Assembly (NCBI GenBank): GCA_023247445.1
Contig: JAHFGL010000003.1
Location: 78,128-142,127, forward strand
Direction of reading: 5' to 3'
Source: Candidatus Omnitrophota bacterium
GTDB lineage: Bacteria > Omnitrophota > Gorgyraeia > Zapsychrales > Zapsychraceae
DNA: 64,000 bases
Part shown: positions 1-64,000 of the stretch, in pieces
Numbering within the stretch: the stretch's first letter is position 1
Layout of the letters: the number at the start of each line of letters is the position of its first letter
Translations under genes and position numbers: made by a program
The notes under the pieces: model-generated
Database searches by the model: none
Told to the model about the DNA's origin: nothing
What the model saw: the letters and a program-made list of their open reading frames with translations, nothing else

Positions 1-1152
1 CACAAAAAAGTTGATCTGATCACCCTTTCTGATAAATTAAGAAACGATGGCGTTTTGGAGCAAATTGGCGGAGTTACCTACATCTCAATGCTCATTGATT
101 CGGTGCCCACCTCAGCCAATGTGGAGCATTATGCTCGCATTGTTAAGGAAAAGGGGATTCTTCGTAAACTGATTCAGAATGCGACGCAGATTATTAGTGA
201 AAGTTATGATGCACAAGGCAACAGCGAAGATGTTGTTGATACCGCTGAACGATTGATTTTTGAGGTCGCCGATTTAAAACAAAAACAACAATCGTTTCAT
301 ATTAAAGATTTGGTCAAAGATGGTATTGAAACCATTGATAAGCTTTATCAGCGCAAGCAACATATTACTGGGATCCCGACGGGTTTTGCTGAGTTTGACA
401 AAATGACGTCAGGGCTTCAAAAATCTGATTTGATTATTATTGCCGGCCGACCTTCCATGGGAAAAAGTGCCTTTGCTGTCTCCATTGGCGAAAATGTCGG
501 GGTTAAAAGTAAAATGGGTGTTGCTATTTTTAGCCTGGAGATGTCAAAGGAGCAATTGGTTCAGCGTATGTTGTGCTCACAGGCACGTATTGATGCTCAC
601 AAACTTAGGTCAGGTTACTTAGCTTCTTCAGATTGGCCTCTATTAACAAAGGCGGCGGGAAAGTTATCGGAATCACCAATTATTATTGATGATACGCCAG
701 CGATTTCGGTTTTGGAACTGCGCGCTAAAGCAAGACGTTTGAAAGCTAACCACGATATTCAATTAATTATCCTTGATTATTTGCAGCTGATGCGAAGCTC
801 ATCTAAAAGTGAAAGTCGTCAGCAAGAAATTTCAGAAATATCACGATCGCTTAAAGCTTTGTCACGTGAGTTAAGTATTCCAATTATCGCGTTAAGTCAA
901 TTATCTCGCGCGGTTGAATCTCGGCAAGATCATCGCCCACAACTTTCTGACTTGCGCGAATCCGGTGCTATTGAACAAGATGCTGATGTGGTTGTTCTTT
1001 TAATGCGTGAAGAATATTATAATCCGACGGAAGAAAACAAAGGGATCGCCGATATTATTATTGCCAAGCAACGTAACGGTCCTGTAGGAACGATGAAACT
1101 CGCGTTTGTCAAAGAGTTTATGAGTTTTGAAAATCTTGCATATGTTAATTGA
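1..1152 (+). CDS. dnaB: Replicative DNA helicase DnaB (5'-partial; N-terminus lies outside the window).
   Basis: The reading frame is open from base 1 (HKKVDLITLSDKLRNDGVLEQIGG...). Walker A GRPSMGKSAF and the RecA-like C-terminal domain motifs (IIIDD, DYLQLM, QLSR) are present. Confidence 0.9.
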   Translation, partial: HKKVDLITLSDKLRNDGVLEQIGGVTYISMLIDSVPTSANVEHYARIVKEKGILRKLIQNATQIISESYDAQGNSEDVVDTAERLIFEVADLKQKQQSFHIKDLVKDGIETIDKLYQRKQHITGIPTGFAEFDKMTSGLQKSDLIIIAGRPSMGKSAFAVSIGENVGVKSKMGVAIFSLEMSKEQLVQRMLCSQARIDAHKLRSGYLASSDWPLLTKAAGKLSESPIIIDDTPAISVLELRAKARRLKANHDIQLIILDYLQLMRSSSKSESRQQEISEISRSLKALSRELSIPIIALSQLSRAVESRQDHRPQLSDLRESGAIEQDADVVVLLMREEYYNPTEENKGIADIIIAKQRNGPVGTMKLAFVKEFMSFENLAYVN

Positions 1153-1203
1153 CATGATCTTTTCTTAAACGTATAATCAGTCCAATTAAATCCTAAAAAT
1201 AAT

Positions 1204-3534
1204 ATGAAAAATATATTTCGACATCTTTTACCAATTATTCTCTGCGTTAGTTTAGTATCTCTTCCCAAGCATGTCTTTGCTCAAGTCACTGAAGAACCCG
1301 TTGTTGTAGAATCCGAAACAAAAATTGTTAAGGCCATTGATATCCAAGGGAATAAAACCATTAGCGTCGCTACAATTCTTGCAAAAATTAAAACTCGTGT
1401 AGGACAGGAATATCTGCAAACAGTTATCAGCGATGATCTTAAACGTTTGTATAACACGGGCTATTTTTCAGATGTTCGGGTTGACCGAAAAGATCAAGAC
1501 GGCGGACTCAAAGTCATTATCTATGTTGAAGAAAAATCTATTGTCGAGGAAATTACATTCTCTAAACTGCGTTATTATAATTCCAAGTCGTTACTTAAAA
1601 AATTAAAATCTCAAGTAGGAAAATTTTTAGATAATAAATCTTTGCAGGATGATATTCAGACGATTAAAGACCTTTATACTCAAAAAGGACTGACAAAGGT
1701 GGATGTGGATGTCGAGAAGTTTGTTGATGAGGTGACCAATAAGGTGAGTTTGCATTTTGTTGTTAAGGAAGGTAATAGAGTAAGAATCACAAAGATCAAT
1801 GTCTATGGCAATACAGCCTTTAATGACAAAAAGATTTTGAAGGTAATTAAAACCAGAGCCAAGTTTTTCATTAACTCAGGGTATCTTAAAGAAGATGTGT
1901 TGGATGAGGATAAAGAGCGCATTGTTTCTTTTTATGAGCAACAGGGATTTATTGATGCAAAAGTTGAATATACCGTTGATCCAACCTATAAAGGTAACGT
2001 TGAAATCAATTTTCAGATTGAGGAAGGTAAACGATATTCTGTGGGCAGCGTTATTTTAGAGGGAAATGAAATTGTTTCGCAGCGCGAAATTCAAAAAGCA
2101 ATGGAGAATATTAAGGAAGGCAATGTTTTTAGTCGCCAAAAATTGTCTGTTGATATTAGTAATGTCCGTACGTTATATTTTGATCGCGGTTATATCTTCG
2201 CTAATCTTCATGACTCCACATCGTTAGATCCAGAAACAGGTAAAGTTGAAGTCCAGATTAAGATAGAGGAAGGCGGCCCAGCTTATATTGAGAAAGTTAA
2301 AATTCAGGGGAATACCCGTACACGTGATATTGTTATTCGTCGAGAATTAAAGATGTTTCCTGGGGATCGTTTTGATGGACTTAAGTTGCGACGCAGTAAA
2401 GAAAAGTTAACCGATTTAGGATATTTTGAGGATGTTAATTTTGATATTGAGGATACAGCGACACCCGATCGAAAAGATTTAGTTGTTCAAGTTAAAGAGG
2501 CGAAAACAGGGACATTTAGTTTTGGTGGTGGTTTTAGTACGGTTGATCAGGTCATCGGTTTCGTCGAAGTTGAACAACGTAATTTTGATTTTGCCAATTG
2601 GCCTACCTTTACGGGTGGTGGTCAGCATCTTTCTTTGCGGGCTGAGACAGGGTCAACACGAAATAATGTCCAGTTAAGCTTTACTGAACCGTGGATTTTT
2701 GATCATCCTGTTTCTGGGGGATTTGATATTTATAAATCGTCACGTGAGCGTAGTTCGGATACGGGTTATGCCTATGATGAGGAGAGATTAGGCGGCGTTT
2801 TACGGTTTGGTAAACAATTTTCGGAATATATTGCTGGGGGAGTTTCTTATAAAAATGAAAGAGTAAAGATTGATAATTTTGAAGATAATGTTTCAGCTTC
2901 TTTAGCTGCTGAAGAGGGAACAAATACATTAAGTACGGTAGGTTTTAGTCTTACGCGAGACACGCGTGATAGTAAGATTAATCCGACAAAAGGACTTTAT
3001 CTCGAAGGAGATTTGGATGTTGCGGGTGGCGTTTTGGCCGGAGATAAAGATTTTGTCAGAACCCAGGGGAAGGCCAGTTATAATGTACCTCTCGCTTATA
3101 AATCAGTATTAGAAATGCGATTACGAGCAGGGGTTGTGAATGCTTACGGTGATTCCGATACGGTTCCTATTTTTGAGCGTTTTTATGCGGGTGGTGCTCG
3201 AACAATTCGCGGATATAACGAGCGCAAGGTTGGACCTTTAGATAGTGTAACGGGAGGGGCTATTGGAGGGGAAAGCATGGTCGTTGGAAATGTCGAATAC
3301 ACGATCCCCGTTATTGATTTTATTAAATTAGCGGCATTTTTTGATACTGGAAATGTTTGGGAAAATGCAGATGAATTAGGTCAAGGGGATATTAAATCAG
3401 GCACAGGTCTTGGTTTAAGAGTTAAAACACCTATTGGTCCTGTGAATCTTGATTATGGTTATCCGTTAAATGATGAACCAGGTGAAACCAGCAGAAGCGG
3501 CAAGTTTTATTTTAGTGTCAGTCGAGGATTTTAA
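1204..3534 (+). CDS. bamA: Outer membrane protein assembly factor BamA (Omp85 family).
   Basis: 776 aa with a signal peptide, repeated POTRA-like modules, a C-terminal beta-barrel and a terminal aromatic residue (..SRGF). It sits in the classic bamA-skp-lpxD context. Confidence 0.85.
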   Translation: MKNIFRHLLPIILCVSLVSLPKHVFAQVTEEPVVVESETKIVKAIDIQGNKTISVATILAKIKTRVGQEYLQTVISDDLKRLYNTGYFSDVRVDRKDQDGGLKVIIYVEEKSIVEEITFSKLRYYNSKSLLKKLKSQVGKFLDNKSLQDDIQTIKDLYTQKGLTKVDVDVEKFVDEVTNKVSLHFVVKEGNRVRITKINVYGNTAFNDKKILKVIKTRAKFFINSGYLKEDVLDEDKERIVSFYEQQGFIDAKVEYTVDPTYKGNVEINFQIEEGKRYSVGSVILEGNEIVSQREIQKAMENIKEGNVFSRQKLSVDISNVRTLYFDRGYIFANLHDSTSLDPETGKVEVQIKIEEGGPAYIEKVKIQGNTRTRDIVIRRELKMFPGDRFDGLKLRRSKEKLTDLGYFEDVNFDIEDTATPDRKDLVVQVKEAKTGTFSFGGGFSTVDQVIGFVEVEQRNFDFANWPTFTGGGQHLSLRAETGSTRNNVQLSFTEPWIFDHPVSGGFDIYKSSRERSSDTGYAYDEERLGGVLRFGKQFSEYIAGGVSYKNERVKIDNFEDNVSASLAAEEGTNTLSTVGFSLTRDTRDSKINPTKGLYLEGDLDVAGGVLAGDKDFVRTQGKASYNVPLAYKSVLEMRLRAGVVNAYGDSDTVPIFERFYAGGARTIRGYNERKVGPLDSVTGGAIGGESMVVGNVEYTIPVIDFIKLAAFFDTGNVWENADELGQGDIKSGTGLGLRVKTPIGPVNLDYGYPLNDEPGETSRSGKFYFSVSRGF

Positions 3535-3610
3535 AAAAATTTAACAATCAATAAATATTATTAGAATATTATTCTGATAATATGTCACATGAATAAAGGA
3601 GGAGAATATC

Positions 3611-4141
3611 ATGAGTAAGTTTCGAACATTAATGATTTCTATTTTTGCCGTCGTTTTATTAGCCAGCGTGTCTTATGCGGCTGATTTGAAGATAGGGTAT
3701 GTTGATTTAAGTCGAGTTTTTGATGAGTACCATAAGACTAAGGATTACGACAAAGTTTTAGAAGCAAAGAGTAAGGATTTTGAAAAAGAACGTAATGATA
3801 AGATTGAAAAAGTCAAAGAACAACAAGCCAAATTAGGTTTGTTAGCGGAAGATAAAAAAGCTCCTGTTGAACAAGAAATTGAAAAGTTGAAGACGGATTT
3901 ATTAGAATTTGACCGTCAGAAAAAAACAGACCTAACCAAAGAACGTAATGAGAAAATTCGTGAAATTCTTTTAGAGATCGAAAAAATTGTTAGCGGTTAT
4001 GCTGAAAAAGAAGGGTATACGCTCATTTTAAATGATCGTGTTTTGATTTATGGAGCTCAGACGCTTGATTTAACAGAAAAAGTGATGAAGCTCTTAAATG
4101 AAAATAAACCGGCCGACGACAAAAAAGCTGACAAGAAGTAA
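3611..4141 (+). CDS. skp: Periplasmic chaperone Skp/OmpH.
   Basis: 176 aa with a signal peptide and a coiled-coil K/E-rich body. It lies between bamA and lpxD as in most diderms. Confidence 0.75.
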   Translation: MSKFRTLMISIFAVVLLASVSYAADLKIGYVDLSRVFDEYHKTKDYDKVLEAKSKDFEKERNDKIEKVKEQQAKLGLLAEDKKAPVEQEIEKLKTDLLEFDRQKKTDLTKERNEKIREILLEIEKIVSGYAEKEGYTLILNDRVLIYGAQTLDLTEKVMKLLNENKPADDKKADKK

Positions 4142-4153
4142 TTTAGGTGTTGA

Positions 4154-5194
4154 ATGCGAAAAACCTTAGCCGAAATAGCAAAAGTCGTTAAAGGCGAGGT
4201 TGTCGGTGACAAAGCTATAGTCATCACTGGGCTAAGTGGTCTTGAGGAAGCTCAAGAAGGTGATTTAACATTTGTTATTAGTTCTAAATATTTTTCTTTA
4301 GCCCAGAAGACAAAAGCTTCTGCAATTTTAGCTCCTCGTAGCCTAAAAATTCCTGGCAAATCTATTATCTACACAGATAATCCTTCCTTTGCTTTTGGTG
4401 AAGTTGCCTCGATGATAACGGATGATGAAACTCATCGTATTAAGGGAATCCATTCCTCGGCTCTTATATCCAAAAATGTATCTCTTGGAAAAAATGTAGC
4501 CATTGGTCCATATGTCGTGATCGAAGAAGATACAGAGATCGGTGACAACACGATCATCTGTGCAGGGAGTTTTATTGGGCATCATGCAAAAATAGGCAAG
4601 GATTGTTTTATTTTTCCTCAGGTTATGATTCGCGATGGTTCGATGATTGGTGATCGCGTCATGATCCATAGTGGAACAGTGATTGGCTCTGATGGGTTTG
4701 GTTTTGAACAAGTTAAAGGTGTTCACAAGAAAATTCCGCAAATTGGTATTGTTGTTATTGAAGATGATGTTGAGATTGGTTCCAATGTCTGTATCGATCG
4801 AGCGCGGTTTAATAAAACAGTAATCGGCAAAGGAACAAAAATTGATAATTTAGTTCAGATTGGACACAATGTTGTTATTGGGGAAAATTGTATTATTATT
4901 TCGCAAGTTGGAATATCGGGAAGTACTATAATAGAAAAAAATTGTATTTTTGCCGGGCAAGTCGGAGTTGTCGGTCATATTAAAGTTGGCGAAGGGACTG
5001 TCGTTATGTCGCAATCTTGTCTGATGAAATCGACAACCCCCAACAGTAAGGTTTTTGGTTATCCTGCTAAGCCACACTTGCAAGCAAAGAAAATTAATGC
5101 TCATTTACAGCGGCTTCCCATTTATGTTAATAAAATTCAAGAGCTAGAAAAGAAAATTGAAATGCTAGAGTCGAAGTTTAAGGATAGGAAATAA
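4154..5194 (+). CDS. lpxD: UDP-3-O-acylglucosamine N-acyltransferase LpxD.
   Basis: 346 aa with left-handed beta-helix hexapeptide repeats (IGxxxxIG...). Its position is between skp and lpxC/fabZ. Confidence 0.85.
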
Positions 5195-6538
5195 ATGTCT
5201 TTATTGGGTGAGAAACAAAAAACAATTAAGGAAGAATGTCGTGTCTCGGGTGTTGGTCTACATACTGGGTCGTCGGTAAATGTTGTCTTTAAACCTTCCG
5301 CAGAGAACACGGGAATTAATTTTATCCGTGTTGATCTTCCATCGCGTCCCGTGATTAAGGCGGACCCTGCCCATGTTTTAGTCGAAACGCCTGTACCACG
5401 TTGCACGACCATTAGTTATGATGGGGCAATGATTCATACCGTTGAGCATTTAATGAGTGTTTTGCGTGGTTTGGGAATTACGAATTTATTGATTGAGTTA
5501 GATGGCAATGAGTTGCCTGGCTTAGATGGCAGCGGGGCTGATTATTTAAATTTATTTAAAAAAGCAGGGATTAAAGAACAAGAGGCTCAGGCCCCATTTT
5601 ATAGGATTCAAGAACCAATTGGCGTAGAGTTGAGCGGTTCCTCCATTTATGTTTTTCCCTCGGATGAATTAAAAATTTCGTATTTACTCGATTATCCGCA
5701 TAATATGTTACGGTCACAATATTTTAATATCACGATTGATCCAACAATTTTTGAACGTGAGATTGCTCCCTGTCGAACATTTTGTTTAGAGAGCGAGGCC
5801 AATGAGTTAAAAGCTGGAGGGTTGGGCAAAGGCGCTAATTTTAAGAACACTCTGGTTGTTGGCCCAGGAGGCGTTATCGACAATCAACTCCGCTTCCCTG
5901 ATGAATTTGCCCGTCATAAAATATTGGATTTTATTGGAGATTTGTATCTGCTGGGAATGCCGATTCGTGGACATGTGTTTGCCGTTAAAAGTGGACACGC
6001 TTTAAATCTGCGACTTTTAAAGAAAATTGTTGAGCAAAAAGAGAAATATTCGCGTAAAGGAATCGTGGTTGGATATGATATTGGTGATAAAAAAGAGATC
6101 GATATCAGTGATATCATGAAAATCTTACCGCATCGTTACCCGTTTTTGTTGGTGGATCGAGTCATTGAGATTGAAAAGGGGAAAAAGGGTATAGGGATTA
6201 AAAATGTTACAATTAATGACAGTTATTTTCAGGGGCATTTCCCAACGCGGCCCATTATGCCTGGGGTTTTGATGATCGAAGCGATGGCCCAGACCGGCGG
6301 GGTTGTTGTCTTGACGAATGAAGATCATCGTGGTAAAGTAGCGTTCTTTATGGCCACCGATAATGTGAAATTTCGTAAAGTGGTCACGCCGGGCGATCAA
6401 CTGATGATGGAGGTCGAAGTTGTGAAAGATAGAACTAAGATTGCCCAAGTTCATGCCGTAGGGAAAGTTAATGGTGAAGTTGTGGTTGAGGCCGATATGA
6501 TTTTTTCCTTCACTGATGCTTCTTATTTAGATTTATAA
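5195..6538 (+). CDS. lpxC/fabZ: Bifunctional UDP-3-O-acyl-GlcNAc deacetylase / 3-hydroxyacyl-ACP dehydratase (LpxC-FabZ fusion).
   Basis: 447 aa. The N-terminal ~280 aa carry an LpxC-like fold (GVGLHTG, HTVEHL). The C-terminal ~150 aa are a FabZ hotdog domain (LPHRYPFLLVDRV..., MPGVLMIEAMAQ). Confidence 0.85.
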   Translation: MSLLGEKQKTIKEECRVSGVGLHTGSSVNVVFKPSAENTGINFIRVDLPSRPVIKADPAHVLVETPVPRCTTISYDGAMIHTVEHLMSVLRGLGITNLLIELDGNELPGLDGSGADYLNLFKKAGIKEQEAQAPFYRIQEPIGVELSGSSIYVFPSDELKISYLLDYPHNMLRSQYFNITIDPTIFEREIAPCRTFCLESEANELKAGGLGKGANFKNTLVVGPGGVIDNQLRFPDEFARHKILDFIGDLYLLGMPIRGHVFAVKSGHALNLRLLKKIVEQKEKYSRKGIVVGYDIGDKKEIDISDIMKILPHRYPFLLVDRVIEIEKGKKGIGIKNVTINDSYFQGHFPTRPIMPGVLMIEAMAQTGGVVVLTNEDHRGKVAFFMATDNVKFRKVVTPGDQLMMEVEVVKDRTKIAQVHAVGKVNGEVVVEADMIFSFTDASYLDL

Positions 6539-6582
6539 AAAAGTTATTGTTTATCAATCGTCCTCGTTTAGAATAGGGTTAT

Positions 6583-7368
6583 ATGGAAAATTTAAATATT
6601 CATAAAACTGCTGTTGTTGATCGAGCCGCAAAATTATCTCCGGGCGTCAGCGTCGGCCCATATTCGATTATTGATGGTGGGGTTACAATTGGTGATAATG
6701 TCCGCATTGGGGCCCATTGTGTCATTACTGGACAAACAACCATTGGTCGCAATTGCAAAATTTATACTGGAGCCGTCATTGGCAGTGCCCCGCAAGATAG
6801 GAAATTTTCTGCGGATGACAACGTATTTTTAAATATTGGCGAAAATAATATTATTCGTGAATATGTGACAATGAATCCGGGAACGCTTGAGGGTGGTAGT
6901 AAGACAGTGGTTGGAAACGATAATTTAATTATGGCGTATTCACATGTCGCTCATGATTGTGTAATTGGTAACAACTGCGTGATGGCTAATGCGGCAACGC
7001 TCGCTGGGCATGTGACACTTGAAGATAGCGCGGTTGTTGGGGGATTAAGTGCTGTTCATCAATTTGTTCGCGTAGGTCGTTTATCGATTGTTGGTGGATG
7101 CTCAAAAGTTGTCCAGGATATTCCTCCATTCTCCATGAGTGATGGACATCCAGCCCAAGTGCATGGTTTAAACTTAGTTGGTTTAAGACGAGCCCACTTT
7201 ATGAAGGAAACAATTAAATCTCTTAAACACGCATTTAAAATATTATTTTTCTCCGGCCTTGCTAAAACCCATGCTTTAGAACAAATCGTCAGCGAAATTC
7301 CTTCATCTCCAGAGATTGAGCATCTTGTATTTTTTGCTAAAACTTCTGAACGAGGACTTTGCAGTTAA
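6583..7368 (+). CDS. lpxA: Acyl-ACP--UDP-GlcNAc O-acyltransferase LpxA.
   Basis: 261 aa with hexapeptide repeats and the LpxA C-terminal helical region. Confidence 0.85.
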   Translation: MENLNIHKTAVVDRAAKLSPGVSVGPYSIIDGGVTIGDNVRIGAHCVITGQTTIGRNCKIYTGAVIGSAPQDRKFSADDNVFLNIGENNIIREYVTMNPGTLEGGSKTVVGNDNLIMAYSHVAHDCVIGNNCVMANAATLAGHVTLEDSAVVGGLSAVHQFVRVGRLSIVGGCSKVVQDIPPFSMSDGHPAQVHGLNLVGLRRAHFMKETIKSLKHAFKILFFSGLAKTHALEQIVSEIPSSPEIEHLVFFAKTSERGLCS

Positions 7369-7407
7369 TCAGTTCTCGATACACAAATTAATAGCAAACA
7401 GCTAAGT

Positions 7408-8217
7408 ATGTCAAGTCAACTTCTCGGACTTATCGCCGGAAACGGCAAATTTCCCATTCTTTTCGCCCAGAAAGCAAAATCAAAAAATTACAAGATAGTT
7501 GCCGCAGGCATTAAAGGTGATACGTCATTTCTTTTGAAATTTTTTGTTGATGAATTGGTTTGGTTTAGAGTCGGGGAACTCAAAAAACTTTTTTCTTTTT
7601 TTAAAGAAAGAGGTGTTGGCAAGGTGATTATGGCTGGGCAAGTAAATCCTGATAATTTGTTTGAACAAAATGTTAAATTTGATGAAGAGTTTCAAAAATT
7701 ATTTGATGCTATCAAAGATCGTAAGGCTGATACAATTTTTAGCGCTATTGCCGACAAATTAAAACAACAAAACATGGAGCTCGTTGATTCAACCTTTTTA
7801 CTTGAGGATTATTTGGCGCCAAAGGGAACGTTAACCAAGCGCGGTCCAACGCTTAAGGAGTTAGAAGATATTGAATTTGGTCGAACAATCGCCAAAGCCA
7901 TGGGCGGCCTTGATGTTGGCCAGACCGTTGTAATTAAAGAGAAAGCGATTGTGGCGATCGAAGCGATGGAGGGAACGGATCGCACCATTGACCGCGGGGG
8001 GCGCATCGCCCGAACAGGCGCGGTTGTCGTTAAAATGAGTAAACCAAATCAAGACTTGCGTTTTGATATCCCTGTCATTGGCCCACGTACAATTGAAACC
8101 ATGATCAAGTCAAAAGCCCAGTGCCTTGCCATTGAAGCTGGAAAAACTTTAATTATTGAACGTCCAAAATGCCTTAAGCTTGCCAATCGATTTGGCATTT
8201 GCATTGTTTCTTCTTAG
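7408..8217 (+). CDS. lpxI: UDP-2,3-diacylglucosamine hydrolase LpxI (DUF1009 family).
   Basis: 269 aa. LGLIAGNGKFP at the N-terminus and MGGLDVGQTVV...IEAMEGTD motifs are typical of LpxI. It lies directly after lpxA. Confidence 0.6.
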   Translation: MSSQLLGLIAGNGKFPILFAQKAKSKNYKIVAAGIKGDTSFLLKFFVDELVWFRVGELKKLFSFFKERGVGKVIMAGQVNPDNLFEQNVKFDEEFQKLFDAIKDRKADTIFSAIADKLKQQNMELVDSTFLLEDYLAPKGTLTKRGPTLKELEDIEFGRTIAKAMGGLDVGQTVVIKEKAIVAIEAMEGTDRTIDRGGRIARTGAVVVKMSKPNQDLRFDIPVIGPRTIETMIKSKAQCLAIEAGKTLIIERPKCLKLANRFGICIVSS

Positions 8218-8262
8218 TCCTAAAAAAATCATTTCTCGCCGATAAAACGAGCCCTCTTTTGA

Positions 8263-8291
8263 TTGACACTACCTAGCTTTTTCTATATAAT
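8263..8291 (+). promoter_or_regulatory. Consensus sigma70-type promoter upstream of lysS.
   Basis: TTGACA (8263-8268), a 17-nt spacer, then TATAAT (8286-8291), about 45 nt ahead of the lysS start. Confidence 0.55.
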
Positions 8292-8337
8292 CAAGTTCAA
8301 TATTTTATAATAATATTATTAATTAAGGATAGTTTTC

Positions 8338-9810
8338 ATGGAAGTTGAAGAAATTAAAAGAGTTAGGTTAGAAAAATTACAGCATTTACGAGCGCAAGGA
8401 ATTTATCCGTATGGGGGGAAGTTTGACTTCACCACATCCATTGCGGATGCGCTCGCCAATTTTCAGGAAGGTAAAGAGATTATTGTAGCCGGCCGTATCC
8501 TGGCCAATCGCAGCCACGGGAAAGTTGTTTTTATTGATTTGATGGATCAAACCGGCAAGATGCAGCTTTTTATTAAGCATGAAGTTATTGGTGAGAAATT
8601 ATTTAATCTTTGTAAAGATTTAGATATCGGCGATATTATTGGCGTTAAGGGACCGCTTTTTACGACTAAGACTGGCCAGCAAAGTGTGCGTGTGGCTGAC
8701 TTTAAACTTCTTTCTAAGTCGCTGATGTGTATGCCAGAAAAATGGCATGGGTTAAAGGATGTCGAGATCCGTTATCGTCAACGTTATTTGGATATGATCG
8801 CCAATCCAGAGGTTCGTAATCTTTTTATTAAGCGAAGCAAGATTGTCAGTTCCATTCGAGCGTTTTTAGACAAGCAAGGATTTCTCGAGGTGGAAACCCC
8901 GATGCTTCAACCAATGGCGGGTGGTGCGCGCGGTAGACCGTTTAAGAGTTTGCATAATGCATATGATATGGAAGTTTTTTTACGTATCGCGCCAGAATTA
9001 TATTTGAAAAGACTTTTGGTTGGCGGCTTGGAACGTATTTATGAAATTAATCGTAACTTTCGTAATGAAGGAATCTCGACGCGCCATAATCCTGAATTTA
9101 CGATGATTGAGGTTTATCAGGCTTATGGTGATTTTGAAGACATGATGAAGTTAACCGAAGAGATGATCAGTGGTCTGGCCAAAGAAATCACAGGATCTTA
9201 CAAAGTTGCGTATCAAGGACATGAAATTGATTTTACACCCCCCTGGGAACGCCGCTCGTTTGCAAAAGTGATCAAAGATAAATTTGATATCAATCCCGAG
9301 GATGATGCCAAGACGATGCTTGATAAAGTTAAAGCACGTAAAGGGGTGAAGGTAAAGATTGATAAGCTGACGCGTTCGGCGGTTATGAAGATCGTTGAGG
9401 ATTTACTCGAAGAGGAAAAGATTATCAATCCAGTTTTCTTTACGGATTATTTTACATTTTTGTGTCCACTGGCGAAAACATTGCCGGACAATCCAGCAAT
9501 TTCACAACGGTTTGAATGTTTTATTGCGGGGATGGAAATTGGCAATGCTTATTCCGAGCTTAATGATCCGATTGAACAGAGAAAGCGTTTAGAAGAAGAT
9601 TTGGAAGATGATGTCGAAACAGGCAACCGTGTTATTGATGAAGATTTCTTACATTCGCTTGAATATGGCATGCCACCGGCGGGTGGTTTGGGAATTGGGA
9701 TTGATCGATTGGTTATGCTTCTAACAGATTCAGCCTCGATTCGTGATGTCATTTTATTTCCGCTTCTTAAACCTCTTCAAGAGAAGAAAGAAAAAGAAGA
9801 TAACGTTTAA
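8338..9810 (+). CDS. lysS: Lysyl-tRNA synthetase (class II).
   Basis: 490 aa with an N-terminal OB anticodon-binding domain and class II motifs (FRNEG, GGLGIGIDR). Confidence 0.9.
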   Translation: MEVEEIKRVRLEKLQHLRAQGIYPYGGKFDFTTSIADALANFQEGKEIIVAGRILANRSHGKVVFIDLMDQTGKMQLFIKHEVIGEKLFNLCKDLDIGDIIGVKGPLFTTKTGQQSVRVADFKLLSKSLMCMPEKWHGLKDVEIRYRQRYLDMIANPEVRNLFIKRSKIVSSIRAFLDKQGFLEVETPMLQPMAGGARGRPFKSLHNAYDMEVFLRIAPELYLKRLLVGGLERIYEINRNFRNEGISTRHNPEFTMIEVYQAYGDFEDMMKLTEEMISGLAKEITGSYKVAYQGHEIDFTPPWERRSFAKVIKDKFDINPEDDAKTMLDKVKARKGVKVKIDKLTRSAVMKIVEDLLEEEKIINPVFFTDYFTFLCPLAKTLPDNPAISQRFECFIAGMEIGNAYSELNDPIEQRKRLEEDLEDDVETGNRVIDEDFLHSLEYGMPPAGGLGIGIDRLVMLLTDSASIRDVILFPLLKPLQEKKEKEDNV

Positions 9811-9812
9811 TC

Positions 9813-11006
9813 ATGAATTACGAAAATTGGATTAGTTACCGATATTTGATCGCTGGCAAAGGACGGTTCCTTTCGTTTCTTAATTTTGTCTCGATTGCTG
9901 GCATTGCCATTGGCGTCACCGCACTTATTGTTGTCACAGGTGTTATGACGGGTTTTGGTAATAATCTGCGAGAAAAAATTATTGGCACAACGCCGCATTT
10001 GATGATCGAAAAAGAAACGGGTGTTCCAGATTATGAGAAAATTGTAAATCAGGTCAAATCGATCGATGGCGTTGCCGGCGTATCGACATATGTGCAAGGC
10101 AACATTTTCTTGGAAAATTCTGGGCAGGCGATGGGGCTTGTCATCCGTGGCATTGTTCCTCAGACAGAACGAGAAGTCACAAGAGTTGAACAATATTTAA
10201 CTAAGGGCAAGATCGATGATTTAGAAGGCGATCATATTATTGTTGGTAAAGAATTGGCACGGTATTTTGGTTATGAGGTTGGTGATAAGGTAACATTAAT
10301 TTCTCCCAGCGCTGGTTTATCAGGACAAAGTTGGCATTACCAGTTAACGATTTCAGGGATTTTCAGCACGGGCATGGCGGATTATGATATGAATTTAGTT
10401 TTGGTCAATTTTAAGAAAGCTCAAGAAATTTTTGGTTTGGCTCCCAATATGGCAACCGGCATTGGGGTCAAAGTAAATAATCCCTATCAAGCTAATGAGA
10501 TCAAAGAAAAATTTTACACCCTGTTAGGATACAGTTTTATCGTTAAGAGCTGGATTGATATTAATCGCAATTTGTTTGAGGCGCTCGCGCTAGAAAAATG
10601 GGGATTGTTTATTATCTTAACGCTCATGGTTTTGGTGGCGTCGTTTAATATTATCAGCACGCTGATTGTGACGGTCATGAGCAAAGTTCATGATATCGGG
10701 ATTTTGCAAGCGATCGGTGTTCCCAAGAGTTCTATCCGAAAGATTTTTACAAAGCAGGGAATTTTTATTGGCGGCTTAGGTATTTTTTGGGGACTCATCG
10801 GTGGATTTGGATTAAGTTATATTTTAAAAACATATATTCGTGTTCCCGCACAGATTTATTCCATTGATCATGTGCCAGTTGAGTTGCAACTCTCAGATAT
10901 TTTGATTACGATAACCGCCGCATTTTTAATTAGCTATGCGGCCAGCGTTTATCCAGCGGCGAAGGCAGCTAAACTTGAACCGGTAGAAGCGTTAAGATAC
11001 GAATAA
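9813..11006 (+). CDS. lolE: Lipoprotein-releasing system permease (LolC/E, FtsX-like).
   Basis: 397 aa with 4 TM helices, a large periplasmic loop and an FtsX-type C-terminal domain. It is followed by the lolD ATPase. Confidence 0.7.
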   Translation: MNYENWISYRYLIAGKGRFLSFLNFVSIAGIAIGVTALIVVTGVMTGFGNNLREKIIGTTPHLMIEKETGVPDYEKIVNQVKSIDGVAGVSTYVQGNIFLENSGQAMGLVIRGIVPQTEREVTRVEQYLTKGKIDDLEGDHIIVGKELARYFGYEVGDKVTLISPSAGLSGQSWHYQLTISGIFSTGMADYDMNLVLVNFKKAQEIFGLAPNMATGIGVKVNNPYQANEIKEKFYTLLGYSFIVKSWIDINRNLFEALALEKWGLFIILTLMVLVASFNIISTLIVTVMSKVHDIGILQAIGVPKSSIRKIFTKQGIFIGGLGIFWGLIGGFGLSYILKTYIRVPAQIYSIDHVPVELQLSDILITITAAFLISYAASVYPAAKAAKLEPVEALRYE

Positions 11007-11015
11007 GATTTTATC

Positions 11016-11095
11016 GTCATTCTGAGGAGCGAAATCGACGAAGAATCTCAAAATACTTAAGAGCTCTGAGATCCTTCGCATTCGCTCAGGATGAC
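11016..11095. repeat. Imperfect palindromic element (GTCATyCTGAG...CTCAGGATGAC family), intergenic copy.
   Basis: Left arm GTCATTCTGAGGAGCGAAATCGACGAAGAATCTC, an 18-nt loop, then right arm GAGATCCTTCGCATTCGCTCAGGATGAC. It is related to the 68-bp elements at 53038 and 54312 in the opposite orientation. Its terminal ATGAC supplies the lolD start codon. Confidence 0.8.
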
Positions 11096-11777
11096 AGCCT
11101 TTACTATGATCCTTGAAGCGACTAATATTCATAAATTTTATGTTCAGTCTGGCCAAACTTTAGAAATATTAAAGGGAATTGACTTAAAAGTTGGTGATGG
11201 AGAATTTGTGGCCATCGTTGGGCCATCGGGAGCTGGAAAGTCAACACTGTTACATATTTTGGGCGGATTGGATAAGCCCAGCGAAGGACAGGTTCTTTTT
11301 CAAGGGCAAGATGTTTATCGACTTAAAGATAAAGAACGGGCAAAGGTTCGTAACATTAGTATAGGATTTGTGTTTCAGTTTTATCATTTACTTGCAGAGT
11401 TTACCGCCCTGGAAAATGTTTTACTGCCCGCGCTTATTAAAGAAGATCGCAAGAATAGCAAACATTTTGAGGGTAAAGGAACGGCGCTGTTAGATCAAGT
11501 CGGATTAAAGAGTCGAGCGACGCATAAACCCAATCAATTGTCAGGTGGGGAGCAGCAACGAGTGGCTATCGCCAGAGCCTTAATTAATGATCCCAAAATT
11601 ATTTTTTGCGATGAGCCGACGGGTAATCTTGATTCCGCAACGGGTAAAGAGATCATTAGTTTATTGCAGCAACTGAATCAAAAAAATAAACAAGCCTTGG
11701 TAATTGTAACCCATGATGAGAATATTGCGAAGTTAGCACAGCGTAAAGTTTATATTAAAGATGGGAAGTTAGTCTAA
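11091..11777 (+). CDS. lolD: Lipoprotein-releasing system ATP-binding protein LolD.
   Basis: 228 aa ABC ATPase with Walker [10 protein letters not shown], signature LSGGEQQR and Walker B IIFCDEPT. Confidence 0.8.
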
Positions 11778-11794
11778 TTGTAAAAAGAGAGGCG

Positions 11795-12661
11795 ATGATG
11801 AAAATTTATCTCAATGGAAAATTTGTGGAGAAAAAAGACGCAAAGGTATCCGTGTTTGATCACGGTTTTCTTTATGGCGACGGCGCTTTCGAAGGAATCC
11901 GTGCGTATAATCGATTAGTTTTTAAATTAGAGGAGCACGTGGAACGACTTTATGAAACCAGTCATACGCTAATGATTGATCTTAAGATGACCAGAAAAGA
12001 AATGATGAAGGCCATCGTCGATACGCTTAAGGCCAATAATCTAACCGATGCGTATATCCGTGTTGTGGTTAGCCGTGGCGAGGGCGATCTTGGTTTAGAT
12101 CCACGCAAGTGTTTTGGAAATCCAAATGTGATAATTATTGCAGATAAAATTACGCTTTATCCAAAGGAATTATATAATAGGGGCATGGAAATTATCACCG
12201 TGCCTACGGTGCGCAATAATCCTGAAGCGATTAATCCACAGCTAAAAAGTCTTAACTATCTTAATAATATTTTAGCCAAGATCGAGGCGAATAATTCTGG
12301 ATTTAGCGAAGCGATTATGCTCGATCATCAAGGTTATGTGGCGGAGTGCACGGGGGATAACATTTTTATTATCAAAAATAAGGTGTTATCAACACCCAGT
12401 CAGGGAAGGTTAAAAGGTATCACCCGTGAGACCGTTTTAGAATTAGCTAAGAAAAATAAAATTGAAACAAAAGAATGCCTGATGACACGTCATGAGGTTT
12501 ATATTTCTGATGAATGTTTTTTAACGGGAACGGCGGCTGAGATTATTCCGGTCGTGAAGGTTGATGGTCGTATTATCGGCAGCGGTAAGCCAGGGCCAAT
12601 GACAACTAAGTTAATTGAGATGTTTCATAAAGTCACAAGGACAGATGGAACTAAGTATTAA
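11795..12661 (+). CDS. ilvE: Class IV (fold type IV) aminotransferase, branched-chain amino acid or D-amino acid aminotransferase.
   Basis: 288 aa with GxGxFEGxRxY near the N-terminus (GDGAFEGIRAY), typical of the IlvE/Dat family. Confidence 0.7.
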   Translation: MMKIYLNGKFVEKKDAKVSVFDHGFLYGDGAFEGIRAYNRLVFKLEEHVERLYETSHTLMIDLKMTRKEMMKAIVDTLKANNLTDAYIRVVVSRGEGDLGLDPRKCFGNPNVIIIADKITLYPKELYNRGMEIITVPTVRNNPEAINPQLKSLNYLNNILAKIEANNSGFSEAIMLDHQGYVAECTGDNIFIIKNKVLSTPSQGRLKGITRETVLELAKKNKIETKECLMTRHEVYISDECFLTGTAAEIIPVVKVDGRIIGSGKPGPMTTKLIEMFHKVTRTDGTKY

Positions 12662-12682
12662 TTTTTAAGTAAAGGTAAAATA

Positions 12683-13183
12683 ATGCAGTGTGATATTTGC
12701 GCTAAGAAAAAAGCAACCGTCCATTTGACAGAGATTGTTGATGAACAAATGTCTGAGATGCATCTGTGTGAGGAATGTGCTCGTCAGAAAAGTTCACAAA
12801 TGGAACAGCAGTTTGGACTGGCGGATTTATTGGCGGGTTTGGGAGACTTTGGTAAACAACTCAAAGATGCCGAGAAAGTCAATATTCAGTGTTCTAACTG
12901 CGCCATGAGCTATGACGATTTTAGGAAATTTGGCCGTTTGGGTTGCAATAAGTGTTATGATTCTTTTAAAACACATTTATCAACGTTGCTGAAAAAAATT
13001 CATGGATCAAATCAGCATTTTGGTAAATCACCGGTGAGAATTCCACAAGAGGAACGAAGAAAGATTGAAAGTCTGCAAGATTTAAAGAATCATTTGATGC
13101 AGGCCATTCAAATGGAAGATTTTGAAAAGGCCGCACAGCTACGTGATAAGATTCGTGAAATCGAAGAAAAAGGTAGTGTTTAA
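12683..13183 (+). CDS. mcsA: McsA-like protein arginine kinase activator (two Zn fingers plus a UVR domain).
   Basis: 166 aa with CxxC...CxxC twice and a C-terminal UVR motif (EDFEKAAQLRDKIREIEEK). It lies directly upstream of mcsB and clpC. Confidence 0.7.
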   Translation: MQCDICAKKKATVHLTEIVDEQMSEMHLCEECARQKSSQMEQQFGLADLLAGLGDFGKQLKDAEKVNIQCSNCAMSYDDFRKFGRLGCNKCYDSFKTHLSTLLKKIHGSNQHFGKSPVRIPQEERRKIESLQDLKNHLMQAIQMEDFEKAAQLRDKIREIEEKGSV

Positions 13184-13185
13184 TT

Positions 13186-14238
13186 ATGAAATTAGACGAT
13201 TTTATTCATAACACTGGGCAATGGTTAAAAGGAGCGGGAGAACATGCAAACATTGTTATGTCTTCTCGGGTAAGGCTCGCGCGTAACTTATCACTCAAAC
13301 CATTTCCTAACAAAGCCAGAAAAAAAGATTTAATGGAAGTTTTTTCTGCTGTTGAGGCGGCTATGCAACAAATCGAATTCTTTAAGAAGGTCGTTTTTCT
13401 TAGGATTTGGGAGTTGGATAGTATTGATAAACAATTTTTGATTGAACGCCATTTAATGAGCCATGAGCATGCCACAAGTCCGGAGGGAAAGGCTTTAGTT
13501 GTTTCGGATGAAGAAGTTCTTTCCGTTATGATTAATGAAGAGGATCATCTGCGTATTCAAGTGATGCAGTCGGGACTTAATTTGGATGCGAGCTGGAAGA
13601 TGGCTAATTCCATTGATGATGCGTTATCAGAAAAATTAGATTTTGCTTATTCGATTAATTGGGGATATTTGACAGCATGTCCGACGAATACTGGAACAGC
13701 TTTACGTGGATCGGTAATGTTGCATCTGCCAGCCTTGGTTATGACCAAACAAATTGGTAAAGTTTTAACGGCCGTATCGAAACTTAGTTTTGCCTCCCGC
13801 GGCTTTTATGGAGAAGGAACGCAGGCCAGCGGAAATTTTTATCAAATATCTAATCAAGTATCGATGGGCCATTCTGAAACAGATGTCATTCAAAATATTA
13901 ATGGCCTTATTCGTCAGGTTATCGAGCAGGAAGAACAAGCCCGGCAAGCACTCCTCGTGCAGAATCGTCCTATGCTCGAAGATAAAATTTATCGGTCACT
14001 GGGAATTTTAAAAACATCGCGAATTATTTCTAGTCAAGAAACTGTTGAGCTGTTGTCTATGGTTCGCTTAGGAATTGATCTTGATATTGCGAAAGATGTT
14101 AGTCGTAAAGCGATCAATGAACTTTTTATTATGATTCAACCGGCCCATTTGCAAAAAATTGAAGGCAAGAAGTTGACATCGACGGAAAGAGATGCCAAAA
14201 GAGCTAGTCTTATTCGACAAAAATTAGGAGGGTTCTAA
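13186..14238 (+). CDS. mcsB: Protein arginine kinase McsB (phosphagen/guanidino kinase family).
   Basis: 350 aa carrying the guanidino-kinase active-site region [13 protein letters not shown]. Confidence 0.8.
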
Positions 14239-14239
14239 G

Positions 14240-16657
14240 ATGTTCAATCGATTTACAGAACGAGCCAGAAAAGTTATTGTTTATGCTAAAGAAGAAGCAC
14301 GACGATTTAATCATGATTACATTGGCACCGAGCATCTTTTGTTGGGTTTGGTCCGTGAAGGAGAAGGTGTCGCGGCCGCTGTCTTACAAAAACTCGGATT
14401 AGATTTGGAAACAATTCGTATTGAAGTTGAGAAGTTGGTTCAACCGGGACCGCAGACGCAAGTGTTGGGAGATATTCCTTTTACACCGCGATCTAAAAAA
14501 GCACTAGAACTCTCGGCGGAAGAGGCGAGAGCTCTTGGCCACAACTACATCGGCACCGAGCATCTTCTTTTAGGATTAGTTAAAGAAGGTGAAGGGATGG
14601 CGTATCGCGTGTTATTAAACTTGGGACTTGATTTAGGTAAACTGCGTAACGAAGTTATGGAACTCTTAGGTTCGGGAATTCCTGGATATAATGCGCAGGA
14701 GCCAACCAAATCTGATAAAACGCCAGCCATCGATGCCTATGGACGCAATTTAAATAAATTAGCCAAGGACGGCAAACTTGATCCAGTCATCGGGCGCGAG
14801 GAAGAGATTCAACGCATCGTTCAGATTTTAAGTCGTCGAACAAAGAATAATCCAGTTCTTCTAGGTGAGGCTGGTGTTGGAAAAACAGCGATCGTTGAAG
14901 GATTGGCACAACTGATTGTCAAAGGTGATGTGCCTGAAGTCTTGCGCGACAAAACCATTGTCGTTTTGGATTTGGCGCTTATGATCGCCGGAACAAAATA
15001 TCGCGGACAATTTGAAGAACGTATTAAAGCCATCATGGATGAGATTAGACGTTCTGGAAAAGTTATTCTTTTTATCGATGAGTTGCATACATTAGTCGGA
15101 GCTGGTGCCGCGGAAGGGGCGATTGACGCCGCCAATATTTTAAAGCCAGCCTTGGCTCGAGGAGAGATTCAGTGTATTGGGGCAACCACACTTGATGAAT
15201 ATCGTAAGCATATTGAAAAAGATGCGGCGCTCGAACGTCGATTTCAAACCATTATGATTGAGCCGCCATCGGTTGAAGAGGCGATTCAAATTTTAAAAGG
15301 TCTTCGTGATAAATATGAAGCGCATCATCGTGTTAAATTTTCTGATGAGGCGCTCGATGCCGCGGTCAAATTATCGGATCGGTATATTTCTGGACGAGCT
15401 TTGCCGGATAAGGCTGTTGATATCTTAGATGAGGCTGGCGCTCGGGCTCGTCTTCAAGCGATGGTCATGCCGCCAGAAGTTAAAGGTTTAGAAGTTGAGA
15501 TTGAACAGCTAAAGAAAGAAAAAGAAAGCTATATCAAAAGTCAGGATTTTGAAAAAGCAGCCAAGATGCGTGATTTAGAACGTGATGCGCGCGATAAGTT
15601 AGAAGCGATCCGAAGCGCGTGGACTCAGGAACGTGATAAGGCGACGCTCGTCTTAGGTTATGAAGAGATTGCTAAAGTTGTTTCGCAGTGGACAAAGATT
15701 CCACTCGTTCGTTTGGAGCAAAAAGAGACAGATAAGTTAATGAAGATGGAAGATCATTTAAAGAAAATGGTCGTTGGCCAAGATGAGGCCATCAGCGCTA
15801 TTTCTCGCGCTGTGCGTCGATCACGTGCGGGGATTAAGAATCCTAAACGGCCCATTGGTTCTTTTATATTTTTAGGACCCACGGGCGTTGGAAAAACGCT
15901 TTTAGCTCAGGTGCTCGCTGAATTTATGTTTGGCGACCGTGAAGCGCTCATTCAAATTGATATGTCGGAATATATGGATAAATTTAATGTCTCGCGACTA
16001 ATTGGTGCGCCACCAGGTTATGTCGGGTATGAAGAGGGCGGACAATTGACCGAGAAAGTTCGACGTAAACCTTACTCAGTTATTTTACTTGATGAAATCG
16101 AAAAGGCTCACATGGATGTGTTTAATTTACTTCTTCAAGTTTTTGAAGAGGGGAGATTAACGGATAGCTTGGGGCGCAAAATTGATTTTCGTAATACCAT
16201 CATCTTGATGACATCTAACGTCGGTGCCGAGATGATCCGTAAACAAGGATCATTGGGTTTTGTTGCTCCTAAGGAAGATGTAACACATGATGAAATGAAA
16301 GTTCGTCTCCTTGATGAAGTAAAGAGAACGTTTAAACCGGAGTTTCTAAACCGTGTAGATGACATCATTGTCTTTAGATCTTTAACTAAAGAAAATTTAA
16401 GAAATATTGTCCAGCTTGAAATCAGCTCTGTGGCTAATCGCTTAAAAGAAAAAGGGATTGAGGTTGAACTTTCCCCATCAGCGCTGGATTTGCTCATCGA
16501 GAAAGGTTTTGATCCTGTCTATGGGGCGCGACCATTAAAGAGGACAATTCAAAGACTGCTCGAAGATCCTTTGGCCGAAGATATTATTTCTGGGCAATTT
16601 AAGGAAGGTATAAAAATTAACGTCGATCGAAAAGACGAAGTCTTGGCCTTTTCTTAA
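14240..16657 (+). CDS. clpC: ATP-dependent Clp protease ATP-binding subunit ClpC.
   Basis: 805 aa with two N-terminal Clp_N repeats, two AAA+ modules ([16 protein letters not shown]) and a middle UVR motif. Confidence 0.9.
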
Positions 16658-16666
16658 AAAGCAATC

Positions 16667-17641
16667 ATGAAAAGTAGATTTCTTCTACTCTGTGCGCTTG
16701 TCATTTTGCTTTGGCCTAAATTATGTTTAGCCAAAAGCACTTTCCCTTTTCACGGACAGCTTGATCTTGCCAACCGTAAGCTAGATTTAACCGTCCAGGT
16801 TAATGACCAAACCGTTTTTATAACAAACATCAATAAATTATCCGATAATGATTATCATCTTCGTTTAAAATTCGAACATCTTAAGGCGCTAGCCTTTGAT
16901 TTGTCGAGCGAGATGGAAGGATCTCTTCGTTTTCATCAAATTGAAGACGGGATAAGCCAATTTATTTCTGGAAAAATATGGAGTCAATACACCCTTGTTG
17001 ACCGAAAACCCATACGAGAACTTCTAGGACAGTTTGAGCTTCGGCAGAAGAAGTTAATCATTCCCTCGATATCATTCGGAGATATTAAATGTAGTGGTTC
17101 GGTTGATTTTAATTCTCCCTACAAAATAGATTTGGTTTTTGATCTTACGGCTATTGAGATGGAAGATTTTTTGGCTTTTTGGTCCAATAGTAGAGAATTT
17201 AGTGCCGCAGGAACTGTTGCTGGAAAAATCAAAGTTTCAGGAGCACTTGATCATTTACTTCTTAAGGGCAATTTGGCGAGCTTTAATGGTTTTGTCGACA
17301 AGTTGCAGTACGACAGTTTTTTCTTAAATATGGAAGGCATTTATCCGCATCTACAAATTGCTTCCTCCACAGTTTCTCAGTCGGATGGCCCCAGTTATAC
17401 TTTAGATGGCCCGTTTAATCTTAGCGATCAACAAAGTTTTAAAAAACAAATTGAAAATTTGACGATAGCGCCCTTAATCAATGATTCTGGATCTCGAGTA
17501 GAATGGACCTTTAAGCGTCTAAAGGATGAAAGATCAGGAACAACAGAAATTAAATATCTTCTGCGTAAAGATAATGCCAGTGGAGATGCGTTTAGTAAAG
17601 AATCGGATATGTTAGGTGTTGAGCGAAGGATGGAGTTTTAA
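16667..17641 (+). CDS. Hypothetical secreted protein.
   Basis: 324 aa with a signal peptide and no recognisable motif. It sits upstream of mlaE. Confidence 0.4.
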   Translation: MKSRFLLLCALVILLWPKLCLAKSTFPFHGQLDLANRKLDLTVQVNDQTVFITNINKLSDNDYHLRLKFEHLKALAFDLSSEMEGSLRFHQIEDGISQFISGKIWSQYTLVDRKPIRELLGQFELRQKKLIIPSISFGDIKCSGSVDFNSPYKIDLVFDLTAIEMEDFLAFWSNSREFSAAGTVAGKIKVSGALDHLLLKGNLASFNGFVDKLQYDSFFLNMEGIYPHLQIASSTVSQSDGPSYTLDGPFNLSDQQSFKKQIENLTIAPLINDSGSRVEWTFKRLKDERSGTTEIKYLLRKDNASGDAFSKESDMLGVERRMEF

Positions 17642-17644
17642 ATT

Positions 17645-18433
17645 ATGTTGGCCAATGTTAGTTATAAACTCGGAAATTTACTTTTTGGATTAATCAATTA
17701 TGTTGGTAAGTTGACGCTTTTATTAAGCCAGACGATAGGACTCATTTTTGTCCGCCCAATTAAAAGAGAGCGCATTTTAATTCAAGCTAAACGTGTTGGC
17801 CCGGGGAGTTTTTTTATTTCTGGATTAGTTGCGCTTTTTATTGGGATGATCATGGCTCTTCAGATGGCTTCTCAAATGATTAGGTTAGGGGCAGAGATTT
17901 ATATTCCGAGTGTTGTCGGTGTTTCTATGACTCGAGAATTAGCGCCTGTCTTAACCGCGCTTATTGTAGCTGGACGTGTAGGGGCGGGTATTGCTGCTGA
18001 AATTGGATCGATGGCCGTGACTGAACAAGTGGATGCCTTGCGCGCATTTGCTGTTAATCCCGTTAAATTCTTAGTTGTTCCTCGATTTTTGGCCTTAGTA
18101 ATTATGGTGCCATGTCTAACGATTTTTGCTGATTTGGTTGGGATTTTTGGTGGATTTATTATCTGTGTTTTTAAATTAGGCATGCATGCGTCGATGTATT
18201 TAAATATGATTGCGCAGGCTGTGGATATCCCAGATATTTTAACGGGACTTTTAAAAGCTGTTGTCTTTGCGGGGATTATTGCTTTGGTCGGTTGCCATGA
18301 AGGGCTTCATGTTAAAGGAGGCGCGGAAGGTGTTGGACGAGCCACAACGTTTTCGGTGGTTATTTCATTTATCCTTATCATCATGGCGGATTGTTTGTTT
18401 ACGACACTGTTTTATTTTATTTTTAAATTATGA
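17645..18433 (+). CDS. mlaE: Phospholipid ABC transporter permease MlaE.
   Basis: 262 aa multi-TM permease of the MlaE/TTG2B family. It is followed by the ATPase and the MCE-domain protein. Confidence 0.8.
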   Translation: MLANVSYKLGNLLFGLINYVGKLTLLLSQTIGLIFVRPIKRERILIQAKRVGPGSFFISGLVALFIGMIMALQMASQMIRLGAEIYIPSVVGVSMTRELAPVLTALIVAGRVGAGIAAEIGSMAVTEQVDALRAFAVNPVKFLVVPRFLALVIMVPCLTIFADLVGIFGGFIICVFKLGMHASMYLNMIAQAVDIPDILTGLLKAVVFAGIIALVGCHEGLHVKGGAEGVGRATTFSVVISFILIIMADCLFTTLFYFIFKL

Positions 18434-19203
18434 TTCACATTTCTCATCTATATAAATCTTTTGCTAGAGATTCTGTTCTTACCGATTTTAATTTAACCGT
18501 TAAGGCCGGTGAGACGAAGGTTATCATTGGCCGTTCCGGGGCGGGAAAAAGTGTGCTGCTCAAATGTATTATGGGATTAGTTCGACCGGATTCAGGATCA
18601 ATTAAGATTAATGGGGTTGAAGTCACGGATATTGCAGAGAAAGAATACAATAAAATCCGTATGGATATTGGTTTGCTTTTTCAAGGCGGAGCGCTTTTTG
18701 ATTCGATGAGTGTGGCGGACAATGTGGCTTTTGTTCTTAACGAATTTAAGAATCTGGACAAAAAAACAGTTCAAAAGAAAGTTGAAGAAGCCTTGGCTTT
18801 AGTCGGGTTGCAGGGGGTTGAGGATTTAAATCCGTCACAATTAAGCGGGGGGATGAAAAAGCGTGTTAGTTTAGCACGCATCCTTTGCATGGAGCCGCAA
18901 ATGATTTTTTATGATGAACCCACCAGTGAAGTCGACCCCATCATGGCGGATGCGATTAATAATTTAATCATCGATTTGCGCAATAAACTCAAAGTGACGT
19001 CGATTGTGGTGACTCATGATATGAACTCAGCTTTTAAGGTCGCTGACTCGATTGCAATGGTTTATCATGGCCAGGTGATTGCCGAAGGCACACCTGATGA
19101 GATTCGGCACACCAAACACCCGGTTGTAAAACAATTTATTTACGGGGAGGCGCATGGCCCCATTACTGATGATGAAAATCTAATTTTTGGGCATGTGAAA
19201 TAA
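18430..19203 (+). CDS. mlaF: Phospholipid ABC transporter ATP-binding protein MlaF.
   Basis: 257 aa ABC ATPase with GRSGAGKS, LSGGMKKR and IFYDEPTS. Confidence 0.8.
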   Translation: MIHISHLYKSFARDSVLTDFNLTVKAGETKVIIGRSGAGKSVLLKCIMGLVRPDSGSIKINGVEVTDIAEKEYNKIRMDIGLLFQGGALFDSMSVADNVAFVLNEFKNLDKKTVQKKVEEALALVGLQGVEDLNPSQLSGGMKKRVSLARILCMEPQMIFYDEPTSEVDPIMADAINNLIIDLRNKLKVTSIVVTHDMNSAFKVADSIAMVYHGQVIAEGTPDEIRHTKHPVVKQFIYGEAHGPITDDENLIFGHVK

Positions 19204-19217
19204 CAGAAAGGGACGAT

Positions 19218-19928
19218 ATGTCGAAGGAATCAAGGTTAGAATTTAAAGTCGGACTTTTTGTCTTGGCGGCAATGATTGGTTTAGCCTTTTTTATTTTCTC
19301 CGTGAATGATTCCTCCATTTTTGCCAAAGGTAAGAAATTAAAATTCATATTTCAATTTGCCGATGGCCTAAAGGAAAGTGCACCGGTGCGTATCGCTGGC
19401 GTCGATGAAGGGGTTGTCACGGATATTCATCTTTTCTTTGACCGACAAGATCGAAAAACAAAAGCGGAAGTCCAAGTTAAGATTCAGAAAGACACACAAA
19501 TTCCTTCGGATTCAGTTGTGCTGATTAATCAGTTGGGGTTGCTTGGCGAAAAATATATTGAGATTGTTCCCGGCGTTGAGACAAAAACATTTTTTGAAAA
19601 TGGACAGGTTATTGTTGGAAAGGATCCGATTTCGCAGAACGCTATTTCTGAGAAGATTATGGGAGCAGCGAACAAGTTTGATCAAACGATGAGCGGGTTA
19701 AGTAAAATTATGAGTGATGAGAAAAATATCGAATCGGTTAGCCAGACGCTTCAGGGGTTGGGCATGATTTCAAGTAACCTGGCACGTGTTTCCGAAAATA
19801 TTAAAGAAGGTAAAGGAACGATCGGTCGCCTTTTCTATGACGAACGTCTCTATGATGACCTGCAAGGCTTAGCTTCCGAGTTAAAAGCCAACCCTTGGAA
19901 ACTTCTCTATCGACCAAAAGATCGTTAA
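19218..19928 (+). CDS. mlaD: MCE-domain periplasmic substrate-binding protein MlaD.
   Basis: 236 aa with an N-terminal TM anchor followed by an MCE domain. Confidence 0.75.
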   Translation: MSKESRLEFKVGLFVLAAMIGLAFFIFSVNDSSIFAKGKKLKFIFQFADGLKESAPVRIAGVDEGVVTDIHLFFDRQDRKTKAEVQVKIQKDTQIPSDSVVLINQLGLLGEKYIEIVPGVETKTFFENGQVIVGKDPISQNAISEKIMGAANKFDQTMSGLSKIMSDEKNIESVSQTLQGLGMISSNLARVSENIKEGKGTIGRLFYDERLYDDLQGLASELKANPWKLLYRPKDR

Positions 19929-19957
19929 TTATTACCAAAGGAAATTATTCTAAGGTA

Positions 19958-20001
19958 TTTACACTACAAAAGTCGCCATGTGGCGACTTTTGTAGTGTAA
20001 A
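19958..20001. terminator. Perfect 21-bp-stem palindrome downstream of mlaD.
   Basis: TTTACACTACAAAAGTCGCCA-TG-TGGCGACTTTTGTAGTGTAAA. No T-run follows, so Rho-independent function is uncertain. It overlaps the left copy of a direct repeat. Confidence 0.5.
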
Positions 20002-20020
20002 TGAGCAAGGATCCTTCGTA
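19975..20020. repeat. Direct repeat, left copy (CGCCATGTGG...TTTGTAGTGTAAATGAGCAAGGATCCTTCGTA).
   Basis: Matches 20829-20889 with small indels. Together the two copies flank the 20060-20722 ORF. Confidence 0.75.
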
Positions 20021-20059
20021 AAATTATGTGTTTCAAGATTGTGAGAAAGGCTCTTTAAT

Positions 20060-20722
20060 ATGAATACAATTGAATTGGTAGTTTGGATATCTGTTATTGC
20101 AGCAATAGGTGTGACAATTCTTGTTTTTTATTTAAAAAAACTTGACCTAGATTTAAAGAGTAACATTGTAATAATTCTTGGGGTGGGTGCTTATTTTTAT
20201 TTTTTTCATGGATCTTTTGATTCACGCCATCTTTTAACATCTTTGATTAAATACCTTATTGTTTTTTTATTATGTATTTGGTTATTATATGACATGACAT
20301 GCAATGCTAATGGAGATAGAAAACTAAAGAAAATATTGAAGGTGATAAACTCTTCCAAAGATAAGAATATTATTAATGCGCTTAAAGAATTCTTTGTAAA
20401 AGATACGGAGATAGAGCTATTAAATTTTTATATCGAAGAAAAGGCAGACTGGTTGATCCAAGTTTCTAAAGGGAAGGACGTTGGGAATTTTGACTTTACC
20501 ACAACATTTCATTCAAGGGATTTGACCAAAGATCAAATAAATAGATTATCCCTATTGAGTTGGGAACCTTTTTGTGATGAAGAGTTAGAAGGATTTGAAT
20601 GCTCTTTAGAAATTTTTAAGGATGATTTGGCTAGCTTGACCAAAGCATCAGAATTGATTTATAAAACTTTTGAGATAGTCACATTTTCTTCAAATCAAAA
20701 GATTATGGTGAATTTTGGATAG
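20060..20722 (+). CDS. Hypothetical membrane protein (N-terminal TM helices plus a cytoplasmic domain).
   Basis: 220 aa, AT-rich, no recognisable motif. It is flanked by ~50-60 bp direct repeats. Confidence 0.45.
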   Translation: MNTIELVVWISVIAAIGVTILVFYLKKLDLDLKSNIVIILGVGAYFYFFHGSFDSRHLLTSLIKYLIVFLLCIWLLYDMTCNANGDRKLKKILKVINSSKDKNIINALKEFFVKDTEIELLNFYIEEKADWLIQVSKGKDVGNFDFTTTFHSRDLTKDQINRLSLLSWEPFCDEELEGFECSLEIFKDDLASLTKASELIYKTFEIVTFSSNQKIMVNFG

Positions 20723-20828
20723 AATTTCAAACGTGGCTTAAAAACAATATTTAGTTGATTTACAACCAGGTAAATTAGAAAACGTCACAAAATAGCAAAG
20801 AAATCTTGGGACATTAGAATTCGGGTTT

Positions 20829-20889
20829 CGCCATGTGTTGGAAATTTTTTATTGTAGTGTAAATACCTGATGAGCAAGGATTCTTCGTA
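20829..20889. repeat. Direct repeat, right copy (CGCCATGTG...TTGTAGTGTAAATacctgaTGAGCAAGGATTCTTCGTA).
   Basis: Right-hand partner of 19975-20020. Confidence 0.75.
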
Positions 20890-21003
20890 GAATGGGTTAT
20901 AGGATGACAATGGCAAAAATTGCCATAGCCTTTAATCTGACTTTTCTGCAGTAATCTTAATTTTGGTCTTGACTTTTCTGCAGCCTAATACATACTTATA
21001 AAT

Positions 21004-22125
21004 ATGAAACGCCTCCTTGAAGCAAAAATTAAACTAGATTTAGACCAAAAAATTGTTCTTTTAAGTGGTCCCCGCCAAGTAGGAAAGACAACCCTTGCCA
21101 AGGCACTTTATCCAGACACAGCAGAATATTTTAATATGGACAATGAGGCGCATCGTCTTCTTATCAAAAAGCAGGCTTGGCGCCGTGATTGTGATTTGGT
21201 CATTTTTGATGAATTGCATAAAATCAAAAAATGGAAAAGTTGGATTAAGGGGATCTATGATACGGAAGGCGTTAGACCACGTCTTCTGGTCACTGGGTCT
21301 TCACGGCTAGATACCTTTCGCAAAGGTGGCGATTCGCTTGCCGGGCGATTTTATCATTTTCGGCTTCATCCTTTTTCTGTAGCCGAGATCAAAGGCAATG
21401 ATTCTTCAGATAATATCCTAGAAAAGATTATGAGGGTCGGTGGGTTTCCTGAACCATTTCTAAAAGATAGCGAAGAAGCCGCCAAGCGTTGGCGCCGTTC
21501 GCATATCGATCGTATTTTACATGAAGATATTTTTGATGTTTCATCGCTTCGGGATATCCGCGGCCTCGAAACGTTGGTGGAATTATTACGTAATTGCGTC
21601 GGGAGTACCGTATCCTTTGAATCATTGTCCCGAGACCTGCAAGTTTCTCCACACACGGTTAAGCAATGGGTTAGTATTCTAGAAAGCCTTTATATTCTTT
21701 TTGTCGTAACACCCTATTCACGTAATATCGCCAGAAGTCTTTTAAAACAACCAAAAATTTATTTCTACGATACAGGTTTTGTCAAAGAAGATGAGGGGGC
21801 AAGATTTGAGAATACGGTAGCGTGTTCTCTTTTGAAACGACTCCATTTTTTAGAAGATACTAAAGGTGAGAAATGCGCACTCCATTATTTACGCGACAAA
21901 GAAAAAAAAGAAGTGGATTTTTTAACGGTGCGTGACGGCCAGCCGGAATGGTTAATTGAAGCTAAAATTTCCGATCAAAATACGTCTACGCTTAATCATT
22001 TTGCTAGCTTTTTACCTAAGAAAACGGAGCCAATCCTTCTTGTGAAAAATCTTAATCGGGAACTTTTTTTAAATGGGGTCAAGGTCAAAAGAGCTGCTCA
22101 ATGGTTACAAAATCTGGAAGCCTAA
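21004..22125 (+). CDS. AAA+ superfamily ATPase with a C-terminal DUF4143-type domain (COG1373-like).
   Basis: 373 aa with Walker A GPRQVGKTT and Walker B VIFDELH. This ATPase + DUF4143 architecture is widespread. Confidence 0.65.
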   Translation: MKRLLEAKIKLDLDQKIVLLSGPRQVGKTTLAKALYPDTAEYFNMDNEAHRLLIKKQAWRRDCDLVIFDELHKIKKWKSWIKGIYDTEGVRPRLLVTGSSRLDTFRKGGDSLAGRFYHFRLHPFSVAEIKGNDSSDNILEKIMRVGGFPEPFLKDSEEAAKRWRRSHIDRILHEDIFDVSSLRDIRGLETLVELLRNCVGSTVSFESLSRDLQVSPHTVKQWVSILESLYILFVVTPYSRNIARSLLKQPKIYFYDTGFVKEDEGARFENTVACSLLKRLHFLEDTKGEKCALHYLRDKEKKEVDFLTVRDGQPEWLIEAKISDQNTSTLNHFASFLPKKTEPILLVKNLNRELFLNGVKVKRAAQWLQNLEA

Positions 22126-22484
22126 TTTTCAATTGCCACAACGCAGGGGCTGCTTGTGTCGAATATCTAAAAAAGTGTGTGTCTCTTTTAACGAGAAATC
22201 AAATAATGCGTTCCAATATTCCAATTCAGCGAGATTATGCGTCTAAATGGTGGGTATCGTCTATTAACTATATATTTGTATTTATTTTCTTCGTTGTTTC
22301 TGCCCTTTTACATTTTTCTGAGGGATTTTTGGTAGCTTTTTTTTTATTCTTTATTTTTGCTATGGAAAATATAGTTATTATTGCAATTCAGATTTTTCAA
22401 AGAAAGTTTCTATATGCAATTTTGAACACAATGCTCTTCATTCTTATTGCAGGAACTCTACTAAGAATTATGATGGAACAATAA
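22101..22484 (+). CDS. Hypothetical small membrane protein.
   Basis: 127-aa ORF. The likely true start is the internal Met at ~22206 (MRSNIPIQ...). It has 3 predicted TM helices. Confidence 0.3.
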   Translation: MVTKSGSLIFNCHNAGAACVEYLKKCVSLLTRNQIMRSNIPIQRDYASKWWVSSINYIFVFIFFVVSALLHFSEGFLVAFFLFFIFAMENIVIIAIQIFQRKFLYAILNTMLFILIAGTLLRIMMEQ

Positions 22485-22702
22485 TCCTAGGAGATGACAT
22501 CAAAACATTTAAAGCCTGTGACTGAGGTATAAACGAATGCAATGTTTAATTTAAAGAATACACTGAATGATATAGAATTTTTAAAAAAATTTTATTTTCG
22601 AGGATGGAGAAGACAAATGGATAAAATATTGTAGATGAGAATTAGTAGGGGTAGAACACGCCATCATGAAGTTAAAATTGTAATTAATCCCAAGAGAAGG
22701 GT

Positions 22703-23149
22703 ATGAACTATATTATCTACATAGTAAAAAGTGTTCTCCTAGCAATTTTATGTGCAGTCTTTACATTCGTGGCCTTTGCCTGTCTTTGGTACGTGGCGTC
22801 AAACCCAAATTCCTTTTTTATATTTGGTATTGTTTTATTAGTCACCTTGGCGGCAATAATGTATACAATTGATTCCTTGCGCAGATCAGTCATAAAAGAT
22901 ACAGGGAGATCAAAGGCTTTTAATTATGCCTGCATCGGTATATTAATTGGAATTGTTATTGCCATTATTAAATGGAAATGGGACCTTTCTAAATACTTTC
23001 AGGCAAGGGGAACGCAAGAAACTTACGGTGCTGATATTGTTGAACTATTAATGTCGATTGTCTTTTTTTCTGTCTTAGGATTTATTGGCGGCTTATTTAT
23101 TGGATTAATACGAGTAAAAAGATATAAAAATATTCCGAAATTGCCATGA
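22703..23149 (+). CDS. Hypothetical membrane protein (4 TM).
   Basis: 148 aa, hydrophobic. It overlaps the start of the next gene by 4 bp, which suggests an operon. Confidence 0.4.
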   Translation: MNYIIYIVKSVLLAILCAVFTFVAFACLWYVASNPNSFFIFGIVLLVTLAAIMYTIDSLRRSVIKDTGRSKAFNYACIGILIGIVIAIIKWKWDLSKYFQARGTQETYGADIVELLMSIVFFSVLGFIGGLFIGLIRVKRYKNIPKLP

Positions 23150-25014
23150 AGTTAAAAGCGTGTTTAAAAAGGTTTCTTGCCAGCGATTGGGTTGTTGTTG
23201 CCGGTTTAACGTTTATTTTCTTTTTAACCCACGGGTATCGATTTGCCTGGGATGACCATCCCATGGAAATTCCCCTTCTTAAAAGCCTCATCGACCACGA
23301 GCTATTTACCCGTGATTATTTCGTTACCAGCACCAAACAATATCTCTTAACCTATTTTTTTATTATCTTGTCGAAATTAATAACCATTAAGCAGATTGAG
23401 TTGGTGTATTTCATTTTATTTTGGGTGTCGCGCTATTTTATGTTTTTCTGGATGTATAAATTGTGGTTACTCATCTCAAAAAATAAATTAACAAGTTTCT
23501 GCTGCGTCTTAAGTTTTGAAGTGTTGGTGCGGTATCAGCTATTTCTTTATCTTACGTTTTCGGAATCAGAATGGACCTTTGCCTTTATTTTTGCCGGTTT
23601 TTACTATTTCTTTAAAGAAAGGTATCTTCTGGCGTCGATCATTTTGGGTGTTGCGGCAAATTTTCATGCCTTATTTGCGGCTTTCCCGATGATGTATGTA
23701 CTGGCTTATTTGATGTTCAAGGTAAAAGACTTAGGATGGAAGCCATTGGTCAATTCATTGTTGGCCTTTTTGATTTGCGCATCGCCAGTTTTAATTTGGT
23801 TTGTGAAAAAGATTCTTTTTCCACCGGCACTTGCTCCCGAGTTGCAATCAATGGATTGGATACAGCTTTATAAGGAACACTGCGAGTATATGTTTCGTTA
23901 TGGCACCGCTGCTCTTAGCCAAACTTTTCCTAACTCAGGGGCTTTTATTAAGAACGAGGCTGTTCATTTCGATATTTTTGTTATTTCTTTATTGTTTTTT
24001 AATCTTTGTCATAACCCCACATTCCGTAAAGAAACAAAAACGATGACAATCTTTTTTGTTGGAATGACGTTAATGATTTTTGATGTGCTGTGTGCTTATT
24101 TTTTCCCCAACGAACTTAGTATGACGATACAGTTCCGTCGGCATGAACCGTATCTTATAATTTTCTTGATTGGCTATACGACACTAGCGCTACGAACGAT
24201 TTCTTTGAAAGAAACCGTTTGGACATCCGCATTTCTGGGGATTATGTATTATCATCTGGGCAACAAGGATTTATTAAGCGCATCGATGTTATTGGCGGCG
24301 ACGTGTTTATTATTTGTGACACGAAGTAAATCCTATAACAAGATTCCTCAACTAGTAATATCTATTTTGGGTGTTATTGGTGTTTTTGTTTCTTTAAAGC
24401 TTTATGTGTATCAATTGCACCTGATGGGGATCAATCCTTTTCGAGAGATGTTTTTTAAGATTGTTTTAACAGTTTTCGGTGTTTCTTCATTAAGCACGTT
24501 AATTTTTCGTAACCCGAAATATCATGGCCAAATAAAGGCGTTATTTATTATTGTTCCGTTAAGCATATTCGTCTTCGGCTATACGCAGCGACATATTCAA
24601 GAAGTAAAGAAACCTAAATCATCCATTGATATTGTGCGGGACGATTTTAAAGAAATGGCCCTATATGCCAAGGATCACACGCCGAAGAGTGCGCTATTTT
24701 TGATTCCCTATGATTTGTCTTATGACAATTTTAGAGTTTTCTCTGAGCGCAATGTTCTCTATAACGATCAAGACATCGCTATTTTTCCCTATGACAAGAA
24801 TTTTATTTTAGAACGAAAGAAGAAGTTATCTTATATCGGTGATTTTAAAATTAGAGCAGAGCGCCCCGTCAATGACGCGGTTAAGAATGCCATTTTGGTT
24901 TATCATGTCGACTATATTGTTTTCCCATCTTACAACATGCCGCCAAGTTCAGCGATATTAGAACGCATTCATACAACATCGCTTTTGGGGCTATATAAAG
25001 TCAATTATCTGTGA
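23146..25014 (+). CDS. Large polytopic membrane protein, possibly a GT-C-type glycosyl- or lipid-modifying enzyme.
   Basis: 622 aa with >10 predicted TM helices and a C-terminal soluble region. No diagnostic motif is recognisable. Confidence 0.4.
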   Translation: MKLKACLKRFLASDWVVVAGLTFIFFLTHGYRFAWDDHPMEIPLLKSLIDHELFTRDYFVTSTKQYLLTYFFIILSKLITIKQIELVYFILFWVSRYFMFFWMYKLWLLISKNKLTSFCCVLSFEVLVRYQLFLYLTFSESEWTFAFIFAGFYYFFKERYLLASIILGVAANFHALFAAFPMMYVLAYLMFKVKDLGWKPLVNSLLAFLICASPVLIWFVKKILFPPALAPELQSMDWIQLYKEHCEYMFRYGTAALSQTFPNSGAFIKNEAVHFDIFVISLLFFNLCHNPTFRKETKTMTIFFVGMTLMIFDVLCAYFFPNELSMTIQFRRHEPYLIIFLIGYTTLALRTISLKETVWTSAFLGIMYYHLGNKDLLSASMLLAATCLLFVTRSKSYNKIPQLVISILGVIGVFVSLKLYVYQLHLMGINPFREMFFKIVLTVFGVSSLSTLIFRNPKYHGQIKALFIIVPLSIFVFGYTQRHIQEVKKPKSSIDIVRDDFKEMALYAKDHTPKSALFLIPYDLSYDNFRVFSERNVLYNDQDIAIFPYDKNFILERKKKLSYIGDFKIRAERPVNDAVKNAILVYHVDYIVFPSYNMPPSSAILERIHTTSLLGLYKVNYL

Positions 25015-25069
25015 GCAAAATTCGTGGTGTTCACGATAGAACCATTGTATTATTGGATAAAAATAAATA
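24886..25069. repeat. 184-bp direct repeat, copy 1 (3' end of the 622-aa gene plus ~55 bp downstream).
   Basis: Near-identical to 28026-28209, with about 6 mismatches. Confidence 0.9.
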
Positions 25070-25188
25070 ACATCAAGGCGATATAATTTTCGATATGTGT
25101 TTTGGAATTATGTGGCCGTATTAGGAACGAGAGGATTAAGCCTTCCCACTATCAAACGTAAAGTTCATGAGATTCTTAAGAAGGAAAT

Positions 25189-25512
25189 ATGAGAGTAATG
25201 AAGAAGACCTTGCTTGTTAATATAATGATTCTTCTTAGCTATGTGACTTTGTTAGGCCTTGGCTATGGATTTTATACTAGGGGTTTTCCTCCTCGTGGCG
25301 AAAATTATGCTTCATTAGGCACGGCCCTTTTAACTGTGCTTCTTATTTTTGTACATTTATTTTGCAATTTAGTTTTGTCGTTTATCTTTTTTTATCTTAA
25401 GGATAAAGAGAAGGGAAAGGCTTATCTATTGAGCATTGCGGTGATTGCCATCATAGGTGTCCCAGCTTGTTTTGGTGGAACTTTTTTGACAGATTGGATT
25501 CAACGATTTTGA
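25189..25512 (+). CDS. Small membrane protein, paralog A.
   Basis: 107 aa with 3 TM helices. Paralogous to 25553-25846 (similar N-terminus KTLLVNIMILLSYVTLL and C-terminal CFGG/CFAG motif). Confidence 0.45.
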   Translation: MRVMKKTLLVNIMILLSYVTLLGLGYGFYTRGFPPRGENYASLGTALLTVLLIFVHLFCNLVLSFIFFYLKDKEKGKAYLLSIAVIAIIGVPACFGGTFLTDWIQRF

Positions 25513-25552
25513 TTACCCAATTTTCGATAATTTATTAGTAAGGAGATAAAAG

Positions 25553-25846
25553 ATGACCTTAACTAGAAAAATACTATGGGTGAATGTGATCATACTTTTT
25601 GCATACTTAACCTTGCTAAATATGGCCCTTAAAGCAGAAGGAAATAAGGCGGGACTTGGCTTTTTAATATTAGCAGCTTTTTCACTTGGATTGCATTTAG
25701 TGATTAACCTTATAATTGCAATTATAATGTTTTGTCGAGGGAAAGAAGATATCGGAAGAGCTTTTTTGTTCACTCTTCCTCTTATTTTAGTCATTGGTTT
25801 TCCCATGTGTTTTGCCGGTGTTGGGTTGCTTGATAATATACATTAA
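25553..25846 (+). CDS. Small membrane protein, paralog B.
   Basis: 97 aa. Tandem paralog of 25189-25512. Confidence 0.45.
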   Translation: MTLTRKILWVNVIILFAYLTLLNMALKAEGNKAGLGFLILAAFSLGLHLVINLIIAIIMFCRGKEDIGRAFLFTLPLILVIGFPMCFAGVGLLDNIH

Positions 25847-25851
25847 ATATC

Positions 25852-26595
25852 ATGTTTCCAATAAATATAACATTAGGGAAAGTAATTATTAATTCCCATT
25901 TGCTTTTTGAAATATTGGCTTATACGTTAGGTTTTCGTTATTTTTTGTACCTACGAAAAAAAGCGATTGATAGAGTATCAGAATCTAATCGCATCTGGAT
26001 TCTAATAGGTGCTGGATTTGGTGCGGTGATTGGGTCAAGATTATTGGGTTTCTTTAGCACACTAATCTCGGGTTTAAATGTATCCCAAGCTGTTTTATTG
26101 TTTTTTAGCAGTAAATCTATTGTCGGCGGACTTTTGGGAGGGTTGATTGGCGTTGAAATCACCAAGAAATTTTTAAATATAAAATTTTCAACAGGGGATC
26201 TTTTGACATATCCCATTATATTAGCCATGATCATTGGGCGTGTGGGGTGTTTCTTGCAAGGTGTTCATGATGGGACTCATGGTACGGCCTCAACTTTGCC
26301 ATGGGCTATCGATATGGGAGATGGAATCCTTCGGCATCCCACGTCATTATATGAAGTTATTTTTCTAGCTGCTCTATGGGTTGTTTTACGGAAAATTGAC
26401 CACCGCTTAATTGAAGGCGCAAGATTTAAATTATTTATAACAGCTTATCTAGTATTTCGATTCTTTATTGAGTTTATTAAGCCAGTTTATATCTATCCAG
26501 TGGGGATATCCGCTATTCAGATTGTTTGTCTGGCTGGTCTGATCTATTATTGGAAAGTACTATTGTTTTCTCAAAGTTTGTTTAAACAAATCTAA
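25852..26595 (+). CDS. lgt: Prolipoprotein diacylglyceryl transferase (Lgt family).
   Basis: 247 aa. Lgt signature regions are present: GGLLGGLIGV, GRVGCFLQG (cf. GRLGNFINGE), RHPTSLYE (cf. HPSQLYE) and FRFFIEFIKP. Confidence 0.7.
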   Translation: MFPINITLGKVIINSHLLFEILAYTLGFRYFLYLRKKAIDRVSESNRIWILIGAGFGAVIGSRLLGFFSTLISGLNVSQAVLLFFSSKSIVGGLLGGLIGVEITKKFLNIKFSTGDLLTYPIILAMIIGRVGCFLQGVHDGTHGTASTLPWAIDMGDGILRHPTSLYEVIFLAALWVVLRKIDHRLIEGARFKLFITAYLVFRFFIEFIKPVYIYPVGISAIQIVCLAGLIYYWKVLLFSQSLFKQI

Positions 26596-26606
26596 AAAGT
26601 GAGACA

Positions 26607-28013
26607 TTGATGGCCGACCGCAATTATTTATTTTACGATTTTACCACAAGCATCTGTTCACAATGTTTACGCAAAGTAGAGGCCAAGGTTATTTTTCAAG
26701 ATGAGAAAGTTTATTTACTTAAAAATTGTTTGATTCATGGAAAAGAGAAAGTATTAATCGCGACTGACATTGAATATTATAAGATGACGCGTAATTATTT
26801 AAAGCCTCCAAGCATGCCGCTTAAGTTTAATACCACGACACAATTTGGTTGTCCTTATGATTGCGGTTTGTGCCCCGATCATGAGCAGCATTCTTGTTTA
26901 ACGGTCATTGAAATTACCGATCGATGCAATTTGACATGCCCAACCTGTTACGCTGAATCAAGCCCTACGCATGGACGGCATCGAACGGTCGAAGAGATTG
27001 AACAGATGTTTGATATTATTGTCGCTAATGAGGGCGAACCGGATGTTGTTCAGATTAGCGGGGGCGAACCGACACTGCATCCCGATTTTTTTAAGATTCT
27101 TGATATTGCCAAAACAAAACCATTCCGGCATTTGATGATTAACACTAATGGTATTCGTATCGCTAAGGATGAAACTTTTGTCCGGCAGTTAGCGTCTTAC
27201 ATGCCGGGATTTGAAGTCTACTTACAGTTTGATTCCTTTGAGAAAGAGACACTTCAAAAGCTAAGAGGTGAAGATTTAAGAGATGTTCGGGAGCGTGCTC
27301 TTAATAATTTGAATAAATATAATCTTTCAACCACTTTAGTTGTTACCTTGCAAAAAGGATTAAATGATCATGAGATCGGCAAGATTATTCAGTTTGCCTT
27401 AAAGCAAAAATGTGTTCGCGGAGTAACATTGCAACCCACCCAAACGGCTGGCCGACTTGACAATTTCAATCCCGCAACTGATCGTCTTACCTTAACGGAA
27501 GTCCGTCAGGCCATCATTGATCAGAGCAATTTATTTACACCTGATGATTTGCTGCCCGTTCCTTGCAACTCTGATTGCTTGGCAATGGGATATGCGTTAA
27601 AAATTGCTGGACAGGTTATGCCACTTACGCGATTTATTAATCCCAAAGACTTATTAAATGATTCTAAAAATACGATTGTTTATGAGAAAGATCCCGACAT
27701 TCATCGCAAAATTATTAAAGTGTTTGATACGGGAAGGAGTGAGAATGAAATTCCGAAAAATTTGCAGTCACTCTTGTGTTGCTTGCCAAAGATTGTGGCC
27801 CCAAACCTTAATTATGATAATGTCTTTCGCGTGATCATTATGCAATTTTTAGATGCGTACAATTTTGACGTCCGCGCGGTCAAGAAATCTTGTGTCCACA
27901 TTGTCCATAAAGACGGCCGGATTATTCCTTTTGATACGATGAACTTATTTTATCGCGATGATAAAGAAGAATATTTAAAGCGTTTAAAGAATGAAACAGT
28001 TTTAACCAAATGA
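26607..28013 (+). CDS. Radical SAM enzyme with an N-terminal Cys-rich Zn-ribbon-like segment and two CX3CX2C motifs.
   Basis: 468 aa with CPYDCGLC and CNLTCPTCY, a glycine-rich SAM-binding stretch QISGGEPTL, and further C-terminal Cys residues. The architecture recalls the MJ0619 / Tes-like radical SAM family, but that assignment is unverified. Confidence 0.6.
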   Translation: MMADRNYLFYDFTTSICSQCLRKVEAKVIFQDEKVYLLKNCLIHGKEKVLIATDIEYYKMTRNYLKPPSMPLKFNTTTQFGCPYDCGLCPDHEQHSCLTVIEITDRCNLTCPTCYAESSPTHGRHRTVEEIEQMFDIIVANEGEPDVVQISGGEPTLHPDFFKILDIAKTKPFRHLMINTNGIRIAKDETFVRQLASYMPGFEVYLQFDSFEKETLQKLRGEDLRDVRERALNNLNKYNLSTTLVVTLQKGLNDHEIGKIIQFALKQKCVRGVTLQPTQTAGRLDNFNPATDRLTLTEVRQAIIDQSNLFTPDDLLPVPCNSDCLAMGYALKIAGQVMPLTRFINPKDLLNDSKNTIVYEKDPDIHRKIIKVFDTGRSENEIPKNLQSLLCCLPKIVAPNLNYDNVFRVIIMQFLDAYNFDVRAVKKSCVHIVHKDGRIIPFDTMNLFYRDDKEEYLKRLKNETVLTK

Positions 28014-28025
28014 AACAAGTCCATA

Positions 28026-28209
28026 AATGCCATTTTGGTTTATCATGTCGACTATATTGTTTTCCCATCTTACAACATGCCGCCAAGTTCAGCGATATTA
28101 GAACGCATTCATACAACATCGCTTTTGGGGCTATATAAAGTCAATTATCTGTAAGAAAAATCCGTGGCGTTCACGACAGAACCATTGTATTATTGGATAA
28201 AAATAAATA
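28026..28209. repeat. 184-bp direct repeat, copy 2 (noncoding relic of the 622-aa gene 3' end).
   Basis: Matches 24886-25069. It lies immediately after the radical SAM stop codon. Confidence 0.9.
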
Positions 28210-28337
28210 GCAATAATGGCATGGGTTGCGGTCTTTGGGAGTTGCTGGTAGGTAGGGATGATAATGGAGAGAATAGCAAAAGCTTTAGTAGCACAGGGAC
28301 TTATAAAATAGTATACTTTTTGCAAGGAGGATATTTT

Positions 28338-28523
28338 ATGACGGCAAAGCAAGAGGTTCGATCATTGCTTCAGAAGTTACCTAATAATTGTACGCTTGAG
28401 GATATTCAATATCATCTCTATGTTATTGAGAAAATTAATAGAGGCCTTGCGCGGATAAAAAAAGAAGGTGGTATTCCGCACAAAGAAGTTAAAAAACGGT
28501 TGGCTAAATGGATCGTAAAGTAA
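28338..28523 (+). CDS. Type II antitoxin (putative addiction-module component of the RelE/ParE system).
   Basis: 61 aa (MTAKQEVRSLLQKLPNNCTLEDIQYHLYV...) preceded by AAGGAGG. It overlaps the toxin start by 16 bp. The longer six-frame ORF from 28164 begins inside the repeat and is not credible. Confidence 0.6.
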   Translation: MTAKQEVRSLLQKLPNNCTLEDIQYHLYVIEKINRGLARIKKEGGIPHKEVKKRLAKWIVK

Positions 28524-28813
28524 AGTGGTCGCCTGAGGCCTTGGAAGATGTTGAGTCGATTGCGCAGTACATTGCCCGCGATTCGCAATTTTACGCCCGA
28601 TCTACGGTTTCTAAAATCCTCGATTTTTCAGACAGTATCGCCAAATTTCCACAAGTGGGTCGCATCGTCCAAGAATTTAATGATAAAACAATCAGAGAAC
28701 GGTTAGTTTATAGTTATCGTTTAGTGTACAAAATTGAACGTTTTCGCATCCTTGTTATTGCTGTTATCCACGATAAAAGGTTATTTAACTCTATATCAAA
28801 GCGATTTGAATAG
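28508..28813 (+). CDS. Type II toxin, RelE/ParE family.
   Basis: 101 aa (WSPEALEDVESIAQYIARDS...RLVYKIE...ILVIAVIH), the typical ParE/RelE fold signature. Confidence 0.7.
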   Translation: MDRKVKWSPEALEDVESIAQYIARDSQFYARSTVSKILDFSDSIAKFPQVGRIVQEFNDKTIRERLVYSYRLVYKIERFRILVIAVIHDKRLFNSISKRFE

Positions 28814-28941
28814 GACAACTTAAGAAGATTGTAGCAACATACTTTACGGGTAATTCGGGGACACAATACTCAATCCCCGAACTAATTAAGGAATCAAGTA
28901 ATGTGTCTCGGAATTTTTGTTGAATATTCTTGAATTGAAAA

Positions 28942-29424
28942 ATGGATCAAAAAGTTCTTAAATTCAGAAATCCAGATTTAAATTTTATTTCCTATGGAGG
29001 GATAGTGTGTTTTCTAGCTTCATTTCTATCGTTCCCATTTATTATCTTTGATCCATCAAAAAAAGATCTGCACTTAAATTTTACAGATTTTGTTGGCTTA
29101 GCATTTTTTGTCGGCCTGTTCTTCTTTGTATTAACTGTTGTGCCAGCTATCATTTTTCTGAATACATATTGGAAAGAGTTTATTTTTGATTCCAAGAAGA
29201 AAGTCATTACCATTGTGAAAAGAATATTCTTTTTTCGCGTTGGCAAAATCGAAGAAATCCCTTTTAGTTCTGCCTCGTTGGCATTGGAGCATAGATCCCT
29301 TGATGGGGGCCGAGTGTGGTATTTGATTTTAAATACGGGTTATAATCGATTTGATCTTTGCTTTAGTCTTTTTAAAGGCAGGATAGACAAACATAAGACA
29401 CGTTTAGAACAGATTTTAAAATAA
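28942..29424 (+). CDS. Hypothetical membrane protein.
   Basis: 160 aa with 2 TM helices and no recognisable motif. Confidence 0.35.
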   Translation: MDQKVLKFRNPDLNFISYGGIVCFLASFLSFPFIIFDPSKKDLHLNFTDFVGLAFFVGLFFFVLTVVPAIIFLNTYWKEFIFDSKKKVITIVKRIFFFRVGKIEEIPFSSASLALEHRSLDGGRVWYLILNTGYNRFDLCFSLFKGRIDKHKTRLEQILK

Positions 29425-29476
29425 AAAGACTTCTTAAAATTTATGACTGGCTGTTAACGAATGCTGATAAAGATTA

Positions 29477-30838
29477 ATGAAAACTAAAACGATATTTGTT
29501 TGTCAAAGCTGTGGGGCGCAGTCGCCGCGTTGGATTGGTAAATGTTCCAATTGCGACAGCTGGAATTCCTATGTTGAAGAAGCGATGTCTGGGCCTGTTG
29601 AAAGTAGAAAAGATATTGTCTTTAAAGACAGCCCAATTCTTTTGACTGATGTTTCGATTGAGCAAGAAAAAAGATATATCACAGAGATTAAGGAATTGGA
29701 TCGTGTCTTAGGCGGTGGGATTGTTCCCGGCTCAGTAACCTTAATCGGCGGCGATCCTGGCATCGGTAAATCAACATTGTCGCTACAAATTGCCTGTTCA
29801 TTGAGTCAGCAGGGGCATAAAGTTCTTTATATCAGTGGTGAAGAATCCGTTAAGCAAACGCGGATGCGATCGGAGCGTTTAAGCACTAAAGAAAATAAAT
29901 CGCTTTATATTGTGAATCAAGTCGATCTTAACGTGATCGCTGAATATATTAATACAATGAAGCCGACGGTTGTTGTCGTTGACTCCATTCAAGTTGTTTT
30001 TAGTGCAGAAATTTCGTCAACGCCAGGCAGTGTTAGTCAGGTTCGGGAATGCGCGGCCATCTTGACACATATGGCCAAGTCGATGGGGATGGCGCTTTTT
30101 ATTATTGGTCATGTCACTAAAGAAGGGATGTTGGCGGGTCCACGTGTTTTAGAACATATTGTCGATACGGTTTTGTATTTTGAAGGCGAACGGTATTCGA
30201 CTTTTCGTATTTTACGGGCGACTAAAAATCGTTTTGGATCAACTAATGAAATTGGTGTTTTTGAGATGACCTCCGGCGGTTTGGCGGAAGTGGCGAATCC
30301 TTCTGAAATATTTTTATCGGAACGACCAAAGAATGCATCGGGGTCGGTCGTGGTTCCCATTTTAGAAGGAACCAGGCCTTTTTTGGTTGAGATTCAAGGA
30401 TTGGTTAGCCGCAGCAGTTTCGGCATGGTTCGTCAAAAGGCGCAAGGTTTTGATCCTAATCGTTTGGCGATGCTCGTTGCTGTTTTAGAAAAACGGATGG
30501 GGCTTAATCTGCAGGATAAAGATATTTTCTTAAACGTTGTCGGCGGCGTTCGTGTGATGGATCCCGCGGCGGACTTGGCGGTTGCCATGGCGATTGCTTC
30601 GGCTTTGTTAGATAAATCCGTTAATTTTGATACCGTTATTTTAGGTGAAGTCGGTCTTTCATCAGAGGTCAGAAGTGTCAGCCAAATTGCTATCCGTATT
30701 AATGAAGCAGACAAGCTTGGATTTAAAAAATGTATTATCCCGAAAAATAATTTAAAAACAAAGATCGATGTCAAATCTAAGAAAATTGAGTTAATCCCGG
30801 TTGAAACTCTTCGTGAAGCTTTAAATATTTTAACCTAA
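29477..30838 (+). CDS. radA: DNA repair protein RadA/Sms.
   Basis: 453 aa with an N-terminal C4 zinc finger (CQSCGAQSPRWIGKCSNC), a RecA-like ATPase (GGDPGIGKST), KNRFG and a Lon-like C-terminal domain. Confidence 0.9.
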   Translation: MKTKTIFVCQSCGAQSPRWIGKCSNCDSWNSYVEEAMSGPVESRKDIVFKDSPILLTDVSIEQEKRYITEIKELDRVLGGGIVPGSVTLIGGDPGIGKSTLSLQIACSLSQQGHKVLYISGEESVKQTRMRSERLSTKENKSLYIVNQVDLNVIAEYINTMKPTVVVVDSIQVVFSAEISSTPGSVSQVRECAAILTHMAKSMGMALFIIGHVTKEGMLAGPRVLEHIVDTVLYFEGERYSTFRILRATKNRFGSTNEIGVFEMTSGGLAEVANPSEIFLSERPKNASGSVVVPILEGTRPFLVEIQGLVSRSSFGMVRQKAQGFDPNRLAMLVAVLEKRMGLNLQDKDIFLNVVGGVRVMDPAADLAVAMAIASALLDKSVNFDTVILGEVGLSSEVRSVSQIAIRINEADKLGFKKCIIPKNNLKTKIDVKSKKIELIPVETLREALNILT

Positions 30839-30852
30839 AGAATAGGAAAAAC

Positions 30853-31833
30853 ATGACGCTATTATTTATTCGTATCCTGTTTCTAGTTTTAAGTGCCGTC
30901 GTTGGTGAGTACATTGGCAGCCTTTTACAAAAACCAGTCTTAGGTGCGGGGGTCGGTCTTGCTAGCGGTGTCATTTTAATGACATTGGAACAGAGTCTAA
31001 GTCGTGTTTCCGTCCGTGGCTTATCGAGTATGGTTTTTGGACTCCTCTTGGGTGTTTTTATGGCGAAACTTATTTCAGATATCATTTCGCTATTACCATT
31101 GGGGGAATTTATAAATTCAATCACCAAAGTTATTTTGACACTAGTGTTTTCTTATTTGGGCGCAGTCATGGCGCTACGCGGTAAGGATGAGTTTAACGTG
31201 ATTATTCCCTATATTCGTTTTCGTCGGGAGGATGTTAAAGAGGGAGTGATCCTTTTGGATAGCAGCGCCATTATTGATGGGCGTATTATTGATATTTTTA
31301 AGATTAATTTTTTAATGGGACGACTGGTTGTTCCTCGTTTTGTTTTATTTGAACTACAAAATTTGGCCGATTCGGCCGATGACACCAAACGCCAGCGTGG
31401 CCGCCGAGGATTAGAATTATTACGAATGATGCAAGGGGATTTAAAAATGGATGTGCGCATTCAAGAAGAAGATATGTCGGGTGTTGATGAGGTGGATACG
31501 AAATTAATAAGGCTCGCTAAATTAATGGATGCCCGTTTATGCACGACCGATTTTAATCTGGGCCGCATTGCGACACTACAAGGCGTTGAGGTCTTAAATA
31601 TTCATGATCTTGTTAGTGCGGTTAAGTCCGTTGTCTTTACCGGTGAGAAACTAGACGTTAAATTAATTAAAGAAGGCAAAGAGCCAAATCAGGCGGTCGG
31701 TTATATGGAAGATGGAACAATGATTGTTGTCACTGATGCTAAATCTTTTCTTGGACAAAATGTTAAGGTTGCGGTGACCTCCGTTTTACAAACGCAGGCA
31801 GGCCGAATGATTTTCGGAAAGCTCGATCGATGA
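30853..31833 (+). CDS. yacL: PIN + TRAM domain membrane protein (YacL-like).
   Basis: 326 aa with N-terminal TM helices, a PIN domain and a C-terminal TRAM-like barrel. Its position after radA matches Bacillus yacL. Confidence 0.65.
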   Translation: MTLLFIRILFLVLSAVVGEYIGSLLQKPVLGAGVGLASGVILMTLEQSLSRVSVRGLSSMVFGLLLGVFMAKLISDIISLLPLGEFINSITKVILTLVFSYLGAVMALRGKDEFNVIIPYIRFRREDVKEGVILLDSSAIIDGRIIDIFKINFLMGRLVVPRFVLFELQNLADSADDTKRQRGRRGLELLRMMQGDLKMDVRIQEEDMSGVDEVDTKLIRLAKLMDARLCTTDFNLGRIATLQGVEVLNIHDLVSAVKSVVFTGEKLDVKLIKEGKEPNQAVGYMEDGTMIVVTDAKSFLGQNVKVAVTSVLQTQAGRMIFGKLDR

Positions 31834-32510
31834 AGGTTCAGGCGATTTTACCTACCGCCGGCGCTGGGAGCCGGTTTAAATCAACCCTTCCTAAACCGTT
31901 GGTTTCATTAGGCGGCAAACCTATCTTTATCCATGCCTTGGAAGCTTTGGAGCAGAGCATCGCTATTGATAGTGTAATCTTGGTTGCCCCTGAAAGTCAT
32001 TTGAAAGAATTTGAGAAAGTCCTTAAGCAATACGATTTACATCGATCGACAAAAGTTGTGGCCGGCGGAAAAACGCGTTTTGAATCGGTCAGTAATGGTT
32101 TAAAGGCTCTTGATAAAGATACAGAGATTGTTTTGGTCCATGATGGCGCACGGCCACTAGTGACAACAAAAATTATTGATGAAGCGATTAATCTTTGCCA
32201 TAATGAGCCCGCTGTGATCGTGGCTGTTCCGGTTAAACCGACGATTAAGAGGGTCAATATAAAATTAGAGGTTAAAGAAACACTTCGGCGTGATGAGTTG
32301 TGGGAAGTTCAAACGCCGCAAGTTTTTAAAAAGGATATTCTCCTAAAAGCTCATGAAGAAGGTCGAGGGCTCGATGTTACTGATGATGCGGCTTTGGTAG
32401 AAAGACTAGGGATCAAGGTTAAGGTCGTCATGGGTGATTATCGAAATATAAAGATTACAACGAAGGAAGATTTGGTTATCGCTGAAGCTTTATTAACTTT
32501 AAATAATTAA
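31830..32510 (+). CDS. ispD: 2-C-methyl-D-erythritol 4-phosphate cytidylyltransferase.
   Basis: 226 aa with the N-terminal AGAGSRF nucleotide-binding motif. Confidence 0.85.
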   Translation: MKVQAILPTAGAGSRFKSTLPKPLVSLGGKPIFIHALEALEQSIAIDSVILVAPESHLKEFEKVLKQYDLHRSTKVVAGGKTRFESVSNGLKALDKDTEIVLVHDGARPLVTTKIIDEAINLCHNEPAVIVAVPVKPTIKRVNIKLEVKETLRRDELWEVQTPQVFKKDILLKAHEEGRGLDVTDDAALVERLGIKVKVVMGDYRNIKITTKEDLVIAEALLTLNN

Positions 32511-32511
32511 G

Positions 32512-32590
32512 GGCTTTCAGCTATCAGACTTCAGCTATCAGCAGCTGGCAGCTACTGATAGCGGACAGCTGAAAGCAGACAGCTGGTCAA
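32512..32590. repeat. CAGCT-rich structured intergenic element (tandem TTCAGCTATCAG units plus an inverted partner CTGATAGC..CAGCTGAAAG).
   Basis: Lies between ispD and ispF. It can fold into a long imperfect hairpin. Confidence 0.6.
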
Positions 32591-32593
32591 AAA

Positions 32594-33079
32594 ATGAAAT
32601 ATAGAACAGGTATTGGTTACGATATTCATCGATTAGTCGATGGACGCAAACTTATCTTAGGCGGAGTGGAGATCCCCCATCACAAAGGGCTTGATGGTCA
32701 CTCCGACGCAGATGTCTTGATTCATGCGATTTGTGATGCTATTCTAGGAGCTTTGGGAGAAGGCGATATTGGAGAACATTTCCCGAACACAGATCCACAG
32801 TATCGAAATATCTCTAGCATGATTTTATTGGAGCGGGTTTATGCCTTGGCCCAATCTAAAGGTTATGTGATCAATAACATCGATGCGATCGTTCAGGCCG
32901 AAGAGCCGAAGCTCAAGGAATATAAAAATAAAATGAAATTTCAGATTGCGTACAAACTAGCGTTAGTTGAGGATGCCATTAATATTAAAGCGACAACGCA
33001 GGAAGGTTTGGGGGCCATCGGAAACAAGGAAGGCATTGCCGCTTTTGCGTCGGTATTATTAATCAAGGAGTCGGAGTAA
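32594..33079 (+). CDS. ispF: 2-C-methyl-D-erythritol 2,4-cyclodiphosphate synthase.
   Basis: 161 aa with the IspF motifs IGYDIHRL and HSDADV. Confidence 0.9.
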   Translation: MKYRTGIGYDIHRLVDGRKLILGGVEIPHHKGLDGHSDADVLIHAICDAILGALGEGDIGEHFPNTDPQYRNISSMILLERVYALAQSKGYVINNIDAIVQAEEPKLKEYKNKMKFQIAYKLALVEDAINIKATTQEGLGAIGNKEGIAAFASVLLIKESE

Positions 33080-33768
33080 TGGATATTTTAGGTGGACTAC
33101 TGATGTTTATTTTTATCTTTGTTGGCTTTATTGTGACAATCGCGATTGTCTTTGCCCAAGAAATCAAATCAACAAAAGAAAAAGATCCTGCGGCTAAAGG
33201 ATATTTAGAGATTATTCTTCTTTATCCAGGGCTTCATGCGGTGATGTCGCACCGCATTGCCCATGTGTTATGGCAAATGAAAATACCTTTTTTGCCTCGA
33301 ATGATGTCACAAGTGGCTCGATTTTTTACCGGGGTTGAGATTCACCCTGGGGCGCAAATCGGCCAGGGACTTTTTATTGACCATGGGATGGCCGTTGTTA
33401 TTGGGGAGACATCAATTGTTGGCAATGATGTCACAATGTTTCAAGGCGCGACACTCGGTGGAACCGGAAAAGAAACCGGCAAAAGGCATCCAACGGTTGG
33501 TAGTGGCGTTGTCATTGGCGCTGGGGCAAAGGTTTTGGGAAATATTACGATTGGGGATAATTCTTATATTGGGGCTAACGCGGTTGTCCTGAGGGATGTT
33601 CCCGCGAACTCCACTGTCGTTGGCGTTCCAGGGCATATTACAAAACAAGACGGGAAAAAGATAGATTTAATGATGGATCATGCCCACGTCTCGGATCCAA
33701 TGATGCAGAATATGAAAGAGTTACTTAGAAGAATCAAAACGTTAGAAGATAAATTAAATGGTAAATAG
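33079..33768 (+). CDS. cysE: Serine O-acetyltransferase.
   Basis: 229 aa with the DPAAKGYLEIILLYPGLHAV region and hexapeptide repeats. The hydrophobic N-terminal ~25 aa may be an over-extension of the ORF. Confidence 0.8.
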   Translation: MDILGGLLMFIFIFVGFIVTIAIVFAQEIKSTKEKDPAAKGYLEIILLYPGLHAVMSHRIAHVLWQMKIPFLPRMMSQVARFFTGVEIHPGAQIGQGLFIDHGMAVVIGETSIVGNDVTMFQGATLGGTGKETGKRHPTVGSGVVIGAGAKVLGNITIGDNSYIGANAVVLRDVPANSTVVGVPGHITKQDGKKIDLMMDHAHVSDPMMQNMKELLRRIKTLEDKLNGK

Positions 33769-35172
33769 ATGTCCATTCATATATTCAATTCTCTCACCAA
33801 ACAAAAAGAAGAATTAGTTCCTCTAAACGGTAAGACGATCAAAATCTATTCGTGTGGGGTTACTGTCTACGATCGCTGCCATATTGGTCACGCCAGAAGT
33901 CTCTACGTTTTTGATACCATCAAACGATATTTAAAGTTCCGTGGTTACGATGTACAGTTTGTCCGCAATATTACCGATGTTGATGACAAAATCATTAATA
34001 AAGCCAAAGAGTTAAATAAGTCCAGCGACATGGTTGCGAAAGAAAACATCGAAGCCTATCAACAGGATTTAAAAAGCTTGGGGATTGATGAGGCGGATTG
34101 CGAACCGCGTGCCACCGACAACATCAAAGAAATTATTGATGCCATCACAACGCTTATCCAAAAAGGATTTGCGTATGCGGTTGAGGGGGATGTTTATTAC
34201 AACGTACGTAAGTTTCCTGAATATGGAAAACTATCGGGTCAAAGCGTTGATAAAATGCTCGAGGGCGTGCGCATTGATCAGAATGATAAGAAACATGATC
34301 CACTGGACTTTGCCTTATGGAAGAAATCCAAGGATGGCGAACCGGCGTGGGATAGCCCGTGGGGACCAGGGCGGCCGGGCTGGCATATTGAATGCACCTG
34401 CATGAGTTTAAAACATTTAAAAACTGATACGCTCGATATTCACGCGGGTGGACGAGATCTTATTTTCCCTCATCATGAGAATGAGATCGCGCAATCAGAG
34501 GCCTTGACGGGAAAACCATTCGCCAAATATTGGATTCACCATGGACTTTTGACGATTAACGGTCAGAAGATGGCCAAATCCTTGGGGAACTTTATTACAG
34601 TTGTCGATGCGCTCAAGAAATATAATGTCGATACGCTCAAAATGTTTTTTCTCTTTTCGCATTACACGAGCCCGATTGATTACACTGAACAAAAGATGGA
34701 TGATGCGCATAAAGCACTGCAAAAATTTGATATTTTGTTTTGGAAGGTGTATGAAATCCTCAAGCACCGTCAGGTTACCCCGGTTCAAAGTAATTTTATT
34801 GATAAGCATAATCAGGATTTTATTGAGGCGATGGATGATGATTTTAATACGCCTCAAGCACTGGCGAGTTTATTTAATTTTATTAATGACACAAATCGAT
34901 TTATTGAAGAGGCTCAGCCAAATCCTAATTATGAAGGAATTCTTTATCATGCGGTTGATACCATTGAAGGTTTGGCACGTGGCATTTTAGGATTATTCTC
35001 CAAGGAAAAAGATCAGGATTTAAGCGACGAAGATAGGACTCTTGTTGAAGATCGCAAGAAGGCTCGTGCTAATAAGGATTTTAAGCGTTCCGATGAGTTG
35101 CGCGATTTGTTAAAACAACGAAATATCATTGTTGAAGATACTAAGGATGGTCAGACGTGGCGGTGGGCTTGA
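33769..35172 (+). CDS. cysS: Cysteinyl-tRNA synthetase.
   Basis: 467 aa with HIGH (CHIGHARS) and KMSKS (KMAKS) motifs and Zn-binding Cys residues. Confidence 0.9.
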   Translation: MSIHIFNSLTKQKEELVPLNGKTIKIYSCGVTVYDRCHIGHARSLYVFDTIKRYLKFRGYDVQFVRNITDVDDKIINKAKELNKSSDMVAKENIEAYQQDLKSLGIDEADCEPRATDNIKEIIDAITTLIQKGFAYAVEGDVYYNVRKFPEYGKLSGQSVDKMLEGVRIDQNDKKHDPLDFALWKKSKDGEPAWDSPWGPGRPGWHIECTCMSLKHLKTDTLDIHAGGRDLIFPHHENEIAQSEALTGKPFAKYWIHHGLLTINGQKMAKSLGNFITVVDALKKYNVDTLKMFFLFSHYTSPIDYTEQKMDDAHKALQKFDILFWKVYEILKHRQVTPVQSNFIDKHNQDFIEAMDDDFNTPQALASLFNFINDTNRFIEEAQPNPNYEGILYHAVDTIEGLARGILGLFSKEKDQDLSDEDRTLVEDRKKARANKDFKRSDELRDLLKQRNIIVEDTKDGQTWRWA

Positions 35173-35792
35173 AAAAATATAAGGGAAAATTTATTACATT
35201 TGAAGGCTCGGAAGGTTCTGGTAAAAGCACACAGATCGAGCTGATTTCGCAGTATCTGAAATCGAAGAAAATTCCGCTTCTTTTACTACGTGAACCGGGC
35301 GGGGTTAAGATCAGCGAGAAGATACGTCAGATTTTGTTAGATGTTGAGAACAAAGGCATGGGTGATGAATGTGAAACCCTTTTGTATATGGCGGCGCGCG
35401 CACAATTAGTTCATGAAGTCGTTGCCCCGGCGCTTAAGGAAGGCAAGCTTGTTCTCTGTGATCGTTTCCTGGACTCCACGGTTGTCTATCAAGGATATGG
35501 CAACGGCGTTGATATTGCTTTCATAAAAAGAATTGGGAAATTCGTTACTAAGGGAATTACACCCCATTTAACTTTTATTTTTGATATTGAGGCCGCGAAG
35601 GGTCTAGCGCGGATTAATCGTGCTAAAGATCGAATTGAACAAAAGGCCTTAACTTATCATAATCGTGTGCGCAGCGGTTATCTTGATATTGCCCGCCGTG
35701 AACCTAAGCGTATTAAAGTTATTAAAGTCGACAAAAGCAAAGAAGAAATTCATTTGATGATACGAAAACATATTGATCGATTGTTGAGTTAG
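35157..35792 (+). CDS. tmk: Thymidylate kinase.
   Basis: 211 aa with a P-loop GSEGSGKST and the DRF/LID region. Confidence 0.85.
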   Translation: MAVGLKKYKGKFITFEGSEGSGKSTQIELISQYLKSKKIPLLLLREPGGVKISEKIRQILLDVENKGMGDECETLLYMAARAQLVHEVVAPALKEGKLVLCDRFLDSTVVYQGYGNGVDIAFIKRIGKFVTKGITPHLTFIFDIEAAKGLARINRAKDRIEQKALTYHNRVRSGYLDIARREPKRIKVIKVDKSKEEIHLMIRKHIDRLLS

Positions 35793-35797
35793 TTGCC

Positions 35798-36769
35798 ATG
35801 CAAAAAGAAATTCAAATCAATGATTCCGCTGTTAATCGTTTAATTACTTTAAACAAGAATAAACATTTGGCACATGCCTATCTTTTTATTGGGCCCAAAG
35901 ATTCTGGCAAAGGGGAAACAGCCCTTACGATTGCCAAGATTATTAACTGTGAAAAGAATATCGAGGGAAAAGAGATTCAGGCCTGCGATGGGTGTCCATC
36001 GTGTGTTAAGGTAAACGCCGGTCATCATCCCGATATTCATATTACGGAAAGCGCCTATGGCGACACGATCAAGATTGAAGAAGTTCGTGACCTTTTGGAT
36101 CAAATTCGTTTGCGGCCATTTATGGGTGTCAAAAAGATTTTTATTATGAAAAATATAGAAAATTTAACAGCTGAGGCGGGCAATGCTTTGCTAAAGACGC
36201 TAGAAGAGCCATCTGCGAATAGTCTTTTGCTTCTAACAACCTCTGTGCTTGAAAAGAATTTGGATACAATTAAGTCGCGTTGTCATGCGATTTATTTTTT
36301 GCCAACGGCCAATAACCGTCTGGCCGAGGTTCTGACAAAGTATCATCACCAAGATCCGCTTGATGCTCATTTTTTGGCTTATTTTTCAGAAGGGTGTTTG
36401 GGAAAAGCCAAGAAATTAAAAGATGATAAAATTATTGAGCGTAAGAATGACATTATCGACCGGTTCATTCTTTCTGACGGGGGAGAGGCTTTCTTGAAAG
36501 AAATCTTAGCCGAAAAAGATAAAACTAAAGAGTTCTTAGATATTTTGTTATGCTGGGTTCATGATGCGCTTTTGGTTAAGGCCCAGGCCGCAGAAGAGAA
36601 TCTCATTAACCAAGATCGTGTGAAGGATCTAAATAAATTCCAATTGCGACATTCATTTGCGGAGTTGGAATCTTTGTACGAAGAAATTGTGAAGATGTGC
36701 CAATGGCTCGATGAAAATCTGAATTTAAAGATGCCGTTGTTGATTATAAAGGAGAGACTTCATGGGTAA
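35798..36769 (+). CDS. holB: DNA polymerase III delta' subunit.
   Basis: 323 aa clamp-loader AAA+-like fold with a Cys Zn module (CDGCPSC). Its position after tmk matches Bacillus. Confidence 0.7.
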   Translation: MQKEIQINDSAVNRLITLNKNKHLAHAYLFIGPKDSGKGETALTIAKIINCEKNIEGKEIQACDGCPSCVKVNAGHHPDIHITESAYGDTIKIEEVRDLLDQIRLRPFMGVKKIFIMKNIENLTAEAGNALLKTLEEPSANSLLLLTTSVLEKNLDTIKSRCHAIYFLPTANNRLAEVLTKYHHQDPLDAHFLAYFSEGCLGKAKKLKDDKIIERKNDIIDRFILSDGGEAFLKEILAEKDKTKEFLDILLCWVHDALLVKAQAAEENLINQDRVKDLNKFQLRHSFAELESLYEEIVKMCQWLDENLNLKMPLLIIKERLHG

Positions 36770-37637
36770 GCTCATTAAAATACAGCTGGGTGAGTATCGT
36801 GGGATCGATTGGTATGATTTAAACAGTATCGATTGCGAGCGTGATGATTATGTAATTTTGGAACAAGATAAAGGATCAGAATTTGGTAAGGTCATCTCCG
36901 AAGTCAAAACAGCGTGCGAGGGTAAGACAGAAAATGCCAAAGGCAAGGTAGTTCGCAAAGCGACAGAAGGTGATTTAAAGCAGATCGAAAACAATCGCAT
37001 GAAGACAAAGGATACGCTCAATACATGTTTACGCAAAATTAATGAACGTAAACTCGATATGCAGATTATCAAGGCCGAGTATACTTTTGACAGTAGCAAG
37101 ATTATATTTTTCTTCGTTGCAGAAGGCCGCGTTGATTTCCGTAGTTTGGTTAAAGATTTGGCTGGAATTTTTCGTATACGGATTGAATTAAAACAAGTGG
37201 GGGTTCGCGATAAAGCTAAGGTCGTTGGTGGTTATGGCGTCTGTGGGCGAGAACTTTGCTGCACATCCTATATGCATAATTTCCATCAACTCTCAATTAA
37301 GATGGCAAAGGAACAGGGACTGCCGCTCAATCCATCAAGAATCTCCGGCGTCTGTGGCCGGATTAAATGTTGTATGGCGTATGAGTTTTCTGTCTATCGC
37401 GAATTTGCCAGAGCCTTGCCGCGCGTTGGCGAGAAAATCAATATTGCCGAGGGAAAAGGAAGGGTTTTGGAAGTGAATATTTTAAAACAAATAATCAGTG
37501 TTGATTTAGGTGAGGGGCGCGTTATTCGAACAGTTTTTGATAAGAATCAAAACGCTGAAGTTTTAACTGGTGCCAGAAAAGATGAACCAGAAACAAACGG
37601 CAGTGATGAATTTAATGAAGAAGACTTTAAGGAATAA
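36762..37637 (+). CDS. ricT: PSP1 C-terminal domain protein (YaaT/RicT-like).
   Basis: 291 aa with the conserved Cys cluster CGRELCC...CGRIKCCMAYE typical of YaaT. Confidence 0.75.
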   Translation: MGKLIKIQLGEYRGIDWYDLNSIDCERDDYVILEQDKGSEFGKVISEVKTACEGKTENAKGKVVRKATEGDLKQIENNRMKTKDTLNTCLRKINERKLDMQIIKAEYTFDSSKIIFFFVAEGRVDFRSLVKDLAGIFRIRIELKQVGVRDKAKVVGGYGVCGRELCCTSYMHNFHQLSIKMAKEQGLPLNPSRISGVCGRIKCCMAYEFSVYREFARALPRVGEKINIAEGKGRVLEVNILKQIISVDLGEGRVIRTVFDKNQNAEVLTGARKDEPETNGSDEFNEEDFKE

Positions 37638-37649
37638 TGTTCAAACACT

Positions 37650-39152
37650 ATGTCTCGCCCAAAGTTTTATGTCACAACTCCGATTTATTACGTCAATGAC
37701 AAGCCGCATATTGGCCATGCCTATACAACGATTCTCGCCGATTGTTTAGCCCGCTTTCATCGCTCTTTAGGTGATGAAACATTTTTTTTAACCGGTTTAG
37801 ATGAGCATGGACAAAAAGTTCAGCAGGCCGCTGAGAAGCGCGGGATGACGCCTCAGGCGCACTGCGATGATTTGGCGCCGCGATTCTTACAGCTTTGGGA
37901 GAAGTTGCAAATTAAATATGATGATTTTATTCGCACAACCGAAGATCGTCATAAGAAAATTGTTCAACTAGCCCTTCAAAAAGTTTATGACAATGGTGAT
38001 GTGTATGCGGATGAATATGAGGGTTGGTATTCTGTCGCCGAAGAACGTTTTATTACGGATCTTGAAAAAGAGTCTGGTCAGTTTCGAGAAGTAAAACAGA
38101 TCAAAGAACGTAACTGGTTCTTTAAGATGAGTAAGTATCAACAGCAGCTTATTGATTATATCCAAAGTCATCCAGAATTTATCCAACCCAATCATCGGCG
38201 TAATGAAATTTTAGGCTTTTTGCAAAAGCCGTTGGGGGATTTGTGTATCTCTCGACCGAAATCGCGCCTCTCCTGGGGCATTGAGATTCCTTTTGCCAAA
38301 GATTACGTGACGTATGTTTGGTTTGATGCGCTGATTAATTATATTTCGGTTCCGGGATGGGGAACTGATGACGCGAAATTTAAGAAGTGGTGGCCGGCCT
38401 CAGTTCACTTAATTGGTAAAGATATCTTAACAACGCATGCGGTTTATTGGCCGACGATGTTATTTTCTCTTGGACTTCCGCTGCCAGAAAAAATATTTGC
38501 CCATGGTTGGTGGTTGATCGGCGAAACGAAGATGAGTAAATCTTTAGGCAATGTGGTTAATCCGCTAGACTTGGTTGATCAATATGGCGTTGATGCGGTG
38601 CGATATTTCTTAATGCGCGAGATGATTTTAGGTCAAGATGCCAACTTCACGATCGAATTATTTACCAAACGCTACAATAGTGATTTAGCGAACGATTTTG
38701 GAAATCTTCTTAATCGTGTTAGCGGTTTGATTGGGAAACATTTTGAAGGAGTTGTTCCTGTTTCTGATAAGTTAACAGAATCGGAAAATGAAATAAAAAA
38801 TATGGCTGATGGGTTGCCTTCAAAGGTTAAAGAATTGATTTACAATTTACAGATGAATGACGCCATCGAGGCGATCATTGAGCTTGTGCGTCGAGTTAAT
38901 CGATATGTCGAACATCAAGCGCCATGGAAGGTTATTAAGGAAGATCGGGTAAGGGCGGGGACAATTTTATATACAGCAACGGAAGGTTTGCGCATAAGCG
39001 CGGTGCTTTTATCAGCGGTTATGCCAATGAAAACCAAAATCGTGTTGGATGTGTTGGGCGCGTTGGATTCCAAGCCGCGCTGGGGAGAATTAAAGGCTGG
39101 GACGAAATTAAAATCTCATGAGGCGTTGTTTCCGAGACTTGAAATTAAATAG
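37650..39152 (+). CDS. metG: Methionyl-tRNA synthetase (short form).
   Basis: 500 aa with HIGH (PHIGHAYT) and KMSKS motifs. Confidence 0.9.
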   Translation: MSRPKFYVTTPIYYVNDKPHIGHAYTTILADCLARFHRSLGDETFFLTGLDEHGQKVQQAAEKRGMTPQAHCDDLAPRFLQLWEKLQIKYDDFIRTTEDRHKKIVQLALQKVYDNGDVYADEYEGWYSVAEERFITDLEKESGQFREVKQIKERNWFFKMSKYQQQLIDYIQSHPEFIQPNHRRNEILGFLQKPLGDLCISRPKSRLSWGIEIPFAKDYVTYVWFDALINYISVPGWGTDDAKFKKWWPASVHLIGKDILTTHAVYWPTMLFSLGLPLPEKIFAHGWWLIGETKMSKSLGNVVNPLDLVDQYGVDAVRYFLMREMILGQDANFTIELFTKRYNSDLANDFGNLLNRVSGLIGKHFEGVVPVSDKLTESENEIKNMADGLPSKVKELIYNLQMNDAIEAIIELVRRVNRYVEHQAPWKVIKEDRVRAGTILYTATEGLRISAVLLSAVMPMKTKIVLDVLGALDSKPRWGELKAGTKLKSHEALFPRLEIK

Positions 39153-39237
39153 AAGATAGAAAATAGAAGATGGAGGATGGATGAAGATGGATGGTAGAAT
39201 CGATGAGCTATCTTCTATCATCCATCTTCTATCTTCG
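39152..39237. repeat. GAAGATGGA-rich long imperfect hairpin element (copy 1).
   Basis: GAAGATAGAA...AGAAGATGGATGG // CCATCTTCT...TTCTATCTTC, immediately after the metG stop. Confidence 0.7.
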
Positions 39238-39262
39238 AGCGTGATATAAAGAGGTAGGTAAC

Positions 39263-40330
39263 ATGTCGATCCAGACAATTAAGTGGAACAAAGGTGTTGC
39301 CAAAATAATTGATCAGACAAAACTTCCCAATAAATTGGAATATATTTATTGTCGCGATGTCGAAATAATGTGGGACGCGATTAAAAGATTGTGTGTCCGC
39401 GGCGCGCCGGCGTTAGGAGTCGCGGCGGCGTTTGGGGTTTTGTTAGGACTTAAAGAATTCAAAGGACAAGATACGAAGGCATTCCTCAAACATATCAAAA
39501 AGGTTTGCGATTATATTGGAACCTCGCGTCCAACAGCGGTCAATTTGTTTAATGCGTTAGAACAGATGAAGGCCGTCGCGTTTAAGAATCAAAATGTTTC
39601 TGTAGCCAAGCTAAAAGCAATCTTAGAAAAAGAAGCTTTGTCAATATTCGAAGAAGATCGCCGCGTTTGCCGCCGGATGGGAGAGTTTGGTGCTAACCTT
39701 ATTCCAAATAATAGTCAGATTATGACCGTTTGTAACGCCGGTGCGCTGGCCACTGTTGATTATGGAACAGCGTTGGGAGTAATGTACAAGGCCAAAGAAA
39801 AAGGAAAAAAATTTAAGGTGTATGCCTGCGAGACGCGGCCGCTCTTGCAAGGCGCGCGTTTAACCGCGTGGGAACTTTTACAAGAAAATATTCATACGAC
39901 ACTAATTTGCGATAACATGGCGGCGAGCTTGATGAAGAAGGGAAAGGTCGATGCTATTTTTGCCGGTGCGGATCGGATTGCTTCTAATGGAGATACAGCG
40001 AACAAAATTGGAACTTATAGTCTTGCAGTTTTGGCCAAACATCACCATGTTCCCTTTTATATTGTGGCACCATACTCAACGTTTGATTTAACAATTAAAA
40101 GCGGAAAAGAAATTCCTATTGAGGAGCGTAGTGCCTCGGAGGTCACCAATTTTCGTGGTGTGGTCACCGCCCCCGCCAACGTGAACGTCTATAATCCTGC
40201 CTTTGATGTAACAGACCATAAACTTATTACGGCGATTGTCACCGAAGCTGGTATCATCCGTCCGCCGTTTCGTCAGAATATTAAGAGAATATTTAATCAC
40301 AAGGGTCAAGGGGCAAGGACCAAGGAGTAG
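39263..40330 (+). CDS. mtnA: S-methyl-5-thioribose-1-phosphate isomerase (eIF-2B alpha/beta/delta family).
   Basis: 355 aa with the characteristic MtnA/eIF2B-like fold motifs (GAPALGV, TRPTAVNL, CNAGALAT). Confidence 0.75.
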   Translation: MSIQTIKWNKGVAKIIDQTKLPNKLEYIYCRDVEIMWDAIKRLCVRGAPALGVAAAFGVLLGLKEFKGQDTKAFLKHIKKVCDYIGTSRPTAVNLFNALEQMKAVAFKNQNVSVAKLKAILEKEALSIFEEDRRVCRRMGEFGANLIPNNSQIMTVCNAGALATVDYGTALGVMYKAKEKGKKFKVYACETRPLLQGARLTAWELLQENIHTTLICDNMAASLMKKGKVDAIFAGADRIASNGDTANKIGTYSLAVLAKHHHVPFYIVAPYSTFDLTIKSGKEIPIEERSASEVTNFRGVVTAPANVNVYNPAFDVTDHKLITAIVTEAGIIRPPFRQNIKRIFNHKGQGARTKE

Positions 40331-40376
40331 GGTTTCTTCATGACCCTTGCGCCTTGCTACTTGACCCAGCGAGTTT

Positions 40377-41273
40377 ATGAAAAAAATTTCCGACATCGGT
40401 GAATTTGGATTTATTGATCTGATTAAGAAGCAGATTGGATCATCCTCGATTATTAAGGGAATCGGCGATGATACGGCGGTTGTCAATTTTAGCGCTGACA
40501 AGTATTTACTTTTAACAACAGACATGTTGGTCGAAGGCGTTCATTTTACACGAGCGATGTCGGCGAAAGCGATCGGTCATAAAGCGATTGGCTGTAATAT
40601 CAGTGATATCGCCGCGATGGGAGGTCTTCCTAAATATGCAGTAGTTTCAATTGGTTTATCAGGAAATTTATCGATTAAGTTTGCTACAGATATTTATGCG
40701 GGGATGAATCAACTCGCCAAGAAGTTTGGCGTTGTGATTGTCGGTGGTGATACGGTAAAGTCATCAAAACTGATTATCAATGTTGCTTTGACAGGTGAGG
40801 TTAAAAAAGATAAAGTTGTCCTGCGATCGGGTGCGAAAAAGGGCGATCAGATTTTTGTCACCGGAGCACTGGGAAAATCATTCTCAAGCGGCCGACATTT
40901 AACATTTACGCCGCGGCTTTTGCCATCACAATATTTGGTGAAACATTTCAAACCAACGGCGATGATTGATATCTCCGATGGCCTTGCCGCTGATTTAGGA
41001 CATGTTTTGGAAGAAAGTAACGTGGGCGCGATCATCGATGAAAAATGCATTCCGCGACATCAGGGAGCAAGTTTTAATAATGCTTTGCATGATGGCGAAG
41101 ACTTTGAGCTTCTTTTTACGTTATCCAGGGCTCAAGCGCAGCGATTAAAGAGCAAAAAAGATTTTAAGTTTTATCATATCGGTGAAATAACATCGGATAA
41201 AAACAAGTTGAGGTTAATTGATAAATTTGGACAGAGCCGAATTCTTGGCCAAAAAGGTTTTGTACATTTTTAG
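40377..41273 (+). CDS. thiL: Thiamine-monophosphate kinase.
   Basis: 298 aa PurM-like (AIR synthase related) with GDDTAV and TTDMLVEGVHF. Confidence 0.75.
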   Translation: MKKISDIGEFGFIDLIKKQIGSSSIIKGIGDDTAVVNFSADKYLLLTTDMLVEGVHFTRAMSAKAIGHKAIGCNISDIAAMGGLPKYAVVSIGLSGNLSIKFATDIYAGMNQLAKKFGVVIVGGDTVKSSKLIINVALTGEVKKDKVVLRSGAKKGDQIFVTGALGKSFSSGRHLTFTPRLLPSQYLVKHFKPTAMIDISDGLAADLGHVLEESNVGAIIDEKCIPRHQGASFNNALHDGEDFELLFTLSRAQAQRLKSKKDFKFYHIGEITSDKNKLRLIDKFGQSRILGQKGFVHF

Positions 41274-41276
41274 ATG

Positions 41277-41362
41277 AAGATAGAAGGGAGAAGATGGAAA
41301 ATGGATGAAGATGGAAAGTAGAATAAGATCATTCCACATTCTATTGTCCATCCTCTATTTTC
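41277..41362. repeat. GAAGATGGA-rich long imperfect hairpin element (copy 2).
   Basis: GAAGATAGAAGGGAGAAGATGGAAAATGGATGAAGATGGAAAGTAGAAT // ATTCTATTGTCCATCCTCTATTTTCCC, immediately after the thiL stop. Confidence 0.7.
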
Positions 41363-41372
41363 CCGCTCCATA

Positions 41373-41819
41373 ATGATCACATTTATATCCAATAGTCCAG
41401 AGACCACAGCTAAGTTTGGCGAACGATTAGCAAAAAAGCTAAAGCCTGGGGATATCCTCTGTCTTACTGGAGATTTAGGAACTGGCAAGACGACGTTTGT
41501 AAAGGGATTGGCGAAAGGATTAAAGGTTGATCAGGCAAAGGTGAGCAGTCCGACATTTGTTGTGATGAATTGCTACGATGGCAAACTTCCTTTATACCAT
41601 TTTGATTTGTATCGCCTTGAAGATATTAAGGAGATGGGCGCGATTGGTTATGATGAGTTTCTGTATGGCGAGGGGATTGCGGTGATTGAATGGGCTGAGC
41701 GACTTAAAGAACTCATGCCAAAAGAATATTTACAGATTCAATTAGAACATCAGGGACCGAATGAACGCGTAATTAAATTAAATGCAATTGGAAAACGATA
41801 TGAAACTCTTATCAATTGA
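41373..41819 (+). CDS. tsaE: tRNA t6A biosynthesis ATPase TsaE (YjeE).
   Basis: 148 aa with P-loop GDLGTGKTT. Confidence 0.8.
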   Translation: MITFISNSPETTAKFGERLAKKLKPGDILCLTGDLGTGKTTFVKGLAKGLKVDQAKVSSPTFVVMNCYDGKLPLYHFDLYRLEDIKEMGAIGYDEFLYGEGIAVIEWAERLKELMPKEYLQIQLEHQGPNERVIKLNAIGKRYETLIN

Positions 41820-42459
41820 CACCTCAACAAAAAACTTTAGCTTAAGCATCTCTGATCAAGGTAAAGTTTTGTCGCAGACGAATATTAAGCTCGATAAAAT
41901 TCTCTCAGACTCGATTATTCCCGCGATCGAGCAGATCCTTAAGAAAACAAAATTGTCGTTAGAGAAGTTGGATGGATTTGTTGTTGGGTTGGGTCCGGGT
42001 TCATTTACAAGTTTACGTGTCGGACTATCAACAATCAAGGCGTTTGCTTTTGTTCATAACAAACCTGTTGTGGGAATCTCAAGTTTAGATGCGATTGCGA
42101 TGGGGTTAAAAGAAGATGGTTCCGTTTGCGTGATTACCGATGCCCGACGGGAAATGGTTTATGCCTGTTTGTATGAAAAAAATAAAGGACAACTTACGCG
42201 AAGCAGTGATTATTTGCTGACATCGGTTAGTGATTTGTTAACAAAGATCAAAGGCCGTCCTATTTTTGTTGGCGATGGAGTTCCTCTGCTCAAGAATGAG
42301 GATGAAAAATATTCAACGGCCCAAGAAGATTTTTGGTATCCACAGGCTAAATTTTTTGTTCCACTGGCTTTGGATCGATTTAAAGCAAAAAAAACAGATA
42401 ATGTTTCAAAAATGGTTCCACTTTATTTATATCCCGAAGATTGCCAGGTTCAACGATGA
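41799..42459 (+). CDS. tsaB: tRNA t6A biosynthesis protein TsaB (YeaZ).
   Basis: About 220 aa beginning MKLLSIDTST (ATG at 41799); inactive Kae1 paralog fold. Confidence 0.75.
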
Positions 42460-43616
42460 AAAATAGTGGCGAACATTTAACGTGGGCCGAAGTAGATTTA
42501 AAAGCCATTGAACATAATCTTCAAGAGATCCGTCGGCTTTCGCTACGTAACCAATTTGTTATTTCTACCCGCAAGAAATCAAAACAACCCATTGAGATCC
42601 TGACAGTGATTAAAGCCGATGCCTATGGGCACGGGATGGATCGCGTGGGGTGTTTGTTGAATAAGCTGGGTGTAAATTATTTTGCGGTATCTGATGTTTG
42701 CGAGGGAATTGAACTTAGAAAAGTTGGTATCAAAAAGCCAATCTTGTTATTAGAAAGCACGTTGCCGGAGCTCGCCAAGAAAATTGTCGATCACGATTTA
42801 ATGCCGACGGTTTGTACGATGGAGCTCGCTCATGCGCTTAATCGCTACGCGCAAAAAATTAAGCGGCATATTCACATTCATATTAAAGTCGACACGGGTA
42901 TGGGTCGTTTGGGCATTTGGCATGAAGAGGCGTTTGATTTTATTCAAAACATTTTCAAATTAAGATATTTAACTGTTCAAGGCATCTATACGCATTTTCC
43001 GTCGGCTGACACAGACAAGAAATTTACTTTAGGCCAGATTAAGAGTCTGTATGATTTGGTGTTGCGCTTGGACCGTAGCGGACTCATCATTCCTTATATC
43101 CATGCTTCCAATAGCATGGGGTTGGCCGGCTATGAAACCAAAGTCCTTAACCTGGTTCGTCCAGGACTGATGATTTATGGATTATATCCGGATGCGCAGC
43201 TTAAGAAGAAAGTTAATTTGCATCCCGCGCTGAGCGTTAAATCAAAAGTTATTTTTGTTAAAGAGCTCAAAAAAGGACGCAGCGTCAGTTATGGCCGGAC
43301 GTTTATTGCAAAGAAGAATATTACCGTTGCCACGATTCCTGTTGGTTATAGCGATGGATATTTGCGTGGGCTTTCGAACAAGGCTTCTGTTTTGATTGAT
43401 GGGAAACGTTGTCCCGTCATTGGACGTGTGACGATGGATCAAATTGTCGTTGATGTTTCCGCGATCAAGAAAGTTAAGTTAGGAATGCCCGTTGTTATCT
43501 TAGGTTCCCAAGGACGGGAATGTATTTCCGCTGATGAATTAGCCAACCATAGCGCCACGATCAATTACGAGATTGTCTGTAATTTAGGCAATCGCCTGCC
43601 ACGAATTTACATTTAA
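42456..43616 (+). CDS. alr: Alanine racemase.
   Basis: About 386 aa with a PLP-lysine region (VIKADAYGHG) and C-terminal beta domain. Confidence 0.85.
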   Translation: MKNSGEHLTWAEVDLKAIEHNLQEIRRLSLRNQFVISTRKKSKQPIEILTVIKADAYGHGMDRVGCLLNKLGVNYFAVSDVCEGIELRKVGIKKPILLLESTLPELAKKIVDHDLMPTVCTMELAHALNRYAQKIKRHIHIHIKVDTGMGRLGIWHEEAFDFIQNIFKLRYLTVQGIYTHFPSADTDKKFTLGQIKSLYDLVLRLDRSGLIIPYIHASNSMGLAGYETKVLNLVRPGLMIYGLYPDAQLKKKVNLHPALSVKSKVIFVKELKKGRSVSYGRTFIAKKNITVATIPVGYSDGYLRGLSNKASVLIDGKRCPVIGRVTMDQIVVDVSAIKKVKLGMPVVILGSQGRECISADELANHSATINYEIVCNLGNRLPRIYI

Positions 43617-44722
43617 CTGAAATTTGATTCGATTAGAATAAGTGCAATCGAGGTGAAAACAAAAGGGGCCGCCCATGCCGCGAATACGGGAGGGAATAAT
43701 CCGCCTTTGCCAAAGGCCAGCGCGAGCGCGTTAACGACGTAGTAGAGAAAACCAATTAAGACCGCAATCCCCAGCGATGTAAAGGTCATCCCTTTACGAT
43801 TTTTAACAATCATCGCAAATGGAAGTCCAACGAGCACAATGACAAAATTTCCGATGGGGTAGGCAATCTTTTGCTGCAGATCAACACGTAAATTGTTAAG
43901 GGCCTTGGTGGCACCACTTCGTGAAAAACGAGAAATATAGTCACTGAGCTCCCGCAGATTCATCGATCCGACATCAATTCGTTGCTGCATAAAATCTTCA
44001 GGCGTTTCTTTAATGTCCATTAGCTTTTCGTCATAAACTTTTACCTTTGTCGGATTATTTAAACTAACACTATCAAACTCTGTAACTTGGCATTGGAAAA
44101 ACTTCCACGCAAGACCGATCCATTTGCCCTTTAAGGCAACAACTTTCTGACGGACATTTTGATTTTCATCATGCTCGATAATGGTGATTCCTTCGAGTTC
44201 ATTTGTGTTGGGATCATAGGCATCAACGTAGTAAAGCCTATTTTTTAATCCATAAAAGGTAAGGTTACTAATTTTTGCTTTATTCTTCTTTAAACGGTCG
44301 ACCTCAAGAATCATATGCTCATTGCGGATTTGTTTCGTGCTTTGGCTGGCCATCGGCACATAGCGTTCATTAAGCCAGAAAACGATGACGGAAATTAGTA
44401 AGGCAAAATAAAGAGCGGGTTTTATAATTTGCCAGAAATTCATCCCGCTGGAACGCATGGCCAGAACTTCATTGTCATTATTAAGACGGCTAAAGGTAAA
44501 AAGCGTTGAGATCAGGCAGGCAATGGAGGCGGTTTGAACTAAAATGATAGGTAAGTAAGATAAGTAATATTTAACTAATATATCGAAGGGAATTCTTCGA
44601 TCGATAATTTCATCGAGGGTACTGGTGACATCAATGACAACATACAGGAAAGAAAAAATAAATACTGTAATGATAAAGATTGAGAGAATTGATTTGGTAA
44701 TATGGCGGTCTATGATACGCAT
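43613..44722 (-). CDS. lptG: LPS export ABC permease LptG (YjgP/YjgQ family).
   Basis: 369 aa, 6 TM with a periplasmic beta-jellyroll. It is the second gene of a tandem pair. Confidence 0.7.
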   Translation of the reverse strand: MRIIDRHITKSILSIFIITVFIFSFLYVVIDVTSTLDEIIDRRIPFDILVKYYLSYLPIILVQTASIACLISTLFTFSRLNNDNEVLAMRSSGMNFWQIIKPALYFALLISVIVFWLNERYVPMASQSTKQIRNEHMILEVDRLKKNKAKISNLTFYGLKNRLYYVDAYDPNTNELEGITIIEHDENQNVRQKVVALKGKWIGLAWKFFQCQVTEFDSVSLNNPTKVKVYDEKLMDIKETPEDFMQQRIDVGSMNLRELSDYISRFSRSGATKALNNLRVDLQQKIAYPIGNFVIVLVGLPFAMIVKNRKGMTFTSLGIAVLIGFLYYVVNALALAFGKGGLFPPVFAAWAAPFVFTSIALILIESNFS

Positions 44723-45795
44723 TTGTAGTTTAGGTAGAGCGCAAACGTTCCAGCGATGATATTAGGAACCCACATAATCAGGGCTGGTGAAACAATATTT
44801 TTTATACTCAAGGCTTCACAGCCTAAGGAAAGTAAATAGTAAAAGGCCGCGCAAAGAATCGCCAAGACAATGTTCGCCGATTTTTCCCGTTTATGGGTGA
44901 TGACCGCCATGGGAAATCCTAGGAGAATAAAAAAGAGCGCTGAAAAAGACCAGGTGATTTTACGAAAATATTCGGTTTCCAATTGGGCAGTATCAATAAA
45001 GAGTCGCTGGAGTTTGTTGATTTCAGCTTTTAATTCTTTAAAGGTCATTCCTTTTGGTTTCTTTTCGACTTTTGCGCTGTCTTTTGATAAGTCTAACGTC
45101 ATAAAATAGTTTTTAAAATTCAATTTATAAAAATTTTTAGGGTTGTCAGCATCAGGCTCATCGGAGGTTCCATCCATTAATTTTAATTTGATTTGATCAG
45201 TTCCCGGGACGGGAGTAAATTCACCACGCTTGGCAATAATGGTTCGTGTTGGGGCATCTGTCTGCGGTTGATAAATAGTGATATTGTAGAGATTGTTTCC
45301 ATCGATCTTATGAATAAACAAAACCTGATTGTTAAACGAATGGATGAAGATGCCTTCTTCTAAAAGCGCGGTTGGGTTATTAACACCAATATTTTTTAGC
45401 ATCTTTTGTTGCTCGTAATGAGCATACGGGATGACGCGTTCATTTAAAATAATGGCAAATAAACTCATGACAATGCCAACAATAAATAAGGGAAATAATA
45501 ATTTGGTTAAATGGATGCCGCTGGTGCGAAGCGCTAATATTTCATTATCGGCCGATAAGCGGCTGAAGGTGATAATGATGCTTACCAGACATGCAATCGG
45601 CAGTGTATATCCCAAAAGGACAGGAATATAGAGGAAAAAGACACGTCCGATCGTGGATAAGCTAACCCCCTTATTAACAACGAGATTTGTTAACTGAATC
45701 AGGTTTCCTAAAAGAAATACACAGGTTAAGACCGCTAAAGAGAGGATGAAGGGAAGAATGATTTCTTTTAATATATAGGTGCGGATGATTTTCAT
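44710..45795 (-). CDS. lptF: LPS export ABC permease LptF (YjgP/YjgQ family).
   Basis: 361 aa with the same architecture. It is the first gene of the pair. Confidence 0.7.
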   Translation of the reverse strand: MKIIRTYILKEIILPFILSLAVLTCVFLLGNLIQLTNLVVNKGVSLSTIGRVFFLYIPVLLGYTLPIACLVSIIITFSRLSADNEILALRTSGIHLTKLLFPLFIVGIVMSLFAIILNERVIPYAHYEQQKMLKNIGVNNPTALLEEGIFIHSFNNQVLFIHKIDGNNLYNITIYQPQTDAPTRTIIAKRGEFTPVPGTDQIKLKLMDGTSDEPDADNPKNFYKLNFKNYFMTLDLSKDSAKVEKKPKGMTFKELKAEINKLQRLFIDTAQLETEYFRKITWSFSALFFILLGFPMAVITHKREKSANIVLAILCAAFYYLLSLGCEALSIKNIVSPALIMWVPNIIAGTFALYLNYKCVS

Positions 45796-46535
45796 TAGAT
45801 TGTAATCGCCAAGGTCAATACTCCAACGGTTTTGGCACCGGAATTCTTCAGTGTTCGTGCAGCTTCAGAAGCTGTTGCCCCTGTTGTTAAGAGATCATCA
45901 ATGAGAAGGATATTTTTGTTTAATAGCTGATTAGAATGTTTTATTCTAAAAGCACCGTGGATGTTTGTCCAGCGTTCTTTTTGACTAAAGAGCAATGTTT
46001 GCGATTTTGTATGACGAGATCTGCAAAAATTGTTTAACGATAGCGGAAGATCAAAGGCGTTCGCGATTTTTTCCGCTAAGAGTTGCGATTGATTAAAGCC
46101 TCGTTCGCGTAAACGTGTTATCGAAAGCGGAATCGGCATGAGGCAATCAAATTGGTGGATATCGAAAGAATATCTTTTGATAAAATCGATCATTAGATTG
46201 GCAAAGGTATGTCGCCAGAGAGATTTTTGATGGTATTTAAATTGATGAATAAGATTATCAAGCGGCGGGCGATAAAGACAGGTTCCCCAGGCAAAATCAA
46301 AGTCAGGTTTATGTAAAAGGCAATGATGACATTGGGCCGTGTCCATCTCAAGTAAATGTCGTGAGCATTTGGGGCAAAAGGGAGGGAAGTTAAATTTTAG
46401 ATCTTCTAGGCATTTTGGACAGAGAATCTCATTGGCGGGGAGTAGAGAGGTAATGTGTTTTTTACATATTAAACAATTCGGGGGATACACTAGATCGCTT
46501 AAGCCGTGTAATAGCTCATCAAGCACAAGGGGCAT
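45795..46535 (-). CDS. comF: ComF family protein (phosphoribosyltransferase-like).
   Basis: 246 aa with N-terminal Zn-finger Cys pairs (CLICKK, CPKC) and a C-terminal PRTase motif (ILLIDDLLTTGAT). Confidence 0.7.
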   Translation of the reverse strand: MPLVLDELLHGLSDLVYPPNCLICKKHITSLLPANEILCPKCLEDLKFNFPPFCPKCSRHLLEMDTAQCHHCLLHKPDFDFAWGTCLYRPPLDNLIHQFKYHQKSLWRHTFANLMIDFIKRYSFDIHQFDCLMPIPLSITRLRERGFNQSQLLAEKIANAFDLPLSLNNFCRSRHTKSQTLLFSQKERWTNIHGAFRIKHSNQLLNKNILLIDDLLTTGATASEAARTLKNSGAKTVGVLTLAITI

Positions 46536-46659
46536 GGTAACATTTTAGGTAGTTTTGGTCAAGGGAGTGCTAGGCGCAAGTTTGGGTTTACAAGTCGACC
46601 TGCGATCTTTATAATTCTTCCTAACATTTTATTTTAAATCAATTAAAGTTATAGTCACA

Positions 46660-48831
46660 ATGATTAATTTCAGATTTCTTTCTCTTTTTGTATTACTGAT
46701 TCTTATTAATATTCCCTTCTTCGATAGAAGCCACATCCCCCGCGATGATACGTTTTCTGTTTTTGAAATCTTCTATTTCTTTTATAACCATTTTTATTTT
46801 CATCACGAGATAGCTGCCTGGAATCCTTATAATTTTTATGGAATGCCGACTGGATATGGGCAGCTGATGGCGCTTTCTCCTCCCAGCTATCTTTGCTTTC
46901 TGGTTGGAACTATCTTAAAGATTACAGACACACTTTTTTTATTTAAACTTTCAATATTATTAGAACAATGCATTTTATTGTTCGGGATGTATCTACTGTG
47001 TGAGCAGATTTATAAATATAAATTCATAGGATTTTTGGTTTGTTTATCAATAATTACAAGTGCCAATTGGTATTCACACATCCATTTTAATCTACGGATT
47101 CTTTATTTATTACCTTTGATCTATTATCTTTTTCTCAAATTCTTTCTAAATCGAAAAGTACAATACTTTTGGTTAGGGAGCATCTGTTTTCTTATTTCTT
47201 TATTTGGGAATCCAGCGTATTTCTTGTTTTTGTGGATTTTTATACTTTTCTTTACGTTCTTAATATTTATCATCGATGACAAAACTATATTAAATAGATT
47301 TGAAAGTTTTAATAGGATAAGCGTTGTTTTGGTGGGGTTAGTTTTACTGCTTACTGCTTCTTTGGCTTATATTTTCTATGATGCTCGTCAATTTTCTGAT
47401 TTGGTTTCTATGTCAAGACAGACCAACGGGGCCAATGATATCAATACGTTTTTAGTTTATGGAGAAAAAAACAATTTTTCGACAATGGTGGATTGGATAT
47501 TTTTACAAAAAGAAAGAGTTTATATTGGGATTTTACCGGTTTTATTTTATTTCTTAGCTTTTTATAAGATTAATCGAATAGAACAGAAAGCCTTTCTAAT
47601 TGCTTCGATTGTTGTGACTTGGGTATCTTTTTCTGGGATTTTTTCCGTGGCAAGTTATTATTTCCCTGGGATGGCCTATTATCGGCACTTAGGACACACC
47701 TACGGCATAATTAAGATTTTGGTTCTTATTAGTGCTGGCTTTGGGTTGGAAAACTATTTGTCATGGGATGTCAAAAAGAAAACACAATATTTGTGGTGGT
47801 TTCTTTTTCTTTCTTTTTTCTTTCTTGATGGATTGGGGGTTTTTAAGGAGTATTTTATCTCCGCTTTAGAGACAAAAACGTTATGGCAGACAATCTTTGA
47901 TCTTAAGAATCATTTAGACATTATTCCAAGGTGGATGGTGTTTATAATTACAGTTGTTTTTATTTCAAGTGGTGTTTATGTAAACAACATTTTGGGTAAA
48001 GATAAAAGATCATTTTTGTCTGAAGGAGAACTTAGTAAGATAATTATTGGTTTGTTAGGTGTGGTGTTTATTTTTGATTTATTTGCTTCACAACGGTTAG
48101 TTTCTTTTGAACTAGATAAAAGAAGTTTAGAATCTCAAAAGTATGCAGATATTTTTAACGTTAATAAGCCAGGGTTTCAAATGTTGAGGGAAAATTTTCC
48201 TAATGGGCAACGCCAAAGAGATATCACCAGCTTTATCGAACGAAATGGTTTAAAATATGTTTCTGCTTATGGCTTTATGCAGTGGGATGTTTGTCATCCA
48301 GAGTTTCGGGTTGATTTTATGCCTAAAGGAGTGGAACGTTTTATCAACGCTCAGAGCTATGCCAATTCACAGGAGACTTTAAAAATTCTTGGCTGTCAAT
48401 GGCCTAAATTAAGGATCATAAGATCAGCAAATAATTTTCAGACAATCGAAGAAACGCAAGATTTTGTATCGCCGATTAATGTTGATAGTTTTTCTAATAA
48501 TGAGGTGACTGTTCGTGTAAACGTGGCTAGTGATAGTAACGCGTGGCTTGTGTATGCTGATTCTTTTCATCCAGGCTGGCAAGTCTTTGTTAATGGTCAA
48601 AAGAAGAAACTTTATGAAATATATTTAGCCTTTAAAGGTGTGTCTTTAGAAAAAGGCACAAATATCGTGCGGATGACATTTCGAAACAGCCCATATTATT
48701 GGGTGAGTCACTTCATTGCTTTCGTTGGACTTAGCTCCAGTGTCGTTTTGTTATGGTTTTTCCTGCAATTAATTTTCAAAAGACCAGAAACAGATTGCGG
48801 TACTTTTAAAGATTCATCTTGCCGCGTCTAA
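46660..48831 (+). CDS. Large polytopic membrane protein, possibly a YfhO-like or GT-C-type glycosyltransferase.
   Basis: 723 aa, very AT-rich, with >12 predicted TM helices and a C-terminal extracytoplasmic domain. Confidence 0.4.
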   Translation: MINFRFLSLFVLLILINIPFFDRSHIPRDDTFSVFEIFYFFYNHFYFHHEIAAWNPYNFYGMPTGYGQLMALSPPSYLCFLVGTILKITDTLFLFKLSILLEQCILLFGMYLLCEQIYKYKFIGFLVCLSIITSANWYSHIHFNLRILYLLPLIYYLFLKFFLNRKVQYFWLGSICFLISLFGNPAYFLFLWIFILFFTFLIFIIDDKTILNRFESFNRISVVLVGLVLLLTASLAYIFYDARQFSDLVSMSRQTNGANDINTFLVYGEKNNFSTMVDWIFLQKERVYIGILPVLFYFLAFYKINRIEQKAFLIASIVVTWVSFSGIFSVASYYFPGMAYYRHLGHTYGIIKILVLISAGFGLENYLSWDVKKKTQYLWWFLFLSFFFLDGLGVFKEYFISALETKTLWQTIFDLKNHLDIIPRWMVFIITVVFISSGVYVNNILGKDKRSFLSEGELSKIIIGLLGVVFIFDLFASQRLVSFELDKRSLESQKYADIFNVNKPGFQMLRENFPNGQRQRDITSFIERNGLKYVSAYGFMQWDVCHPEFRVDFMPKGVERFINAQSYANSQETLKILGCQWPKLRIIRSANNFQTIEETQDFVSPINVDSFSNNEVTVRVNVASDSNAWLVYADSFHPGWQVFVNGQKKKLYEIYLAFKGVSLEKGTNIVRMTFRNSPYYWVSHFIAFVGLSSSVVLLWFFLQLIFKRPETDCGTFKDSSCRV

Positions 48832-48906
48832 AAACGGTGGATATAATACAAACCAAAAAGGCCGCCAACCTTTAATTAAAAAGTTGGCGAGCCTCGCCAA
48901 ACAAAA

Positions 48907-49233
48907 ATGATGAAAGGCGGGAGAACTATGAAAAAGATTATTGCGCTTTTAATCATGATGGTTTTCTTAACCACACACGCGTTCGCTTTTCTTTATGAGG
49001 TAAAGGTTTATACCAAAGAAGAGATGCAAAGGTTAACTACGGATCAATTGATTGATGTTTTTAAAGATGCGGTTATTGAGCGCAAGGCCAGTGAAACCTT
49101 TCATGGCAAGGCGGGATTTACACCGAAAGAATATGAAAGTTATAAAAAACTTCTAGGGTTGATTGTTGCCCTGCGAGAAGAAATGAAAGTCAGAGAACTT
49201 GAACCGCCTCCTGTTGAAGATTGGTTGAGATAA
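48907..49233 (+). CDS. Hypothetical small secreted protein.
   Basis: 108-aa ORF. The likely start is MKKIIALLIMMVF at ~48928, with a signal peptide. Confidence 0.4.
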   Translation: MMKGGRTMKKIIALLIMMVFLTTHAFAFLYEVKVYTKEEMQRLTTDQLIDVFKDAVIERKASETFHGKAGFTPKEYESYKKLLGLIVALREEMKVRELEPPPVEDWLR

Positions 49234-49797
49234 TTGATGACGACAAACACAATTAAAGAAGATCGCGCAAGGCTCCTTGCGATTATCCATAAAGAAGCTT
49301 ACTTCCGCGAAAAGATTATTCTTTCTTCAGGCAAAGAAAGTGATTATTACATCGATGCCCGACGGGTTACTTTGGGTGCAGAAGGAGTATATTTGTGTGC
49401 CAGGCTAATTCTTGATTTAATTAAGAATGATAAAGTTGATGCTATTGGTGGTCCAACTCTTGGCGCTGATCCTATGGTGGGAGCTTTAGGGGTTCTAAGT
49501 TTTCAGGCGGGTAAACCAATCAATACTTTTATTATTCGAAAAGCGCCAAAGCCGCATGGTAAACAGCAGCAAGTAGAAGGCCCGTTATTAAGCGAAGGCA
49601 GTCGTGTGGTTTTAATCGATGATGTGGCTACAACCGGCAAGGCATTTTTAGAATCGATTGATGTGTTAACAAAAATGAATATTAAAACCCCGAAAGCCAT
49701 TTGCATTGTTGATCGTCATGAAGGAGCGAAGGAAGCGTTAAAGGCCAAGGGATGTGAATTGGTCTCCCTTTTTGATATTGCTGAAATCCATAAATGA
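49234..49797 (+). CDS. pyrE: Orotate phosphoribosyltransferase (short type).
   Basis: 187 aa with PRPP-binding motif VVLIDDVATTGKA. Confidence 0.75.
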   Translation: MMTTNTIKEDRARLLAIIHKEAYFREKIILSSGKESDYYIDARRVTLGAEGVYLCARLILDLIKNDKVDAIGGPTLGADPMVGALGVLSFQAGKPINTFIIRKAPKPHGKQQQVEGPLLSEGSRVVLIDDVATTGKAFLESIDVLTKMNIKTPKAICIVDRHEGAKEALKAKGCELVSLFDIAEIHK

Positions 49798-51134
49798 AAC
49801 GAATCATCCTCGCCTCAGGTTCTGTTCAACGAAAAAAACTACTGCAACTCTTAGGCGTTAAGTTTACTGTCCAGCCTAGTGGTGTTCCTGAAGTAAAGAA
49901 AATTAAAACTACCTGTACGGATCTTGTTAAACATAATGCTTTGATCAAGGCGCAAGATGTTGCCGCCAAGTCCAAGAATGCGATTGTTATTGGGGCGGAC
50001 ACGGTTGTTTACATCGGCAATAAACAAATCATCGGCAAGCCTAAAGATCTTAAAGACGCTAAACGGATTTTAAAGATTCTTTTTGCCAAGCCGCACTGGG
50101 TTTATACCGGCGTTGTTGTGATTGACACGGCCACCGGCAAGAAAGTGATCGATTATGAAAAGACCAAAGTTTTTATGACACCATTGTCTGACGAGGAAAT
50201 TGATCGGTATCATCAGAATATTTCACCATTGGATAAGGCGGGAGGGTTTGACATCGAAGGCTGGGGAAGTTTGTTCATCAATCGGATCGAAGGCTGTTAT
50301 TCGAATGTGATTGGGTTACCGATGTCGAAATTGTGTCACATGCTTAAAAAAGTTGGTGTGTCGGTTTTAGGACTTCTACTTATGATCAATATTATGGGCT
50401 GTGCTACAGAATATAATTTGGCGACTCAAAGGGAAGAGACATTAATTTACGGTGATGAAAAAGAAATTCATTTAGGTGAAGCGATGGCCCGTAGCATTGA
50501 GCTGCATTATAAGGACAAAATTTTTACCGAGGTTGACGCTAATGAACGTGTAGAAAGAATTTTAAAACGTATCACTGAAGTTTGTGATCGAACGGACATC
50601 GTTTATTTTATTAAAATTATTGATGAAGATGAAATGAACGCCGTTAGTCTTCCTGGGGGATATATCTATGTTTTTAAAAAATTAGTTGAAAAGGTTGATA
50701 ACGACGATCAATTAGCTGGCGTCATTGCCCACGAGGTTGGGCATATTACCGCTAAACATGCGATTAAAAAATTGCAGGAGGCTTATGGGGCGATGCTTTT
50801 TCAATTGGCTGTTACGCAAACCCCAGCCCGTAACGTCAGCGGTGGACTAAATTTTGCCTTAACATCTCTTTTTATGTCACATTCGCAAGAAGATGAATTT
50901 CAAGCCGATGAGCTTGGTGTCAAATATATGAAGGCCGCTGGGTATAATCCGTTAGAGATGACTAACATGTTACGAAAATTACAGCAAGAACAGGACAAAT
51001 CTTCCCTTCGCCAATATAGTTATTGGCGTACCCATCCGCATATTCCTGAGAGAGTTGCCGCGGTTAACACAATTGTTTCCGGTAAAATGGAGTTTAAAGA
51101 TTACATTAAAATGATTGGGCGTGATGAAAAATAA
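49794..51134 (+). CDS. maf: Maf-like nucleotide pyrophosphatase fused in-frame to a lipoprotein-type M48 (HExxH) peptidase.
   Basis: 446-aa continuous ORF. Residues ~1-185 are Maf (ILASGSVQRKKLL...GLPM). Then comes an internal lipoprotein-like signal, MLKKVGVSVLGLLLMINIMGC. The C-terminal part is an M48/BepA-like domain with HEVGH. Confidence 0.65.
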   Translation: MKRIILASGSVQRKKLLQLLGVKFTVQPSGVPEVKKIKTTCTDLVKHNALIKAQDVAAKSKNAIVIGADTVVYIGNKQIIGKPKDLKDAKRILKILFAKPHWVYTGVVVIDTATGKKVIDYEKTKVFMTPLSDEEIDRYHQNISPLDKAGGFDIEGWGSLFINRIEGCYSNVIGLPMSKLCHMLKKVGVSVLGLLLMINIMGCATEYNLATQREETLIYGDEKEIHLGEAMARSIELHYKDKIFTEVDANERVERILKRITEVCDRTDIVYFIKIIDEDEMNAVSLPGGYIYVFKKLVEKVDNDDQLAGVIAHEVGHITAKHAIKKLQEAYGAMLFQLAVTQTPARNVSGGLNFALTSLFMSHSQEDEFQADELGVKYMKAAGYNPLEMTNMLRKLQQEQDKSSLRQYSYWRTHPHIPERVAAVNTIVSGKMEFKDYIKMIGRDEK

Positions 51135-51573
51135 TCGATTAATTACTTTAATACTTTTTTCTATTTATTTTTTGGGATGTGGCGGGCCCAGGTTAGATCC
51201 AACGCACAATTATGTTTGTTTGAGAAATCATTGTATTGATGTTGAGTTGGCCAAAACAGAAAATGAGCATGCCAAAGGTTTGCAGGGAAGATCCACGTTA
51301 GGAAAAGATCACGGGATGCTTTTTATTTTTACTAAGCCAGGCGCTTATACCTTCTGGATGAAAGACACACTTATTGATTTAGATATCGTTTGGTTAGATT
51401 ATGCCCGACGAGTTGTTTATATTTCCCCCAATACCCCTTCATGCAAAGAGGAGCCTTGTCCTACCTATACGCCTGACGGCAGAGCTGTCTATGTTTTAGA
51501 AATTAACAGCGGATATGCGTCCCAGTTAGGAATGAAATTAGGCGATACCCTTGAATTTCGTTTGCGTCAGTAA
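51124..51573 (+). CDS. DUF192 (COG1430) domain lipoprotein.
   Basis: About 150 aa with a lipoprotein signal (LGCGG) and DUF192 core (GLQGR...GMLFIF...DLDIVWLD). Confidence 0.65.
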   Translation: MKNNRLITLILFSIYFLGCGGPRLDPTHNYVCLRNHCIDVELAKTENEHAKGLQGRSTLGKDHGMLFIFTKPGAYTFWMKDTLIDLDIVWLDYARRVVYISPNTPSCKEEPCPTYTPDGRAVYVLEINSGYASQLGMKLGDTLEFRLRQ

Positions 51574-53361
51574 TTAATTTGTTTTTTTAGGTCGGTAAAT
51601 GTGTGTACTTTGACCGAAGAAACTTTCGGCGGTTTCCATCAGAGTTTCACTTAAGGTGGGGTGAGGATGGATGGTCATTTTAAGGTCAGTGACAACCGCG
51701 CCCATTTCGATAGCCAGAACACCTTCAGCAATAAGTTCTCCAGCTCCAGGACCAACGATTGAGACACCTAAAATGCGTTCTGTTGTGGGATCAATAATTA
51801 ATTTTGTAAGCCCATCGGTGCGATCAAGGGTTAATGATCGTCCGGAGGCCGCCCATGGAAATTTGACAACCTCAACAATTTTGCCTTGAGCTTTGGCTTC
51901 AGTTTCTGTTAATCCGCACCAGGCAATTTCTGGGTCAGTAAAAACAACCGCAGGAATTGCTTTTGGTTCAAAAGCCGCTTTATGACCGGCAATGCATTCC
52001 ACGGCGGTGATTCCTTCGTGGGAGGCTTTATGGGCCAGCATCGGTTGACCAGTTACGTCACCGATGGCATAGATTGACGCATCCGCGGTTTGGCGCTGAA
52101 GATTTACTTCAATAAATCCGCGGTCACTAACTTTAACTTTTGTTTTCTCCAGACCGAGTCCACTAGTATTTGGTTTTCTGCCGATTGCGACTAAAACTTT
52201 TTCATATTCTTTTGATGTTGTCTGCCCAGTTTTATCTTCAAATGTTACTTTAATTCCCGAAGAGGTTTCTTCCATCTTAAGGACTTTTGTTTCCACCATA
52301 ATTGTGCTAAGGATTGTCCTTAAACGTTTCTCAAGGATACTTGCGACATCGCGATCAGCGCCCGTCATCAGTTGTGGAAGCATCTCAACAACATCTAATT
52401 GTGTTCCTAGTTCTGCATAGACCGTTCCTAGTTCTAGTCCAATATACCCACCGCCGACGAGTAACATCGTTTTTGGAATGCTTTTCATTTCTAAGGCTGA
52501 GGTTGAATCCCATATCCGAAGAGATTTTGGGGCGATAGGAAGTTGAATGGGACTCGACCCAGTTGCAATAATAGCGCGATCAAAAGTTAATGATTCAGAA
52601 CTTCCGTCGTTCTTCGCAACATTTAAAGTGTTTGAGTTAACAAATGTAGCGCGGCCTTGGATATATTTTACTTTTCGTTGTTTACTTAATTGTCCTAAGC
52701 CACCGGTTAATTTTTTAACAACATCATCTTTCCATCCACGCAATTTATTGATATCGATTTTTGGTTTATCAAATTCAATGCCGAAATTTTTGGCTTCTTT
52801 GGATTCAGATAAAACTTTGGCAGCGTGAAGTAGGGCTTTAGAAGGAATGCATCCGCGATATAAACAAACGCCGCCTGGATTAACATCTAAATCAATGAGA
52901 GTTACGTTTAGTCCTAAGTCGGCTGCTAAGAATGCCGCGGTGTAGCCACCGGGTCCACCGCCGATGACGACGAGATTAATATCTTTTGTTGATGATAAGG
53001 GAAGAGGAGTTAGGTGTTGGGGTTCGGTTTTACTTTTGTCATCCTGAGCGGCAGCGAAGGATCTCTTGGGAGATCCTTCAGTCGCTTTCGCTCCTTCAGG
53101 ATGACGGGTAATGCCTGATGTTGATGATGTCTCTTCAACTTTAAGCACAACCTGACCGATCGTAACTTCTTGGCCAGCTTTGATTAGAATTTCTTTAACG
53201 ACACCATCGCAGGTCGAAGGGACCGGCAAGGAAGCCTTGTCTGTTTCAAGCTCGAGAAGATCTTGACCTTTTTTAATCGTGTCACCGACTTTAACAAAGA
53301 TGTTAACGACAGTTCCAGATTTTATATTTTCCCCGACCTGAGGAATTTTGAATTCAATCAT
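51574..53361 (-). CDS. lpdA: Dihydrolipoyl dehydrogenase (E3) with an N-terminal lipoyl domain.
   Basis: 595 aa: lipoyl domain (ELETDKA), linker, FAD-binding GGGPGGY, and redox-active disulfide CLYRGCIPSK. Confidence 0.9.
   Translation of the reverse strand: MIEFKIPQVGENIKSGTVVNIFVKVGDTIKKGQDLLELETDKASLPVPSTCDGVVKEILIKAGQEVTIGQVVLKVEETSSTSGITRHPEGAKATEGSPKRSFAAAQDDKSKTEPQHLTPLPLSSTKDINLVVIGGGPGGYTAAFLAADLGLNVTLIDLDVNPGGVCLYRGCIPSKALLHAAKVLSESKEAKNFGIEFDKPKIDINKLRGWKDDVVKKLTGGLGQLSKQRKVKYIQGRATFVNSNTLNVAKNDGSSESLTFDRAIIATGSSPIQLPIAPKSLRIWDSTSALEMKSIPKTMLLVGGGYIGLELGTVYAELGTQLDVVEMLPQLMTGADRDVASILEKRLRTILSTIMVETKVLKMEETSSGIKVTFEDKTGQTTSKEYEKVLVAIGRKPNTSGLGLEKTKVKVSDRGFIEVNLQRQTADASIYAIGDVTGQPMLAHKASHEGITAVECIAGHKAAFEPKAIPAVVFTDPEIAWCGLTETEAKAQGKIVEVVKFPWAASGRSLTLDRTDGLTKLIIDPTTERILGVSIVGPGAGELIAEGVLAIEMGAVVTDLKMTIHPHPTLSETLMETAESFFGQSTHIYRPKKTN
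53038..53105. repeat. 68-bp palindromic element (GTCATCCTGAG...CTTCAGGATGAC) lying in-frame inside the lpd lipoyl-domain linker.
   Basis: GTCATCCTGAGCGGCAGCGAAGGATCTCTTGGGAGATCCTTCAGTCGCTTTCGCTCCTTCAGGATGAC. It is translated on the minus strand as ...RHPEGAKATEGSPKRSFAAAQDDK... Confidence 0.85.
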
Positions 53362-53363
53362 TT

Positions 53364-54641
53364 TTAAAGTCCTGTTAAATCCGGCTTTTCAATGGCTTCA
53401 GCGATCCAGCGTAGGAATCGCGCACCATCGGCCCCATCAATCAAACGATGATCATAGGAAAGAGAGAGAGGAAGTTTAAATCGCGGGACAAAAGCACCCT
53501 TTTCATAAACCGGTTCCCATGCTCCACGAGAAATTCCTAAAATTGAAACCTCTGGCCAGTTGACAATCGGAGTAAAATAAGTTCCGCCAATGCCACCTAA
53601 ATTTGTTAAGGTAATTGATCCGCCTTGTAATTCATCTAATGTTGTCTTTTTGGTACGCGCGCGTTCCGCCATTTCATTTAGTTCATCAGCCAGTTGAATA
53701 ATACTTTTCTTGTCGATATCTTTTATGACTGGAACCAGAAGTCCGCGATCCGTATCAACAGCGACACCAATGTTAAAATATTTTTTCTCAATGATTTCGT
53801 TCGTGCTCATATCAATCGAGGCATTAAATTGTGGAAATGTTTTTAAAGCCGAGGCCATTACTTTTAAAAGAAATGGGGTGATCGTTAATTTGCGTTTATC
53901 TGTCGATTTTTCTTTGCGTATTTTCTCAAGTTCGGTAATGTCCGCTTTATCGAATTGTGTGACGTGGGGAATTGTGGTCCAGCAATATGTCATATGTTCC
54001 GCTGTTTTCTTGCGGACATTGTTCATCGGTTTTCGTTCAACCGATCCCCATTTTGAGAAATCAGGCAAAGATCGTGTAGGCACACTTACGCCGCCACTAG
54101 CGCGTGAAGTGTTGAGCGCTTTTGAATAAGCTTTAACATCATCAAGAGAAATGCGTCCACCAGGACCAGTTCCCAAGACTTGGCCAATTTCGATACCAAT
54201 CTCTCGTGCGAAACGACGAACAGAGGGAGCCGCTGCAACGTCACGTTGTGGTGACATTGATCGCATGGGCATAACTGGTTGCGCCATTTGGACTGGTTTG
54301 GCAACAGTTTTGTCATCCTGAGCGGCAGCGAAGGATCTCTTAGGAGATCCTTCAGTCGCTTTCGCTCCTTCAGGATGACGAGCCGGGGTTGTTGTCGTGG
54401 CCGATGTTGTCTCATCAATTTTCATCACCAGCTGACCAATTTTTACTTCATCGTTTTCTTTGATCAAAATTTCTTTGATTGTCCCATCGACAGGAGAAGG
54501 GACTTCAAGCGCCGCTTTATCTGTTTCAAGCTCAAGGAGAGTTTGATTTTTCTTGATGACATCGCCAACTTTGACGGCAATTTTTATGACGGTGCCGGAT
54601 TTTATATTTTCTCCGACTTCGGGGAGTTTGAATTCGAACAT
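53364..54641 (-). CDS. aceF: Dihydrolipoamide acyltransferase (E2) of a 2-oxo acid (pyruvate) dehydrogenase complex.
   Basis: 425 aa: lipoyl domain, linker, E3-binding domain (PSVRRFAREIGIEI) and catalytic domain (DHRLIDG). Confidence 0.9.
   Translation of the reverse strand: MFEFKLPEVGENIKSGTVIKIAVKVGDVIKKNQTLLELETDKAALEVPSPVDGTIKEILIKENDEVKIGQLVMKIDETTSATTTTPARHPEGAKATEGSPKRSFAAAQDDKTVAKPVQMAQPVMPMRSMSPQRDVAAAPSVRRFAREIGIEIGQVLGTGPGGRISLDDVKAYSKALNTSRASGGVSVPTRSLPDFSKWGSVERKPMNNVRKKTAEHMTYCWTTIPHVTQFDKADITELEKIRKEKSTDKRKLTITPFLLKVMASALKTFPQFNASIDMSTNEIIEKKYFNIGVAVDTDRGLLVPVIKDIDKKSIIQLADELNEMAERARTKKTTLDELQGGSITLTNLGGIGGTYFTPIVNWPEVSILGISRGAWEPVYEKGAFVPRFKLPLSLSYDHRLIDGADGARFLRWIAEAIEKPDLTGL
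54312..54379. repeat. 68-bp palindromic element (same family) lying in-frame inside the E2 lipoyl-domain linker.
   Basis: Differs from the 53038 copy by one base (TTAG vs TTGG loop). It encodes the same RHPEGAKATEGSPKRSFAAAQDDK peptide. Confidence 0.85.
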
Positions 54642-54660
54642 GGTTAACCTTTACAGTAGT

Positions 54661-54738
54661 GTCATTCCCGCAAAAGCGGGAATCTAGGACGAAAGTTTAT
54701 TTTTTATGGATGCCCGATTAAAGCATTCGGGCATGACA
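54661..54738. repeat. Double-hairpin palindromic element between aceE and aceF with GTCAT...ATGAC termini.
   Basis: GTCATTCCCGCAAAAGCGGGAATC ... ATGCCCGATTAAAGCATTCGGGCATGAC. Two stems of 8 bp each. The termini resemble the GTCATCCTGAG family. Confidence 0.7.
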
Positions 54739-54751
54739 GAAATCAAATACT

Positions 54752-57436
54752 TTAAGAAATCATCGGATTAAGTTTATTCGGATTAATCGACAATTCTTTG
54801 GCGGCTTTATCAAGAACATCTGCCTTAATTTTGTTTTCGCGGTAAAGTTTGCTTAACGTGGCAAAGACAATATGTCGCGCGTCGATTTCAAAGAAATCGC
54901 GTAGCGCCTTGCGGCTTTCGCTACGACCAAAACCATCGGTTCCCAGAGAAACCATCGGCCCTGGTACCCATTTGCTAATTCCATCCGACATCGCCTTCAT
55001 ATTGTCAGAGACAAAGACAAAAACGTCTTTCTCATTTTTTAAAATTTGAGTCACGTAAGGAACTTTAGGCGTTTCTTTTGGATTTAAGAAATTCCAACGC
55101 TCGATGTGAAGTGCTTCCCGGCGAAGTTCGTTGTAGCTGGTAACACTCCAGATATCGGCGGCGATATTATATTTTTCTTCTAGAATCTTCTGCGCCTCTA
55201 GCGCTTGATTCATAATTGACCCACTGCCAAAAATTTGCGCTTGAAGTGTAGCACCCTTTTTGTCTGAGGTCTTAAATTTGTACATTCCTTTTAAGATGCC
55301 TTCTTTAACACCTTCAGGCATCGCAGGCATCGGATAATTTTCGTTGCCGACACTTAAGTAGTAGAAAACATTTTCTTGTTTTTCATACATACGATAAATG
55401 CCGTCACGAATAATGATGGCTAGTTCATAAGCAAAGGCTGGATCATAGGTGACGATGTTGGGAACGCTTGAAAGTAAAAGGTGGCTGTGGCCATCTTGAT
55501 GTTGTAATCCTTCACCGTTAAGTGTTGTTCGTCCGGCGGTAGCGCCAACTAAAAATCCTCGGCAACGTGAATCCGCCGCGGCCCAGATTAAATCACCGAT
55601 ACGTTGTGGTCCAAACATCGAATAATAAATATAAAATGGAATTGTGTTGATCCCTTGTGTTGAATAAGCCGTTCCGGCGGCAATAAAAGAGGAGATGGCG
55701 CCGGCTTCATTAATACCTTCTTCTAGGATTTGACCATCTTTCGCTTCTTTGTAATAAAGAAGTGAGTCCGCATCAACTGGTTCATAAAGCTGCCCGACAT
55801 GGGAATAGATTCCGCATTGACGGAAAAGCGATTCCATCCCAAAGGTTCGCGCTTCATCAGGAATAATAGGAACAATTAATTGACCAATTGTTTTGTCTTT
55901 TAAAAGTTTGGTTAAGATACGAACATAAACCATCGTCGTTGAAACTTCACGGCCTTCGGTTCCTTTATAAAATTCTTCAAATAATTCTTCAGAAGGCGTT
56001 TGAAGAGGAACACTGTTGGCCTGACGCGAGGGAACGTAGCCGCCGAGTGCTTTGCGTCGTTCATGAAGATAAATCATTTCTTCAGAATCCGCTGCTGGTT
56101 TATAAAATGGTGTGTTCGCGGTATCTTTATCTGAAATAGGAATGTTAAATCGTGTACGGAATTGTTTTAATTCATCTTCGTTGAGCTTCTTTTGTTGGTG
56201 GCTAATGTTTTTTCCTTCGCCACTTTCGCCAAGTCCATAGCCTTTGATTGTTTTGGCTAAAATAACCGTTGGTGCGCCTTTAAAATCCATGGCCGCTTTA
56301 TACGCCGCATAAACTTTTTGAGGATCATGGCCACCGCGGTTTAAACATTCCAACTGTTCGTCGCTTAAATGTTTTACCATCTCTAACAGGCGTGGATCTT
56401 TGCCAAAAAAATGGTCACGGATATAAGCGCCAGACTCAACTGAATATTTTTGATATTCGCCATCGATAACTTCACCCATACGTTTGGCAAGAAGGCCTTC
56501 GGTATCTTTTTCGAGCAAAGCATCCCAGCCGCTGCCCCAGATAACTTTAATGACATTCCACTGCGCGCCGCGAAAGAGGGCTTCTAATTCTTGAATAATT
56601 TTGGCGTTGCCGCGAACCGGTCCATCAAGTCGCTGGAGGTTGCAGTTAATAACAAAGATTAAATTGTCGAGTTTTTCGCGAGAGGCGACAGTAATAGCGC
56701 CTAAAGATTCTGGTTCATCAGATTCACCATCGCCCATGTAGCACCAAATTTTGGCATCATCACGAGGTTTAAGGCCACGGTCTTCCAAATAACGCATAAA
56801 ACGGGCTTGATAAATACTACAAATTGGACCCAGTCCCATTGAAACCGTTGGAAATTGCCAGAAATTTGGCATAAGCCAAGGATGTGGATAAGAGGAAAGG
56901 CCGCCACCAGGCTGCAATTCTCGACGGAAATTTTCTAGATTGGTTTCAGTTAATCGGCCTTCTAAGAAAGCGCGGGAATAAACACCAGGAGAGGCATGAC
57001 CTTGAAAATAAATGAAATCACCGCAAAAATTATCCGTTCGCGCACGATAAAAATGATTAAAGCCAACTTCCCAAAGCGTTGCCGCTGAGGCGTAGGTTGA
57101 AATATGTCCACCGATTCCGCTTTCCGCATGATTGCCGCGAACGACCATCGCCATCGCATTCCAGCGAATAATACTTTTAATGCGGCGTTCAATCTCGCGG
57201 TTTCCTGGGTAAGCAGGTTCTTTGCTTTTGGCAATTGAGTTTATATAGGGAGTATTAACAGTAAAGGGAAGGGTAACACCGGCTTCTTGAGCGCGGATTT
57301 GCAGCTGAGCGAGGATTTTTTGCGCTTGTTCGAGCGAGCCGTGTTTTAAAACGTAATCGAGGGAACTGAGCCACTCTTGTATTTCAATATCTTCGACTTC
57401 ATTGGATTGATTTTTTACGACACCATCGGAACTCAT
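54752..57436 (-). CDS. aceE: Pyruvate dehydrogenase E1 component (homodimeric AceE type).
   Basis: 894 aa. The length and ThDP-binding regions are typical of the large single-chain E1. It is upstream of E2 and E3. Confidence 0.9.
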   Translation of the reverse strand: MSSDGVVKNQSNEVEDIEIQEWLSSLDYVLKHGSLEQAQKILAQLQIRAQEAGVTLPFTVNTPYINSIAKSKEPAYPGNREIERRIKSIIRWNAMAMVVRGNHAESGIGGHISTYASAATLWEVGFNHFYRARTDNFCGDFIYFQGHASPGVYSRAFLEGRLTETNLENFRRELQPGGGLSSYPHPWLMPNFWQFPTVSMGLGPICSIYQARFMRYLEDRGLKPRDDAKIWCYMGDGESDEPESLGAITVASREKLDNLIFVINCNLQRLDGPVRGNAKIIQELEALFRGAQWNVIKVIWGSGWDALLEKDTEGLLAKRMGEVIDGEYQKYSVESGAYIRDHFFGKDPRLLEMVKHLSDEQLECLNRGGHDPQKVYAAYKAAMDFKGAPTVILAKTIKGYGLGESGEGKNISHQQKKLNEDELKQFRTRFNIPISDKDTANTPFYKPAADSEEMIYLHERRKALGGYVPSRQANSVPLQTPSEELFEEFYKGTEGREVSTTMVYVRILTKLLKDKTIGQLIVPIIPDEARTFGMESLFRQCGIYSHVGQLYEPVDADSLLYYKEAKDGQILEEGINEAGAISSFIAAGTAYSTQGINTIPFYIYYSMFGPQRIGDLIWAAADSRCRGFLVGATAGRTTLNGEGLQHQDGHSHLLLSSVPNIVTYDPAFAYELAIIIRDGIYRMYEKQENVFYYLSVGNENYPMPAMPEGVKEGILKGMYKFKTSDKKGATLQAQIFGSGSIMNQALEAQKILEEKYNIAADIWSVTSYNELRREALHIERWNFLNPKETPKVPYVTQILKNEKDVFVFVSDNMKAMSDGISKWVPGPMVSLGTDGFGRSESRKALRDFFEIDARHIVFATLSKLYRENKIKADVLDKAAKELSINPNKLNPMIS

Positions 57437-57474
57437 AGGCTGCTTTCCTTTAACTTTTAGTCTTTATATGTTTC

Positions 57475-57589
57475 TATCCCTCGCTTCATAAAATTTATAA
57501 TATTCCAATTCTGTTTTGATTCCAGAATAGCGAGGGATAATACCGCGCCTTGCCGAGCATAATATTGAAATTTTTTTGAAGCGCGGTAT
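57475..57589. promoter_or_regulatory. Two inverted repeats in the aceE upstream region (candidate operator and promoter elements).
   Basis: IR1 is TATCCCTCGCT (57475-57485) paired with AGCGAGGGATA (57529-57539). IR2 is ATACCGCGC (57540-57548) paired with GCGCGGTAT (57581-57589). Confidence 0.4.
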
Positions 57590-57667
57590 AAGTTTGAGCA
57601 TTTTAGTATGGATAAACTTAATGCGCAAGGGGTTTTTCCCTATTTAAAGTTGACTTATCTGGAATTT

Positions 57668-58339
57668 TTAATTAGAGCTAACTTTTATTACCACACCGGC
57701 TGCATTAACAGGATCCTTGTGACCAACGACAAGACTAATTTGTCCAGGATTGATGGCCGTAATTTTGCCCTCATCATCAATGCTGATGATTTCTGTGTTG
57801 GCTGGTTTGCCAGGATACAGCACATATTTTGTGCCAAACTTTGTGGAAGTGATGTCCCGTTCCACCCCATCACTGAATGTCCCATAAACGTTTATTTGTC
57901 GAGTATCGCCAACCGTTAAGGAAATAAAATCAGAATCTACCCGAAGAGATATGAGTGGACCCATTGTATTAAGAGAAAGGGGTAAGAGTAGTTCTTGGGA
58001 GTTTGTGTAAGAACCTTCAGGGGTCTTCCCGGTAGCGACTAATTTAATGTTTTCGGTTGCTTGGGATGGTATTTGATATCTGAAGGTGAAGATATTTGTT
58101 CCATTGTTTTTCTGAGTTTTGACAAATTCAGGCCCAACTAAAAGCACTTCAGCGACATGGGTTCCTTGTAATTCGATTTCAACAATTTCACCGGGTGCTA
58201 ACGAGATATTTTCTTGTGGTTTAATAAAAGACAAAGATGGTGTCTCTTGAGTCGTAGCTTCGGATATCTGTTTAGGAATTTGGTGTAATCCCAGTGCAAT
58301 AAAGGTGAAGAAGGTTATGGTAATAATTTTTATGTGCAT
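57668..58339 (-). CDS. Secreted protein with a C-terminal bacterial Ig-like (Big_2-type) domain.
   Basis: 223 aa with a signal peptide. The C-terminal ~80 aa (LTVGDTRQI...ITAINPGQISLVV) resemble a Big_2 domain. Confidence 0.5.
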   Translation of the reverse strand: MHIKIITITFFTFIALGLHQIPKQISEATTQETPSLSFIKPQENISLAPGEIVEIELQGTHVAEVLLVGPEFVKTQKNNGTNIFTFRYQIPSQATENIKLVATGKTPEGSYTNSQELLLPLSLNTMGPLISLRVDSDFISLTVGDTRQINVYGTFSDGVERDITSTKFGTKYVLYPGKPANTEIISIDDEGKITAINPGQISLVVGHKDPVNAAGVVIKVSSN

Positions 58340-58455
58340 AAGATATCCTTTGTAGGAAAGCTAATGCGGCCCCAGCATTTCTAATTAATTTTAATGGTAG
58401 CTGGGACTGCACTTGTTTTCTCTATTATAAAATTTTTAGCTTAAAGGAAAACAAG

Positions 58456-58500
58456 TGCGGAAGGAGAGATTTGAACTCTCATACCTTGCGGCACAGGCTT
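58456..58500 (-). tRNA. 3' half of a split tRNA-Leu(CAG)-like gene (anticodon-loop AA through the acceptor 3' strand plus discriminator A).
   Basis: Minus strand reads AAGCCTG-TGCCGCAAGGTAT-GAGAGTTCAAATCTCTC-CTTCCGC-A. The T-arm and acceptor are nearly identical to the intact tRNA at 58581-58663. No CCA is encoded. Confidence 0.55.
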
Positions 58501-58580
58501 CTGCACTGACTTCTCTAATAAAGATATTTATTGTAGTCAGTACTGCCCCAACTTTTTCTTTATGCTTGGGGAAACTTTAA

Positions 58581-58663
58581 TGCGGAAGGAGAGACTCGAA
58601 CTCTCAAGGCTTGCGCCATACGCTTCTGAGACGTACGCGTATACCAAATTCCGCCACTCCCGC
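58581..58663 (-). tRNA. tRNA-Leu(CAG), intact, type II with a long variable arm.
   Basis: Minus strand reads GCGGGAG-TG-GCGGAATTTGGTATACGC-G-TACGT-CTCAGAA-GCGTA-TGGCGCAAGCCTT-GAGAGTTCGAGTCTCTC-CTTCCGC-A. The acceptor pairs 7/7 (one G-U). No CCA is encoded. Confidence 0.8.
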
Positions 58664-58740
58664 GAAAAATATGCTTTCAAAAATATTTAGAAAAGTCAGT
58701 GCTGTACCAACTACCATAAATTTATTAAGGAAAGTTGGTG

Positions 58741-58777
58741 CTGAGACCTGCGTGTCTACCAATTTCACCACTTCCGC
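58741..58777 (-). tRNA. 5' half of a split tRNA-Leu(CAG)-like gene (acceptor 5' strand through anticodon CAG).
   Basis: Minus strand reads GCGGAAG-TG-GTGAAATTGGTAGACAC-G-CAGGT-CTCAG. It pairs with the 3' half at 58456-58500 (acceptor 7/7; anticodon stem CAGGT/GCCTG 5/5 with one G-U). Confidence 0.55.
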
Positions 58778-58943
58778 TCAACCACAAATTTTTGGAAAAG
58801 AGCGGAAGAGTCCTCCGAGCGAGAGCGAAGGAGGGCACTTCCGCAATGATTTCCGCCCAGTATACCCAGAATCAAATAGTCTGTCAATTGATCCACAATG
58901 GAAACGTTTTCAAAGAAAATGGTTTTACCACTTGTGAAATTCT

Positions 58944-58953
58944 GGGGGGGGGG
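58944..58953. repeat. Homopolymeric G10 tract.
   Basis: GGGGGGGGGG lying ~57 bp upstream of the 59010 secreted-protein gene. Confidence 0.9.
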
Positions 58954-59009
58954 TACACTTATATTAAAGTAATTTATAAAATAAATTTTAACAATTTTAT
59001 AAAGGAGAG

Positions 59010-59540
59010 TTGATTATGAGAATGGTTAAATCATTGCTTACAGTAATTTGTGTTTCACTAGGAATGCTGCTTATGACGAGTCTATCACAGGCACAGATGG
59101 TTCCTACACCAGATTTAAAGATTCAATTGATTGCAAAAGATGCAACGACACATTCCAAGGTTACAGCAGCTACTACAGCGATTGAAGTTGACGCATTAAT
59201 CACAAATCTTTCCTCTAATGCGTATGGTGCCATTCTGGTAACGTTAAGTAAAACTAACACTAACCAGAATTCCGCTCTTTATATCACTAATCGTCCAAGT
59301 AATGCTTTCGTTGATCTATATACGGGAAGTGTTTCACAAGCTGGATATGATCCCAATCCGCCTTTTTCTTCACATCTTTATTATATCATTGGGACTGGAC
59401 AAAAATTGACGTTGACTAATGTTAAGAAAACAGAACCGATTGTTCTACATGCTGATTTGCAAATTAAAGTATTTGATCCTTCAGGTGCGGTTTATTCTAC
59501 AATTAAGACCCAGGTGGAAGATGTTATATTTCAACCATAG
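59010..59540 (+). CDS. Hypothetical secreted protein.
   Basis: 176 aa with a signal peptide (..SLSQAQ), no recognisable motif. It is followed by a strong hairpin. Confidence 0.45.
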   Translation: MIMRMVKSLLTVICVSLGMLLMTSLSQAQMVPTPDLKIQLIAKDATTHSKVTAATTAIEVDALITNLSSNAYGAILVTLSKTNTNQNSALYITNRPSNAFVDLYTGSVSQAGYDPNPPFSSHLYYIIGTGQKLTLTNVKKTEPIVLHADLQIKVFDPSGAVYSTIKTQVEDVIFQP

Positions 59541-59574
59541 ATATTGAATGAATGTAAAGAAATGTGTTTTGTTT

Positions 59575-59618
59575 AAAGAAGGCAGCACTTTAAGAATAAA
59601 GTGCTGCCTTCTTTATTA
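59575..59618 (+). terminator. Rho-independent terminator.
   Basis: AAAGAAGGCAGCACTTT-aagaat-AAAGTGCTGCCTTCTTT followed by ATTAT. A 17-bp perfect stem. Confidence 0.7.
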
Positions 59619-59682
59619 TAAATCTTTGCGCGCGCCCTTGATTTTATTTGAAAGATCAATTCTTGTGTTATAATCTCTGCCT

Positions 59683-60138
59683 ATGGGAGAACCAATTGCC
59701 ACCAACAAAAAAGCTTATCGAGACTATTTCCTGTCGGACTTTATGGAAGCGGGCATTGCTTTAACCGGTGGAGAGGTCAAGTCTATTCGCGCCGGAAACG
59801 TGAGCTTTAAAGACGCCTTTGCCCGGATTGATGAGGATGAAGTCTTTCTTTATAATTTGCACATTACGCTATATCCTCAAGCCAGCTATTTAAATGATGA
59901 GCCGGATCGTGTCCGCAAATTGCTCCTTAATAAAAGGGAAATTGGAAGGTTAATTGGTTCTGTTGTACAAAAAAATCTACTTTTAGTGCCAACGAAACTT
60001 TATTTTAATAAGCGGGGAATGGTTAAGGTCGAACTTGCCGTTGGTCGCGGTAAGAAGCAGTACGATAAGAGAGAGACGATTAAAAAGCGTGACATCGATC
60101 GCGACATCAGCCGCGTCATTCGACAGAAGAAGCGTTGA
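59683..60138 (+). CDS. smpB: SsrA-binding protein SmpB.
   Basis: 151 aa with SmpB motifs (IALTGGEVKSIR, YNLHITLY) and a basic C-terminal tail. Confidence 0.9.
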   Translation: MGEPIATNKKAYRDYFLSDFMEAGIALTGGEVKSIRAGNVSFKDAFARIDEDEVFLYNLHITLYPQASYLNDEPDRVRKLLLNKREIGRLIGSVVQKNLLLVPTKLYFNKRGMVKVELAVGRGKKQYDKRETIKKRDIDRDISRVIRQKKR

Positions 60139-60237
60139 GTTTCTAGAATTTGCTAGTTATGGGCGGATGAATTATAATTGCACTACCAAAATCGATCATT
60201 GTTCTTTAAAATTTTACTATACGTTAAACGCTATTTC

Positions 60238-60665
60238 GGGGGTGATCGGTCTCGACTTGAGTTAGCGATGTATAGGTGGCATGCCGAGGAAGCCTAGTAG
60301 GCCTCGTTAATAATCTGGGCAAAAACTAAACGCAGAAAAAACAGCGTTATCGACCTTCGATGCTGAACTTGCATTTGCTACGTCAGTAGCTCCTGTCAAG
60401 AACACAGTGTCTGTTGGTCAATTAGTCTAAGCTCTCGTAGCTTAGCCCTCTTACCAGTCTCGTCTGCGGATTGGAGTTAGGGGACCCTAGCAGGCTCGGG
60501 TGTAAATTCCGTTTCCTGGTTTACATCGACACTTTAAGGAATCTAGTCTTAATTGATCCTGTCTAGCGGAGGGATTAAGATGACGCTTGAAAAGATAGAC
60601 TACGCATGTAGAGGCTTATATAACGAAACCCAAGGACCCGGGTTCGATTCCCGGCACCTCCACCA
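60238..60665 (+). ncRNA. ssrA: tmRNA (SsrA).
   Basis: The 5' end GGGGGUGAUCGGUCUCGAC pairs with the 3' end CACCUCC-ACCA. The terminal tRNA-like domain is GGACCCGGGTTCGATTCCCGGCACCTCCACCA. It lies immediately downstream of smpB. The internal frame from GCA (60332) runs to TAA at 60428 (AEKTALSTFDAELAFA...). Confidence 0.85.
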
Positions 60666-60667
60666 TT

Positions 60668-60736
60668 TCTTTCCACAAGACAAAAAACCTCTGTACCCGA
60701 AAGGGCGGAGGTTTTTTGTTGTCTAGGGAAAGAAAT
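60668..60736. terminator. Nested long hairpin / bidirectional terminator after ssrA.
   Basis: AAAAAACCTC...GAGGTTTTTT inner stem flanked by TTTCTTTCCACAAGAC / GTCTAGGGAAAGAAA outer arms. Further hairpins follow at ~60740-60775 and ~60845-60895. Confidence 0.65.
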
Positions 60737-61052
60737 GGTGGCCCCAGCAACGCTCCTGCGTTGCCGGGGCCATGTCTGCTCCTCAAGACTGGCCAGAAAA
60801 TAAATTTTCTGTCTAGTCTTTTCGTCGCATCCATGTCGGTGCCTGGGCAACAAAGATTTTCGGTATAAAATTAAGGAATCTTTGTTGGCCCGGCACCATT
60901 CTAAAAACAACCAAAATGCAATTAATTCAAAATAAGAGCAGCAAGTATTTAAATAAAACTACTTGCTGTTTTATTTTTTGTGTTAAATTTAATCAGTGTC
61001 CAAACGGTGTCAGCCAAATTATTATTTGTTATAGTAGAGGAATCTTATAAAT

Positions 61053-62588
61053 ATGATTTCTAATTGGTTAAAGCGATGTCGAGGTCTTGTCGATTATTTG
61101 GAAAACGGGCCGACACCAATAAGTTATTTTGTCTTGTCTTTTCTTTCCATCCTTATTCTGCGGACTTTTTGGGAACATACCCTTCTTGTGATGGAACCTG
61201 TCCTGAAGGTTACGGATGATATCCCGCATTACTTGCTTTTTTATACTTCCTTAGCTTTAACGCTAACCTTAATAACATCCAAAGTTGCTCAGGTTGAGAT
61301 TGGAAAAGCCGCCCGCATTGTTATGACAGGATTTGTTGTTCTTTGGATTGTTCCTTTTTATGACCGACTTAGTCATGGCCGAGATCTTTACAGTGTCGCT
61401 TATATATTTCCTGAGCAAGGCCAGATTTTAATGAGATTTTTGACCTTTTTTGGCCCTTTAGAAGATATGGGGGTAACTCCTGGTATGCGACTGGAGGTCT
61501 TTATTGTCATGGTTGTTTGGGGGTTTTATATTTATTTAAAAACGAATAAATTGGGGCGAGCTTTTTTGGGGGCAATTCTAGCCTATATAACAATTTTTGT
61601 TTATATCATTACACCCGTTTGGTTAATTCCTATCATGAACTTCACGGGGCTTACCTATCAATTTAGTCCTCGACTCATCATTGATCTTTTTCTCTTACTG
61701 AGCATGATCCAATTTTTATTGGTTTCTTATATCGCTTCACCAGGTGTCTTTAAGACTTTAATAAAAGATATTCGGTGTACGCGGCTGTTGCATTATCAAT
61801 TGTTTCTTGTTCTTGGTTTTGTCATGGGGTTAAAAACTTCCCTGAGTCCGATTTTTACGGAGCAATGGATTGTTTTTAGGGCTATTGAATTAATGTTGGC
61901 CCTGGGGTTTGCTTGGATTTTTTCAGTAATAATGAATAATATTGTTGATCAAAAAATCGATCGAGTGTCCAATCCTTCTCGGCCACTTATTTCTGGAAAT
62001 ATATCTGTTGAGCTTTATCGGCGAATTGGATGGGGGATGCTGATTGCCGCTATCCTTTTTGCGATTGCGGTTGATCAAGAAACGCTGCTTCTAATTGCGG
62101 CTTTCTTGGCGAGCTATTTTCTTTATTCCATGCCACCTTTTCGGATGAAACGTATTCCTATCATTTCTAAAGTAAGCATTGGATTTAATTCCCTTTTGGC
62201 ATTTATGTTGGGACATATGTTCATTGGTCACAACATTAATATTTCATTAGGCATTATTATCTTTTTTCTTATTTTTTCCTCATTAACGGCCAATTTAATT
62301 GATCTAAAAGATTATAGCGGTGATCTTCAAGCGGGGATACGTACATTACCTGTACTTTGTGGTATGGCGCAAGCGCAAAAGGTGGTTGGAGCAAGTTTTT
62401 TCATTTCATATTTAATTGCAGCTTATGCATTTAAGGTTCCGGAACTTAAATGGTTGTTTTTGGCCGTTGGAGTTCTTCAAGCAGTTCTTATTAACAGGAA
62501 ACCATATAATGAGAAACCTGTTATGGTTTTGCATATAACTGTTATAGCCTTCCTAATTATTTATATTTCTTTGCGTCCTAATTTATAG
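61053..62588 (+). CDS. Polytopic membrane protein with a C-terminal UbiA-family prenyltransferase-like domain.
   Basis: 511 aa. The C-terminal half carries the UbiA-type Asp-rich motif NNIVDQKIDRVSNPSRP. The N-terminal ~280 aa add extra TM helices of unknown function. Confidence 0.5.
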   Translation: MISNWLKRCRGLVDYLENGPTPISYFVLSFLSILILRTFWEHTLLVMEPVLKVTDDIPHYLLFYTSLALTLTLITSKVAQVEIGKAARIVMTGFVVLWIVPFYDRLSHGRDLYSVAYIFPEQGQILMRFLTFFGPLEDMGVTPGMRLEVFIVMVVWGFYIYLKTNKLGRAFLGAILAYITIFVYIITPVWLIPIMNFTGLTYQFSPRLIIDLFLLLSMIQFLLVSYIASPGVFKTLIKDIRCTRLLHYQLFLVLGFVMGLKTSLSPIFTEQWIVFRAIELMLALGFAWIFSVIMNNIVDQKIDRVSNPSRPLISGNISVELYRRIGWGMLIAAILFAIAVDQETLLLIAAFLASYFLYSMPPFRMKRIPIISKVSIGFNSLLAFMLGHMFIGHNINISLGIIIFFLIFSSLTANLIDLKDYSGDLQAGIRTLPVLCGMAQAQKVVGASFFISYLIAAYAFKVPELKWLFLAVGVLQAVLINRKPYNEKPVMVLHITVIAFLIIYISLRPNL

Positions 62589-62900
62589 TGTAATTCTCCT
62601 CACATTGCCTTCCCAAAAACATATGCTATACTTTCAGCAGAAACAGAAGCGTTAGCCGATCTTTAAAAATTTATCTTAGTAAACTATTCGAAAGAGTAGG
62701 ACACAAAGCCGTGAGCCTAAAGTCCTTTTGGACTATGGTTGTCTGGTTGCCATTGCTGATCTAATTAGATCGTAGATACAGTGATGATTGCCTCAAGGAA
62801 GATCTAAAGTCGTAAAGAATTGAGGCTGCGTTTAGTCCAACGCAAAAGGCTTCGTCTTTGTCCCTATCCTTCGTGCCTTAATCATTTAGGAGGGATAAAG

Positions 62901-63143
62901 ATGAAAATAATCCTTTCAGCACTTCTTCTATTAAGTATCAGTACCTTAAGTTACGCTGGTGTCAGCCAAACCCAAAGTTATCGAGTTTCGCTTACAATTC
63001 CTGCCGTTGTTGGATTGAATGTGGGTGTTGAGCCTTCCGCAAATTTAGGAACTTCCAAAGATTTAAAGAATCAGGAAATCATTAAAGAAAGAATTGTCCG
63101 CAACAATACCCCAATCATCCTGGAGACGATTGTCCTGAAGTAG
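62901..63143 (+). CDS. Hypothetical small secreted protein.
   Basis: 81 aa from ATG 62901 (MKIILSALLLLSISTLSYAG...) with a signal peptide, preceded by AGGAGGG. Confidence 0.4.
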   Translation: MKIILSALLLLSISTLSYAGVSQTQSYRVSLTIPAVVGLNVGVEPSANLGTSKDLKNQEIIKERIVRNNTPIILETIVLK

Positions 63144-63145
63144 AA

Positions 63146-64000
63146 CTATTCTTGTGTTTTTGAATTTTTGTTAAGCGGAATGTGGAAGACGTACGTCGTT
63201 CCTTCGCTAACGTCCACTTCATTTTTGATCTTAACGGCGGGGAGATATTCAATAGGAATCGAGTTGATATCGATTGTCATTTGGTGAGTTCCGGCGCCAA
63301 TATTTGAGAAGAAATAATTTCCTTCGAAATCCGTTGTGGTAGATTCTTTCCCATCCAAAATAATTTTTACTTTTGAAATGCGAACATCATATGAATCTGG
63401 TTTGCCGTTTTGATTCTCATCAAAGAAGACCACGCCATAAATTCCAGAGTTTGTCGTTAATCCAAAATTAACATGCTGCGTTCGATGCGGGATAATTAAT
63501 GTATTAACCAAAGAGGGCGTGGAGAATATAAAACCAGAGGGAATAGTTTTCGTGTCAAGGCTCACCTCAACGGACTTGGCATGGACCGAAGTTTTATAAT
63601 GTCCTTTTGTATCCGTTTTGGTTTGTTTTTTTCCAACATTAACGTGGACATTGGCAATGCCAGATTCTTCGGGATCTTGTTTTTTATTATTATTTAAATC
63701 TTTAAAGACAATACCATCAATTTGACCACGTGGATTCCAGACAATCGGAAGTTCCCAGGCGCTACGAATTCCGCTACGAATATCAATTTCATTAAACGCG
63801 GTCGCTCGGTTATTTTCCGCCCACACATTACGCACGCGTCCATCAATAAAAAATTCAAAATCGAGTGTTGGCTTATAACTTAAACCGATACTTCCTGTCG
63901 TGCTATCTTCTCCAGCGAGAAAACTATTTAATCCATCAGTTCCTTCTTCATCACGATAGGAGAAGTCGGAATGCAGCGTCCAATGCTCTGTTAAAGTTCG
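63146..64000 (-). CDS. Secreted protein with a carboxypeptidase-regulatory-like / SdrD-B-like beta-sandwich domain (3'-complete, 5' end outside the window).
   Basis: The frame is open to the window edge, upstream of the listed Met. Domain motif: ...DGKESTTTDFEGNYFFSNIGAGTHQMTI... Confidence 0.5.
   Translation of the reverse strand, partial: RTLTEHWTLHSDFSYRDEEGTDGLNSFLAGEDSTTGSIGLSYKPTLDFEFFIDGRVRNVWAENNRATAFNEIDIRSGIRSAWELPIVWNPRGQIDGIVFKDLNNNKKQDPEESGIANVHVNVGKKQTKTDTKGHYKTSVHAKSVEVSLDTKTIPSGFIFSTPSLVNTLIIPHRTQHVNFGLTTNSGIYGVVFFDENQNGKPDSYDVRISKVKIILDGKESTTTDFEGNYFFSNIGAGTHQMTIDINSIPIEYLPAVKIKNEVDVSEGTTYVFHIPLNKNSKTQE

Follow-up and report, generated by a model that had tools for sequence, protein, structure and literature searches.

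Palindromic repeats with the anatomy of CGTC-tagged REP dimers in the lolE-lolD spacer and in the E2 and E3 linkers of an Omnitrophota genome

MITEs such as the Correia elements, Nezha and the QMITEs of Coxiella have target-site duplications and a parent IS. REPINs are GTAG-tagged REP doublets of Pseudomonas and enterobacteria, and the associated RAYT is a Y1 transposase whose gene is flanked by the repeats. REPs of E. coli stabilise upstream mRNA. Palindromes may also be translated: the Rickettsia palindromic element RPE-1, of 100-150 bp, was reportedly found by Ogata et al. in 2000 to lie in frame within protein-coding genes. Other REPs carry a CGTC tag; one of them, the CGTC-1 REP dRS3 of Neisseria, serves as an integration target. 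We know of no transposase for CGTC repeats since 2013.

The CGTC superfamily was described by Di Nocera, De Gregorio and Rocco (2013, BMC Genomics 14:522; PMC3733652). According to that paper, these REPs have a CGTC or TGTC tag, a stem of 8-9 positions that starts with A-T and T-A pairs, a loop of 4-5 nt, variable in some families, and a short tail with the consensus CCA. They occur mostly as inverted dimers in five phyla, have no dedicated transposase, and include Neisseria dRS3 as well as RPE-4 and RPE-6 of Rickettsia (PMC3733652). The supplement gives in-frame copies in Rickettsia and Sphingomonads, among them copies in PDH E1 and E2 of Sphingopyxis alaskensis (PMC3733652). Here we compare these systems with three palindromes of an Omnitrophota genome; the organism is assigned to Candidatus Omnitrophota by the names that homologous proteins bear in public sources.

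Three inverted dimers of hairpin units

The window, that is the whole 64-kb stretch of DNA analysed here, contains three imperfect palindromes with GTCAT...ATGAC ends at 11016-11095, 53038-53105 and 54312-54379 (copies 1, 2 and 3), as the initial annotation had reported. GTCATYCTGAG with at most one mismatch has seven matches against 1.28 expected, namely the six element termini and one unrelated site. A structure-aware scan (GTCAT-NNN-GA...GA-N'N'N'-AT, with complementary triplets) recovered exactly six arms, hence three dimers, in the 64 kb, and a looser version of it gave 0.1 matches per shuffled window. The termini are shared as had been described, except that one end of copies 2 and 3 is CTTCAGGATGAC and not CTCAGGATGAC. 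The extent had been drawn slightly too short, as one more base is conserved at each end (C/T before GTC, A/G after GAC); with these bases the dimers occupy 11015-11096 (copy 1, tag bases C...A), 53037-53106 (copy 2) and 54311-54380 (copy 3).

Each half of the element is a hairpin unit of its own, 27-37 nt in size overall and about 28-36 nt in the three copies here, with two units inverted per copy. The unit can be written as (C/T)GTC - AT(Y)CT - GA - G...C apex - GA - AG(R)AT - CTC: an unpaired YGTC tag is followed by the 5-bp stem AT(Y)CT/AG(R)AT, two tandem G.A mismatches, the apex and a CTC tail. Pairing of AT(Y)CT-GA-GC with GC-GA-AG(R)AT spans nine positions, two of which are G.A mismatches. 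The apical stem-loop is closed by G...C and ranges from a GCGNAGC mini-hairpin to more than 30 nt, so the loop either has 3-4 nt (GNA, GGCA) or gives way to a variable stem-loop. In the dimer the units stand tail to tail with their tags outward; each arm is self-complementary, and pairing between the arms is imperfect.

The long arm of copy 1, of the T/A type (GTC-ATTCT-GA-GGAGCGAAATCGAC-GA-AGAAT-CTC), lies on the plus strand at 11016-11049 and the short arm, of the C/G type (GTC-ATCCT-GA-GCGAATGC-GA-AGGAT-CTC), on the minus strand at 11068-11095. The 18-nt spacer between them (11050-11067) corresponds to the long loop that had been noticed in this copy. Copies 2 and 3 have spacers of only 4 nt, located at 53066-53069 between a short arm (53038-53065) and a long arm (53070-53105) in copy 2, and at 54340-54343 between a short arm (54312-54339) and a long arm (54344-54379) in copy 3. 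Over 73 nt these two copies are identical but for 1 nt, copy 1 is related to them but has diverged, and all three have the same orientation with respect to the surrounding genes. Three of the six window arms begin with CGTC and three with TGTC. The apex of the copy 1 long arm is the GGAGCGAAAGCGAC module, found in 55 metagenome stretches, with a private G>T change; in GGAGCGAAAGCGAC the same module of G-C, G.A, A.G, G-C and C-G pairs recurs around a GAAA loop, and its closing pair alternates between A...T, G...C and none.

Covariation was strong in both collections of related sequences. The Y and R positions within an arm agreed in 151 of 155 arms among the matches listed from viral contigs, where the search pattern had left both positions free, and in 186 of 188 dimer arms among the matches listed from genome contigs, where the scan selected by the central core only and the outer half of the arm was unspecified. 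The 283 distinct apical segments were self-complementary far above shuffles, with at least three contiguous pairs in 54% as against 3%. Calculated as DNA with nearest-neighbour energies, single arms reach about -3.7 kcal/mol for three of them and none beats shuffles, and the predicted DNA fold of the copy 1 long arm differs from the unit hairpin. For the whole dimer the energies are -24 kcal/mol (DNA) and -38 kcal/mol (RNA). Since single arms are weak by predicted energy, the unit hairpin rests on covariation.

Among the matches listed from genomes, 115 dimers had their tags outward and 7 inward, and 17 were in tandem. Most units of the viral set, which was picked by a single arm, were single. 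The base before GTC was T in 94 and C in 75 of 182 arms, and the CTC tail was present in 178 of the 182, again among the matches listed. Hetero dimers of a T/A and a C/G arm accounted for 75 of 94 dimers among the matches listed; copy 1 is of this kind, and copies 2 and 3 belong to the rarer C/G + C/G kind. We also observed that the two ends of a dimer tend to agree in their tag base (loci L121-L239; T...A in 38, C...G in 32, mixed in few, among the matches listed), the three window copies all being of the rare mixed C...A type. This agreement may mean that dimers descend as wholes, that the two ends form a pair, or that TA or CG targets are preferred. At one locus (L138, 98-212) an 89-bp segment with a whole dimer and its flank is duplicated in tandem.

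Judged by their sequence, the three loci fit REP-type, CGTC-tagged inverted dimers, a known kind of element. As far as the 2013 description goes, the likeness extends to the YGTC tag of the window and genome arms, a stem of nine positions here whose first pairs are A-T and T-A, the predominance of inverted dimers, the spread over several phyla, the in-frame copies in genes, and copies that adjoin no dedicated transposase. By the same text, the units described here appear to differ in two conserved tandem G.A mismatches within the stem, in a GNA mini-hairpin or long hypervariable stem-loop instead of a fixed loop of 4-5 nt, in the tail (CTC against CCA) and in hosts beyond the five reported phyla (Omnitrophota, Patescibacteria, Planctomycetia, Chloroflexi, Acidobacteria and tailed phages). 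We compared tail, G.A pairs and apex with four CGTC families as far as their encoded peptides reveal them: the peptides listed for CGTC-1, -3 and -4 are unlike those encoded here (VILSEAKDL, RHPE..., ...FAQDD), and CGTC-2 (for example RHSELVSGS of Sulfurovum) shares at most the first 11 nt.

Copies 2 and 3 in the interdomain linkers of E2 and E3

Downstream of aceE, on the minus strand, lie the genes of the dihydrolipoyllysine acetyltransferase (PDH E2; 53364-54641), which carries copy 3, and of a dihydrolipoyl dehydrogenase with an N-terminal lipoyl domain (E3; 51574-53361), which carries copy 2. Both copies are translated in the same reading frame to RHPEGAKATEGSPKRSFAAAQDDK, directly after the lipoyl domain, a point absent from the initial annotation. 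In E3 the 72 coding nucleotides (53035-53106, minus strand) fall in the linker between the lipoyl and FAD domains, and in E2 (54309-54380, minus strand) the same 24-residue peptide stands in the linker between the lipoyl and E3-binding domains. The copies are not assembly artefacts: E2 with the peptide is recorded by both NCBI and ENA, and an identical 425-aa E2, adjoining a 595-aa E3, is encoded on a 25.9-kb ENA contig that was assembled separately.

None of the 19 closest E2 orthologues (65-81% identity) has the peptide; their linkers are of the ordinary Ala/Pro/Lys kind and of similar length. A syntenic relative (L241) encodes E1, E2 and a lipoyl-bearing E3 and has the element in neither linker, indicating that the E3 lipoyl domain is older than the element. 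As for the in-frame elements of Rickettsia, the copies lie in conserved genes, the frame is kept, and orthologues without the element exist. The likeness to RPE-1 consists in an in-frame palindrome that adds a peptide to the protein where the structure permits it; the sequence is unrelated, and the insert here is 72 nt long and sits in naturally disordered linkers between domains. The open frame of the palindrome is read there as a charged, Ala-rich stretch of 24 residues that the linkers tolerate, and insertion would have replaced linker sequence with little change in linker length.

About one in seven genome copies among the matches listed lies within a long open frame, for instance a copy in frame in a 2230-aa Omnitrophota protein with DnaJ and PPDK_N domains (L194). 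These data demonstrate that spacers tolerate the element, and that disordered protein linkers do so where its frame is open. A search of the doubled peptide against the protein database gave no match at E up to 10 and 19 candidates that share words with it. We also observed that a unit, GTCATTCTGAGGAGCGCCATTTACACGAAGAATCTC, is kept in frame as EILRVNGAPQNDG in the P22-like coat protein gene of related phage contigs, about 533 nt into a 1197-nt ORF (L011, L015, L019, L042, L045, L050, L063 and L105).

Copies 2 and 3 might owe their likeness to common history at this locus, either because they were inherited with a duplicated lipoyl domain or because one linker converted the other. They share orientation and frame, they stand about 10 codons after homologous lipoyl domains, and the identical block reaches 4 nt (AAAA) beyond the element. 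Inheritance by lipoyl-domain duplication was rejected, since L241 has a lipoyl-bearing E3 and yet lacks the element in both linkers. Gene conversion requires flanking homology, yet E2 and E3 are about 70% identical in the DNA of their lipoyl domains, the flanks are identical to that degree or unalignable, and the block CGTCAT...GATGACAAAA differs by one base between the two genes, with similarity ending at the block edges, exactly at the element. Four of the six frames of copy 2 are without stop, so a common frame has a chance of roughly 1 in 4 under selection. We therefore regard a dependent origin of the two copies as unlikely, with a small probability for a transfer between the linkers in view of their similar positions and common frame.

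Several features of the neighbourhood were noticed in passing. The N-terminal lipoyl domain of E3 is closely related to that of E2, and likewise in L241 (5192-6961), where an additional 264-aa gene, absent here and with no Pfam match on record, lies between E2 and E3. At 49794-51134 (plus strand) Maf and an M48 peptidase form one continuous ORF of 446 aa, in which the M48 portion retains a signal peptide and a lipobox (...LLLMINIMGC) of its own; in L241 they are two genes with a 4-nt overlap, so the ORF is either a recent fusion by stop-codon loss or a frame from which two products are made. A tmRNA gene is found directly downstream of smpB, and one c-di-GMP-I riboswitch and one tRNA are also present (entries for smpB and the RNA genes at 60238-60665, 62668-62754 and 59683-60138 on the plus strand and 58581-58663 on the minus strand). 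At 21004-23149 (plus strand) two small ORFs that match nothing in Pfam lie behind a gene for an AAA_14/DUF4143 ATPase, and no link to the repeat was seen.

The lolE-lolD spacer and the start of lolD

Copy 1 is located between a lolC/E permease gene (9813-11006, plus strand) and lolD, in a part of the window (1-20000) that forms an outer-membrane biogenesis region with OmpH/Skp, LpxA-like, LpxI, lysS, lolCE-lolD and MlaE/F/D. The spacer between lolE and lolD is 99 nt here as against 2 and 15 nt in two relatives, whose LolD proteins are 77% and 80% identical. The ATGAC at the end of the element had been proposed to supply the start codon of lolD. This ATG (11091), within the short arm of copy 1, is indeed in frame with lolD; the start, in contrast, is most likely ATG 11106, 10 nt past the element, which gives a gene at 11106-11777 (plus strand) and a protein of 223 aa that begins with MILEATN. 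An identical public protein has exactly this length and start, the closest LolD homologues have 222-224 aa and begin with MI(L/V)(E/Q)A, the LolD profile match starts at residue 7 of the long ORF, and relatives without the element already have the MI(L/V)(E/Q)A start. Database start, homologue lengths, profile and the spacers of relatives together suggest that the ancestral start lies 10 nt beyond the end of the element and is not supplied by it; ATG 11091 may be used occasionally.

Folding predictions, which had been proposed for each copy, gave strong RNA structures for the three elements, -29 to -39 kcal/mol with z from -4.2 to -7.1. Copy 1 thus sets a stable hairpin before lolD: its palindrome would fold back on itself and add an RNA hairpin of -29 kcal/mol within lolE-lolD, at the base of which the lolE stop and the lolD start would remain about 20 nt apart. 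That the insert folds on itself, and so keeps stop and start close, may be the reason why it is tolerated.

Such folds, the precedent of the E. coli REPs that stabilise upstream mRNA, and the position of copy 1 within an operon, 10 nt before a start codon, raise the question whether the element is a functional RNA hairpin, selected at each site as an mRNA stabiliser, attenuator or translational regulator, for instance of the LolE:LolD ratio. Single units flanked by co-directional genes were in sense orientation in 41 cases and antisense in 30, and this lack of strand bias relative to transcription argues against a primary role as RNA. Copies lie inside coding linkers, relatives lack the element at the same sites, and no T-run and no terminator-like or promoter-like site was found for copy 1. 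Rfam gave no match at the gathering score, and relaxing the threshold to E up to 10 added only hairpin hits of the kind expected by chance. We thus consider an RNA function as the origin of the repeat improbable. On inspection, hammerhead-like and kink-turn readings of CUGAG...CGAAG were rejected, as the core nucleotides and the bulge are absent.

Boundaries, dispersal and mobilisation

Among the matches listed, the only conserved base outside the GTC ends was the one adjoining GTC, and in 90 of 112 dimers this base at one end was complementary to that at the other. Positions outside it were random, and the boundaries are sharp. Direct repeats of 2-8 nt at the boundaries occurred at chance level in the 112 non-redundant dimers listed. 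In related tailed-phage contigs with portal, capsid and adaptor genes, the unit was present at the same junction in some contigs only (for example 6 of 12), and relatives of the Omnitrophota genome lack the element at all three sites (the lolE-lolD spacer, the E2 linker and the E3 linker). Together these data demonstrate that the element is a dispersed hairpin repeat with sharp ends that is gained and lost between relatives with no target duplication, and that the copies of this genome entered three permissive sites after its lineage split from the nearest sequenced relatives. Within a single genome the apices of the copies differ strongly from each other, unlike those of a recently bursting transposon.

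The family extends far beyond the window, with many more imperfect palindromes sharing these termini and thousands of related units in unrelated assemblies. The half-unit pattern was found in at least 120 stretches of viral contigs and the tight-dimer core in at least 119 stretches of species-representative genomes. Going by record titles, the hosts among the genome matches listed include Omnitrophota, Planctomycetia, several Patescibacteria, Chloroflexi including Ktedonobacter, Acidobacteria, Nitrospirota, Nitrospinota, Deltaproteobacteria, Rickettsiales, Micavibrio, Elusimicrobia and some Clostridia. Of 124 cores among the matches listed, 106 came with one or both outer arms complete, and some genomes contributed several loci. 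Copy 2 had no BLAST match in cultured phages and plasmids, a weak result with so short a query, and a text search of the literature with the element sequence returned only primers in unrelated papers.

An outer frame (tag, AT pairs, G.A pairs and CTC tail) that is conserved across many phyla around a free apex would also be expected of a repeat kept through binding, either because a host protein recognises it or because other mobile DNA lands there, and the integration target dRS3 belongs to the same superfamily. A binding site, in contrast, leaves unexplained the in-frame copies in essential enzymes and the gain and loss between close relatives, and no integrated element abuts the copies in the window. 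We find it unlikely that the repeat originated in this way; a binding role is more likely a secondary use than the origin.

A classical MITE, that is a deletion derivative of an IS moved as double-stranded DNA by the cut-and-paste action of a parent transposase, is highly improbable: the elements are short, palindromic and dispersed with identical termini, but the 112 dimers listed show no target-site duplication, single half-units with their own internal pairing are common, the apices are hypervariable within a conserved frame, and neither the window nor the surroundings of the 119 genome copies listed yielded a parent IS or transposase. The initial annotation is thus borne out in the palindromic, dispersed character and the common termini. 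Its term MITE-like is unsupported, as the dimers listed show no target-site duplication and no related transposase was found nearby, and REP-type (CGTC-tagged) dimer is the better name; moreover, each half is a hairpin unit with internal covariation, which is the anatomy of a REP and not of an IS-derived terminal inverted repeat. The general likeness to MITEs (small, dispersed, non-coding, with inverted-repeat ends, sometimes co-transcribed or translated) remains, whereas the duplication and the parent IS that mark them were not found in the 112 dimers or in the window and fetched flanks.

The reading that we prefer, with a probability of roughly 70%, is that of a small, selfish and non-autonomous REP-type repeat that spread as hairpin single-stranded DNA, inserted here after the split from the relatives and left near-neutral copies. 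It probably spread as single-stranded hairpin DNA; a HUH/Y1 transposase acting in trans (RAYT or IS200/IS605-like) would recognise the hairpin together with the 5' tetranucleotide, insertion would leave no target duplication, and the effects of the copies here would be near-neutral. We infer the action of such a single-strand transposase by analogy with GTAG REPs and RAYTs, as no transposase was found: the 30 mid-size ORFs of the window were housekeeping genes or had no Pfam match, with no transposase domain among them, no neighbour protein recurred in the stretches of about 8 kb around the 119 genome copies listed, and clustering of neighbouring genes recovered only the shared genes of three related tailed-phage groups. 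The likeness to REPINs consists in two inverted hairpins that act as one unit, a conserved 5' tetranucleotide beside the hairpin, high copy number per genome and no target duplication. The tag, in contrast, is YGTC and not GTAG, no RAYT gene flanked by units was seen, and the sequence frame is common to phyla, whereas REPIN families are lineage-specific. That no linked transposase was found in the window or next to the copies listed agrees with Di Nocera et al. 2013 (PMC3733652).

For this genome, the analysis corrects the start of lolD, gives a reason for the 99 nt between two operon genes that are closely packed, 2 and 15 nt apart, in the relatives examined, and accounts for an odd 24-residue peptide common to E2 and E3 that could be misread as a conserved motif or domain. 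It provides a clean and datable case of a palindromic repeat absorbed into protein linkers, and it extends the known range of the CGTC-type hairpin frame to candidate phyla and to phages. For annotation in general, the repeats are a source of numerous spurious small ORFs (VILSEAKDL, ...FAQDD, ...LRMT) and of false N-terminal extensions. The internal covariation, the preference for hetero dimers and the conserved G.A frame are handles for finding the mobilising enzyme. Beyond this, and as a tentative and rather unlikely proposal, one conserved hairpin module may persist nearly unchanged in more than 10 bacterial phyla and in tailed phages, preferentially as hetero dimers. If so, a widespread trans-acting enzyme or host factor would read the exact frame of the unit, and CGTC repeats would all belong to one pan-bacterial mobile system instead of forming many lineage-specific REP families.

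Follow-up and report, generated by a model that had tools for sequence, protein, structure and literature searches.

The locus analyzed here raises the question of how the end of one gene came to stand twice on the same DNA, with four genes between the two copies, and whether these four genes constitute a mobile unit. All positions refer to the window, that is, the whole 64-kb stretch of DNA that was analyzed. The original prediction described a 184-bp repeat of ~97% identity whose second copy covers 28026-28209. This was essentially right: we measured two direct copies of 187 nt each, at 24886-25072 (copy A) and 28026-28212 (copy B), with a start-to-start spacing of 3140 nt and 181 of 187 positions identical (96.8%). 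The self-comparison of the window that had been proposed along with the prediction revealed no other repeat longer than 100 nt, and the 56-nt core of the repeat occurs exactly twice in the window and in none of 100 shuffles. Both ends of the repeat are sharp, since the flanks outside the two copies resemble each other no more than shuffled sequence does. The features of the locus are as follows.

17645-29476, + strand: lineage-specific block of 11.8 kb between two conserved backbone genes, a 324-aa gene and radA
23146-25014, + strand: 622-aa polytopic membrane protein, Pfam DUF6798, predicted GT-C fold; last 42 codons inside copy A
24886-25072, + strand: repeat copy A, the working gene end (codons 581-622, TGA stop, 58-nt trailer)
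25073-25188, + strand: leader of 116 nt between copy A and the first cassette gene
25189-25512, + strand: small membrane protein sm107 with the C-terminal motif ...IGVPAC-FGG; paralog of sm97
25553-25846, + strand: small membrane protein sm97, tandem paralog of sm107, with the motif ...IGFPMC-FAG
25852-26595, + strand: Lgt-family paralog of 247 aa (Pfam LGT, E 2.8e-21, 76.4 bits)
26607-28013, + strand: Tes/GDGT-MAS-like radical SAM enzyme of 468 aa with an N-terminal zinc ribbon
28026-28212, + strand: repeat copy B, the displaced non-coding relic of the GT-C gene end, in which TAA replaces TGA
28338-28813, + strand: putative antitoxin and ParE-family toxin, directly after the relic
28338-28523, + strand: presumed antitoxin of 61 aa, without a family match, overlapping the toxin ORF
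28508-28813, + strand: ParE-family toxin (Pfam ParE_toxin, E 6e-15)

Copy A comprises the last 126 coding nucleotides of the 622-aa open reading frame, its stop codon, and the trailer. Copy B lies ~3.1 kb downstream of the gene end, separated from copy A by 2,953 nt. It has no gene body upstream, begins 12 nt past the stop codon of the radical SAM gene, and carries TAA at the stop position, so that its description as a noncoding relic was borne out. A tblastn search with the 622-aa protein found no fragment of the gene in the window besides copy B. The six mismatches (25013, 25016, 25022, 25028, 25037, and 25070 in copy A coordinates) all fall within the last 60 nt, from the stop codon on, and none within the preceding 127 nt (hypergeometric p = 0.0009), which form the longest exact run between the copies. 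The trailers differ by ~10%, and the 42 codons show no synonymous difference. Such an uneven distribution (p about 0.001) argues against a simple duplication followed by neutral decay and fits either one recombination event between two alleles of the gene end or a leftover from a second copy of the gene. A neutrally decaying relic would carry about 5-6 changes in its formerly coding part; two alleles that remained under selection until the event fit better.

The gene that carries copy A was examined with an AlphaFold model of its product (pLDDT 94.1). The best 15 Foldseek matches in the PDB were all GT-C enzymes (probability 0.99-1.00), with ArnT (5EZM) as the first match (E 2.4e-4, probability 1.0) and modest TM-scores of 0.24-0.44. 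The first loop contains a conserved WDD motif, with D36-D37 kept at 90% or more. With a modeled GT-C membrane fold and an acidic motif in the first extracytoplasmic loop, the protein is a predicted glycosyltransferase. The 42 residues encoded in copy A correspond to a C-terminal block that is conserved in the family: Y586 is invariant, and Y590, V592, F593, and Y596 are among the positions kept at 90% or more. In the model, this block makes up three strands of the C-terminal domain. The best relatives in the databases searched are at most 36% identical; in these relatives the gene comes after a GT2 gene, and those examined carry genes other than the lipid module downstream.

The predicted gene content between and behind the copies was recovered in full: two paralogous small membrane proteins, a protein with a Pfam LGT domain, a radical SAM protein, and then a ParE toxin ORF. 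The two small proteins are 34% identical (E 5e-17). The leader in front of them (25073-25188) showed no similarity to the sequence after copy B and contained no convincing promoter or terminator on the + strand. The name lgt given to the third gene proved correct at the level of the Pfam family and wrong for the housekeeping enzyme, a candidate identity that we rejected: the best score against the NCBIfam equivalogs was 37.9 bits (NF000778) with a cut-off of 334, and two residues of the housekeeping enzyme, N146 and H103, are replaced. In alignments with E. coli Lgt, for which Y26, H103, R143, N146, E151, G154, R239, and E243 are reported to be required, the paralog keeps R143, R239, and E243 as well as Y235, H196, and the RHP..LYE motif. 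N146 (E. coli numbering) is Cys in all five module-linked Lgt-like members aligned, in which H103 is replaced by V/L/I and E151 by V/M/T; the Y26 and G154 regions align ambiguously. A head insertion of ~23 residues in E. coli Lgt is missing from the paralog. Because its scores fall far below the equivalog cut-offs, the cassette protein is, as judged from its sequence, a divergent and dedicated paralog rather than the housekeeping enzyme.

The radical SAM protein matched Pfam Radical_SAM (96.7 bits) and Zn_ribbon_HMPTM (60.2 bits), contains CNLTCPTC at residues 107-114 (CxxxCxxC), and aligned over nearly its full length (residues 13-456) with GDGT-MAS (PDB 7TOL; E 7e-64). These features place it in the Tes/HMPTM-like branch of the superfamily. 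Membership of the Tes or TrsS families was rejected, because the scores (337.6 for TrsS, NF045646, and 282 for Tes, NF045702) lie below the curated cut-offs of 490 and 450, respectively; the protein is a homologue only. Family lengths range from 464 to 477 aa. Identities are 66-82% to proteins of Bacteroidota, Sericytochromatia, Neobacillus, and others (66-73% in other phyla), and the closest relatives reach 80-82%, far above the ≤36% of the nearest relative of the GT-C gene.

Across bacteria, the Lgt-like gene lies directly upstream of the radical SAM gene in 150 of 167 loci, and a member of the small-protein family adjoins this pair in 116 of the 167, with two to three tandem copies in 39 loci. 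The small proteins are therefore a third, widely conserved component of the module and not a local oddity. The module occurs in unlike neighborhoods, for instance in an LPS-core cluster (locus L090), behind a GNAT-domain gene (locus L006), and elsewhere in Bacteroidota. The cargo is thus a conserved unit found in unrelated neighborhoods of other bacteria. Taken together, the data support the view that the DNA between the copies holds a complete envelope-lipid-type module, consisting of two small Cys-tailed membrane proteins, an Lgt-family paralog, and a Tes-like radical SAM enzyme. This module, which is uncharacterised, is a more interesting part of the locus than the repeat.

The surroundings of the cassette are variable. 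Besides the GT-C gene, the cassette, and the relic, the block contains MlaEFD, a 220-aa ORF, a DUF4143/PDC-S01 ATPase (21004-22125; match to the PADLOC candidate defence family PDC-S01, E 6.6e-58), 127-aa and 148-aa ORFs, the toxin-antitoxin ORFs, and a 160-aa ORF. The pair at 28338-28813 has the make-up of a type II ParE/RelE toxin-antitoxin system, its antitoxin being presumed. In L092, a collinear relative from the Omnitrophota, only 10 nt separate the orthologue of the 324-aa gene from that of radA, and the whole 11.8 kb is absent. Seventeen flanking genes are collinear there (40-87% amino-acid identity), and the 21 kb of L092 examined contain no orthologues of the block genes, MlaF matching only a paralogous ABC ATPase. 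Another relative with an 88% identical RadA has yet other genes upstream of radA. The GC content is 0.35-0.37 across 19929-29476 and 0.405-0.418 in the backbone. Because the collinear relative lacks the entire block, the repeat sits within a lineage-specific stretch, where it is a real but ordinary scar of recombination.

Does this make the cassette a mobile module, as originally predicted? The envelope-lipid-type cargo was substantiated, and the original interpretation gains some support because the cargo is conserved in unrelated neighborhoods and the 11.8 kb are missing from the collinear relative. The mobility itself was not substantiated. Pfam searches of the cassette, the block genes, and nearly all ORFs of at least 120-130 aa in 1-54641 found no integrase, transposase, or other recombinase. 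No IS or transposase genes lie at the locus, and the duplicated stretch measures 187 nt where a composite transposon or IS insertion would leave a short target duplication, so that the locus does not resemble either. Folding and inverted-repeat searches revealed no structured att or recombination site in the repeat; the only inverted pair in 22000-31000 (29 nt, 76% match) is at chance level. Contig searches found no circular form, empty site, or donor arrangement: an exact 35-mer of the repeat was absent from JGI metagenome contigs, and an exact look-up of the ParE protein returned the integrated arrangement only. The module was absent from viral contigs, and its plasmid carriage is confined to two non-mobilisable Bacteroidota records of 163 kb and 1.07 Mb. 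Thus, the module shows no sign of self-mobility, and "mobile module" remains unproven for want of a recombinase, a structured att site, a circular form, an empty site, or carriage by phages or mobile plasmids.

The repeat is best read, with about half of our confidence, as the scar of one homologous-recombination event that set a ready-made lipid module behind the intact GT-C gene. The original prediction of a recombination origin, by single crossover or by a partly deleted duplication, likewise remains the best reading. The incoming DNA would have brought the module and, next to it, a slightly divergent allele of the final ~130 nt of the GT-C gene with its trailer, and recombination would have taken place inside the identical coding stretch. 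Two routes are conceivable: either a circularised fragment integrated by a single, Campbell-type crossover, or homology anchored one side of the insertion while the other end was joined illegitimately. Either way, a complete gene end (copy A) would stand before the module, and the end of the other allele (copy B) would be stranded behind it, running into the toxin-antitoxin genes. The copies duplicate exactly the gene part that is needed to keep the gene whole, as a crossover inside the gene end produces. Further arguments for this reading are the completeness and the high conservation of the cargo, the other genes that follow the GT-C gene in its examined relatives, the location in the variable block, and the recurrence of the junctions in independent assemblies. 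Copy B would have no function of its own, and the only consequence of the pair would be a possible loss of the module by recombination between the copies. Lacking mobility genes, the module would be a passenger in the accessory-type block. How and in which direction the recombination proceeded, and which of the copies was the resident one, we infer from a single genome, because the searches yielded neither an empty site nor a circular junction or a donor arrangement. Among the points against this reading, the GC content and codon usage of the cassette do not depart from those of the neighboring GT-C gene and thus provide no independent sign of a separate arrival. Moreover, functional alleles with ~10% divergence in the trailer should show ~3 synonymous differences in 42 codons, and none was seen (roughly p 0.05), so that a later gene conversion between the copies may have to be invoked.

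The strongest competitor, which we consider possible but only about half as probable, starts from an ancestor with the order GT-C gene, module, GT-C gene, in which a deletion of the first 1.74 kb of the downstream copy left its last 129 nt and the trailer. Two once-functional copies would explain the unchanged coding part next to a diverged trailer, and tandem duplication is active in the module itself, as the repeated small proteins show. In the closest relative with available DNA (L006; radical SAM protein 80% identical, same gene order), the module is even bracketed by two copies of another large gene, the pattern expected from this history and hence a point against the single-event reading. 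There, the bracketing copies derive from the 5' region of a large GNAT-domain gene and are 91.7% identical over at least 444 nt. However, at least two events would be needed: first a duplication around the module, then a deletion with its endpoint 12 nt behind the stop codon of the radical SAM gene. Furthermore, nothing else of a second copy has survived, a second copy of the co-transcribed 148-aa gene is likewise missing, and the lack of synonymous differences next to a trailer divergence of ~10% fits this history poorly.

Direct repeats of a gene's 3' end that flank an insert and leave the gene intact are the classic footprint of site-specific integrative elements. The copies might accordingly be attL and attR of such an element at the 3' end of the GT-C gene, now a cis-mobilisable remnant dependent on an integrase from elsewhere. 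The anatomy matches, the locus lies in a variable block, and direct repeats of the target gene end do flank the cassette, but at 187 nt they far exceed the usual core sites in length, and plain homologous recombination would be expected to produce them just as well. The missing integrase and recombinase genes, a cargo of four biosynthetic genes only, and a long repeat devoid of notable secondary structure or inverted cores render this explanation improbable. In addition, among 151 module loci a long bracketing repeat was present only in the window and in L006, and the two derive from different genes.

Still less probable is a function of copy B, either as a C-terminal extension of the radical SAM enzyme by TGA read-through or recoding or as a duplicated 3' UTR or regulatory element. 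In favor of such a function, copy B continues the reading frame of the radical SAM ORF and has no stop codon ahead of its own TAA, its formerly coding 127 nt are free of changes in contrast to the trailer, and the related TrsS family includes selenoproteins. The shared frame, however, has a chance of one in three, and the radical SAM protein is complete as it stands: its length lies within the family range, and the homologues with a visible stop codon (from E. coli, the window, L090, and L094) all end at the same place. TGA is an ordinary stop here, as the GT-C gene ends with it at the normal length of its family. Folding of 28014-28230 as DNA revealed no significant structure (z = -0.57 versus shuffles), and no promoter or terminator signal on the coding strand exceeded the background.

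An assembly artefact, i.e. a chimeric or duplicated join from co-occurring strains, is the least credible explanation. In its favor, the source is a metagenome-assembled genome, and L089, an ENA contig obtained from a different sample, already ends at 28010 (16 nt short of copy B) and shows a mismatch at 28007. However, L089 agrees with the window at 99.955% over 23533-28010 and thereby spans copy A together with the full cassette. Both copies are also traversed, at identical gene spacing, by an ENA contig of 15.7 kb and by the source contig of 149 kb, so that more than one assembly shows the arrangement. Moreover, the copies differ at six positions, and their longest exact run is shorter than the k = 141 given in the ENA contig names (L089, L002), which means that they are kept apart in a de Bruijn graph.

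Among known systems, the scars of Campbell-type integration and of homology-facilitated illegitimate recombination are alike in their long repeats of host sequence, in an incoming gene end that keeps the gene whole, and in their reversibility by recombination; here, the mechanism is read from the anatomy and the mismatch pattern alone. Integrative elements, genomic islands, and cis-mobilisable elements at gene 3' ends share the gene-end repeats, the relic on the far side, and the variable region. The present locus differs in having neither an integrase nor a short core site, with 187 nt of plain homology and 3 kb of exclusively biosynthetic cargo instead. Integron cassettes resemble it in being compact and promoter-poor, with hardly any non-coding DNA (here, 12 nt follow the last stop codon), but there is no integron integrase, no attC-like folded palindrome, and no inverted repeat of at least 25 nt at the cassette ends, and the cassette holds four genes rather than one. 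The predicted glycosyltransferase is similar to ArnT and other GT-C enzymes in its modeled fold and the acidic motif of the first loop, and its position after a GT2 gene in relatives recalls polyprenyl-phosphate-sugar pathways; the TM-scores in this comparison are only 0.35-0.44, and no solved structure matched at the sequence level. E. coli Lgt (b2828) belongs to the same Pfam family as the cassette paralog and shares the conserved positions listed above, yet the two are only 21-27% identical and differ at N146, H103, and the head insertion. With the tetraether synthase Tes/GDGT-MAS and the bacterial synthases of membrane-spanning lipids, the cassette enzyme has the zinc ribbon, the CxxxCxxC motif, and a Cys-rich auxiliary motif in common as a full-length homologue. 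Unlike Tes, the cassette enzyme has an Lgt-family protein and small Cys-tailed membrane proteins as its partners.

The repeat under study is the sole repeat longer than 100 nt within the 64 kb window. It is a direct repeat of 187 nt, the copies of which lie 3140 nt apart (start to start) and agree at 181 positions (96.8%). The features concerned are as follows:

24886–25072: copy A, the 3' end of a 622-aa ORF (23146–25014), with its final 42 codons, its TGA stop and a 58-nt trailer
25073–28025: segment between the copies, with a 116-nt leader, two small membrane proteins, an Lgt-family protein and a radical SAM (rSAM) enzyme
28026–28212: copy B, in which TAA replaces TGA; it has no preceding gene body and starts 12 nt past the TGA of the radical SAM ORF (26607–28013)

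The original prediction of a gene end repeated directly behind the radical SAM gene was correct in all essentials. Copy B indeed lacks a preceding gene body, and the predicted cargo of two paralogous small membrane proteins, an lgt-family gene and a radical SAM gene is present between the copies. The window has two occurrences of a 56-nt core of the repeat, and 100 dinucleotide-preserving shuffles gave none. Both ends of the repeat are abrupt, as the 116–186 nt outside each end resembled one another no more than shuffled sequence did.

The 622-aa protein belongs to Pfam family DUF6798, for which a literature search found no paper. Its AlphaFold model, built with 67 homologues, reached a pLDDT of 94.1. 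The 15 best PDB matches of the model were all GT-C glycosyltransferases, headed by ArnT (5EZM; E = 2.4e-4, probability 1.0), with TM-scores of only 0.24–0.44, and the WDD motif in the first loop of the protein is conserved. No relative above 36% identity was found among 5.8 billion proteins. In the distant relatives, a GT2 gene precedes the GT-C gene and other genes come next. The 42 residues encoded in the repeat represent the conserved C-terminal block of the family and form three strands of the C-terminal domain in the model. Thus, the duplicated piece is exactly what keeps the GT-C gene whole.

All six mismatches between the copies (25013, 25016, 25022, 25028, 25037 and 25070) fall within the last 60 positions, from the second base of the stop codon on, and the preceding 127 nt are identical (clustering p = 0.0009). 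At the ~10% divergence of the trailer, approximately 5–6 changes would be expected in the ex-coding part of copy B if it had decayed neutrally after duplication within the genome, and none was observed. By this estimate, the chance of such a result under neutral decay of an in-genome duplicate is very small (about 0.001). A better fit is that the copies are the ends of two versions of the gene, each of which was under selection until recently; these could be alleles brought together by recombination, or paralogs. Alternatively, the long identical stretch could have been homogenised since then by gene conversion. If two functional alleles are assumed, one would still expect about three synonymous differences (p about 0.05 for none), so that some later conversion may be involved.

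The explanation we favour, with roughly an even chance of being right, is that one recombination event in the end of the GT-C gene placed the module behind this gene and left the gene intact. In one form of the event, a circularised fragment with the module and ~190 nt of homologous gene end would have integrated by a single crossover; in the other, an insertion would have been anchored by homology, and its far end would have undergone illegitimate joining at the start of the resident gene end. On this view, copy A would serve as the working end, and copy B would be stranded and continue into the toxin–antitoxin genes. The repeat itself would have no function of its own, its only effect being that the module could be deleted through recombination between the copies. 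The interpretation put forward initially is partly supported, and other origins keep some weight. Foremost among these is a second gene copy, that is, a gene–module–gene arrangement from which most of the second copy was lost. We consider this unlikely, though still the most serious competitor. It gains from the closest relative with DNA available (L006, rSAM 80% identical), in which a direct repeat of at least 444 nt with 91.7% identity (43–486 and 6265–6708) brackets the module together with a 1192-aa GNAT-domain gene. That repeat stems from the 5' region of this different large gene; its last 130 nt are identical, it runs into the contig end, and its right copy consists of a hairpin and of the 5' part of this large gene, which is present there a second time. 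In our window, a search for homology past the repeat ends or for further relic fragments within the block around the cassette found none.

A site-specific element served by a trans-acting integrase is very unlikely. Among the scanned window ORFs (nearly all of at least 120–130 aa, 1–54641), none carried an integrase or transposase domain, and DNA folding of the repeat gave no significant fold indicative of a structured site. Slightly less probable still is a functional copy B, acting through read-through of an in-frame TGA or as a regulatory element. The TGA of the rSAM gene is in frame with the relic (28011–28154), and read-through would add 46 residues up to the TAA of the relic. However, the shared frame is most likely a coincidence (one-in-three chance), the rSAM protein already has its full length when the extension is left out, this genome uses TGA as a normal stop, and the coding strand of the repeat, which lacks a significant fold, showed no promoter or terminator signal above background. 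Rfam and tRNA scans of the repeat region returned nothing.

An assembly duplication artefact, which the original prediction had allowed for, is probably not the origin of the repeat, and we give it the lowest rating of all: besides the six differences, the longest exact run between the copies is 127 nt and thus shorter than k = 141 (k as given in the contig names of L089 and L002, which were retrieved from ENA as DNA), so the copies are separable in the assembly graph. Two further contigs are in line with the arrangement. A 15.7 kb ENA contig (sample ERZ27296333) has the same gene spacing across both copies, and L089, from another sample (ERZ27280176), corresponds to window positions 23533–28010 at 99.955% identity, with mismatches at 28007 (synonymous) and 27680, and, starting in the 622-aa gene, covers copy A and the whole cassette. 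L089 ends at 28010, 16 nt short of copy B. A break induced by the repeat would fall elsewhere, so the repeat does not explain this end; the cause may be low coverage, or else a difference between strains directly behind the rSAM stop. The repeat is a fresh example of a well-known type of scar and is not surprising.

RadA placed the organism in the Omnitrophota, with best relatives at 77–88% identity. Since the 622-aa protein has only distant relatives, the empty-site comparison proposed originally was made on the conserved backbone instead: 17 genes of the window recur in the same order, at 40–87% identity, on a 395-kb contig of an Omnitrophota relative (L092). The order of genes is as follows:

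Left of the block, collinear: MacB-like, ABC, aminotransferase IV, McsA, McsB, ClpC, 324-aa gene
17645–29476, block: MlaEFD, 220-aa ORF, DUF4143 ATPase, two small ORFs, GT-C gene, cassette, relic, ParE toxin ORF with presumed antitoxin, 160-aa ORF
Right of the block, collinear: RadA, PIN-TRAM, IspD, IspF, hexapeptide transferase, CysS, Tmk, HolB, PSP1, MetG, IF-2B

In L092 (9990–10001), a gap of 10 nt separates the orthologue of the 324-aa gene from radA, and all 11.8 kb of 17645–29476 are missing. Thus, this block is lineage-specific. The relative with 88% RadA identity carries yet other small genes 5' of radA. Taken together, the two relatives make the site upstream of radA look like a variable hotspot. 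The block has the look of an accessory or defence-type island, as its AAA_14/DUF4143 ATPase (21004–22125) gave a match to PDC-S01, a candidate defence family of PADLOC (E = 6.6e-58), and it includes the ParE toxin ORF with its presumed antitoxin. The GC content is 0.35–0.37 over 19929–29476 versus 0.405–0.418 in the backbone. Only this whole stretch is richer in A+T; the cassette alone is compositionally indistinguishable from the adjacent GT-C gene. Directly 3' of mlaD, where the GC content shifts from a backbone-like 0.41 to AT-richer, lies a 46-nt near-perfect palindrome (19957–20002), which is probably a terminator hairpin and could mark an old junction. The order mcsA-mcsB-clpC ... radA-(PIN-TRAM)-ispD-ispF-(hexapeptide transferase)-cysS (12683–35172) is common to the two Omnitrophota genomes compared here, and is similar to the conserved clpC-radA-ispDF-cysES arrangement of Firmicutes. 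The repeat itself only documents the gain (or rearrangement) of a gene set in one Omnitrophota lineage at a variable spot between clpC and radA, and is useful for MAG annotation and as a marker of strain variation.

Elsewhere in the window, an 86-nt direct repeat (53021–53106 and 54295–54380; 92%) with internal dyad symmetry lies within two neighbouring minus-strand genes, for 2-oxoacid dehydrogenase E3 and E2, and could be shared coding sequence, not a mobile repeat. Purine-rich GAAGATGGA-type repeats occupy two intergenic spacers, after metG and before tsaE (39138–39200 and 41276–41324). The window also contains a tRNA-Leu(CAG) on the minus strand, a 48-nt stretch 83% similar to it, 125 nt off and uncalled as tRNA by ARAGORN, a tmRNA gene and a c-di-GMP-I riboswitch (jointly at 58456–58503, 58581–58663, 60238–60665 and 62668–62754).

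The module evidently relocates over evolutionary time, since it occurs in different contexts and is highly conserved beside a poorly conserved neighbour. Nothing shows autonomous or ongoing mobility. The module was absent from viral contigs, and its only two plasmid records are both non-mobilisable and from Bacteroidota (163 kb and 1.07 Mb). A 35-mer of the repeat had 0 exact matches in JGI metagenome contigs, and an exact ParE look-up returned only the integrated form, so that neither search yielded circular or empty-site contigs; a second metagenome scan with the rSAM protein gave only relatives of at most 74% identity. Among 151 loci, long bracketing repeats were present only in this window and in L006 (444 nt), derived from different genes, and short ones in L050 (45 nt) and L058 (56 nt); bracketing is not general to the module. 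For the mobile envelope-lipid modification module proposed originally as a candidate, a conserved unit in different contexts was found, but neither a recombinase nor viral carriage nor circular or empty-site contigs came to light.

The two small membrane proteins of the cassette are paralogs (34% identity, E = 5e-17). The rSAM enzyme has 468 aa and an N-terminal zinc ribbon. Over its full length it is homologous to the tetraether synthase GDGT-MAS (7TOL, E = 7e-64), and it stays below the curated cut-offs for Tes (282 vs 450) and TrsS (337.6 vs 490). Score, protein length and ordinary TGA use speak against TrsS selenoprotein membership and against TGA read-through. The window protein is 78–82% identical to a few metagenomic proteins and 66–73% identical to proteins from Flavobacteriaceae, Sphingobacteriaceae, Chitinophagaceae, Sericytochromatia, a Pseudomonadota MAG and Neobacillus. 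An Lgt-like gene lies directly 5' of the rSAM gene in 150 of the 167 rSAM loci fetched. Homologues of the small proteins, detected with a profile iterated from the two window paralogs, occurred in 116 loci (one copy in 77, two in tandem in 37, three in 2), and 157 of the 161 hits were located immediately after the rSAM gene or immediately before the Lgt-like gene. By position and recurrence, the small membrane proteins are thus the third regular component of the module, and all three components are tightly linked in these 116 loci across several phyla. Nearly every small-protein hit (160/161) has a Cys 4–19 residues (median 5) from the C-terminus, within the motif Y-L-I-I-[GS]-[LF]-G-[IVT]-C-G, preceded by a Lys-rich loop and a hydrophobic helix. 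In the closest relative with gene context, a 200-kb metagenome contig (L090, 1–21428; rSAM 81% identical), the small-protein/Lgt-like/rSAM unit sits inside a lipid A/LPS-core cluster (WaaA, LpxK, LpxL-like, GT4, three GT9, KdsB, KdsA, KdsD, KdsC, LptC/A, LptB), which hints that the module acts on an outer-membrane lipid or the LPS pathway. In L006 the module follows the large GNAT-domain gene, and in Bacteroidota it is found in yet other places. No paper on the pairing of Lgt-like and rSAM proteins turned up in a literature search, and this family is not dealt with in the papers on TrsS and Tes. PGAP names in the single annotated record examined (L094) were generic.

Conservation and gene linkage suggest, as a rather doubtful proposal, an undescribed three-component lipidation system, widespread in Bacteroidota and also present in other phyla. 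The small membrane proteins, in 1–3 tandem copies, would be the precursors. Their C-terminal Cys would receive a diacylglyceryl (or related) lipid through the dedicated Lgt paralog (N146C), after which the Tes-like rSAM enzyme would modify the lipid tails or cross-link them. The product would be a lipopeptide or lipid–protein conjugate anchored in the membrane. In this genome, the 187-nt repeat would render the system switchable through recombinational loss. The wider value of the cargo is that of a testable candidate for envelope-lipid or lipoprotein modification, a candidacy based on the module travelling as a unit and being able to be dropped next to an ArnT-like enzyme.

As judged by score and alignment, the 247-aa protein predicted as "lgt" is not the housekeeping enzyme but a dedicated Lgt-family paralog: it scored 37.9 bits against an equivalog cut-off of 334, and a phmmer search against solved structures gave no match. 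Compared with E. coli Lgt, it keeps R143, R239, E243, Y235 and the RHP..LYE motif, but has Cys at N146, V/L/I at H103 and V/M/T at E151 and lacks an insertion of ~23 residues; R143, R239, E243, N146, H103 and E151 belong to the residues reported as critical in the E. coli enzyme. The same pattern was found in four other module-linked members. The small proteins, in turn, resemble a lipoprotein signal peptide with its lipobox in their last helix and the near-invariant [GS]-[LF]-G-[IVT]-C-G, but only 4–19 residues follow the Cys, so that the mature part is almost absent.

Follow-up and report, generated by a model that had tools for sequence, protein, structure and literature searches.

Branched GDGTs are widely used as palaeoclimate biomarkers. 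The archaeal enzyme Tes (GDGT-MAS; MJ0619, structures 7TOL and 7TOM) carries a rubredoxin-like Fe site with three Cys and one His as ligands, a [4Fe-4S]N cluster, also with 3 Cys + His, and a CX3CX2C radical SAM (RS) cluster; a further cluster, [4Fe-4S]C, with 3 Cys + Met, traps the lipid radical (PMC13459092). Its substrates are lipids with a glycerol headgroup (archaetidylglycerol), from which hydrogen is abstracted at the terminal carbon (PMC13459092). By joining the phytanyl ends of archaeol-type lipids, it yields GDGT or macrocyclic archaeol. Since 2022, bacterial homologues of Tes have been put forward as the branched-GDGT enzymes that were still missing (PMC8941075), and none of them has yet been shown by experiment to produce membrane-spanning lipids (PMC8941075, PMC13159169). 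Mss, of Thermotoga/Thermoanaerobacter, is a radical SAM enzyme proposed for tail-to-tail coupling of fatty acids; it is only remotely related to Tes, and restricted to anaerobes (PMC13159169).

In the E. coli diacylglyceryl transferase Lgt, six residues are absolutely required: Y26, H103, R143, N146, G154, and R239 (PMC13251419). The active site opens toward the periplasmic leaflet, with lipobox peptides binding near the HGGL motif and PG bound by R143 and R239 (PMC4728403). Mycobacterium smegmatis has a non-essential paralogue, MSMEG_5408, beside its canonical Lgt, with an activity that is unknown or “presumed low” (PMC13251419; bioRxiv 10.1101/2025.01.07.631728). A search of the literature for any pairing of an Lgt with a radical SAM enzyme found nothing relevant.

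Such a pairing is found in the 64-kb window analyzed here (the whole stretch of DNA). The gene order is a 622-aa membrane protein, two small membrane proteins (25189-25846), an Lgt-like protein, a radical SAM protein, and a ParE-type toxin/antitoxin pair (Table 1). The Lgt-like and radical SAM ORFs had been singled out in a preliminary description, and both are real and lie where it placed them. However, it set the radical SAM gene between the Lgt gene on one side and polytopic membrane proteins on the other, while the actual downstream neighbor is the toxin/antitoxin pair, and it overlooked a third component, the small Cys-terminated membrane proteins. Read from a TTG at 26607, the radical SAM ORF has 468 aa; the database start is the ATG at 26610, giving 467 aa. 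A scan for promoters and terminators gave 26 and 3 sites, vs. 24.6 and 5.2 expected, and told us nothing beyond bringing the flanking repeat to light. The only Rfam matches are a tmRNA, one tRNA, and one riboswitch.

Table 1. Features of the cassette and its flanking repeats (positions in the window).
Feature	Position	Strand	Length and basis
Small membrane protein 1	25189..25512	+	107 aa, ORF
Small membrane protein 2	25553..25846	+	97 aa, ORF
Lgt-family membrane enzyme, divergent	25852..26595	+	247 aa, Pfam LGT
Radical SAM enzyme, soluble, Tes/GDGT-MAS fold	26610..28013	+	467 aa, sequence + AF2 fold
Direct repeat, left copy	24886..25072	.	187 nt, repeat search, sequence read
Direct repeat, right copy	28026..28212	.	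187 nt, repeat search, sequence read

The radical SAM ORF matches Pfam Zn_ribbon_HMPTM and Radical_SAM, and its earlier placement in an MJ0619/Tes-type family is upheld. The best PDB sequence match is GDGT-MAS/MJ0619 (7TOL, E 7e-64), and the AF2 model matches 7TOL/7TOM over its full length (TM 0.77-0.79, E 1e-33, 28% identity), sharing the four-domain fold; the next-best fold, for any other radical SAM protein, has a TM of at most 0.42. For SkfB and SuiB this is only 0.35-0.36, and SPASM/twitch maturase models give 33-62 bits against cut-offs of 170-850, covering the radical SAM core alone. Like Tes, it would be a soluble protein acting at the membrane; no TM segment was found in it (maximum hydropathy 0.94). 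A search against curated radical SAM models, proposed in the preliminary description, gave TrsS and Tes as the top NCBIfam models, but with both curated cut-offs missed: Tes (NF045702) at 282 bits vs. an equivalog cut-off of 450, with a best stretch of residues 13-324 only (307 bits for the Flavobacterium orthologue), and TrsS (NF045646) at 337.6 vs. 490, here end to end (residues 13-454 on 3-438 of the 441 profile positions). None of 10 sister representatives tested passed the TrsS cut-off. TrsS, the best-scoring curated model and of similar length, is compared here by model score; it differs in having Sec, the cassette protein having Cys. It was reportedly defined as a radical SAM (seleno)protein family by Haft and Tolstoy in 2025, and we know of no function for it.

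The Cys motifs listed in the preliminary description are all present (the N-terminal CxxC, C17/C20; CPYDCGLC, 82-89; CNLTCPTC, 107-114; CNSDC, 320-324; CC, 391-392), but C324 of CNSDC is unconserved, being Ala in 82 of 83 homologues. Three sites are invariant in 83 sequences: the rubredoxin-like site (C17/C20/C41/H44), the N-cluster (C82/C86/C89/H92), and the CX3CX2C RS cluster (C107/C111/C114). Three of the four Tes metal sites are kept, with the rubredoxin-like and N-terminal [4Fe-4S] sites both having the 3 Cys + His pattern of Tes. The 3 Cys + Met ligands of the Tes C-terminal cluster appear not to be conserved, so that the radical-trapping step may differ. They are apparently replaced by a different Cys set, C269/C320/C391/C392/C429, invariant in the subfamily, of which the C429 equivalent is the sole position shared with the C-terminal Cys of MJ0619 in the alignment; the AF2 model carries no cluster coordinates and has a pLDDT below 50 at residues 343-396. 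Judged by curated score and C-terminal cluster ligands, the protein would not be a member of Tes proper. It is also set apart from the archaeal enzyme by being bacterial, in hosts with ester-linked fatty-acid lipids, and by its partners, an Lgt paralogue and a small Cys protein, neither of which accompanies archaeal Tes. Mss is distinguished by its description, in which no Lgt or small-protein partner is reported.

The Lgt homologue reported at 25852 is likewise borne out (Pfam LGT, PF01790, 76 bits, E 2.8e-21), with seven TM helices, a shortened head domain, and a predicted N-out/C-in topology. It has the LGT domain, 7-TM fold, and signature G-R-x-G of E. coli Lgt (5AZB/5AZC; TIGR00544), but is only 17% identical to it and about 45 residues shorter, with reduced head and arm regions. 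A PDB search with the single sequence gave no match at E<=1; the family profile matches 5AZB at E 1.2e-7, which is also the sole significant PDB fold match of the AF2 model (pLDDT 86; probability 1.0, TM 0.57). The protein fails every lgt equivalog cut-off (TIGR00544 / NF000778), with 37.9 bits vs. a cut-off of 334 on the lgt equivalog model, and its Flavobacterium orthologue scores 53.2 vs. 118.9 on TIGR00544.

In E. coli Lgt numbering, G142, R143, G145, G154, E202, Y235, R239, and E243 are kept, and there are three changes, Y26H, H103V, and N146C. R143, G154, and R239 of the six residues required in E. coli are therefore retained, and the other three replaced, so that transferase activity may be altered or lost. 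Together with the failed equivalog cut-offs, this pattern argues that the protein is not a housekeeping-type lgt product; the housekeeping Lgt of Bacteroides thetaiotaomicron, in contrast, keeps H103 and N146. The altered region is exactly the lipobox-peptide-binding area near the HGGL motif. Y26H and N146C are also reported for MSMEG_5408, a likeness drawn from the reported substitutions alone. The family has 47 invariant positions, many of them polar (H16, E20, E102, K105, D116, C133, D157, R161, H162, E168, Y199, R203, and K210). No canonical lgt was found in the 64-kb window, nor in 1.6 Mb of flanks.

The small membrane proteins (46-113 aa) are present in 83 of 84 loci, at one to three per locus. 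Their genes are on the same strand as the cassette, in many cases with an ATGA overlap, and are hardly ever found elsewhere in the 1.6 Mb of flanks. Of 117 unique proteins, 116 keep a Cys that lies 4-13 residues from the C-terminal end, in surroundings that resemble a lipobox but are non-canonical. In the window, small protein 1 has three predicted TM helices and ends ...IIGVPAC-FGGTFLTDWIQRF, with the Cys 13 residues from the C-terminus. It has no Pfam or NCBIfam family, and was found among 372 ORFs by a Bacteroidota-only profile (E 2.2e-6). Small protein 2, which ends ...VIGFPMC-FAGVGLLDNIH, is a paralogue of it (36% identical, Cys aligned), and its gene has a good Shine-Dalgarno sequence, TAAGGAG. 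The same profile did not detect this second copy or those of the Sericytochromatia, which were assigned to the family by reciprocal search, motif, and position. The small ORFs of two distant loci (L087 and L090) had no family-profile match, and were matched by motif and position alone.

These proteins have two or three TM helices, the last preceded by a Lys/Arg-rich loop and terminating at the conserved Cys, with a net charge of +3.2 before this helix and +0.1 after the Cys. The last helix is thus predicted to run N-in/C-out, as in a lipoprotein signal peptide, with almost no “mature” part after the Cys. The presumed acceptor would be a C-terminal, non-canonical lipobox on a dedicated mini-protein, whereas housekeeping Lgt acts on N-terminal signal peptides. 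Position -1 is I/V/T, which is non-canonical, and only six of the 117 proteins fit the canonical lipobox, a departure that would account for a dedicated Lgt. The tail after the Cys is hydrophobic and poorly conserved past a Gly at +1, and the N-terminal half is variable. The small ORFs are under purifying selection (pN/pS ~0.3), and among 3873 background small ORFs just one combines the motif with a hydrophobic helix. A copy number that varies while the C-terminal motif stays constant would be typical of substrates. The preliminary description had raised either lipid C-C modification or an unusual lipoprotein modification as plausible; both would seem more plausible now than before, and the small Cys proteins are the part that most favors the latter.

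It had also proposed looking for the pair across genomes. In 80 of 83 loci, from Bacteroidota, Sericytochromatia, and other groups, an Lgt-like gene is the upstream neighbor of the radical SAM gene, although the 80 are closest relatives, many of them related Flavobacteriaceae, so that the counts are not independent events. The two genes abut or overlap in 63 loci, and fusions of LGT, Zn-ribbon, and radical SAM domains into a single polypeptide occur in two independent lineages, in one of them as three different sequences, each on its own contig. In sister locus L090 (41% identity) the order is rearranged yet linkage persists, with the Lgt-like gene downstream; the window too has a rearranged order, with linkage kept and the small genes upstream. 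In three loci the radical SAM and small-protein genes are kept, but no Lgt-like gene lies within 10 kb of them. Taken together, the arrangement points to a functional link between the Lgt-like and radical SAM genes. The cassette also occurs in Flavobacterium, Pedobacter, and Mucilaginibacter; complete genomes that carry it include Flavobacterium anhuiense FLA4 (NZ_CP158861.1), Flavobacterium sp. SM2513 (NZ_CP194228.1), and Ferruginibacter albus (CP083388.1). The radical SAM clade includes more than 8000 database clusters, with 66-72% identity across phyla. No description of the cassette was found among Pfam or NCBIfam models or in the searchable literature, a scope outside which the TrsS-defining paper falls.

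A rhodanese-membrane protein lies beside both fusion lineages, but is absent from the window and the 83 close loci, and was rejected as a fourth core component. Sister loci carry Sulf_transp/ICMT, DsbD_TM, and ArsP genes.

In the window, the four genes (two small-protein, Lgt-like, and radical SAM) are bracketed by a 187-nt direct repeat, with copies differing at 6 of the 187 nt. The left copy consists of the final ~129 nt of the gene for the 622-aa membrane protein and 58 nt downstream; the right copy, 13 nt after the radical SAM stop codon, carries an orphan duplicate of the 3′ end of that gene. The cassette was inserted as a unit, and is best explained as self-contained and horizontally mobile, with three components: small proteins, Lgt-like protein, and radical SAM protein. 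The 622-aa protein itself (DUF6798) is outside the repeat-bounded unit, and has no conserved adjacency to the cassette elsewhere; it was therefore not counted as a component. The cassette itself is very probably a real functional unit, and not a housekeeping one.

What this unit does is approached here by taking as established the homology, fold, conserved residues, linkage across phyla, fusions, purifying selection on the small ORFs, and insertion as a unit. In the best explanation for its chemistry, put forward tentatively and at somewhat less than an even chance, the Lgt paralogue would S-lipidate the small protein and the acyl-tail termini would undergo Tes-type radical activation, in either order. 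The Lgt paralogue would move diacylglyceryl from phosphatidylglycerol to the small-protein Cys at the outer leaflet; its retained R143, R239, Y235, and E243 would bind phosphatidylglycerol and transfer diacylglycerol, while Y26H, H103V, and N146C would represent an altered acceptor side. The lipidated small protein would remain uncleaved by signal peptidase II. The Tes-like enzyme would sit at the cytoplasmic face of the Lgt paralogue, in some lineages being fused to its cytoplasmic C-terminus, and its 5′-deoxyadenosyl radicals would take hydrogen from the terminal carbons of the acyl chains. In Bacteroidota these chains are iso-branched, which would make their termini chemically like the phytanyl terminus. 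With the radical held on the enzyme's C-terminal cluster, a tail-to-tail C-C bond would be formed, leaving the small protein covalently attached to a lipid that is macrocyclic or spans the membrane. One argument against this is that the modified Cys is predicted to be at the outer leaflet and the radical SAM enzyme in the cytoplasm, leaving its route to the tails unexplained. In addition, we know of no reports of membrane-spanning or macrocyclic lipids in Bacteroidota.

Modification of free membrane lipids is another possibility, if on the unlikely side. Here the Lgt-like protein would be a non-transferring dock that binds phosphatidylglycerol and hands it over to the Tes-like enzyme, with the small protein as an accessory or anchor, to yield a phospholipid that is either macrocyclic or tail-coupled (iso-diabolic-acid-type, membrane-spanning). 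The Tes fold and metal sites are consistent with this, as are the loss of Y26, H103, and N146, essential for transfer in E. coli, the retention of the PG-binding R143 and R239, and the proposed role of bacterial Tes homologues as brGDGT enzymes (PMC8941075); an Lgt domain fused ahead of the radical SAM domain would fit anchoring or substrate delivery. The 47 invariant positions of the Lgt-like family, however, resemble an active site more than a passive dock, and archaeal Tes does without a partner of this kind. A structural subunit would not usually have a conserved Cys, a variable N-terminal half, and 1-3 tandem copies, and known producers of diabolic or iso-diabolic acid are without Tes homologues (PMC13159169). 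Decidedly unlikely is C-S (or C-Se) chemistry, in which a carbon radical would be joined to the small-protein Cys or to carrier-delivered sulfur to give either a thiolated lipid or a thioether-linked lipid-protein. Tes passes through a C-S(cluster) intermediate (PMC13459092) and yields sulfur adducts under limiting SAM, the nearest named family, TrsS, is a selenoprotein family, and there are invariant Cys in the Lgt signature motif (C133), the radical SAM protein (CC391/392), and the small protein. The rhodanese-membrane protein adjoining both fusion lineages and the Sulf_transp/ICMT, DsbD_TM, and ArsP genes of sister loci would also fit, but these sulfur-handling genes are absent from the window and all 83 close loci; the small-protein Cys is predicted to be periplasmic, away from the radical SAM enzyme, which, by the scores given above, has no SPASM/twitch thioether-synthase domain.

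The multi-copy, short, precursor-like genes beside a radical SAM enzyme, with just 4-13 residues past a signal-peptide-like last helix, also bring to mind a RiPP-like lipopeptide, secreted or held in the membrane, with a lipidated, Cys-started tail (e.g., C-G-S-M-M-I) released from the small proteins and tailored by the radical SAM enzyme. This is most improbable: the flanks have no conserved protease, transporter, or immunity gene, I/V/T at -1 is unfavorable for signal peptidase II (lipobox rule quoted in PMC12462473), and the hydrophobic tail shows little conservation past the Gly. The fallback in the preliminary description, that a housekeeping lgt lies by coincidence beside an unrelated radical SAM cofactor enzyme (e.g., the “7,8-dihydro-6-hydroxymethylpterin dimethyltransferase” of the JGI annotation), has been largely refuted and is now barely credible. 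It could draw on the names given to these neighbors in some databases, “prolipoprotein diacylglyceryl transferase” and “HMPT dimethyltransferase,” and on the finding of no second lgt in the 64-kb window. It is countered by the adjacency in 80 of 83 loci and the fusions in two lineages, by lgt equivalog scores of 38-53 bits vs. cut-offs of 119-334, and by a residue pattern, with Y26, H103, and N146 lost, unlike that of the housekeeping B. thetaiotaomicron Lgt. To our knowledge, cassette-bearing bacteria do not synthesize methanopterin. The HMPT name itself stems from MJ0619, since shown to be Tes/GDGT-MAS (PMC13459092).

Overall, the cassette suggests an undescribed lipid-protein modification pathway. 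That it amounts in full to a new post-translational modification, with the Lgt paralogue S-diacylglycerylating an uncleaved, C-terminal, non-canonical lipobox and the Tes-type enzyme then joining the acyl-tail termini, is at present unlikely. If true, the product would be a protein-tethered macrocyclic or membrane-spanning lipid, and this would be the first function demonstrated for a Tes homologue in bacteria; abundant aerobic Bacteroidota could also have in it a route to iso-diabolic-acid/brGDGT-like skeletons. Whatever the chemistry, a large and highly conserved clade of bacterial Tes homologues gains a defined genetic context and candidate partners, and a new conserved mini-protein family, currently annotated only as hypothetical, is defined. 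The “second Lgt” paralogues of the N146C type, noted but unexplained by lipoprotein researchers, may gain a concrete role that can be tested. Flavobacterium, Pedobacter, and Mucilaginibacter are cultivable and genetically tractable, and the presence of the cassette in such genera makes the function of a bacterial Tes homologue directly testable.

The Lgt-family and radical SAM genes paired in the preliminary description were both recovered as ORFs at exactly its coordinates, with Pfam LGT and Radical_SAM matches, and the co-occurrence across genomes that it proposed as a check proved extensive. One genome per species was scanned, giving 337 relatives; the best 80 of these, used for comparison of loci, are mostly from Flavobacteriaceae, Sphingobacteriaceae, Chitinophagaceae, and Saprospiraceae, and also take in Sericytochromatia/Cyanobacteriota MAGs. 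Of 83 loci, 80 have the Lgt-like gene upstream of its radical SAM partner, and in 63 the two abut or overlap; the three that depart from this pattern are genuine exceptions. At one locus (L030, 7956-8250 and 3746-4483), an intact Lgt-like gene lies 5.5 kb upstream of the radical SAM gene, and two short stretches that match the Lgt-like profile, apparently pseudogene remnants, lie ~1.8-2 kb upstream; this looks like a local rearrangement.

Features of the cassette and other annotated elements, in window coordinates
Feature	Position	Strand	Remarks
Direct repeat, left copy	24886-25072
Small membrane protein 1	25189-25512	+	upstream of Lgt-like gene; ends ...IIGVPAC...
Small membrane protein 2	25553-25846	+	upstream of Lgt-like gene; ends ...VIGFPMC...
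Lgt-like ORF	25852-26595	+	247 aa; Pfam LGT match
Radical SAM ORF	26607-28013	+	468 aa; Pfam Zn_ribbon_HMPTM and Radical_SAM; database start ATG 26610
Direct repeat, right copy	28026-28212		orphan duplicate of 3′ end of upstream 622-aa gene
tRNA	58581-58663	-
tmRNA, full-length	60238-60665	+	169 bits
c-di-GMP-I riboswitch	62668-62754	+	71.5 bits

In an exhaustive search, LGT, Zn-ribbon and radical SAM also turned up fused in a single chain, with two lineages represented: P0498 (36% identical) and P0377 (48% identical), the latter as three distinct sequences from three contigs. Their Lgt domains belong to the clade of the window's Lgt-like protein, scoring 243 and 129 bits against its profile (E. 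coli Lgt, 34). The Lgt C-terminus is cytoplasmic by established topology, in agreement with the positive-inside pattern here, so in the fusions the radical SAM part lies on the cytoplasmic side. Adjoining both fusion genes, and overlapping them by 4-14 bp, are genes for homologous proteins (39% identity, E 1e-65; L087 2989-4131, L088 4686-6065) with a rhodanese domain and a polytopic membrane domain carrying a C-x2-C...C motif; proteins of this type are absent from the window and the Bacteroidota loci.

A search of solved structures with the single Lgt-like sequence gave no match; searching with the family profile instead gave E. coli Lgt (5AZB, E 1.2e-7), also the sole significant fold match (TM 0.57, 17% identity) of a confident predicted model (pLDDT 86). 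By residue mapping (E. coli numbering), G142, R143, G145, G154, E202, Y235, R239, and E243 are kept, R143 and R239 being involved in phosphatidylglycerol binding and activation in E. coli (PMC4728403), while Y26, H103, and N146, essential in E. coli Lgt (PMC13251419), are changed to H, V, and C; the H103GGL region is the proposed lipobox-peptide site there, at a cavity opening to the periplasm (PMC4728403). N146C is invariant within the clade and common to the fusion and sister lineages. The housekeeping Lgt of B. thetaiotaomicron has another set of changes (G142I, Y235I, R246K); a Y26H/N146C pattern is likewise reported for M. smegmatis MSMEG_5408, an unexplained second Lgt homologue, and ~10% of genomes have two PF01790 genes (PMC13251419). 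The fallback offered earlier, a simple housekeeping lgt, does not fit these changes or the equivalog scores (38 bits against a cut-off of 334; for a Flavobacterium orthologue on TIGR00544, 53 against 119). A canonical lgt was looked for in the window and in 1.6 Mb of flanks, with none found. We conclude that the window protein is probably a specialised paralogue.

The suggested likeness of the radical SAM protein to Tes, the archaeal tetraether synthase, held in both alignment and fold. Residues 13-456 align with M. jannaschii GDGT-MAS/Tes (7TOL; E 7e-64, the best among solved structures), and an AlphaFold model (pLDDT 72, pTM 0.80) matches 7TOL/7TOM at TM 0.77-0.79, the runner-up radical SAM fold reaching only 0.42. 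No membrane segment was found in the protein. Tes has a rubredoxin-like Fe site (3Cys+His), a [4Fe-4S]N cluster (3Cys+His), the RS cluster, and a [4Fe-4S]C cluster (3Cys+Met), the last acting as a lipid radical trap (PMC13459092). Ligands of the first three are invariant in the window's subfamily, but those of the C-terminal cluster are not kept: only one aligned Cys is in common, and a different set is invariant across the subfamily. Across 83 homologues, C17/C20/C41/H44, C82/C86/C89/H92, C107/C111/C114, and C269/C320/C391/C392/C429 are invariant; the cysteine motifs first quoted are all present, but C324 of CNSDC is not kept (Ala in 82 of 83). The proposed HMM comparison likewise upheld homology but not membership: the protein scores 282 bits on the curated Tes model (cut-off 450) and, despite end-to-end alignment, 337.6 on that of TrsS, the nearest named family (cut-off 490), and by these models is neither. 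None of 10 sister representatives reaches either cut-off.

The family comprises >8000 clusters at E<1e-20 (696 representatives at 1e-30), and is unusually conserved, with 66-72% identity between the window protein and Bacteroidota homologues and 187 of 468 alignment columns invariant. P0497 (688 aa) is a Tes-like radical SAM protein of distinct architecture within the same superfamily, fused to a C-terminal Cys-rich DUF5714 (183 bits). Sister-clade loci (L090 3001-5408; L089 169-558 and 2671-3772) encode an ArsP-type permease, a Sulf_transp plus ICMT/PEMT protein, a DsbD_TM protein, a methyltransferase whose N-terminus bears a CC motif, and a membrane protein with a CC motif. Such neighbours are a hint that the chemistry of the wider family involves sulfur, selenium or arsenic.

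Nearly every locus also has 1-3 small ORFs (46-113 aa) directly 3′ of the radical SAM gene, their start often overlapping its stop codon (ATGA). With a profile, 83 of 84 loci give matches to the small proteins, all of them on the same strand, and matches elsewhere among 6715 ORFs are almost absent; the only ones away from a radical SAM gene are two further tandem copies at L015 (16173-16574), 4.8 kb downstream of the cassette. No other neighbour gene compared across loci is conserved. The consensus is Y-[LV]-[IL]-[IV]-[GS]-[LF]-G-[IV]-C-G, with the Cys present in 116 of 117 unique proteins and followed by only 4-13 residues; pN/pS is ~0.3, and among 3873 unrelated small ORFs just 1 combines the motif with a hydrophobic helix. 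Since net charge is +3.2 ahead of the last helix and +0.1 beyond the Cys, this helix is predicted to be N-in/C-out, which would bring the Cys to the outer face. Such a geometry resembles that of a lipoprotein signal peptide, but just 6 of 117 match the canonical lipobox, position -1 being I/V/T/L. Pfam and NCBIfam searches gave no family; among the matches listed (120 of 391 database clusters), all are 59-104 aa, none has a Pfam domain, and all are unnamed or "hypothetical," bar a few spurious automatic labels.

The window's two small genes lie upstream of the pair, unlike the usual downstream place, and their products resemble Sericytochromatia copies; a Bacteroidota-only profile recovers copy 1 (E 2e-6) and misses copy 2. 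Motif-level small ORFs also occur after the fusion gene at L087 (...LLLLGFGLCLTLAR; 4-bp overlap) and before the radical SAM gene at L090, a sister locus of 41% identity (...LLAGVVCY), where the Lgt-like gene is downstream.

A 187-nt direct repeat (6 mismatches, 97% identical) brackets exactly the four genes, and its right copy is an orphan duplicate, which suggests that they were inserted or recombined as a block; their GC (0.369) is near that of the flanks. Upstream, a 148-aa membrane protein gene overlaps the start of that for the 622-aa polytopic membrane protein, which has a C-terminal DUF6798 (22703-25014); both lie beyond the repeat-bounded unit, and neither recurs as a conserved neighbour of the cassette in other genomes. 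Right after the right repeat, overlapping genes of 119 and 101 aa (28164-28813), the latter a ParE-family toxin (precomputed Pfam), form a toxin-antitoxin module beside the apparently inserted block. No cassette link is evident for an AAA_14/DUF4143 ATPase (21004-22125) or a 160-aa membrane protein (28942-29424) weakly matching a Bf21-family immunity model (31 bits; cut-off 350). Long ORFs at 20-35 kb are all on the + strand; GC skew is strongly positive (0.09-0.30) over 1-52000 and ~0 over 52000-64000, and a boundary related to replication or gene orientation may lie near 52 kb.

The dominant fatty acid of Bacteroidota is iso-C15:0, with a phytanyl-like terminus. As the most coherent reading of the cassette we infer a three-step scheme of lipidation and tail coupling: the Lgt paralogue would move diacylglycerol from phosphatidylglycerol onto the Cys of a dedicated, uncleaved mini-protein substrate, and the Tes-like enzyme, docked at the cytoplasmic face, would activate terminal acyl carbons and then couple them, as Tes does with archaetidylglycerol (PMC13459092). 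The main weaknesses counting against this scheme are the loss of Y26, H103, and N146, the location of the small-protein Cys and the radical SAM enzyme on opposite membrane faces, and C-terminal cluster ligands unlike those of Tes. Its rivals are modification of a free lipid, for which the Lgt-like protein would serve as a dock; a released lipopeptide; and C-S chemistry, suggested by neighbouring genes of rhodanese, Sulf_transp, and DsbD type in distant lineages and by the selenoprotein nature of the TrsS relative.

In the searchable literature, bacterial Tes homologues figure only as unverified brGDGT candidates, mainly from Acidobacteria, Chloroflexota, and Planctomycetota, with no mention of an Lgt partner. 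Since that literature, which does not extend to the TrsS-defining paper, gives no pairing of Lgt with a radical SAM enzyme, we regard the cassette as a so far undescribed system built from enzymes of known kinds.

Follow-up and report, generated by a model that had tools for sequence, protein, structure and literature searches.

In Rickettsia, palindromic repeats known as Rickettsia palindromic elements (RPEs) lie in frame within essential genes, at sites that tolerate them, and become part of the translated protein. Ogata and colleagues reportedly described RPE-1 to RPE-8 in 2000 and 2002. RPE-1, which is restricted to Rickettsia, is ~100-150 nt long and encodes 30-50 aa.

A second group of palindromic repeats, the CGTC-tagged REPs, was defined by Di Nocera, De Gregorio and Rocco (2013, BMC Genomics 14:522; PMC3733652). 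A CGTC REP has an unpaired 4-nt tag, CGTC (variants TGTC and CCTC), at one end of a hairpin whose 8-9-bp stem opens with complementary A and T at its first two positions, a loop of 4-5 nt, and an unpaired 3-nt tail with the consensus CCA. Most units are paired in inverted orientation, and such a dimer can fold into one large hairpin; they are found in several phyla, with Micavibrio among the hosts, and have no known dedicated transposase. Intragenic dimers encode 20-30 aa, and RPE-4 and RPE-6 of Rickettsia are assigned to the superfamily. Entries in Additional file 3 of PMC3733652 concern 2-oxoacid dehydrogenase complexes: in Opitutus terrae, GTAG-17 dimers lie in Oter_4191 (OGDH E2, aa 190-204) and the adjacent Oter_4192 (dihydrolipoamide acetyltransferase, aa 127-142), and in Sphingopyxis alaskensis, CGTC-1 units lie in PDH E1 (Sala_0526) and E2 (Sala_1235, aa 180-187).

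The window analysed here, a 64-kb stretch of an Omnitrophota contig, contains a pyruvate dehydrogenase (pdh) operon on the minus strand. Its first gene, aceE (pyruvate dehydrogenase E1, 54752..57436), is followed by aceF (dihydrolipoamide acetyltransferase, E2, 425 aa, 53364..54641) and lpd (dihydrolipoyl dehydrogenase, E3, with an N-terminal lipoyl domain, 595 aa, 51574..53361). Both aceF and lpd are intact minus-strand ORFs, and each holds one 68-nt imperfect palindrome, at 54312..54379 in aceF and 53038..53105 in lpd (minus strand), with the sequence GTCATCCTGAGCGGCAGCGAAGGATCTC-TT(G/A)G-GAGATCCTTCAGTCGCTTTCGCTCCTTCAGGATGAC. The copies are identical at 67/68 nt, and the single mismatch falls in the loop and is synonymous (Pro codon CCC/CCT). 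Consistent with an earlier sequence-only reading of this DNA, which had reported the same palindrome in both genes, in one frame and after the lipoyl domain, the element is read in the same frame and orientation as the 24-aa peptide RHPEGAKATEGSPKRSFAAAQDDK in E2 (aa 88-111) and in E3 (aa 86-109). In the aceF copy this peptide is coded by the element together with one flanking base on the 5′ side and 3-4 on the 3′ side. In coding orientation, the block of identity between the copies consists of C, the 68 nt and AAAA, and its edges are sharp. Allowing up to 3 mismatches, the 28-nt arm matched three times in the 64-kb window, compared with 0.00 expected from 100 shuffles, and the GC content of the element is 53% versus 40% for the window. 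In a separate ENA assembly the 425-aa E2 recurs and precedes a gene of 595 aa, a length equal to that of the E3 in the window. That adjacent genes should carry near-identical copies alike in frame, orientation and relative position would be a striking coincidence for independent events, which counts against separate insertions.

Pfam borders placed the E2 peptide between Biotin_lipoyl (3-75) and E3_binding (135-170), and the E3 peptide between Biotin_lipoyl (3-74) and Pyr_redox_2 (129-450), confirming that the palindrome is translated in the inter-domain linker of each protein, as had been proposed from the sequence. The element supplies 24 of the 57 linker residues of E2 and 24 of the 54 of E3; the corresponding ortholog linkers measure 49-62 aa for E2 and have a median of 54 aa for E3. 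These lengths suggest that the element did not lengthen the linkers and stands in for ~20 residues of native linker, whose loss would explain why the totals sit at the ortholog norm. An AlphaFold2 model of E2 (23-sequence alignment) gave a pLDDT of ~30 over residues 1-132, lipoyl domain included, and says nothing on the insert.

The arrangement resembles that of O. terrae, where one repeat likewise occupies two neighbouring complex genes at linker-typical positions. The O. terrae and S. alaskensis cases differ in that they involve other repeat families and shorter inserts (8-16 aa); PMC3733652 lists no E3 case and tabulates these insertions without linker-length or ortholog analysis.

When the orthologs were aligned, as the sequence-only reading had suggested, the 24-aa peptide was absent from 119/119 other E2 matches and 119/119 other E3 matches (238 homologues), and the element was missing from both the E2 gene and the E3 gene of a syntenic relative (L001). 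Among the orthologs examined, direct evidence of an empty site or of an insertion polymorphism was found for neither aceF nor lpd, and the exact insertion borders are unreadable from them because the linkers are too diverged. No target-site duplication was found, as the flanks of the three window copies (the third is described below) share no duplicated bases.

These comparisons bear on the alternative raised in the sequence-only reading, in which the lipoyl domain, linker and palindrome were duplicated as one module, anciently and from E2 onto E3. That reading called the N-termini of the two proteins very similar; similar they are, and the protein identity of the E3 lipoyl domain to that of E2 speaks for a duplication, but the strength of the wording did not hold, since identity over the 75 N-terminal residues is only 70.7%. 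At the DNA level the lipoyl domains of aceF and lpd are 70.5% identical, against 98.5% for the element, and module duplication was rejected because of this low identity (~70%). Moreover, the lipoyl domain of the E3 in the window is nearer to that of L001 E3 (76% in DNA, 81% in protein) than to that of its own E2, and L001 carries the element in neither gene. The lipoyl-E3 fusion itself is old and widespread in Omnitrophota, with dozens of orthologs of 581-627 aa that all lack the peptide. An origin of both copies by module duplication is therefore hardly credible.

Alternatively, the element could have inserted once and then reached the other gene by template switching or ectopic gene conversion between their paralogous lipoyl-linker regions, 1.27 kb apart. 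Such copying would account for the shared frame, orientation, position (9-12 residues past the lipoyl domain) and 67/68 identical nucleotides, and it is favoured by the match of 11/17 bases just downstream of the element in the coding direction. In addition, the E2 lipoyl domain of L001 is about as like E3 domains as its own ortholog, which hints at some concerted evolution in the clade. However, identity ends abruptly at the lipoyl-proximal edge, and the longest exact aceF/lpd matches outside the element are 14 nt upstream and 9 nt downstream, too short for ordinary homologous recombination. Together with the divergence of the lipoyl DNA overall (only 70.5% identical), these observations make copying between the genes unlikely.

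Two REP-type hairpins of ~27-36 nt, in inverted orientation and with their tags directed outward, make up the element. Because the tails of the two arms point towards each other, two folds are open to the dimer, a pair of hairpins or a single long one; predicted folding energies are -39 to -42 kcal/mol (z = -6 to -8). Each arm comprises a tag, (C/T)GTC, a stem, AT(C/T)CUGAGC / GCGAAG(G/A)AU with two G·A pairs, and a tail, CTC. The stem has nine positions, beginning with A-T and T-A (the starting A and T were fixed by the search pattern); positions 6-7 are the tandem G·A and the remainder form seven pairs. Short arms have GNA/GNRA-like loops of 3-4 nt (GNA, GGCA), and in long arms a nested hairpin of 12-30 nt replaces the loop.

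Arms were gathered with patterns that fixed most stem positions, leaving three pairs and the middle segment as free tests of structure. At the free positions 6/22, the 338 unique arms listed had C-G in 237 cases, T-A in 84, G-C in 9, A-T in 1 and T·G in 3, with 4 unpaired. The variable middle of the same arms was self-complementary (2.67, compared with 1.39 ± 0.07 in a half-swap control). For 93 distinct 28-nt arms, 98% of cells were paired and all three unconstrained pairs covaried, and 0/500 shuffles matched the observed percentage paired, the cells changed on both sides or the covariation score. This covariation supports the arm hairpin. The tags of the 338 arms listed were TGTC (209), CGTC (92), GGTC (16), GCTC (8), AGTC (7) and CCTC (6), where the pattern limited the last three bases to GTC or CTC and left free the first base and the choice of G or C at the second; in the window copies one arm bears TGTC and its partner CGTC. 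The 3-nt tail was CTC in 212/338 arms listed and CCA in 6/338.

Judged by its anatomy, the element seems to fit the CGTC-tagged REP superfamily. With the REPs described in PMC3733652 it shares the tag, the A-then-T start of the stem, a 3-nt tail, inverted dimers that fold singly or jointly, a distribution over several phyla including Micavibrio, coding dimers of 20-30 aa, and the lack of a known dedicated transposase. It differs from them in a stem that is not fully Watson-Crick (seven pairs plus two tandem G·A), in a CTC rather than a CCA tail, and in one arm whose loop, 4-5 nt in those REPs, is replaced by a long nested hairpin. When the peptides listed for CGTC-1, -3 and -4 were back-translated, they gave different stems, ATTCCCGC, ATCGCCGGG and ATTCCGTGG. 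Judged against these three families, it appears to be one that PMC3733652 does not describe.

The window also has a textbook CGTC REP unit at 54660-54686. It forms one arm, on the plus strand, of a classical CGTC-type REP heterodimer (54660..54738, no strand assigned) that fills the aceE-aceF spacer, and reads TGTC-ATTCCCGC-AAAA-GCGGGAAT-CTA. The other arm, on the minus strand (54738-54707), reads TGTC-ATGCCCGAA-TGCTTTA-ATCGGGCAT-CCA and so has the classical tail. This anatomy fits the CGTC-1-like REPs of PMC3733652.

A third copy of the element type was found on the plus strand at 11016..11095, in a 100-nt intergenic stretch that separates a lolE-like permease gene (9813..11006) from a lolD-like ATPase gene. 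The sequence-only reading had placed a further intergenic copy of the 68-mer at 11016; a copy is indeed present, but it is a diverged dimer of 80 nt, with a T/A variant on one arm and a 16-nt spacer. Its polarity relative to transcription is that of the pdh copies, and all three window copies of the element type are dimers. Counting the heterodimer, the pdh operon holds 3/4 of the REP dimers seen in 64 kb (aceE-aceF spacer, aceF and lpd).

Distribution was assessed in samples of genome-contig and metagenome-contig scans, and the counts cover the matches listed. Among these, relatives of the element occurred in Acidobacteriota, Omnitrophota, Micavibrio, Burkholderiales, Planctomycetia, a cyanobacterium, Firmicutes, CPR bacteria and viral contigs, with two-armed copies in many phyla and in viral contigs. 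The nearest outside copy among the matches listed, from a Micavibrio MAG, is 64/69 identical (93%). One or both outer arms were present in ~90/116 genome matches listed, and both in 68, using a pattern that required the inner palindrome; 41/125 metagenome single-arm matches listed had a partner arm no more than 70 nt upstream. Pfam-supported in-frame copies were identified in a molybdopterin oxidoreductase, an anthranilate-synthase-I-like protein and a class-III (BioA-like) aminotransferase, as well as in IF-2, WecB, a GT1 glycosyltransferase and an MmeI-like methylase, and a decayed copy lies in the E3 linker of another Omnitrophota (P0154). The occurrence of the family in intergenic DNA and in unrelated Pfam-supported genes of other phyla agrees with the earlier claim that the repeat exists independently of the pdh genes.

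This distribution also bears on whether the hairpins are kept for an action on the pdh transcript or DNA, with the peptide incidental. Possible roles would be adjustment of E1:E2:E3 ratios through mRNA processing or stability, ribosome pausing after the lipoyl domain emerges, or binding of a host protein. In E. coli, REPs are able to stabilise the mRNA upstream of them and to influence translation close to stop codons, and the concentration of three of the four REP dimers of the 64 kb in one operon, the high predicted stability of the hairpins, and the conservation of the arm sequence across phyla with covariation would all suit a function of this kind. So would the common polarity of the three same-type copies, but this agreement is not significant. 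Moreover, orthologous operons manage without the elements and the same repeat occurs in genes and spacers that are unrelated and share no theme, making a retained hairpin function improbable.

A phmmer search for RAYT/TIRYT (11 queries, 14,969 ORFs, 2.5 Mb of loci) gave 3 matches, none adjoining an arm and none in the window, which is weak evidence of absence; an association with RAYTs was thus unsupported, as none lay beside any copy examined. Rfam gave no match at the elements, either at the gathering threshold (whole window) or at E<=10 (52950-54750), and a literature search with core sequence strings returned chance primer matches only. A 104-aa concatenate of four open frames, compared with a protein database, gave 54 word-sharing candidates, none with E<=10, and was uninformative. 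A CRISPR-like array was rejected, as the 87-nt period in L066 reflects tandem dimers and not repeat-spacer units. Likewise, a hammerhead-like core (CUGA...GAA) was dismissed because neither the NGA bases nor the A15.1-U16.1 pair is found in the motif, and a kink-turn because the 3-nt bulge is missing.

Compared with other mobile palindromes, the element resembles the REPIN-RAYT system (Bertels and Rainey 2011; Nunvar et al. 2010) in its inverted pair of REP hairpins, short spacer and lack of a target-site duplication. REPINs, however, are GTAG-tagged, whereas the present tag is CGTC/TGTC, and have a cognate single-copy RAYT flanked by REPs; no RAYT was found in the window or next to any copy examined. 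Like MITEs (Coxiella QMITEs, PMC5896051; Neisseria Correia elements), these are small non-autonomous repeats that occasionally lie in ORFs and add peptide segments; MITEs have IS-derived terminal inverted repeats and target-site duplications, neither of which was seen here, nor was an IS-like partner. As in RPEs, a palindromic repeat lies in frame within protein genes and is absent from orthologs. Judged from the RPE-4/-6 peptides (VIPWLDHGI, VIPAKAGI, SFPRKRES), which imply different stems, there is no sequence similarity to RPEs beyond the tag, and compared with RPE-1 the element is shorter and not bound to Rickettsia. Its host, an Omnitrophota bacterium, is free-living or episymbiotic, whereas Rickettsia is obligately intracellular.

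Taken together, ortholog absence, copies elsewhere and the family link bear out the main proposal of the sequence-only reading, that a palindromic repeat with an existence of its own was inserted in frame where the proteins tolerate it, in the manner of RPEs. Probably this dimer of inverted REP-type hairpins is a small, non-coding, non-autonomous spreading repeat that entered aceF and lpd recently and was tolerated in their linkers. It would spread within and between genomes, presumably by transposition, and a copy would have entered aceF and, most likely as a separate event, lpd, after this Omnitrophota lineage split from its sequenced relatives. Several features would explain why these copies survive: the inserted block, at 72 nt, keeps the reading frame; the frame used contains no stop codon and gives a linker-like peptide rich in Ala, Gly, Pro, Lys and Glu; and the site lies behind the lipoyl domain in a disordered swinging-arm linker, which is expected to be nearly free in sequence but constrained in length. 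Selection would then have filtered insertions, leaving a neutral peptide, ~20 fewer native linker residues and a total length at the norm.

More tentatively, two broader ideas may hold jointly, a combination we consider possible although doubtful. The G·A-bearing CGTC-type hairpin may represent an undescribed REP family that moves between phyla, a reading prompted by the 93% identity to Micavibrio copies and by the copies in other phyla and viral contigs; if so, its mobilising enzyme would not be a known one. Translated copies, for their part, may serve as recurrent raw material for linkers, replacing native linker and then decaying, as the window E2 and E3, the decayed P0154 copy and the O. 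terrae and S. alaskensis cases would suggest.

The pdh copies add a new case to a phenomenon for which Rickettsia and other bacteria had already provided examples. They involve a very widespread and strongly conserved REP-type hairpin that was not found in Rfam or the searchable literature. For annotation, the peptides HPE...QDD and VIL...RMT can be used to flag the repeat in real proteins as well as in spurious ORFs. More broadly, swinging-arm linkers allow essential multidomain enzymes to take up selfish palindromic DNA. That the insert substitutes for native linker instead of being added to it points to selection on linker length over sequence, and to a possible route of linker turnover.

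The pyruvate dehydrogenase operon of this Omnitrophota MAG is encoded on the minus strand, with aceE (54752..57436), aceF (53364..54641; E2, 425 aa) and lpd (51574..53361; E3, 595 aa). Pfam assigned Biotin_lipoyl (3-75), E3_binding (135-170) and 2-oxoacid_dh (200-422) domains to E2, and Biotin_lipoyl (3-74) and Pyr_redox_2 (129-450) domains to E3. The element, GTCATCCTGAGCGGCAGCGAAGGATCTC-TT(G/A)G-GAGATCCTTCAGTCGCTTTCGCTCCTTCAGGATGAC, occupies 54312-54379 in aceF and 53038-53105 in lpd. The sequence-only reading had reported the same palindrome in frame within both genes, and this observation is real: the copies are 67/68 identical and both are translated as RHPEGAKATEGSPKRSFAAAQDDK (aa 88-111 in E2, aa 86-109 in E3). 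In coding orientation the identity block comprises a C, the 68 nt and AAAA, with a single synonymous mismatch, and its lipoyl-side edge is abrupt. Allowing up to three mismatches, the 28-nt arm matched three times in the window versus 0.00 expected. A folding energy of -39 to -42 kcal/mol was computed for the element as RNA (z = -6 to -8), and its GC content is 53% versus 40% for the window. Taken jointly, the two copies have three or four of the six frames open, and translation uses the most linker-like of these.

The sequence-only reading had proposed, as an alternative to insertion, that a lipoyl and linker module including the palindrome was duplicated between E2 and E3. Alignment of orthologs, the check it had suggested, found the peptide missing from all 119 other E2 matches (up to 79% identity) and all 119 other E3 matches (up to 72% identity). 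The syntenic locus L001 of a relative (aceE-aceF-ORF-lpd-DUF192-M48-Maf) contained no match to the repeat, and its E2 and E3 genes encode ordinary Ala/Pro/Lys-rich linkers. The lipoyl domain DNA of E2 and E3 (first 225 nt) is 70.5% identical, compared with 67/68 for the element between the same two genes. The E3 lipoyl domain is closer to that of L001 E3 (76% DNA, 81% protein) than to its own E2, indicating that the lipoyl-E3 fusion is older than the split of the two lineages. Together these comparisons rule out an inherited module. A single insertion followed by copying into the other gene is a minor alternative, as the longest exact aceF-lpd matches outside the element (14 nt upstream, 9 nt downstream) make a poor substrate for gene conversion. 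Taken together, the absence of the peptide from homologues, the lack of the repeat at L001, the lipoyl divergence, the short flanking matches and the GC contrast lead us to conclude that the element appears to have entered by recent insertions, most likely two. In the window, 49794-51134 is a single 446-aa ORF with Maf-like and M48 peptidase domains, which are two separate genes in L001 (192 and 261 aa).

The E2 linker is 57 aa long, against 49-62 aa (median 54.5) in orthologs (n=22); the 54-aa E3 linker equals the ortholog median (54; range 43-87; n=47). Subtracting the 24 element-coded residues leaves 33 (E2) and 30 (E3) native residues, each fewer than in every ortholog. The insert thus appears to substitute for native linker instead of lengthening it, native sequence having been either deleted in compensation or displaced when the element inserted. 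The longest E3 linker among homologues (87 aa) belongs to P0154 from another Omnitrophota (627 aa; L358 409-545) and holds a decayed repeat copy, CGTCATCCTG ... CGAAGGATCT-ATTTC-AGATTCTCAGAATGACAAAA, encoding RHPVPTSSGES...APATEGSISDSQNDK; this suggests that the E3 linker was invaded repeatedly and independently, with copies then decaying into ordinary linker.

A classical CGTC-superfamily heterodimer (54660-54738) fills nearly the whole 110-nt aceE-aceF spacer, so that the operon carries three REP dimers. Its arms are TGTC-ATTCCCGC-AAAA-GCGGGAAT-CTA and, on the opposite strand, TGTC-ATGCCCGAA-TGCTTTA-ATCGGGCAT-CCA. At the same place L001 (2975-3040) has a different palindrome of ~60 nt. The intergenic copy reported at 11016, outside the pdh genes, does exist between lolE-like and lolD-like genes, but it is a diverged form (11016-11095, 16-nt spacer) and not the same 68-mer. 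Its end (...CAGGATGACAGCC; 11091-11110) gives an ATG in the lolD frame that the ORF listing took as start; the true start looks to be the ATG at 11107. In locus L203 the element end similarly adjoins a signal-peptide start. Three RAYT-like genes were found in 2.5 Mb of loci, none adjoining an arm and none in the window.

Rfam gave no match at the elements in the window; it identified a tRNA (58581-58663), a tmRNA gene (60238-60665; 169 bits) and a c-di-GMP-I riboswitch (62668-62754; 71.5 bits). A similar 48-nt repeat copy ~125 nt upstream of the tRNA (58456-58503) suggests a putative second tRNA gene. The window also contains a 187-nt direct repeat (24886-25072 and 28026-28212; 97% identical, 3.1 kb apart), of which the first copy takes in the final ~43 codons of ORF 23146..25014 and continues beyond it, and the second follows ORF 26607..28013, and a purine-rich repeat (GAAGATAGAA..GATGGA..) at 39138-39200, where it is partly tandem, and 41276-41324, 2.1 kb apart.

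Each arm is a self-standing hairpin: a (C/T)GTC tag leads into the pairs A-U, U-A, Y-R, C-G and U-A, next come G·A and A·G, followed by G-C and C-G; a GNA/GNNA loop or longer nested hairpin closes the stem, and the tail is CTC. The free pair 6/22 was C-G in 237 of 338 unique arms, T-A in 84, G-C in 9, A-T in 1, T·G in 3 and mismatched in 4, and the variable middle was self-complementary (2.67 versus 1.39 ± 0.07 in a half-swap control). Among 93 distinct 28-nt arms, 98% of cells were paired and all three unconstrained pairs covaried, the remaining four being fixed by the search pattern; 0/500 shuffles matched the observed percentage paired, both-side changed cells or covariation score.

A scan of GTDB genomes for the short-spacer form of the inner palindrome gave at least 116 matches; among the 116 listed, ~90 had at least one outer arm, 68 of them both. 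Hosts among the matches listed included Acidobacteriota (one MAG with >20 contigs matched), Thermoanaerobaculia, several Omnitrophota, Micavibrio, Burkholderiales, a cyanobacterium, Firmicutes UBA1065, Parcubacteria, Kerfeldbacteria and Planctomycetia, the last with a terminal variant CTCAT...ATGAG. The matches listed also placed an arm-2 subfamily in metagenomes and, in viral contigs, arms that were solitary, in inverted pairs with variable spacers or, once, in a tandem array. The closest outside relative of the 68-mer among them was a Micavibrio MAG copy (64/69 identical). Dimers in Micavibrio MAGs (L153 7244, L161, L188, L210, L236) match the Omnitrophota copy at 88-93% identity and share its unusual arm CTTCAGTCGC...CCTTCAGGATGAC, a striking likeness across phyla; both lineages are thought to live on other bacteria. 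The IMG/VR contig L066 (8593-8969) carries five head-to-tail dimers with an 87-nt period reaching the locus end, with conserved arms and variable inner spacers of 12-13 nt. In IMG/VR contigs L028 (~5000), L051 (4232), L058 (3833) and L067 (27), a solitary arm directly precedes the Shine-Dalgarno sequence and ATG start codon with which a conserved, phage-like gene begins (MTKSKIEEGLPKTK...), a recurrent placement that looks regulatory, not random.

Stop-free stretches across elements were accepted as host proteins after a Pfam check: a molybdopterin oxidoreductase (L140, Acidobacteria), an anthranilate-synthase-I-like protein whose two domains flank the element (L221, Omnitrophota), a class-III aminotransferase (L231, Pseudomonadota) and, from metagenomes, IF-2 with GHPEGAEATEGS within the G domain (L296), WecB (L263 group, same site in six contigs), a GT1 glycosyltransferase (L339) and an MmeI-like methylase (L267). 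Every listed protein except the methylase uses the window's HPE.../...QDD frame. In the WecB (UDP-GlcNAc 2-epimerase) gene a single arm encodes DPSVA(S/A)LLQDD in L263, L321, L326, L328, L348 and L355; its constant position in related contigs with diverged flanks indicates an old, vertically kept in-frame insertion, beside which L328 has gained a second arm.

The sequence-only reading had likened the palindrome to Rickettsia palindromic elements inserted in frame at tolerant positions, and rightly so: it is an in-frame REP dimer in tolerant linkers. PMC3733652 (Di Nocera et al. 2013) describes CGTC-tagged REPs with a CGTC, TGTC or CCTC tag, an 8-9 bp stem starting with A and T, a 4-5 nt loop and a 3-nt tail. 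They occur mostly as inverted dimers in several phyla including Micavibrio, have no dedicated transposase by that account, and as intragenic dimers code for 20-30 aa; R. conorii RPE-6 and Neisseria dRS3 are equated there with CGTC-1, and R. conorii RPE-4 with CGTC-4. The present arms share the tag and dimer layout of the REPs so described and resemble them in A-T start and tail position, yet differ in their G·A pairs, CTC tail (CCA in theirs), nested hairpin and, by back-translation of the peptides given for CGTC-1, -3 and -4, stems. On these grounds we file the element as a putative member of the CGTC-tagged superfamily, in a separate family probably absent from that paper and set apart from CGTC-1, -3 and -4 by the back-translated peptides. 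Additional file 3 of PMC3733652 lists precedents for insertion at this very site: O. terrae has GTAG-17 dimers in Oter_4191 (OGDH E2) and the adjacent Oter_4192 (dihydrolipoamide acetyltransferase), and S. alaskensis has CGTC-1 units in its PDH E1 and E2. The phenomenon itself is therefore already known; what is new here is the host phylum and, probably, the repeat family.
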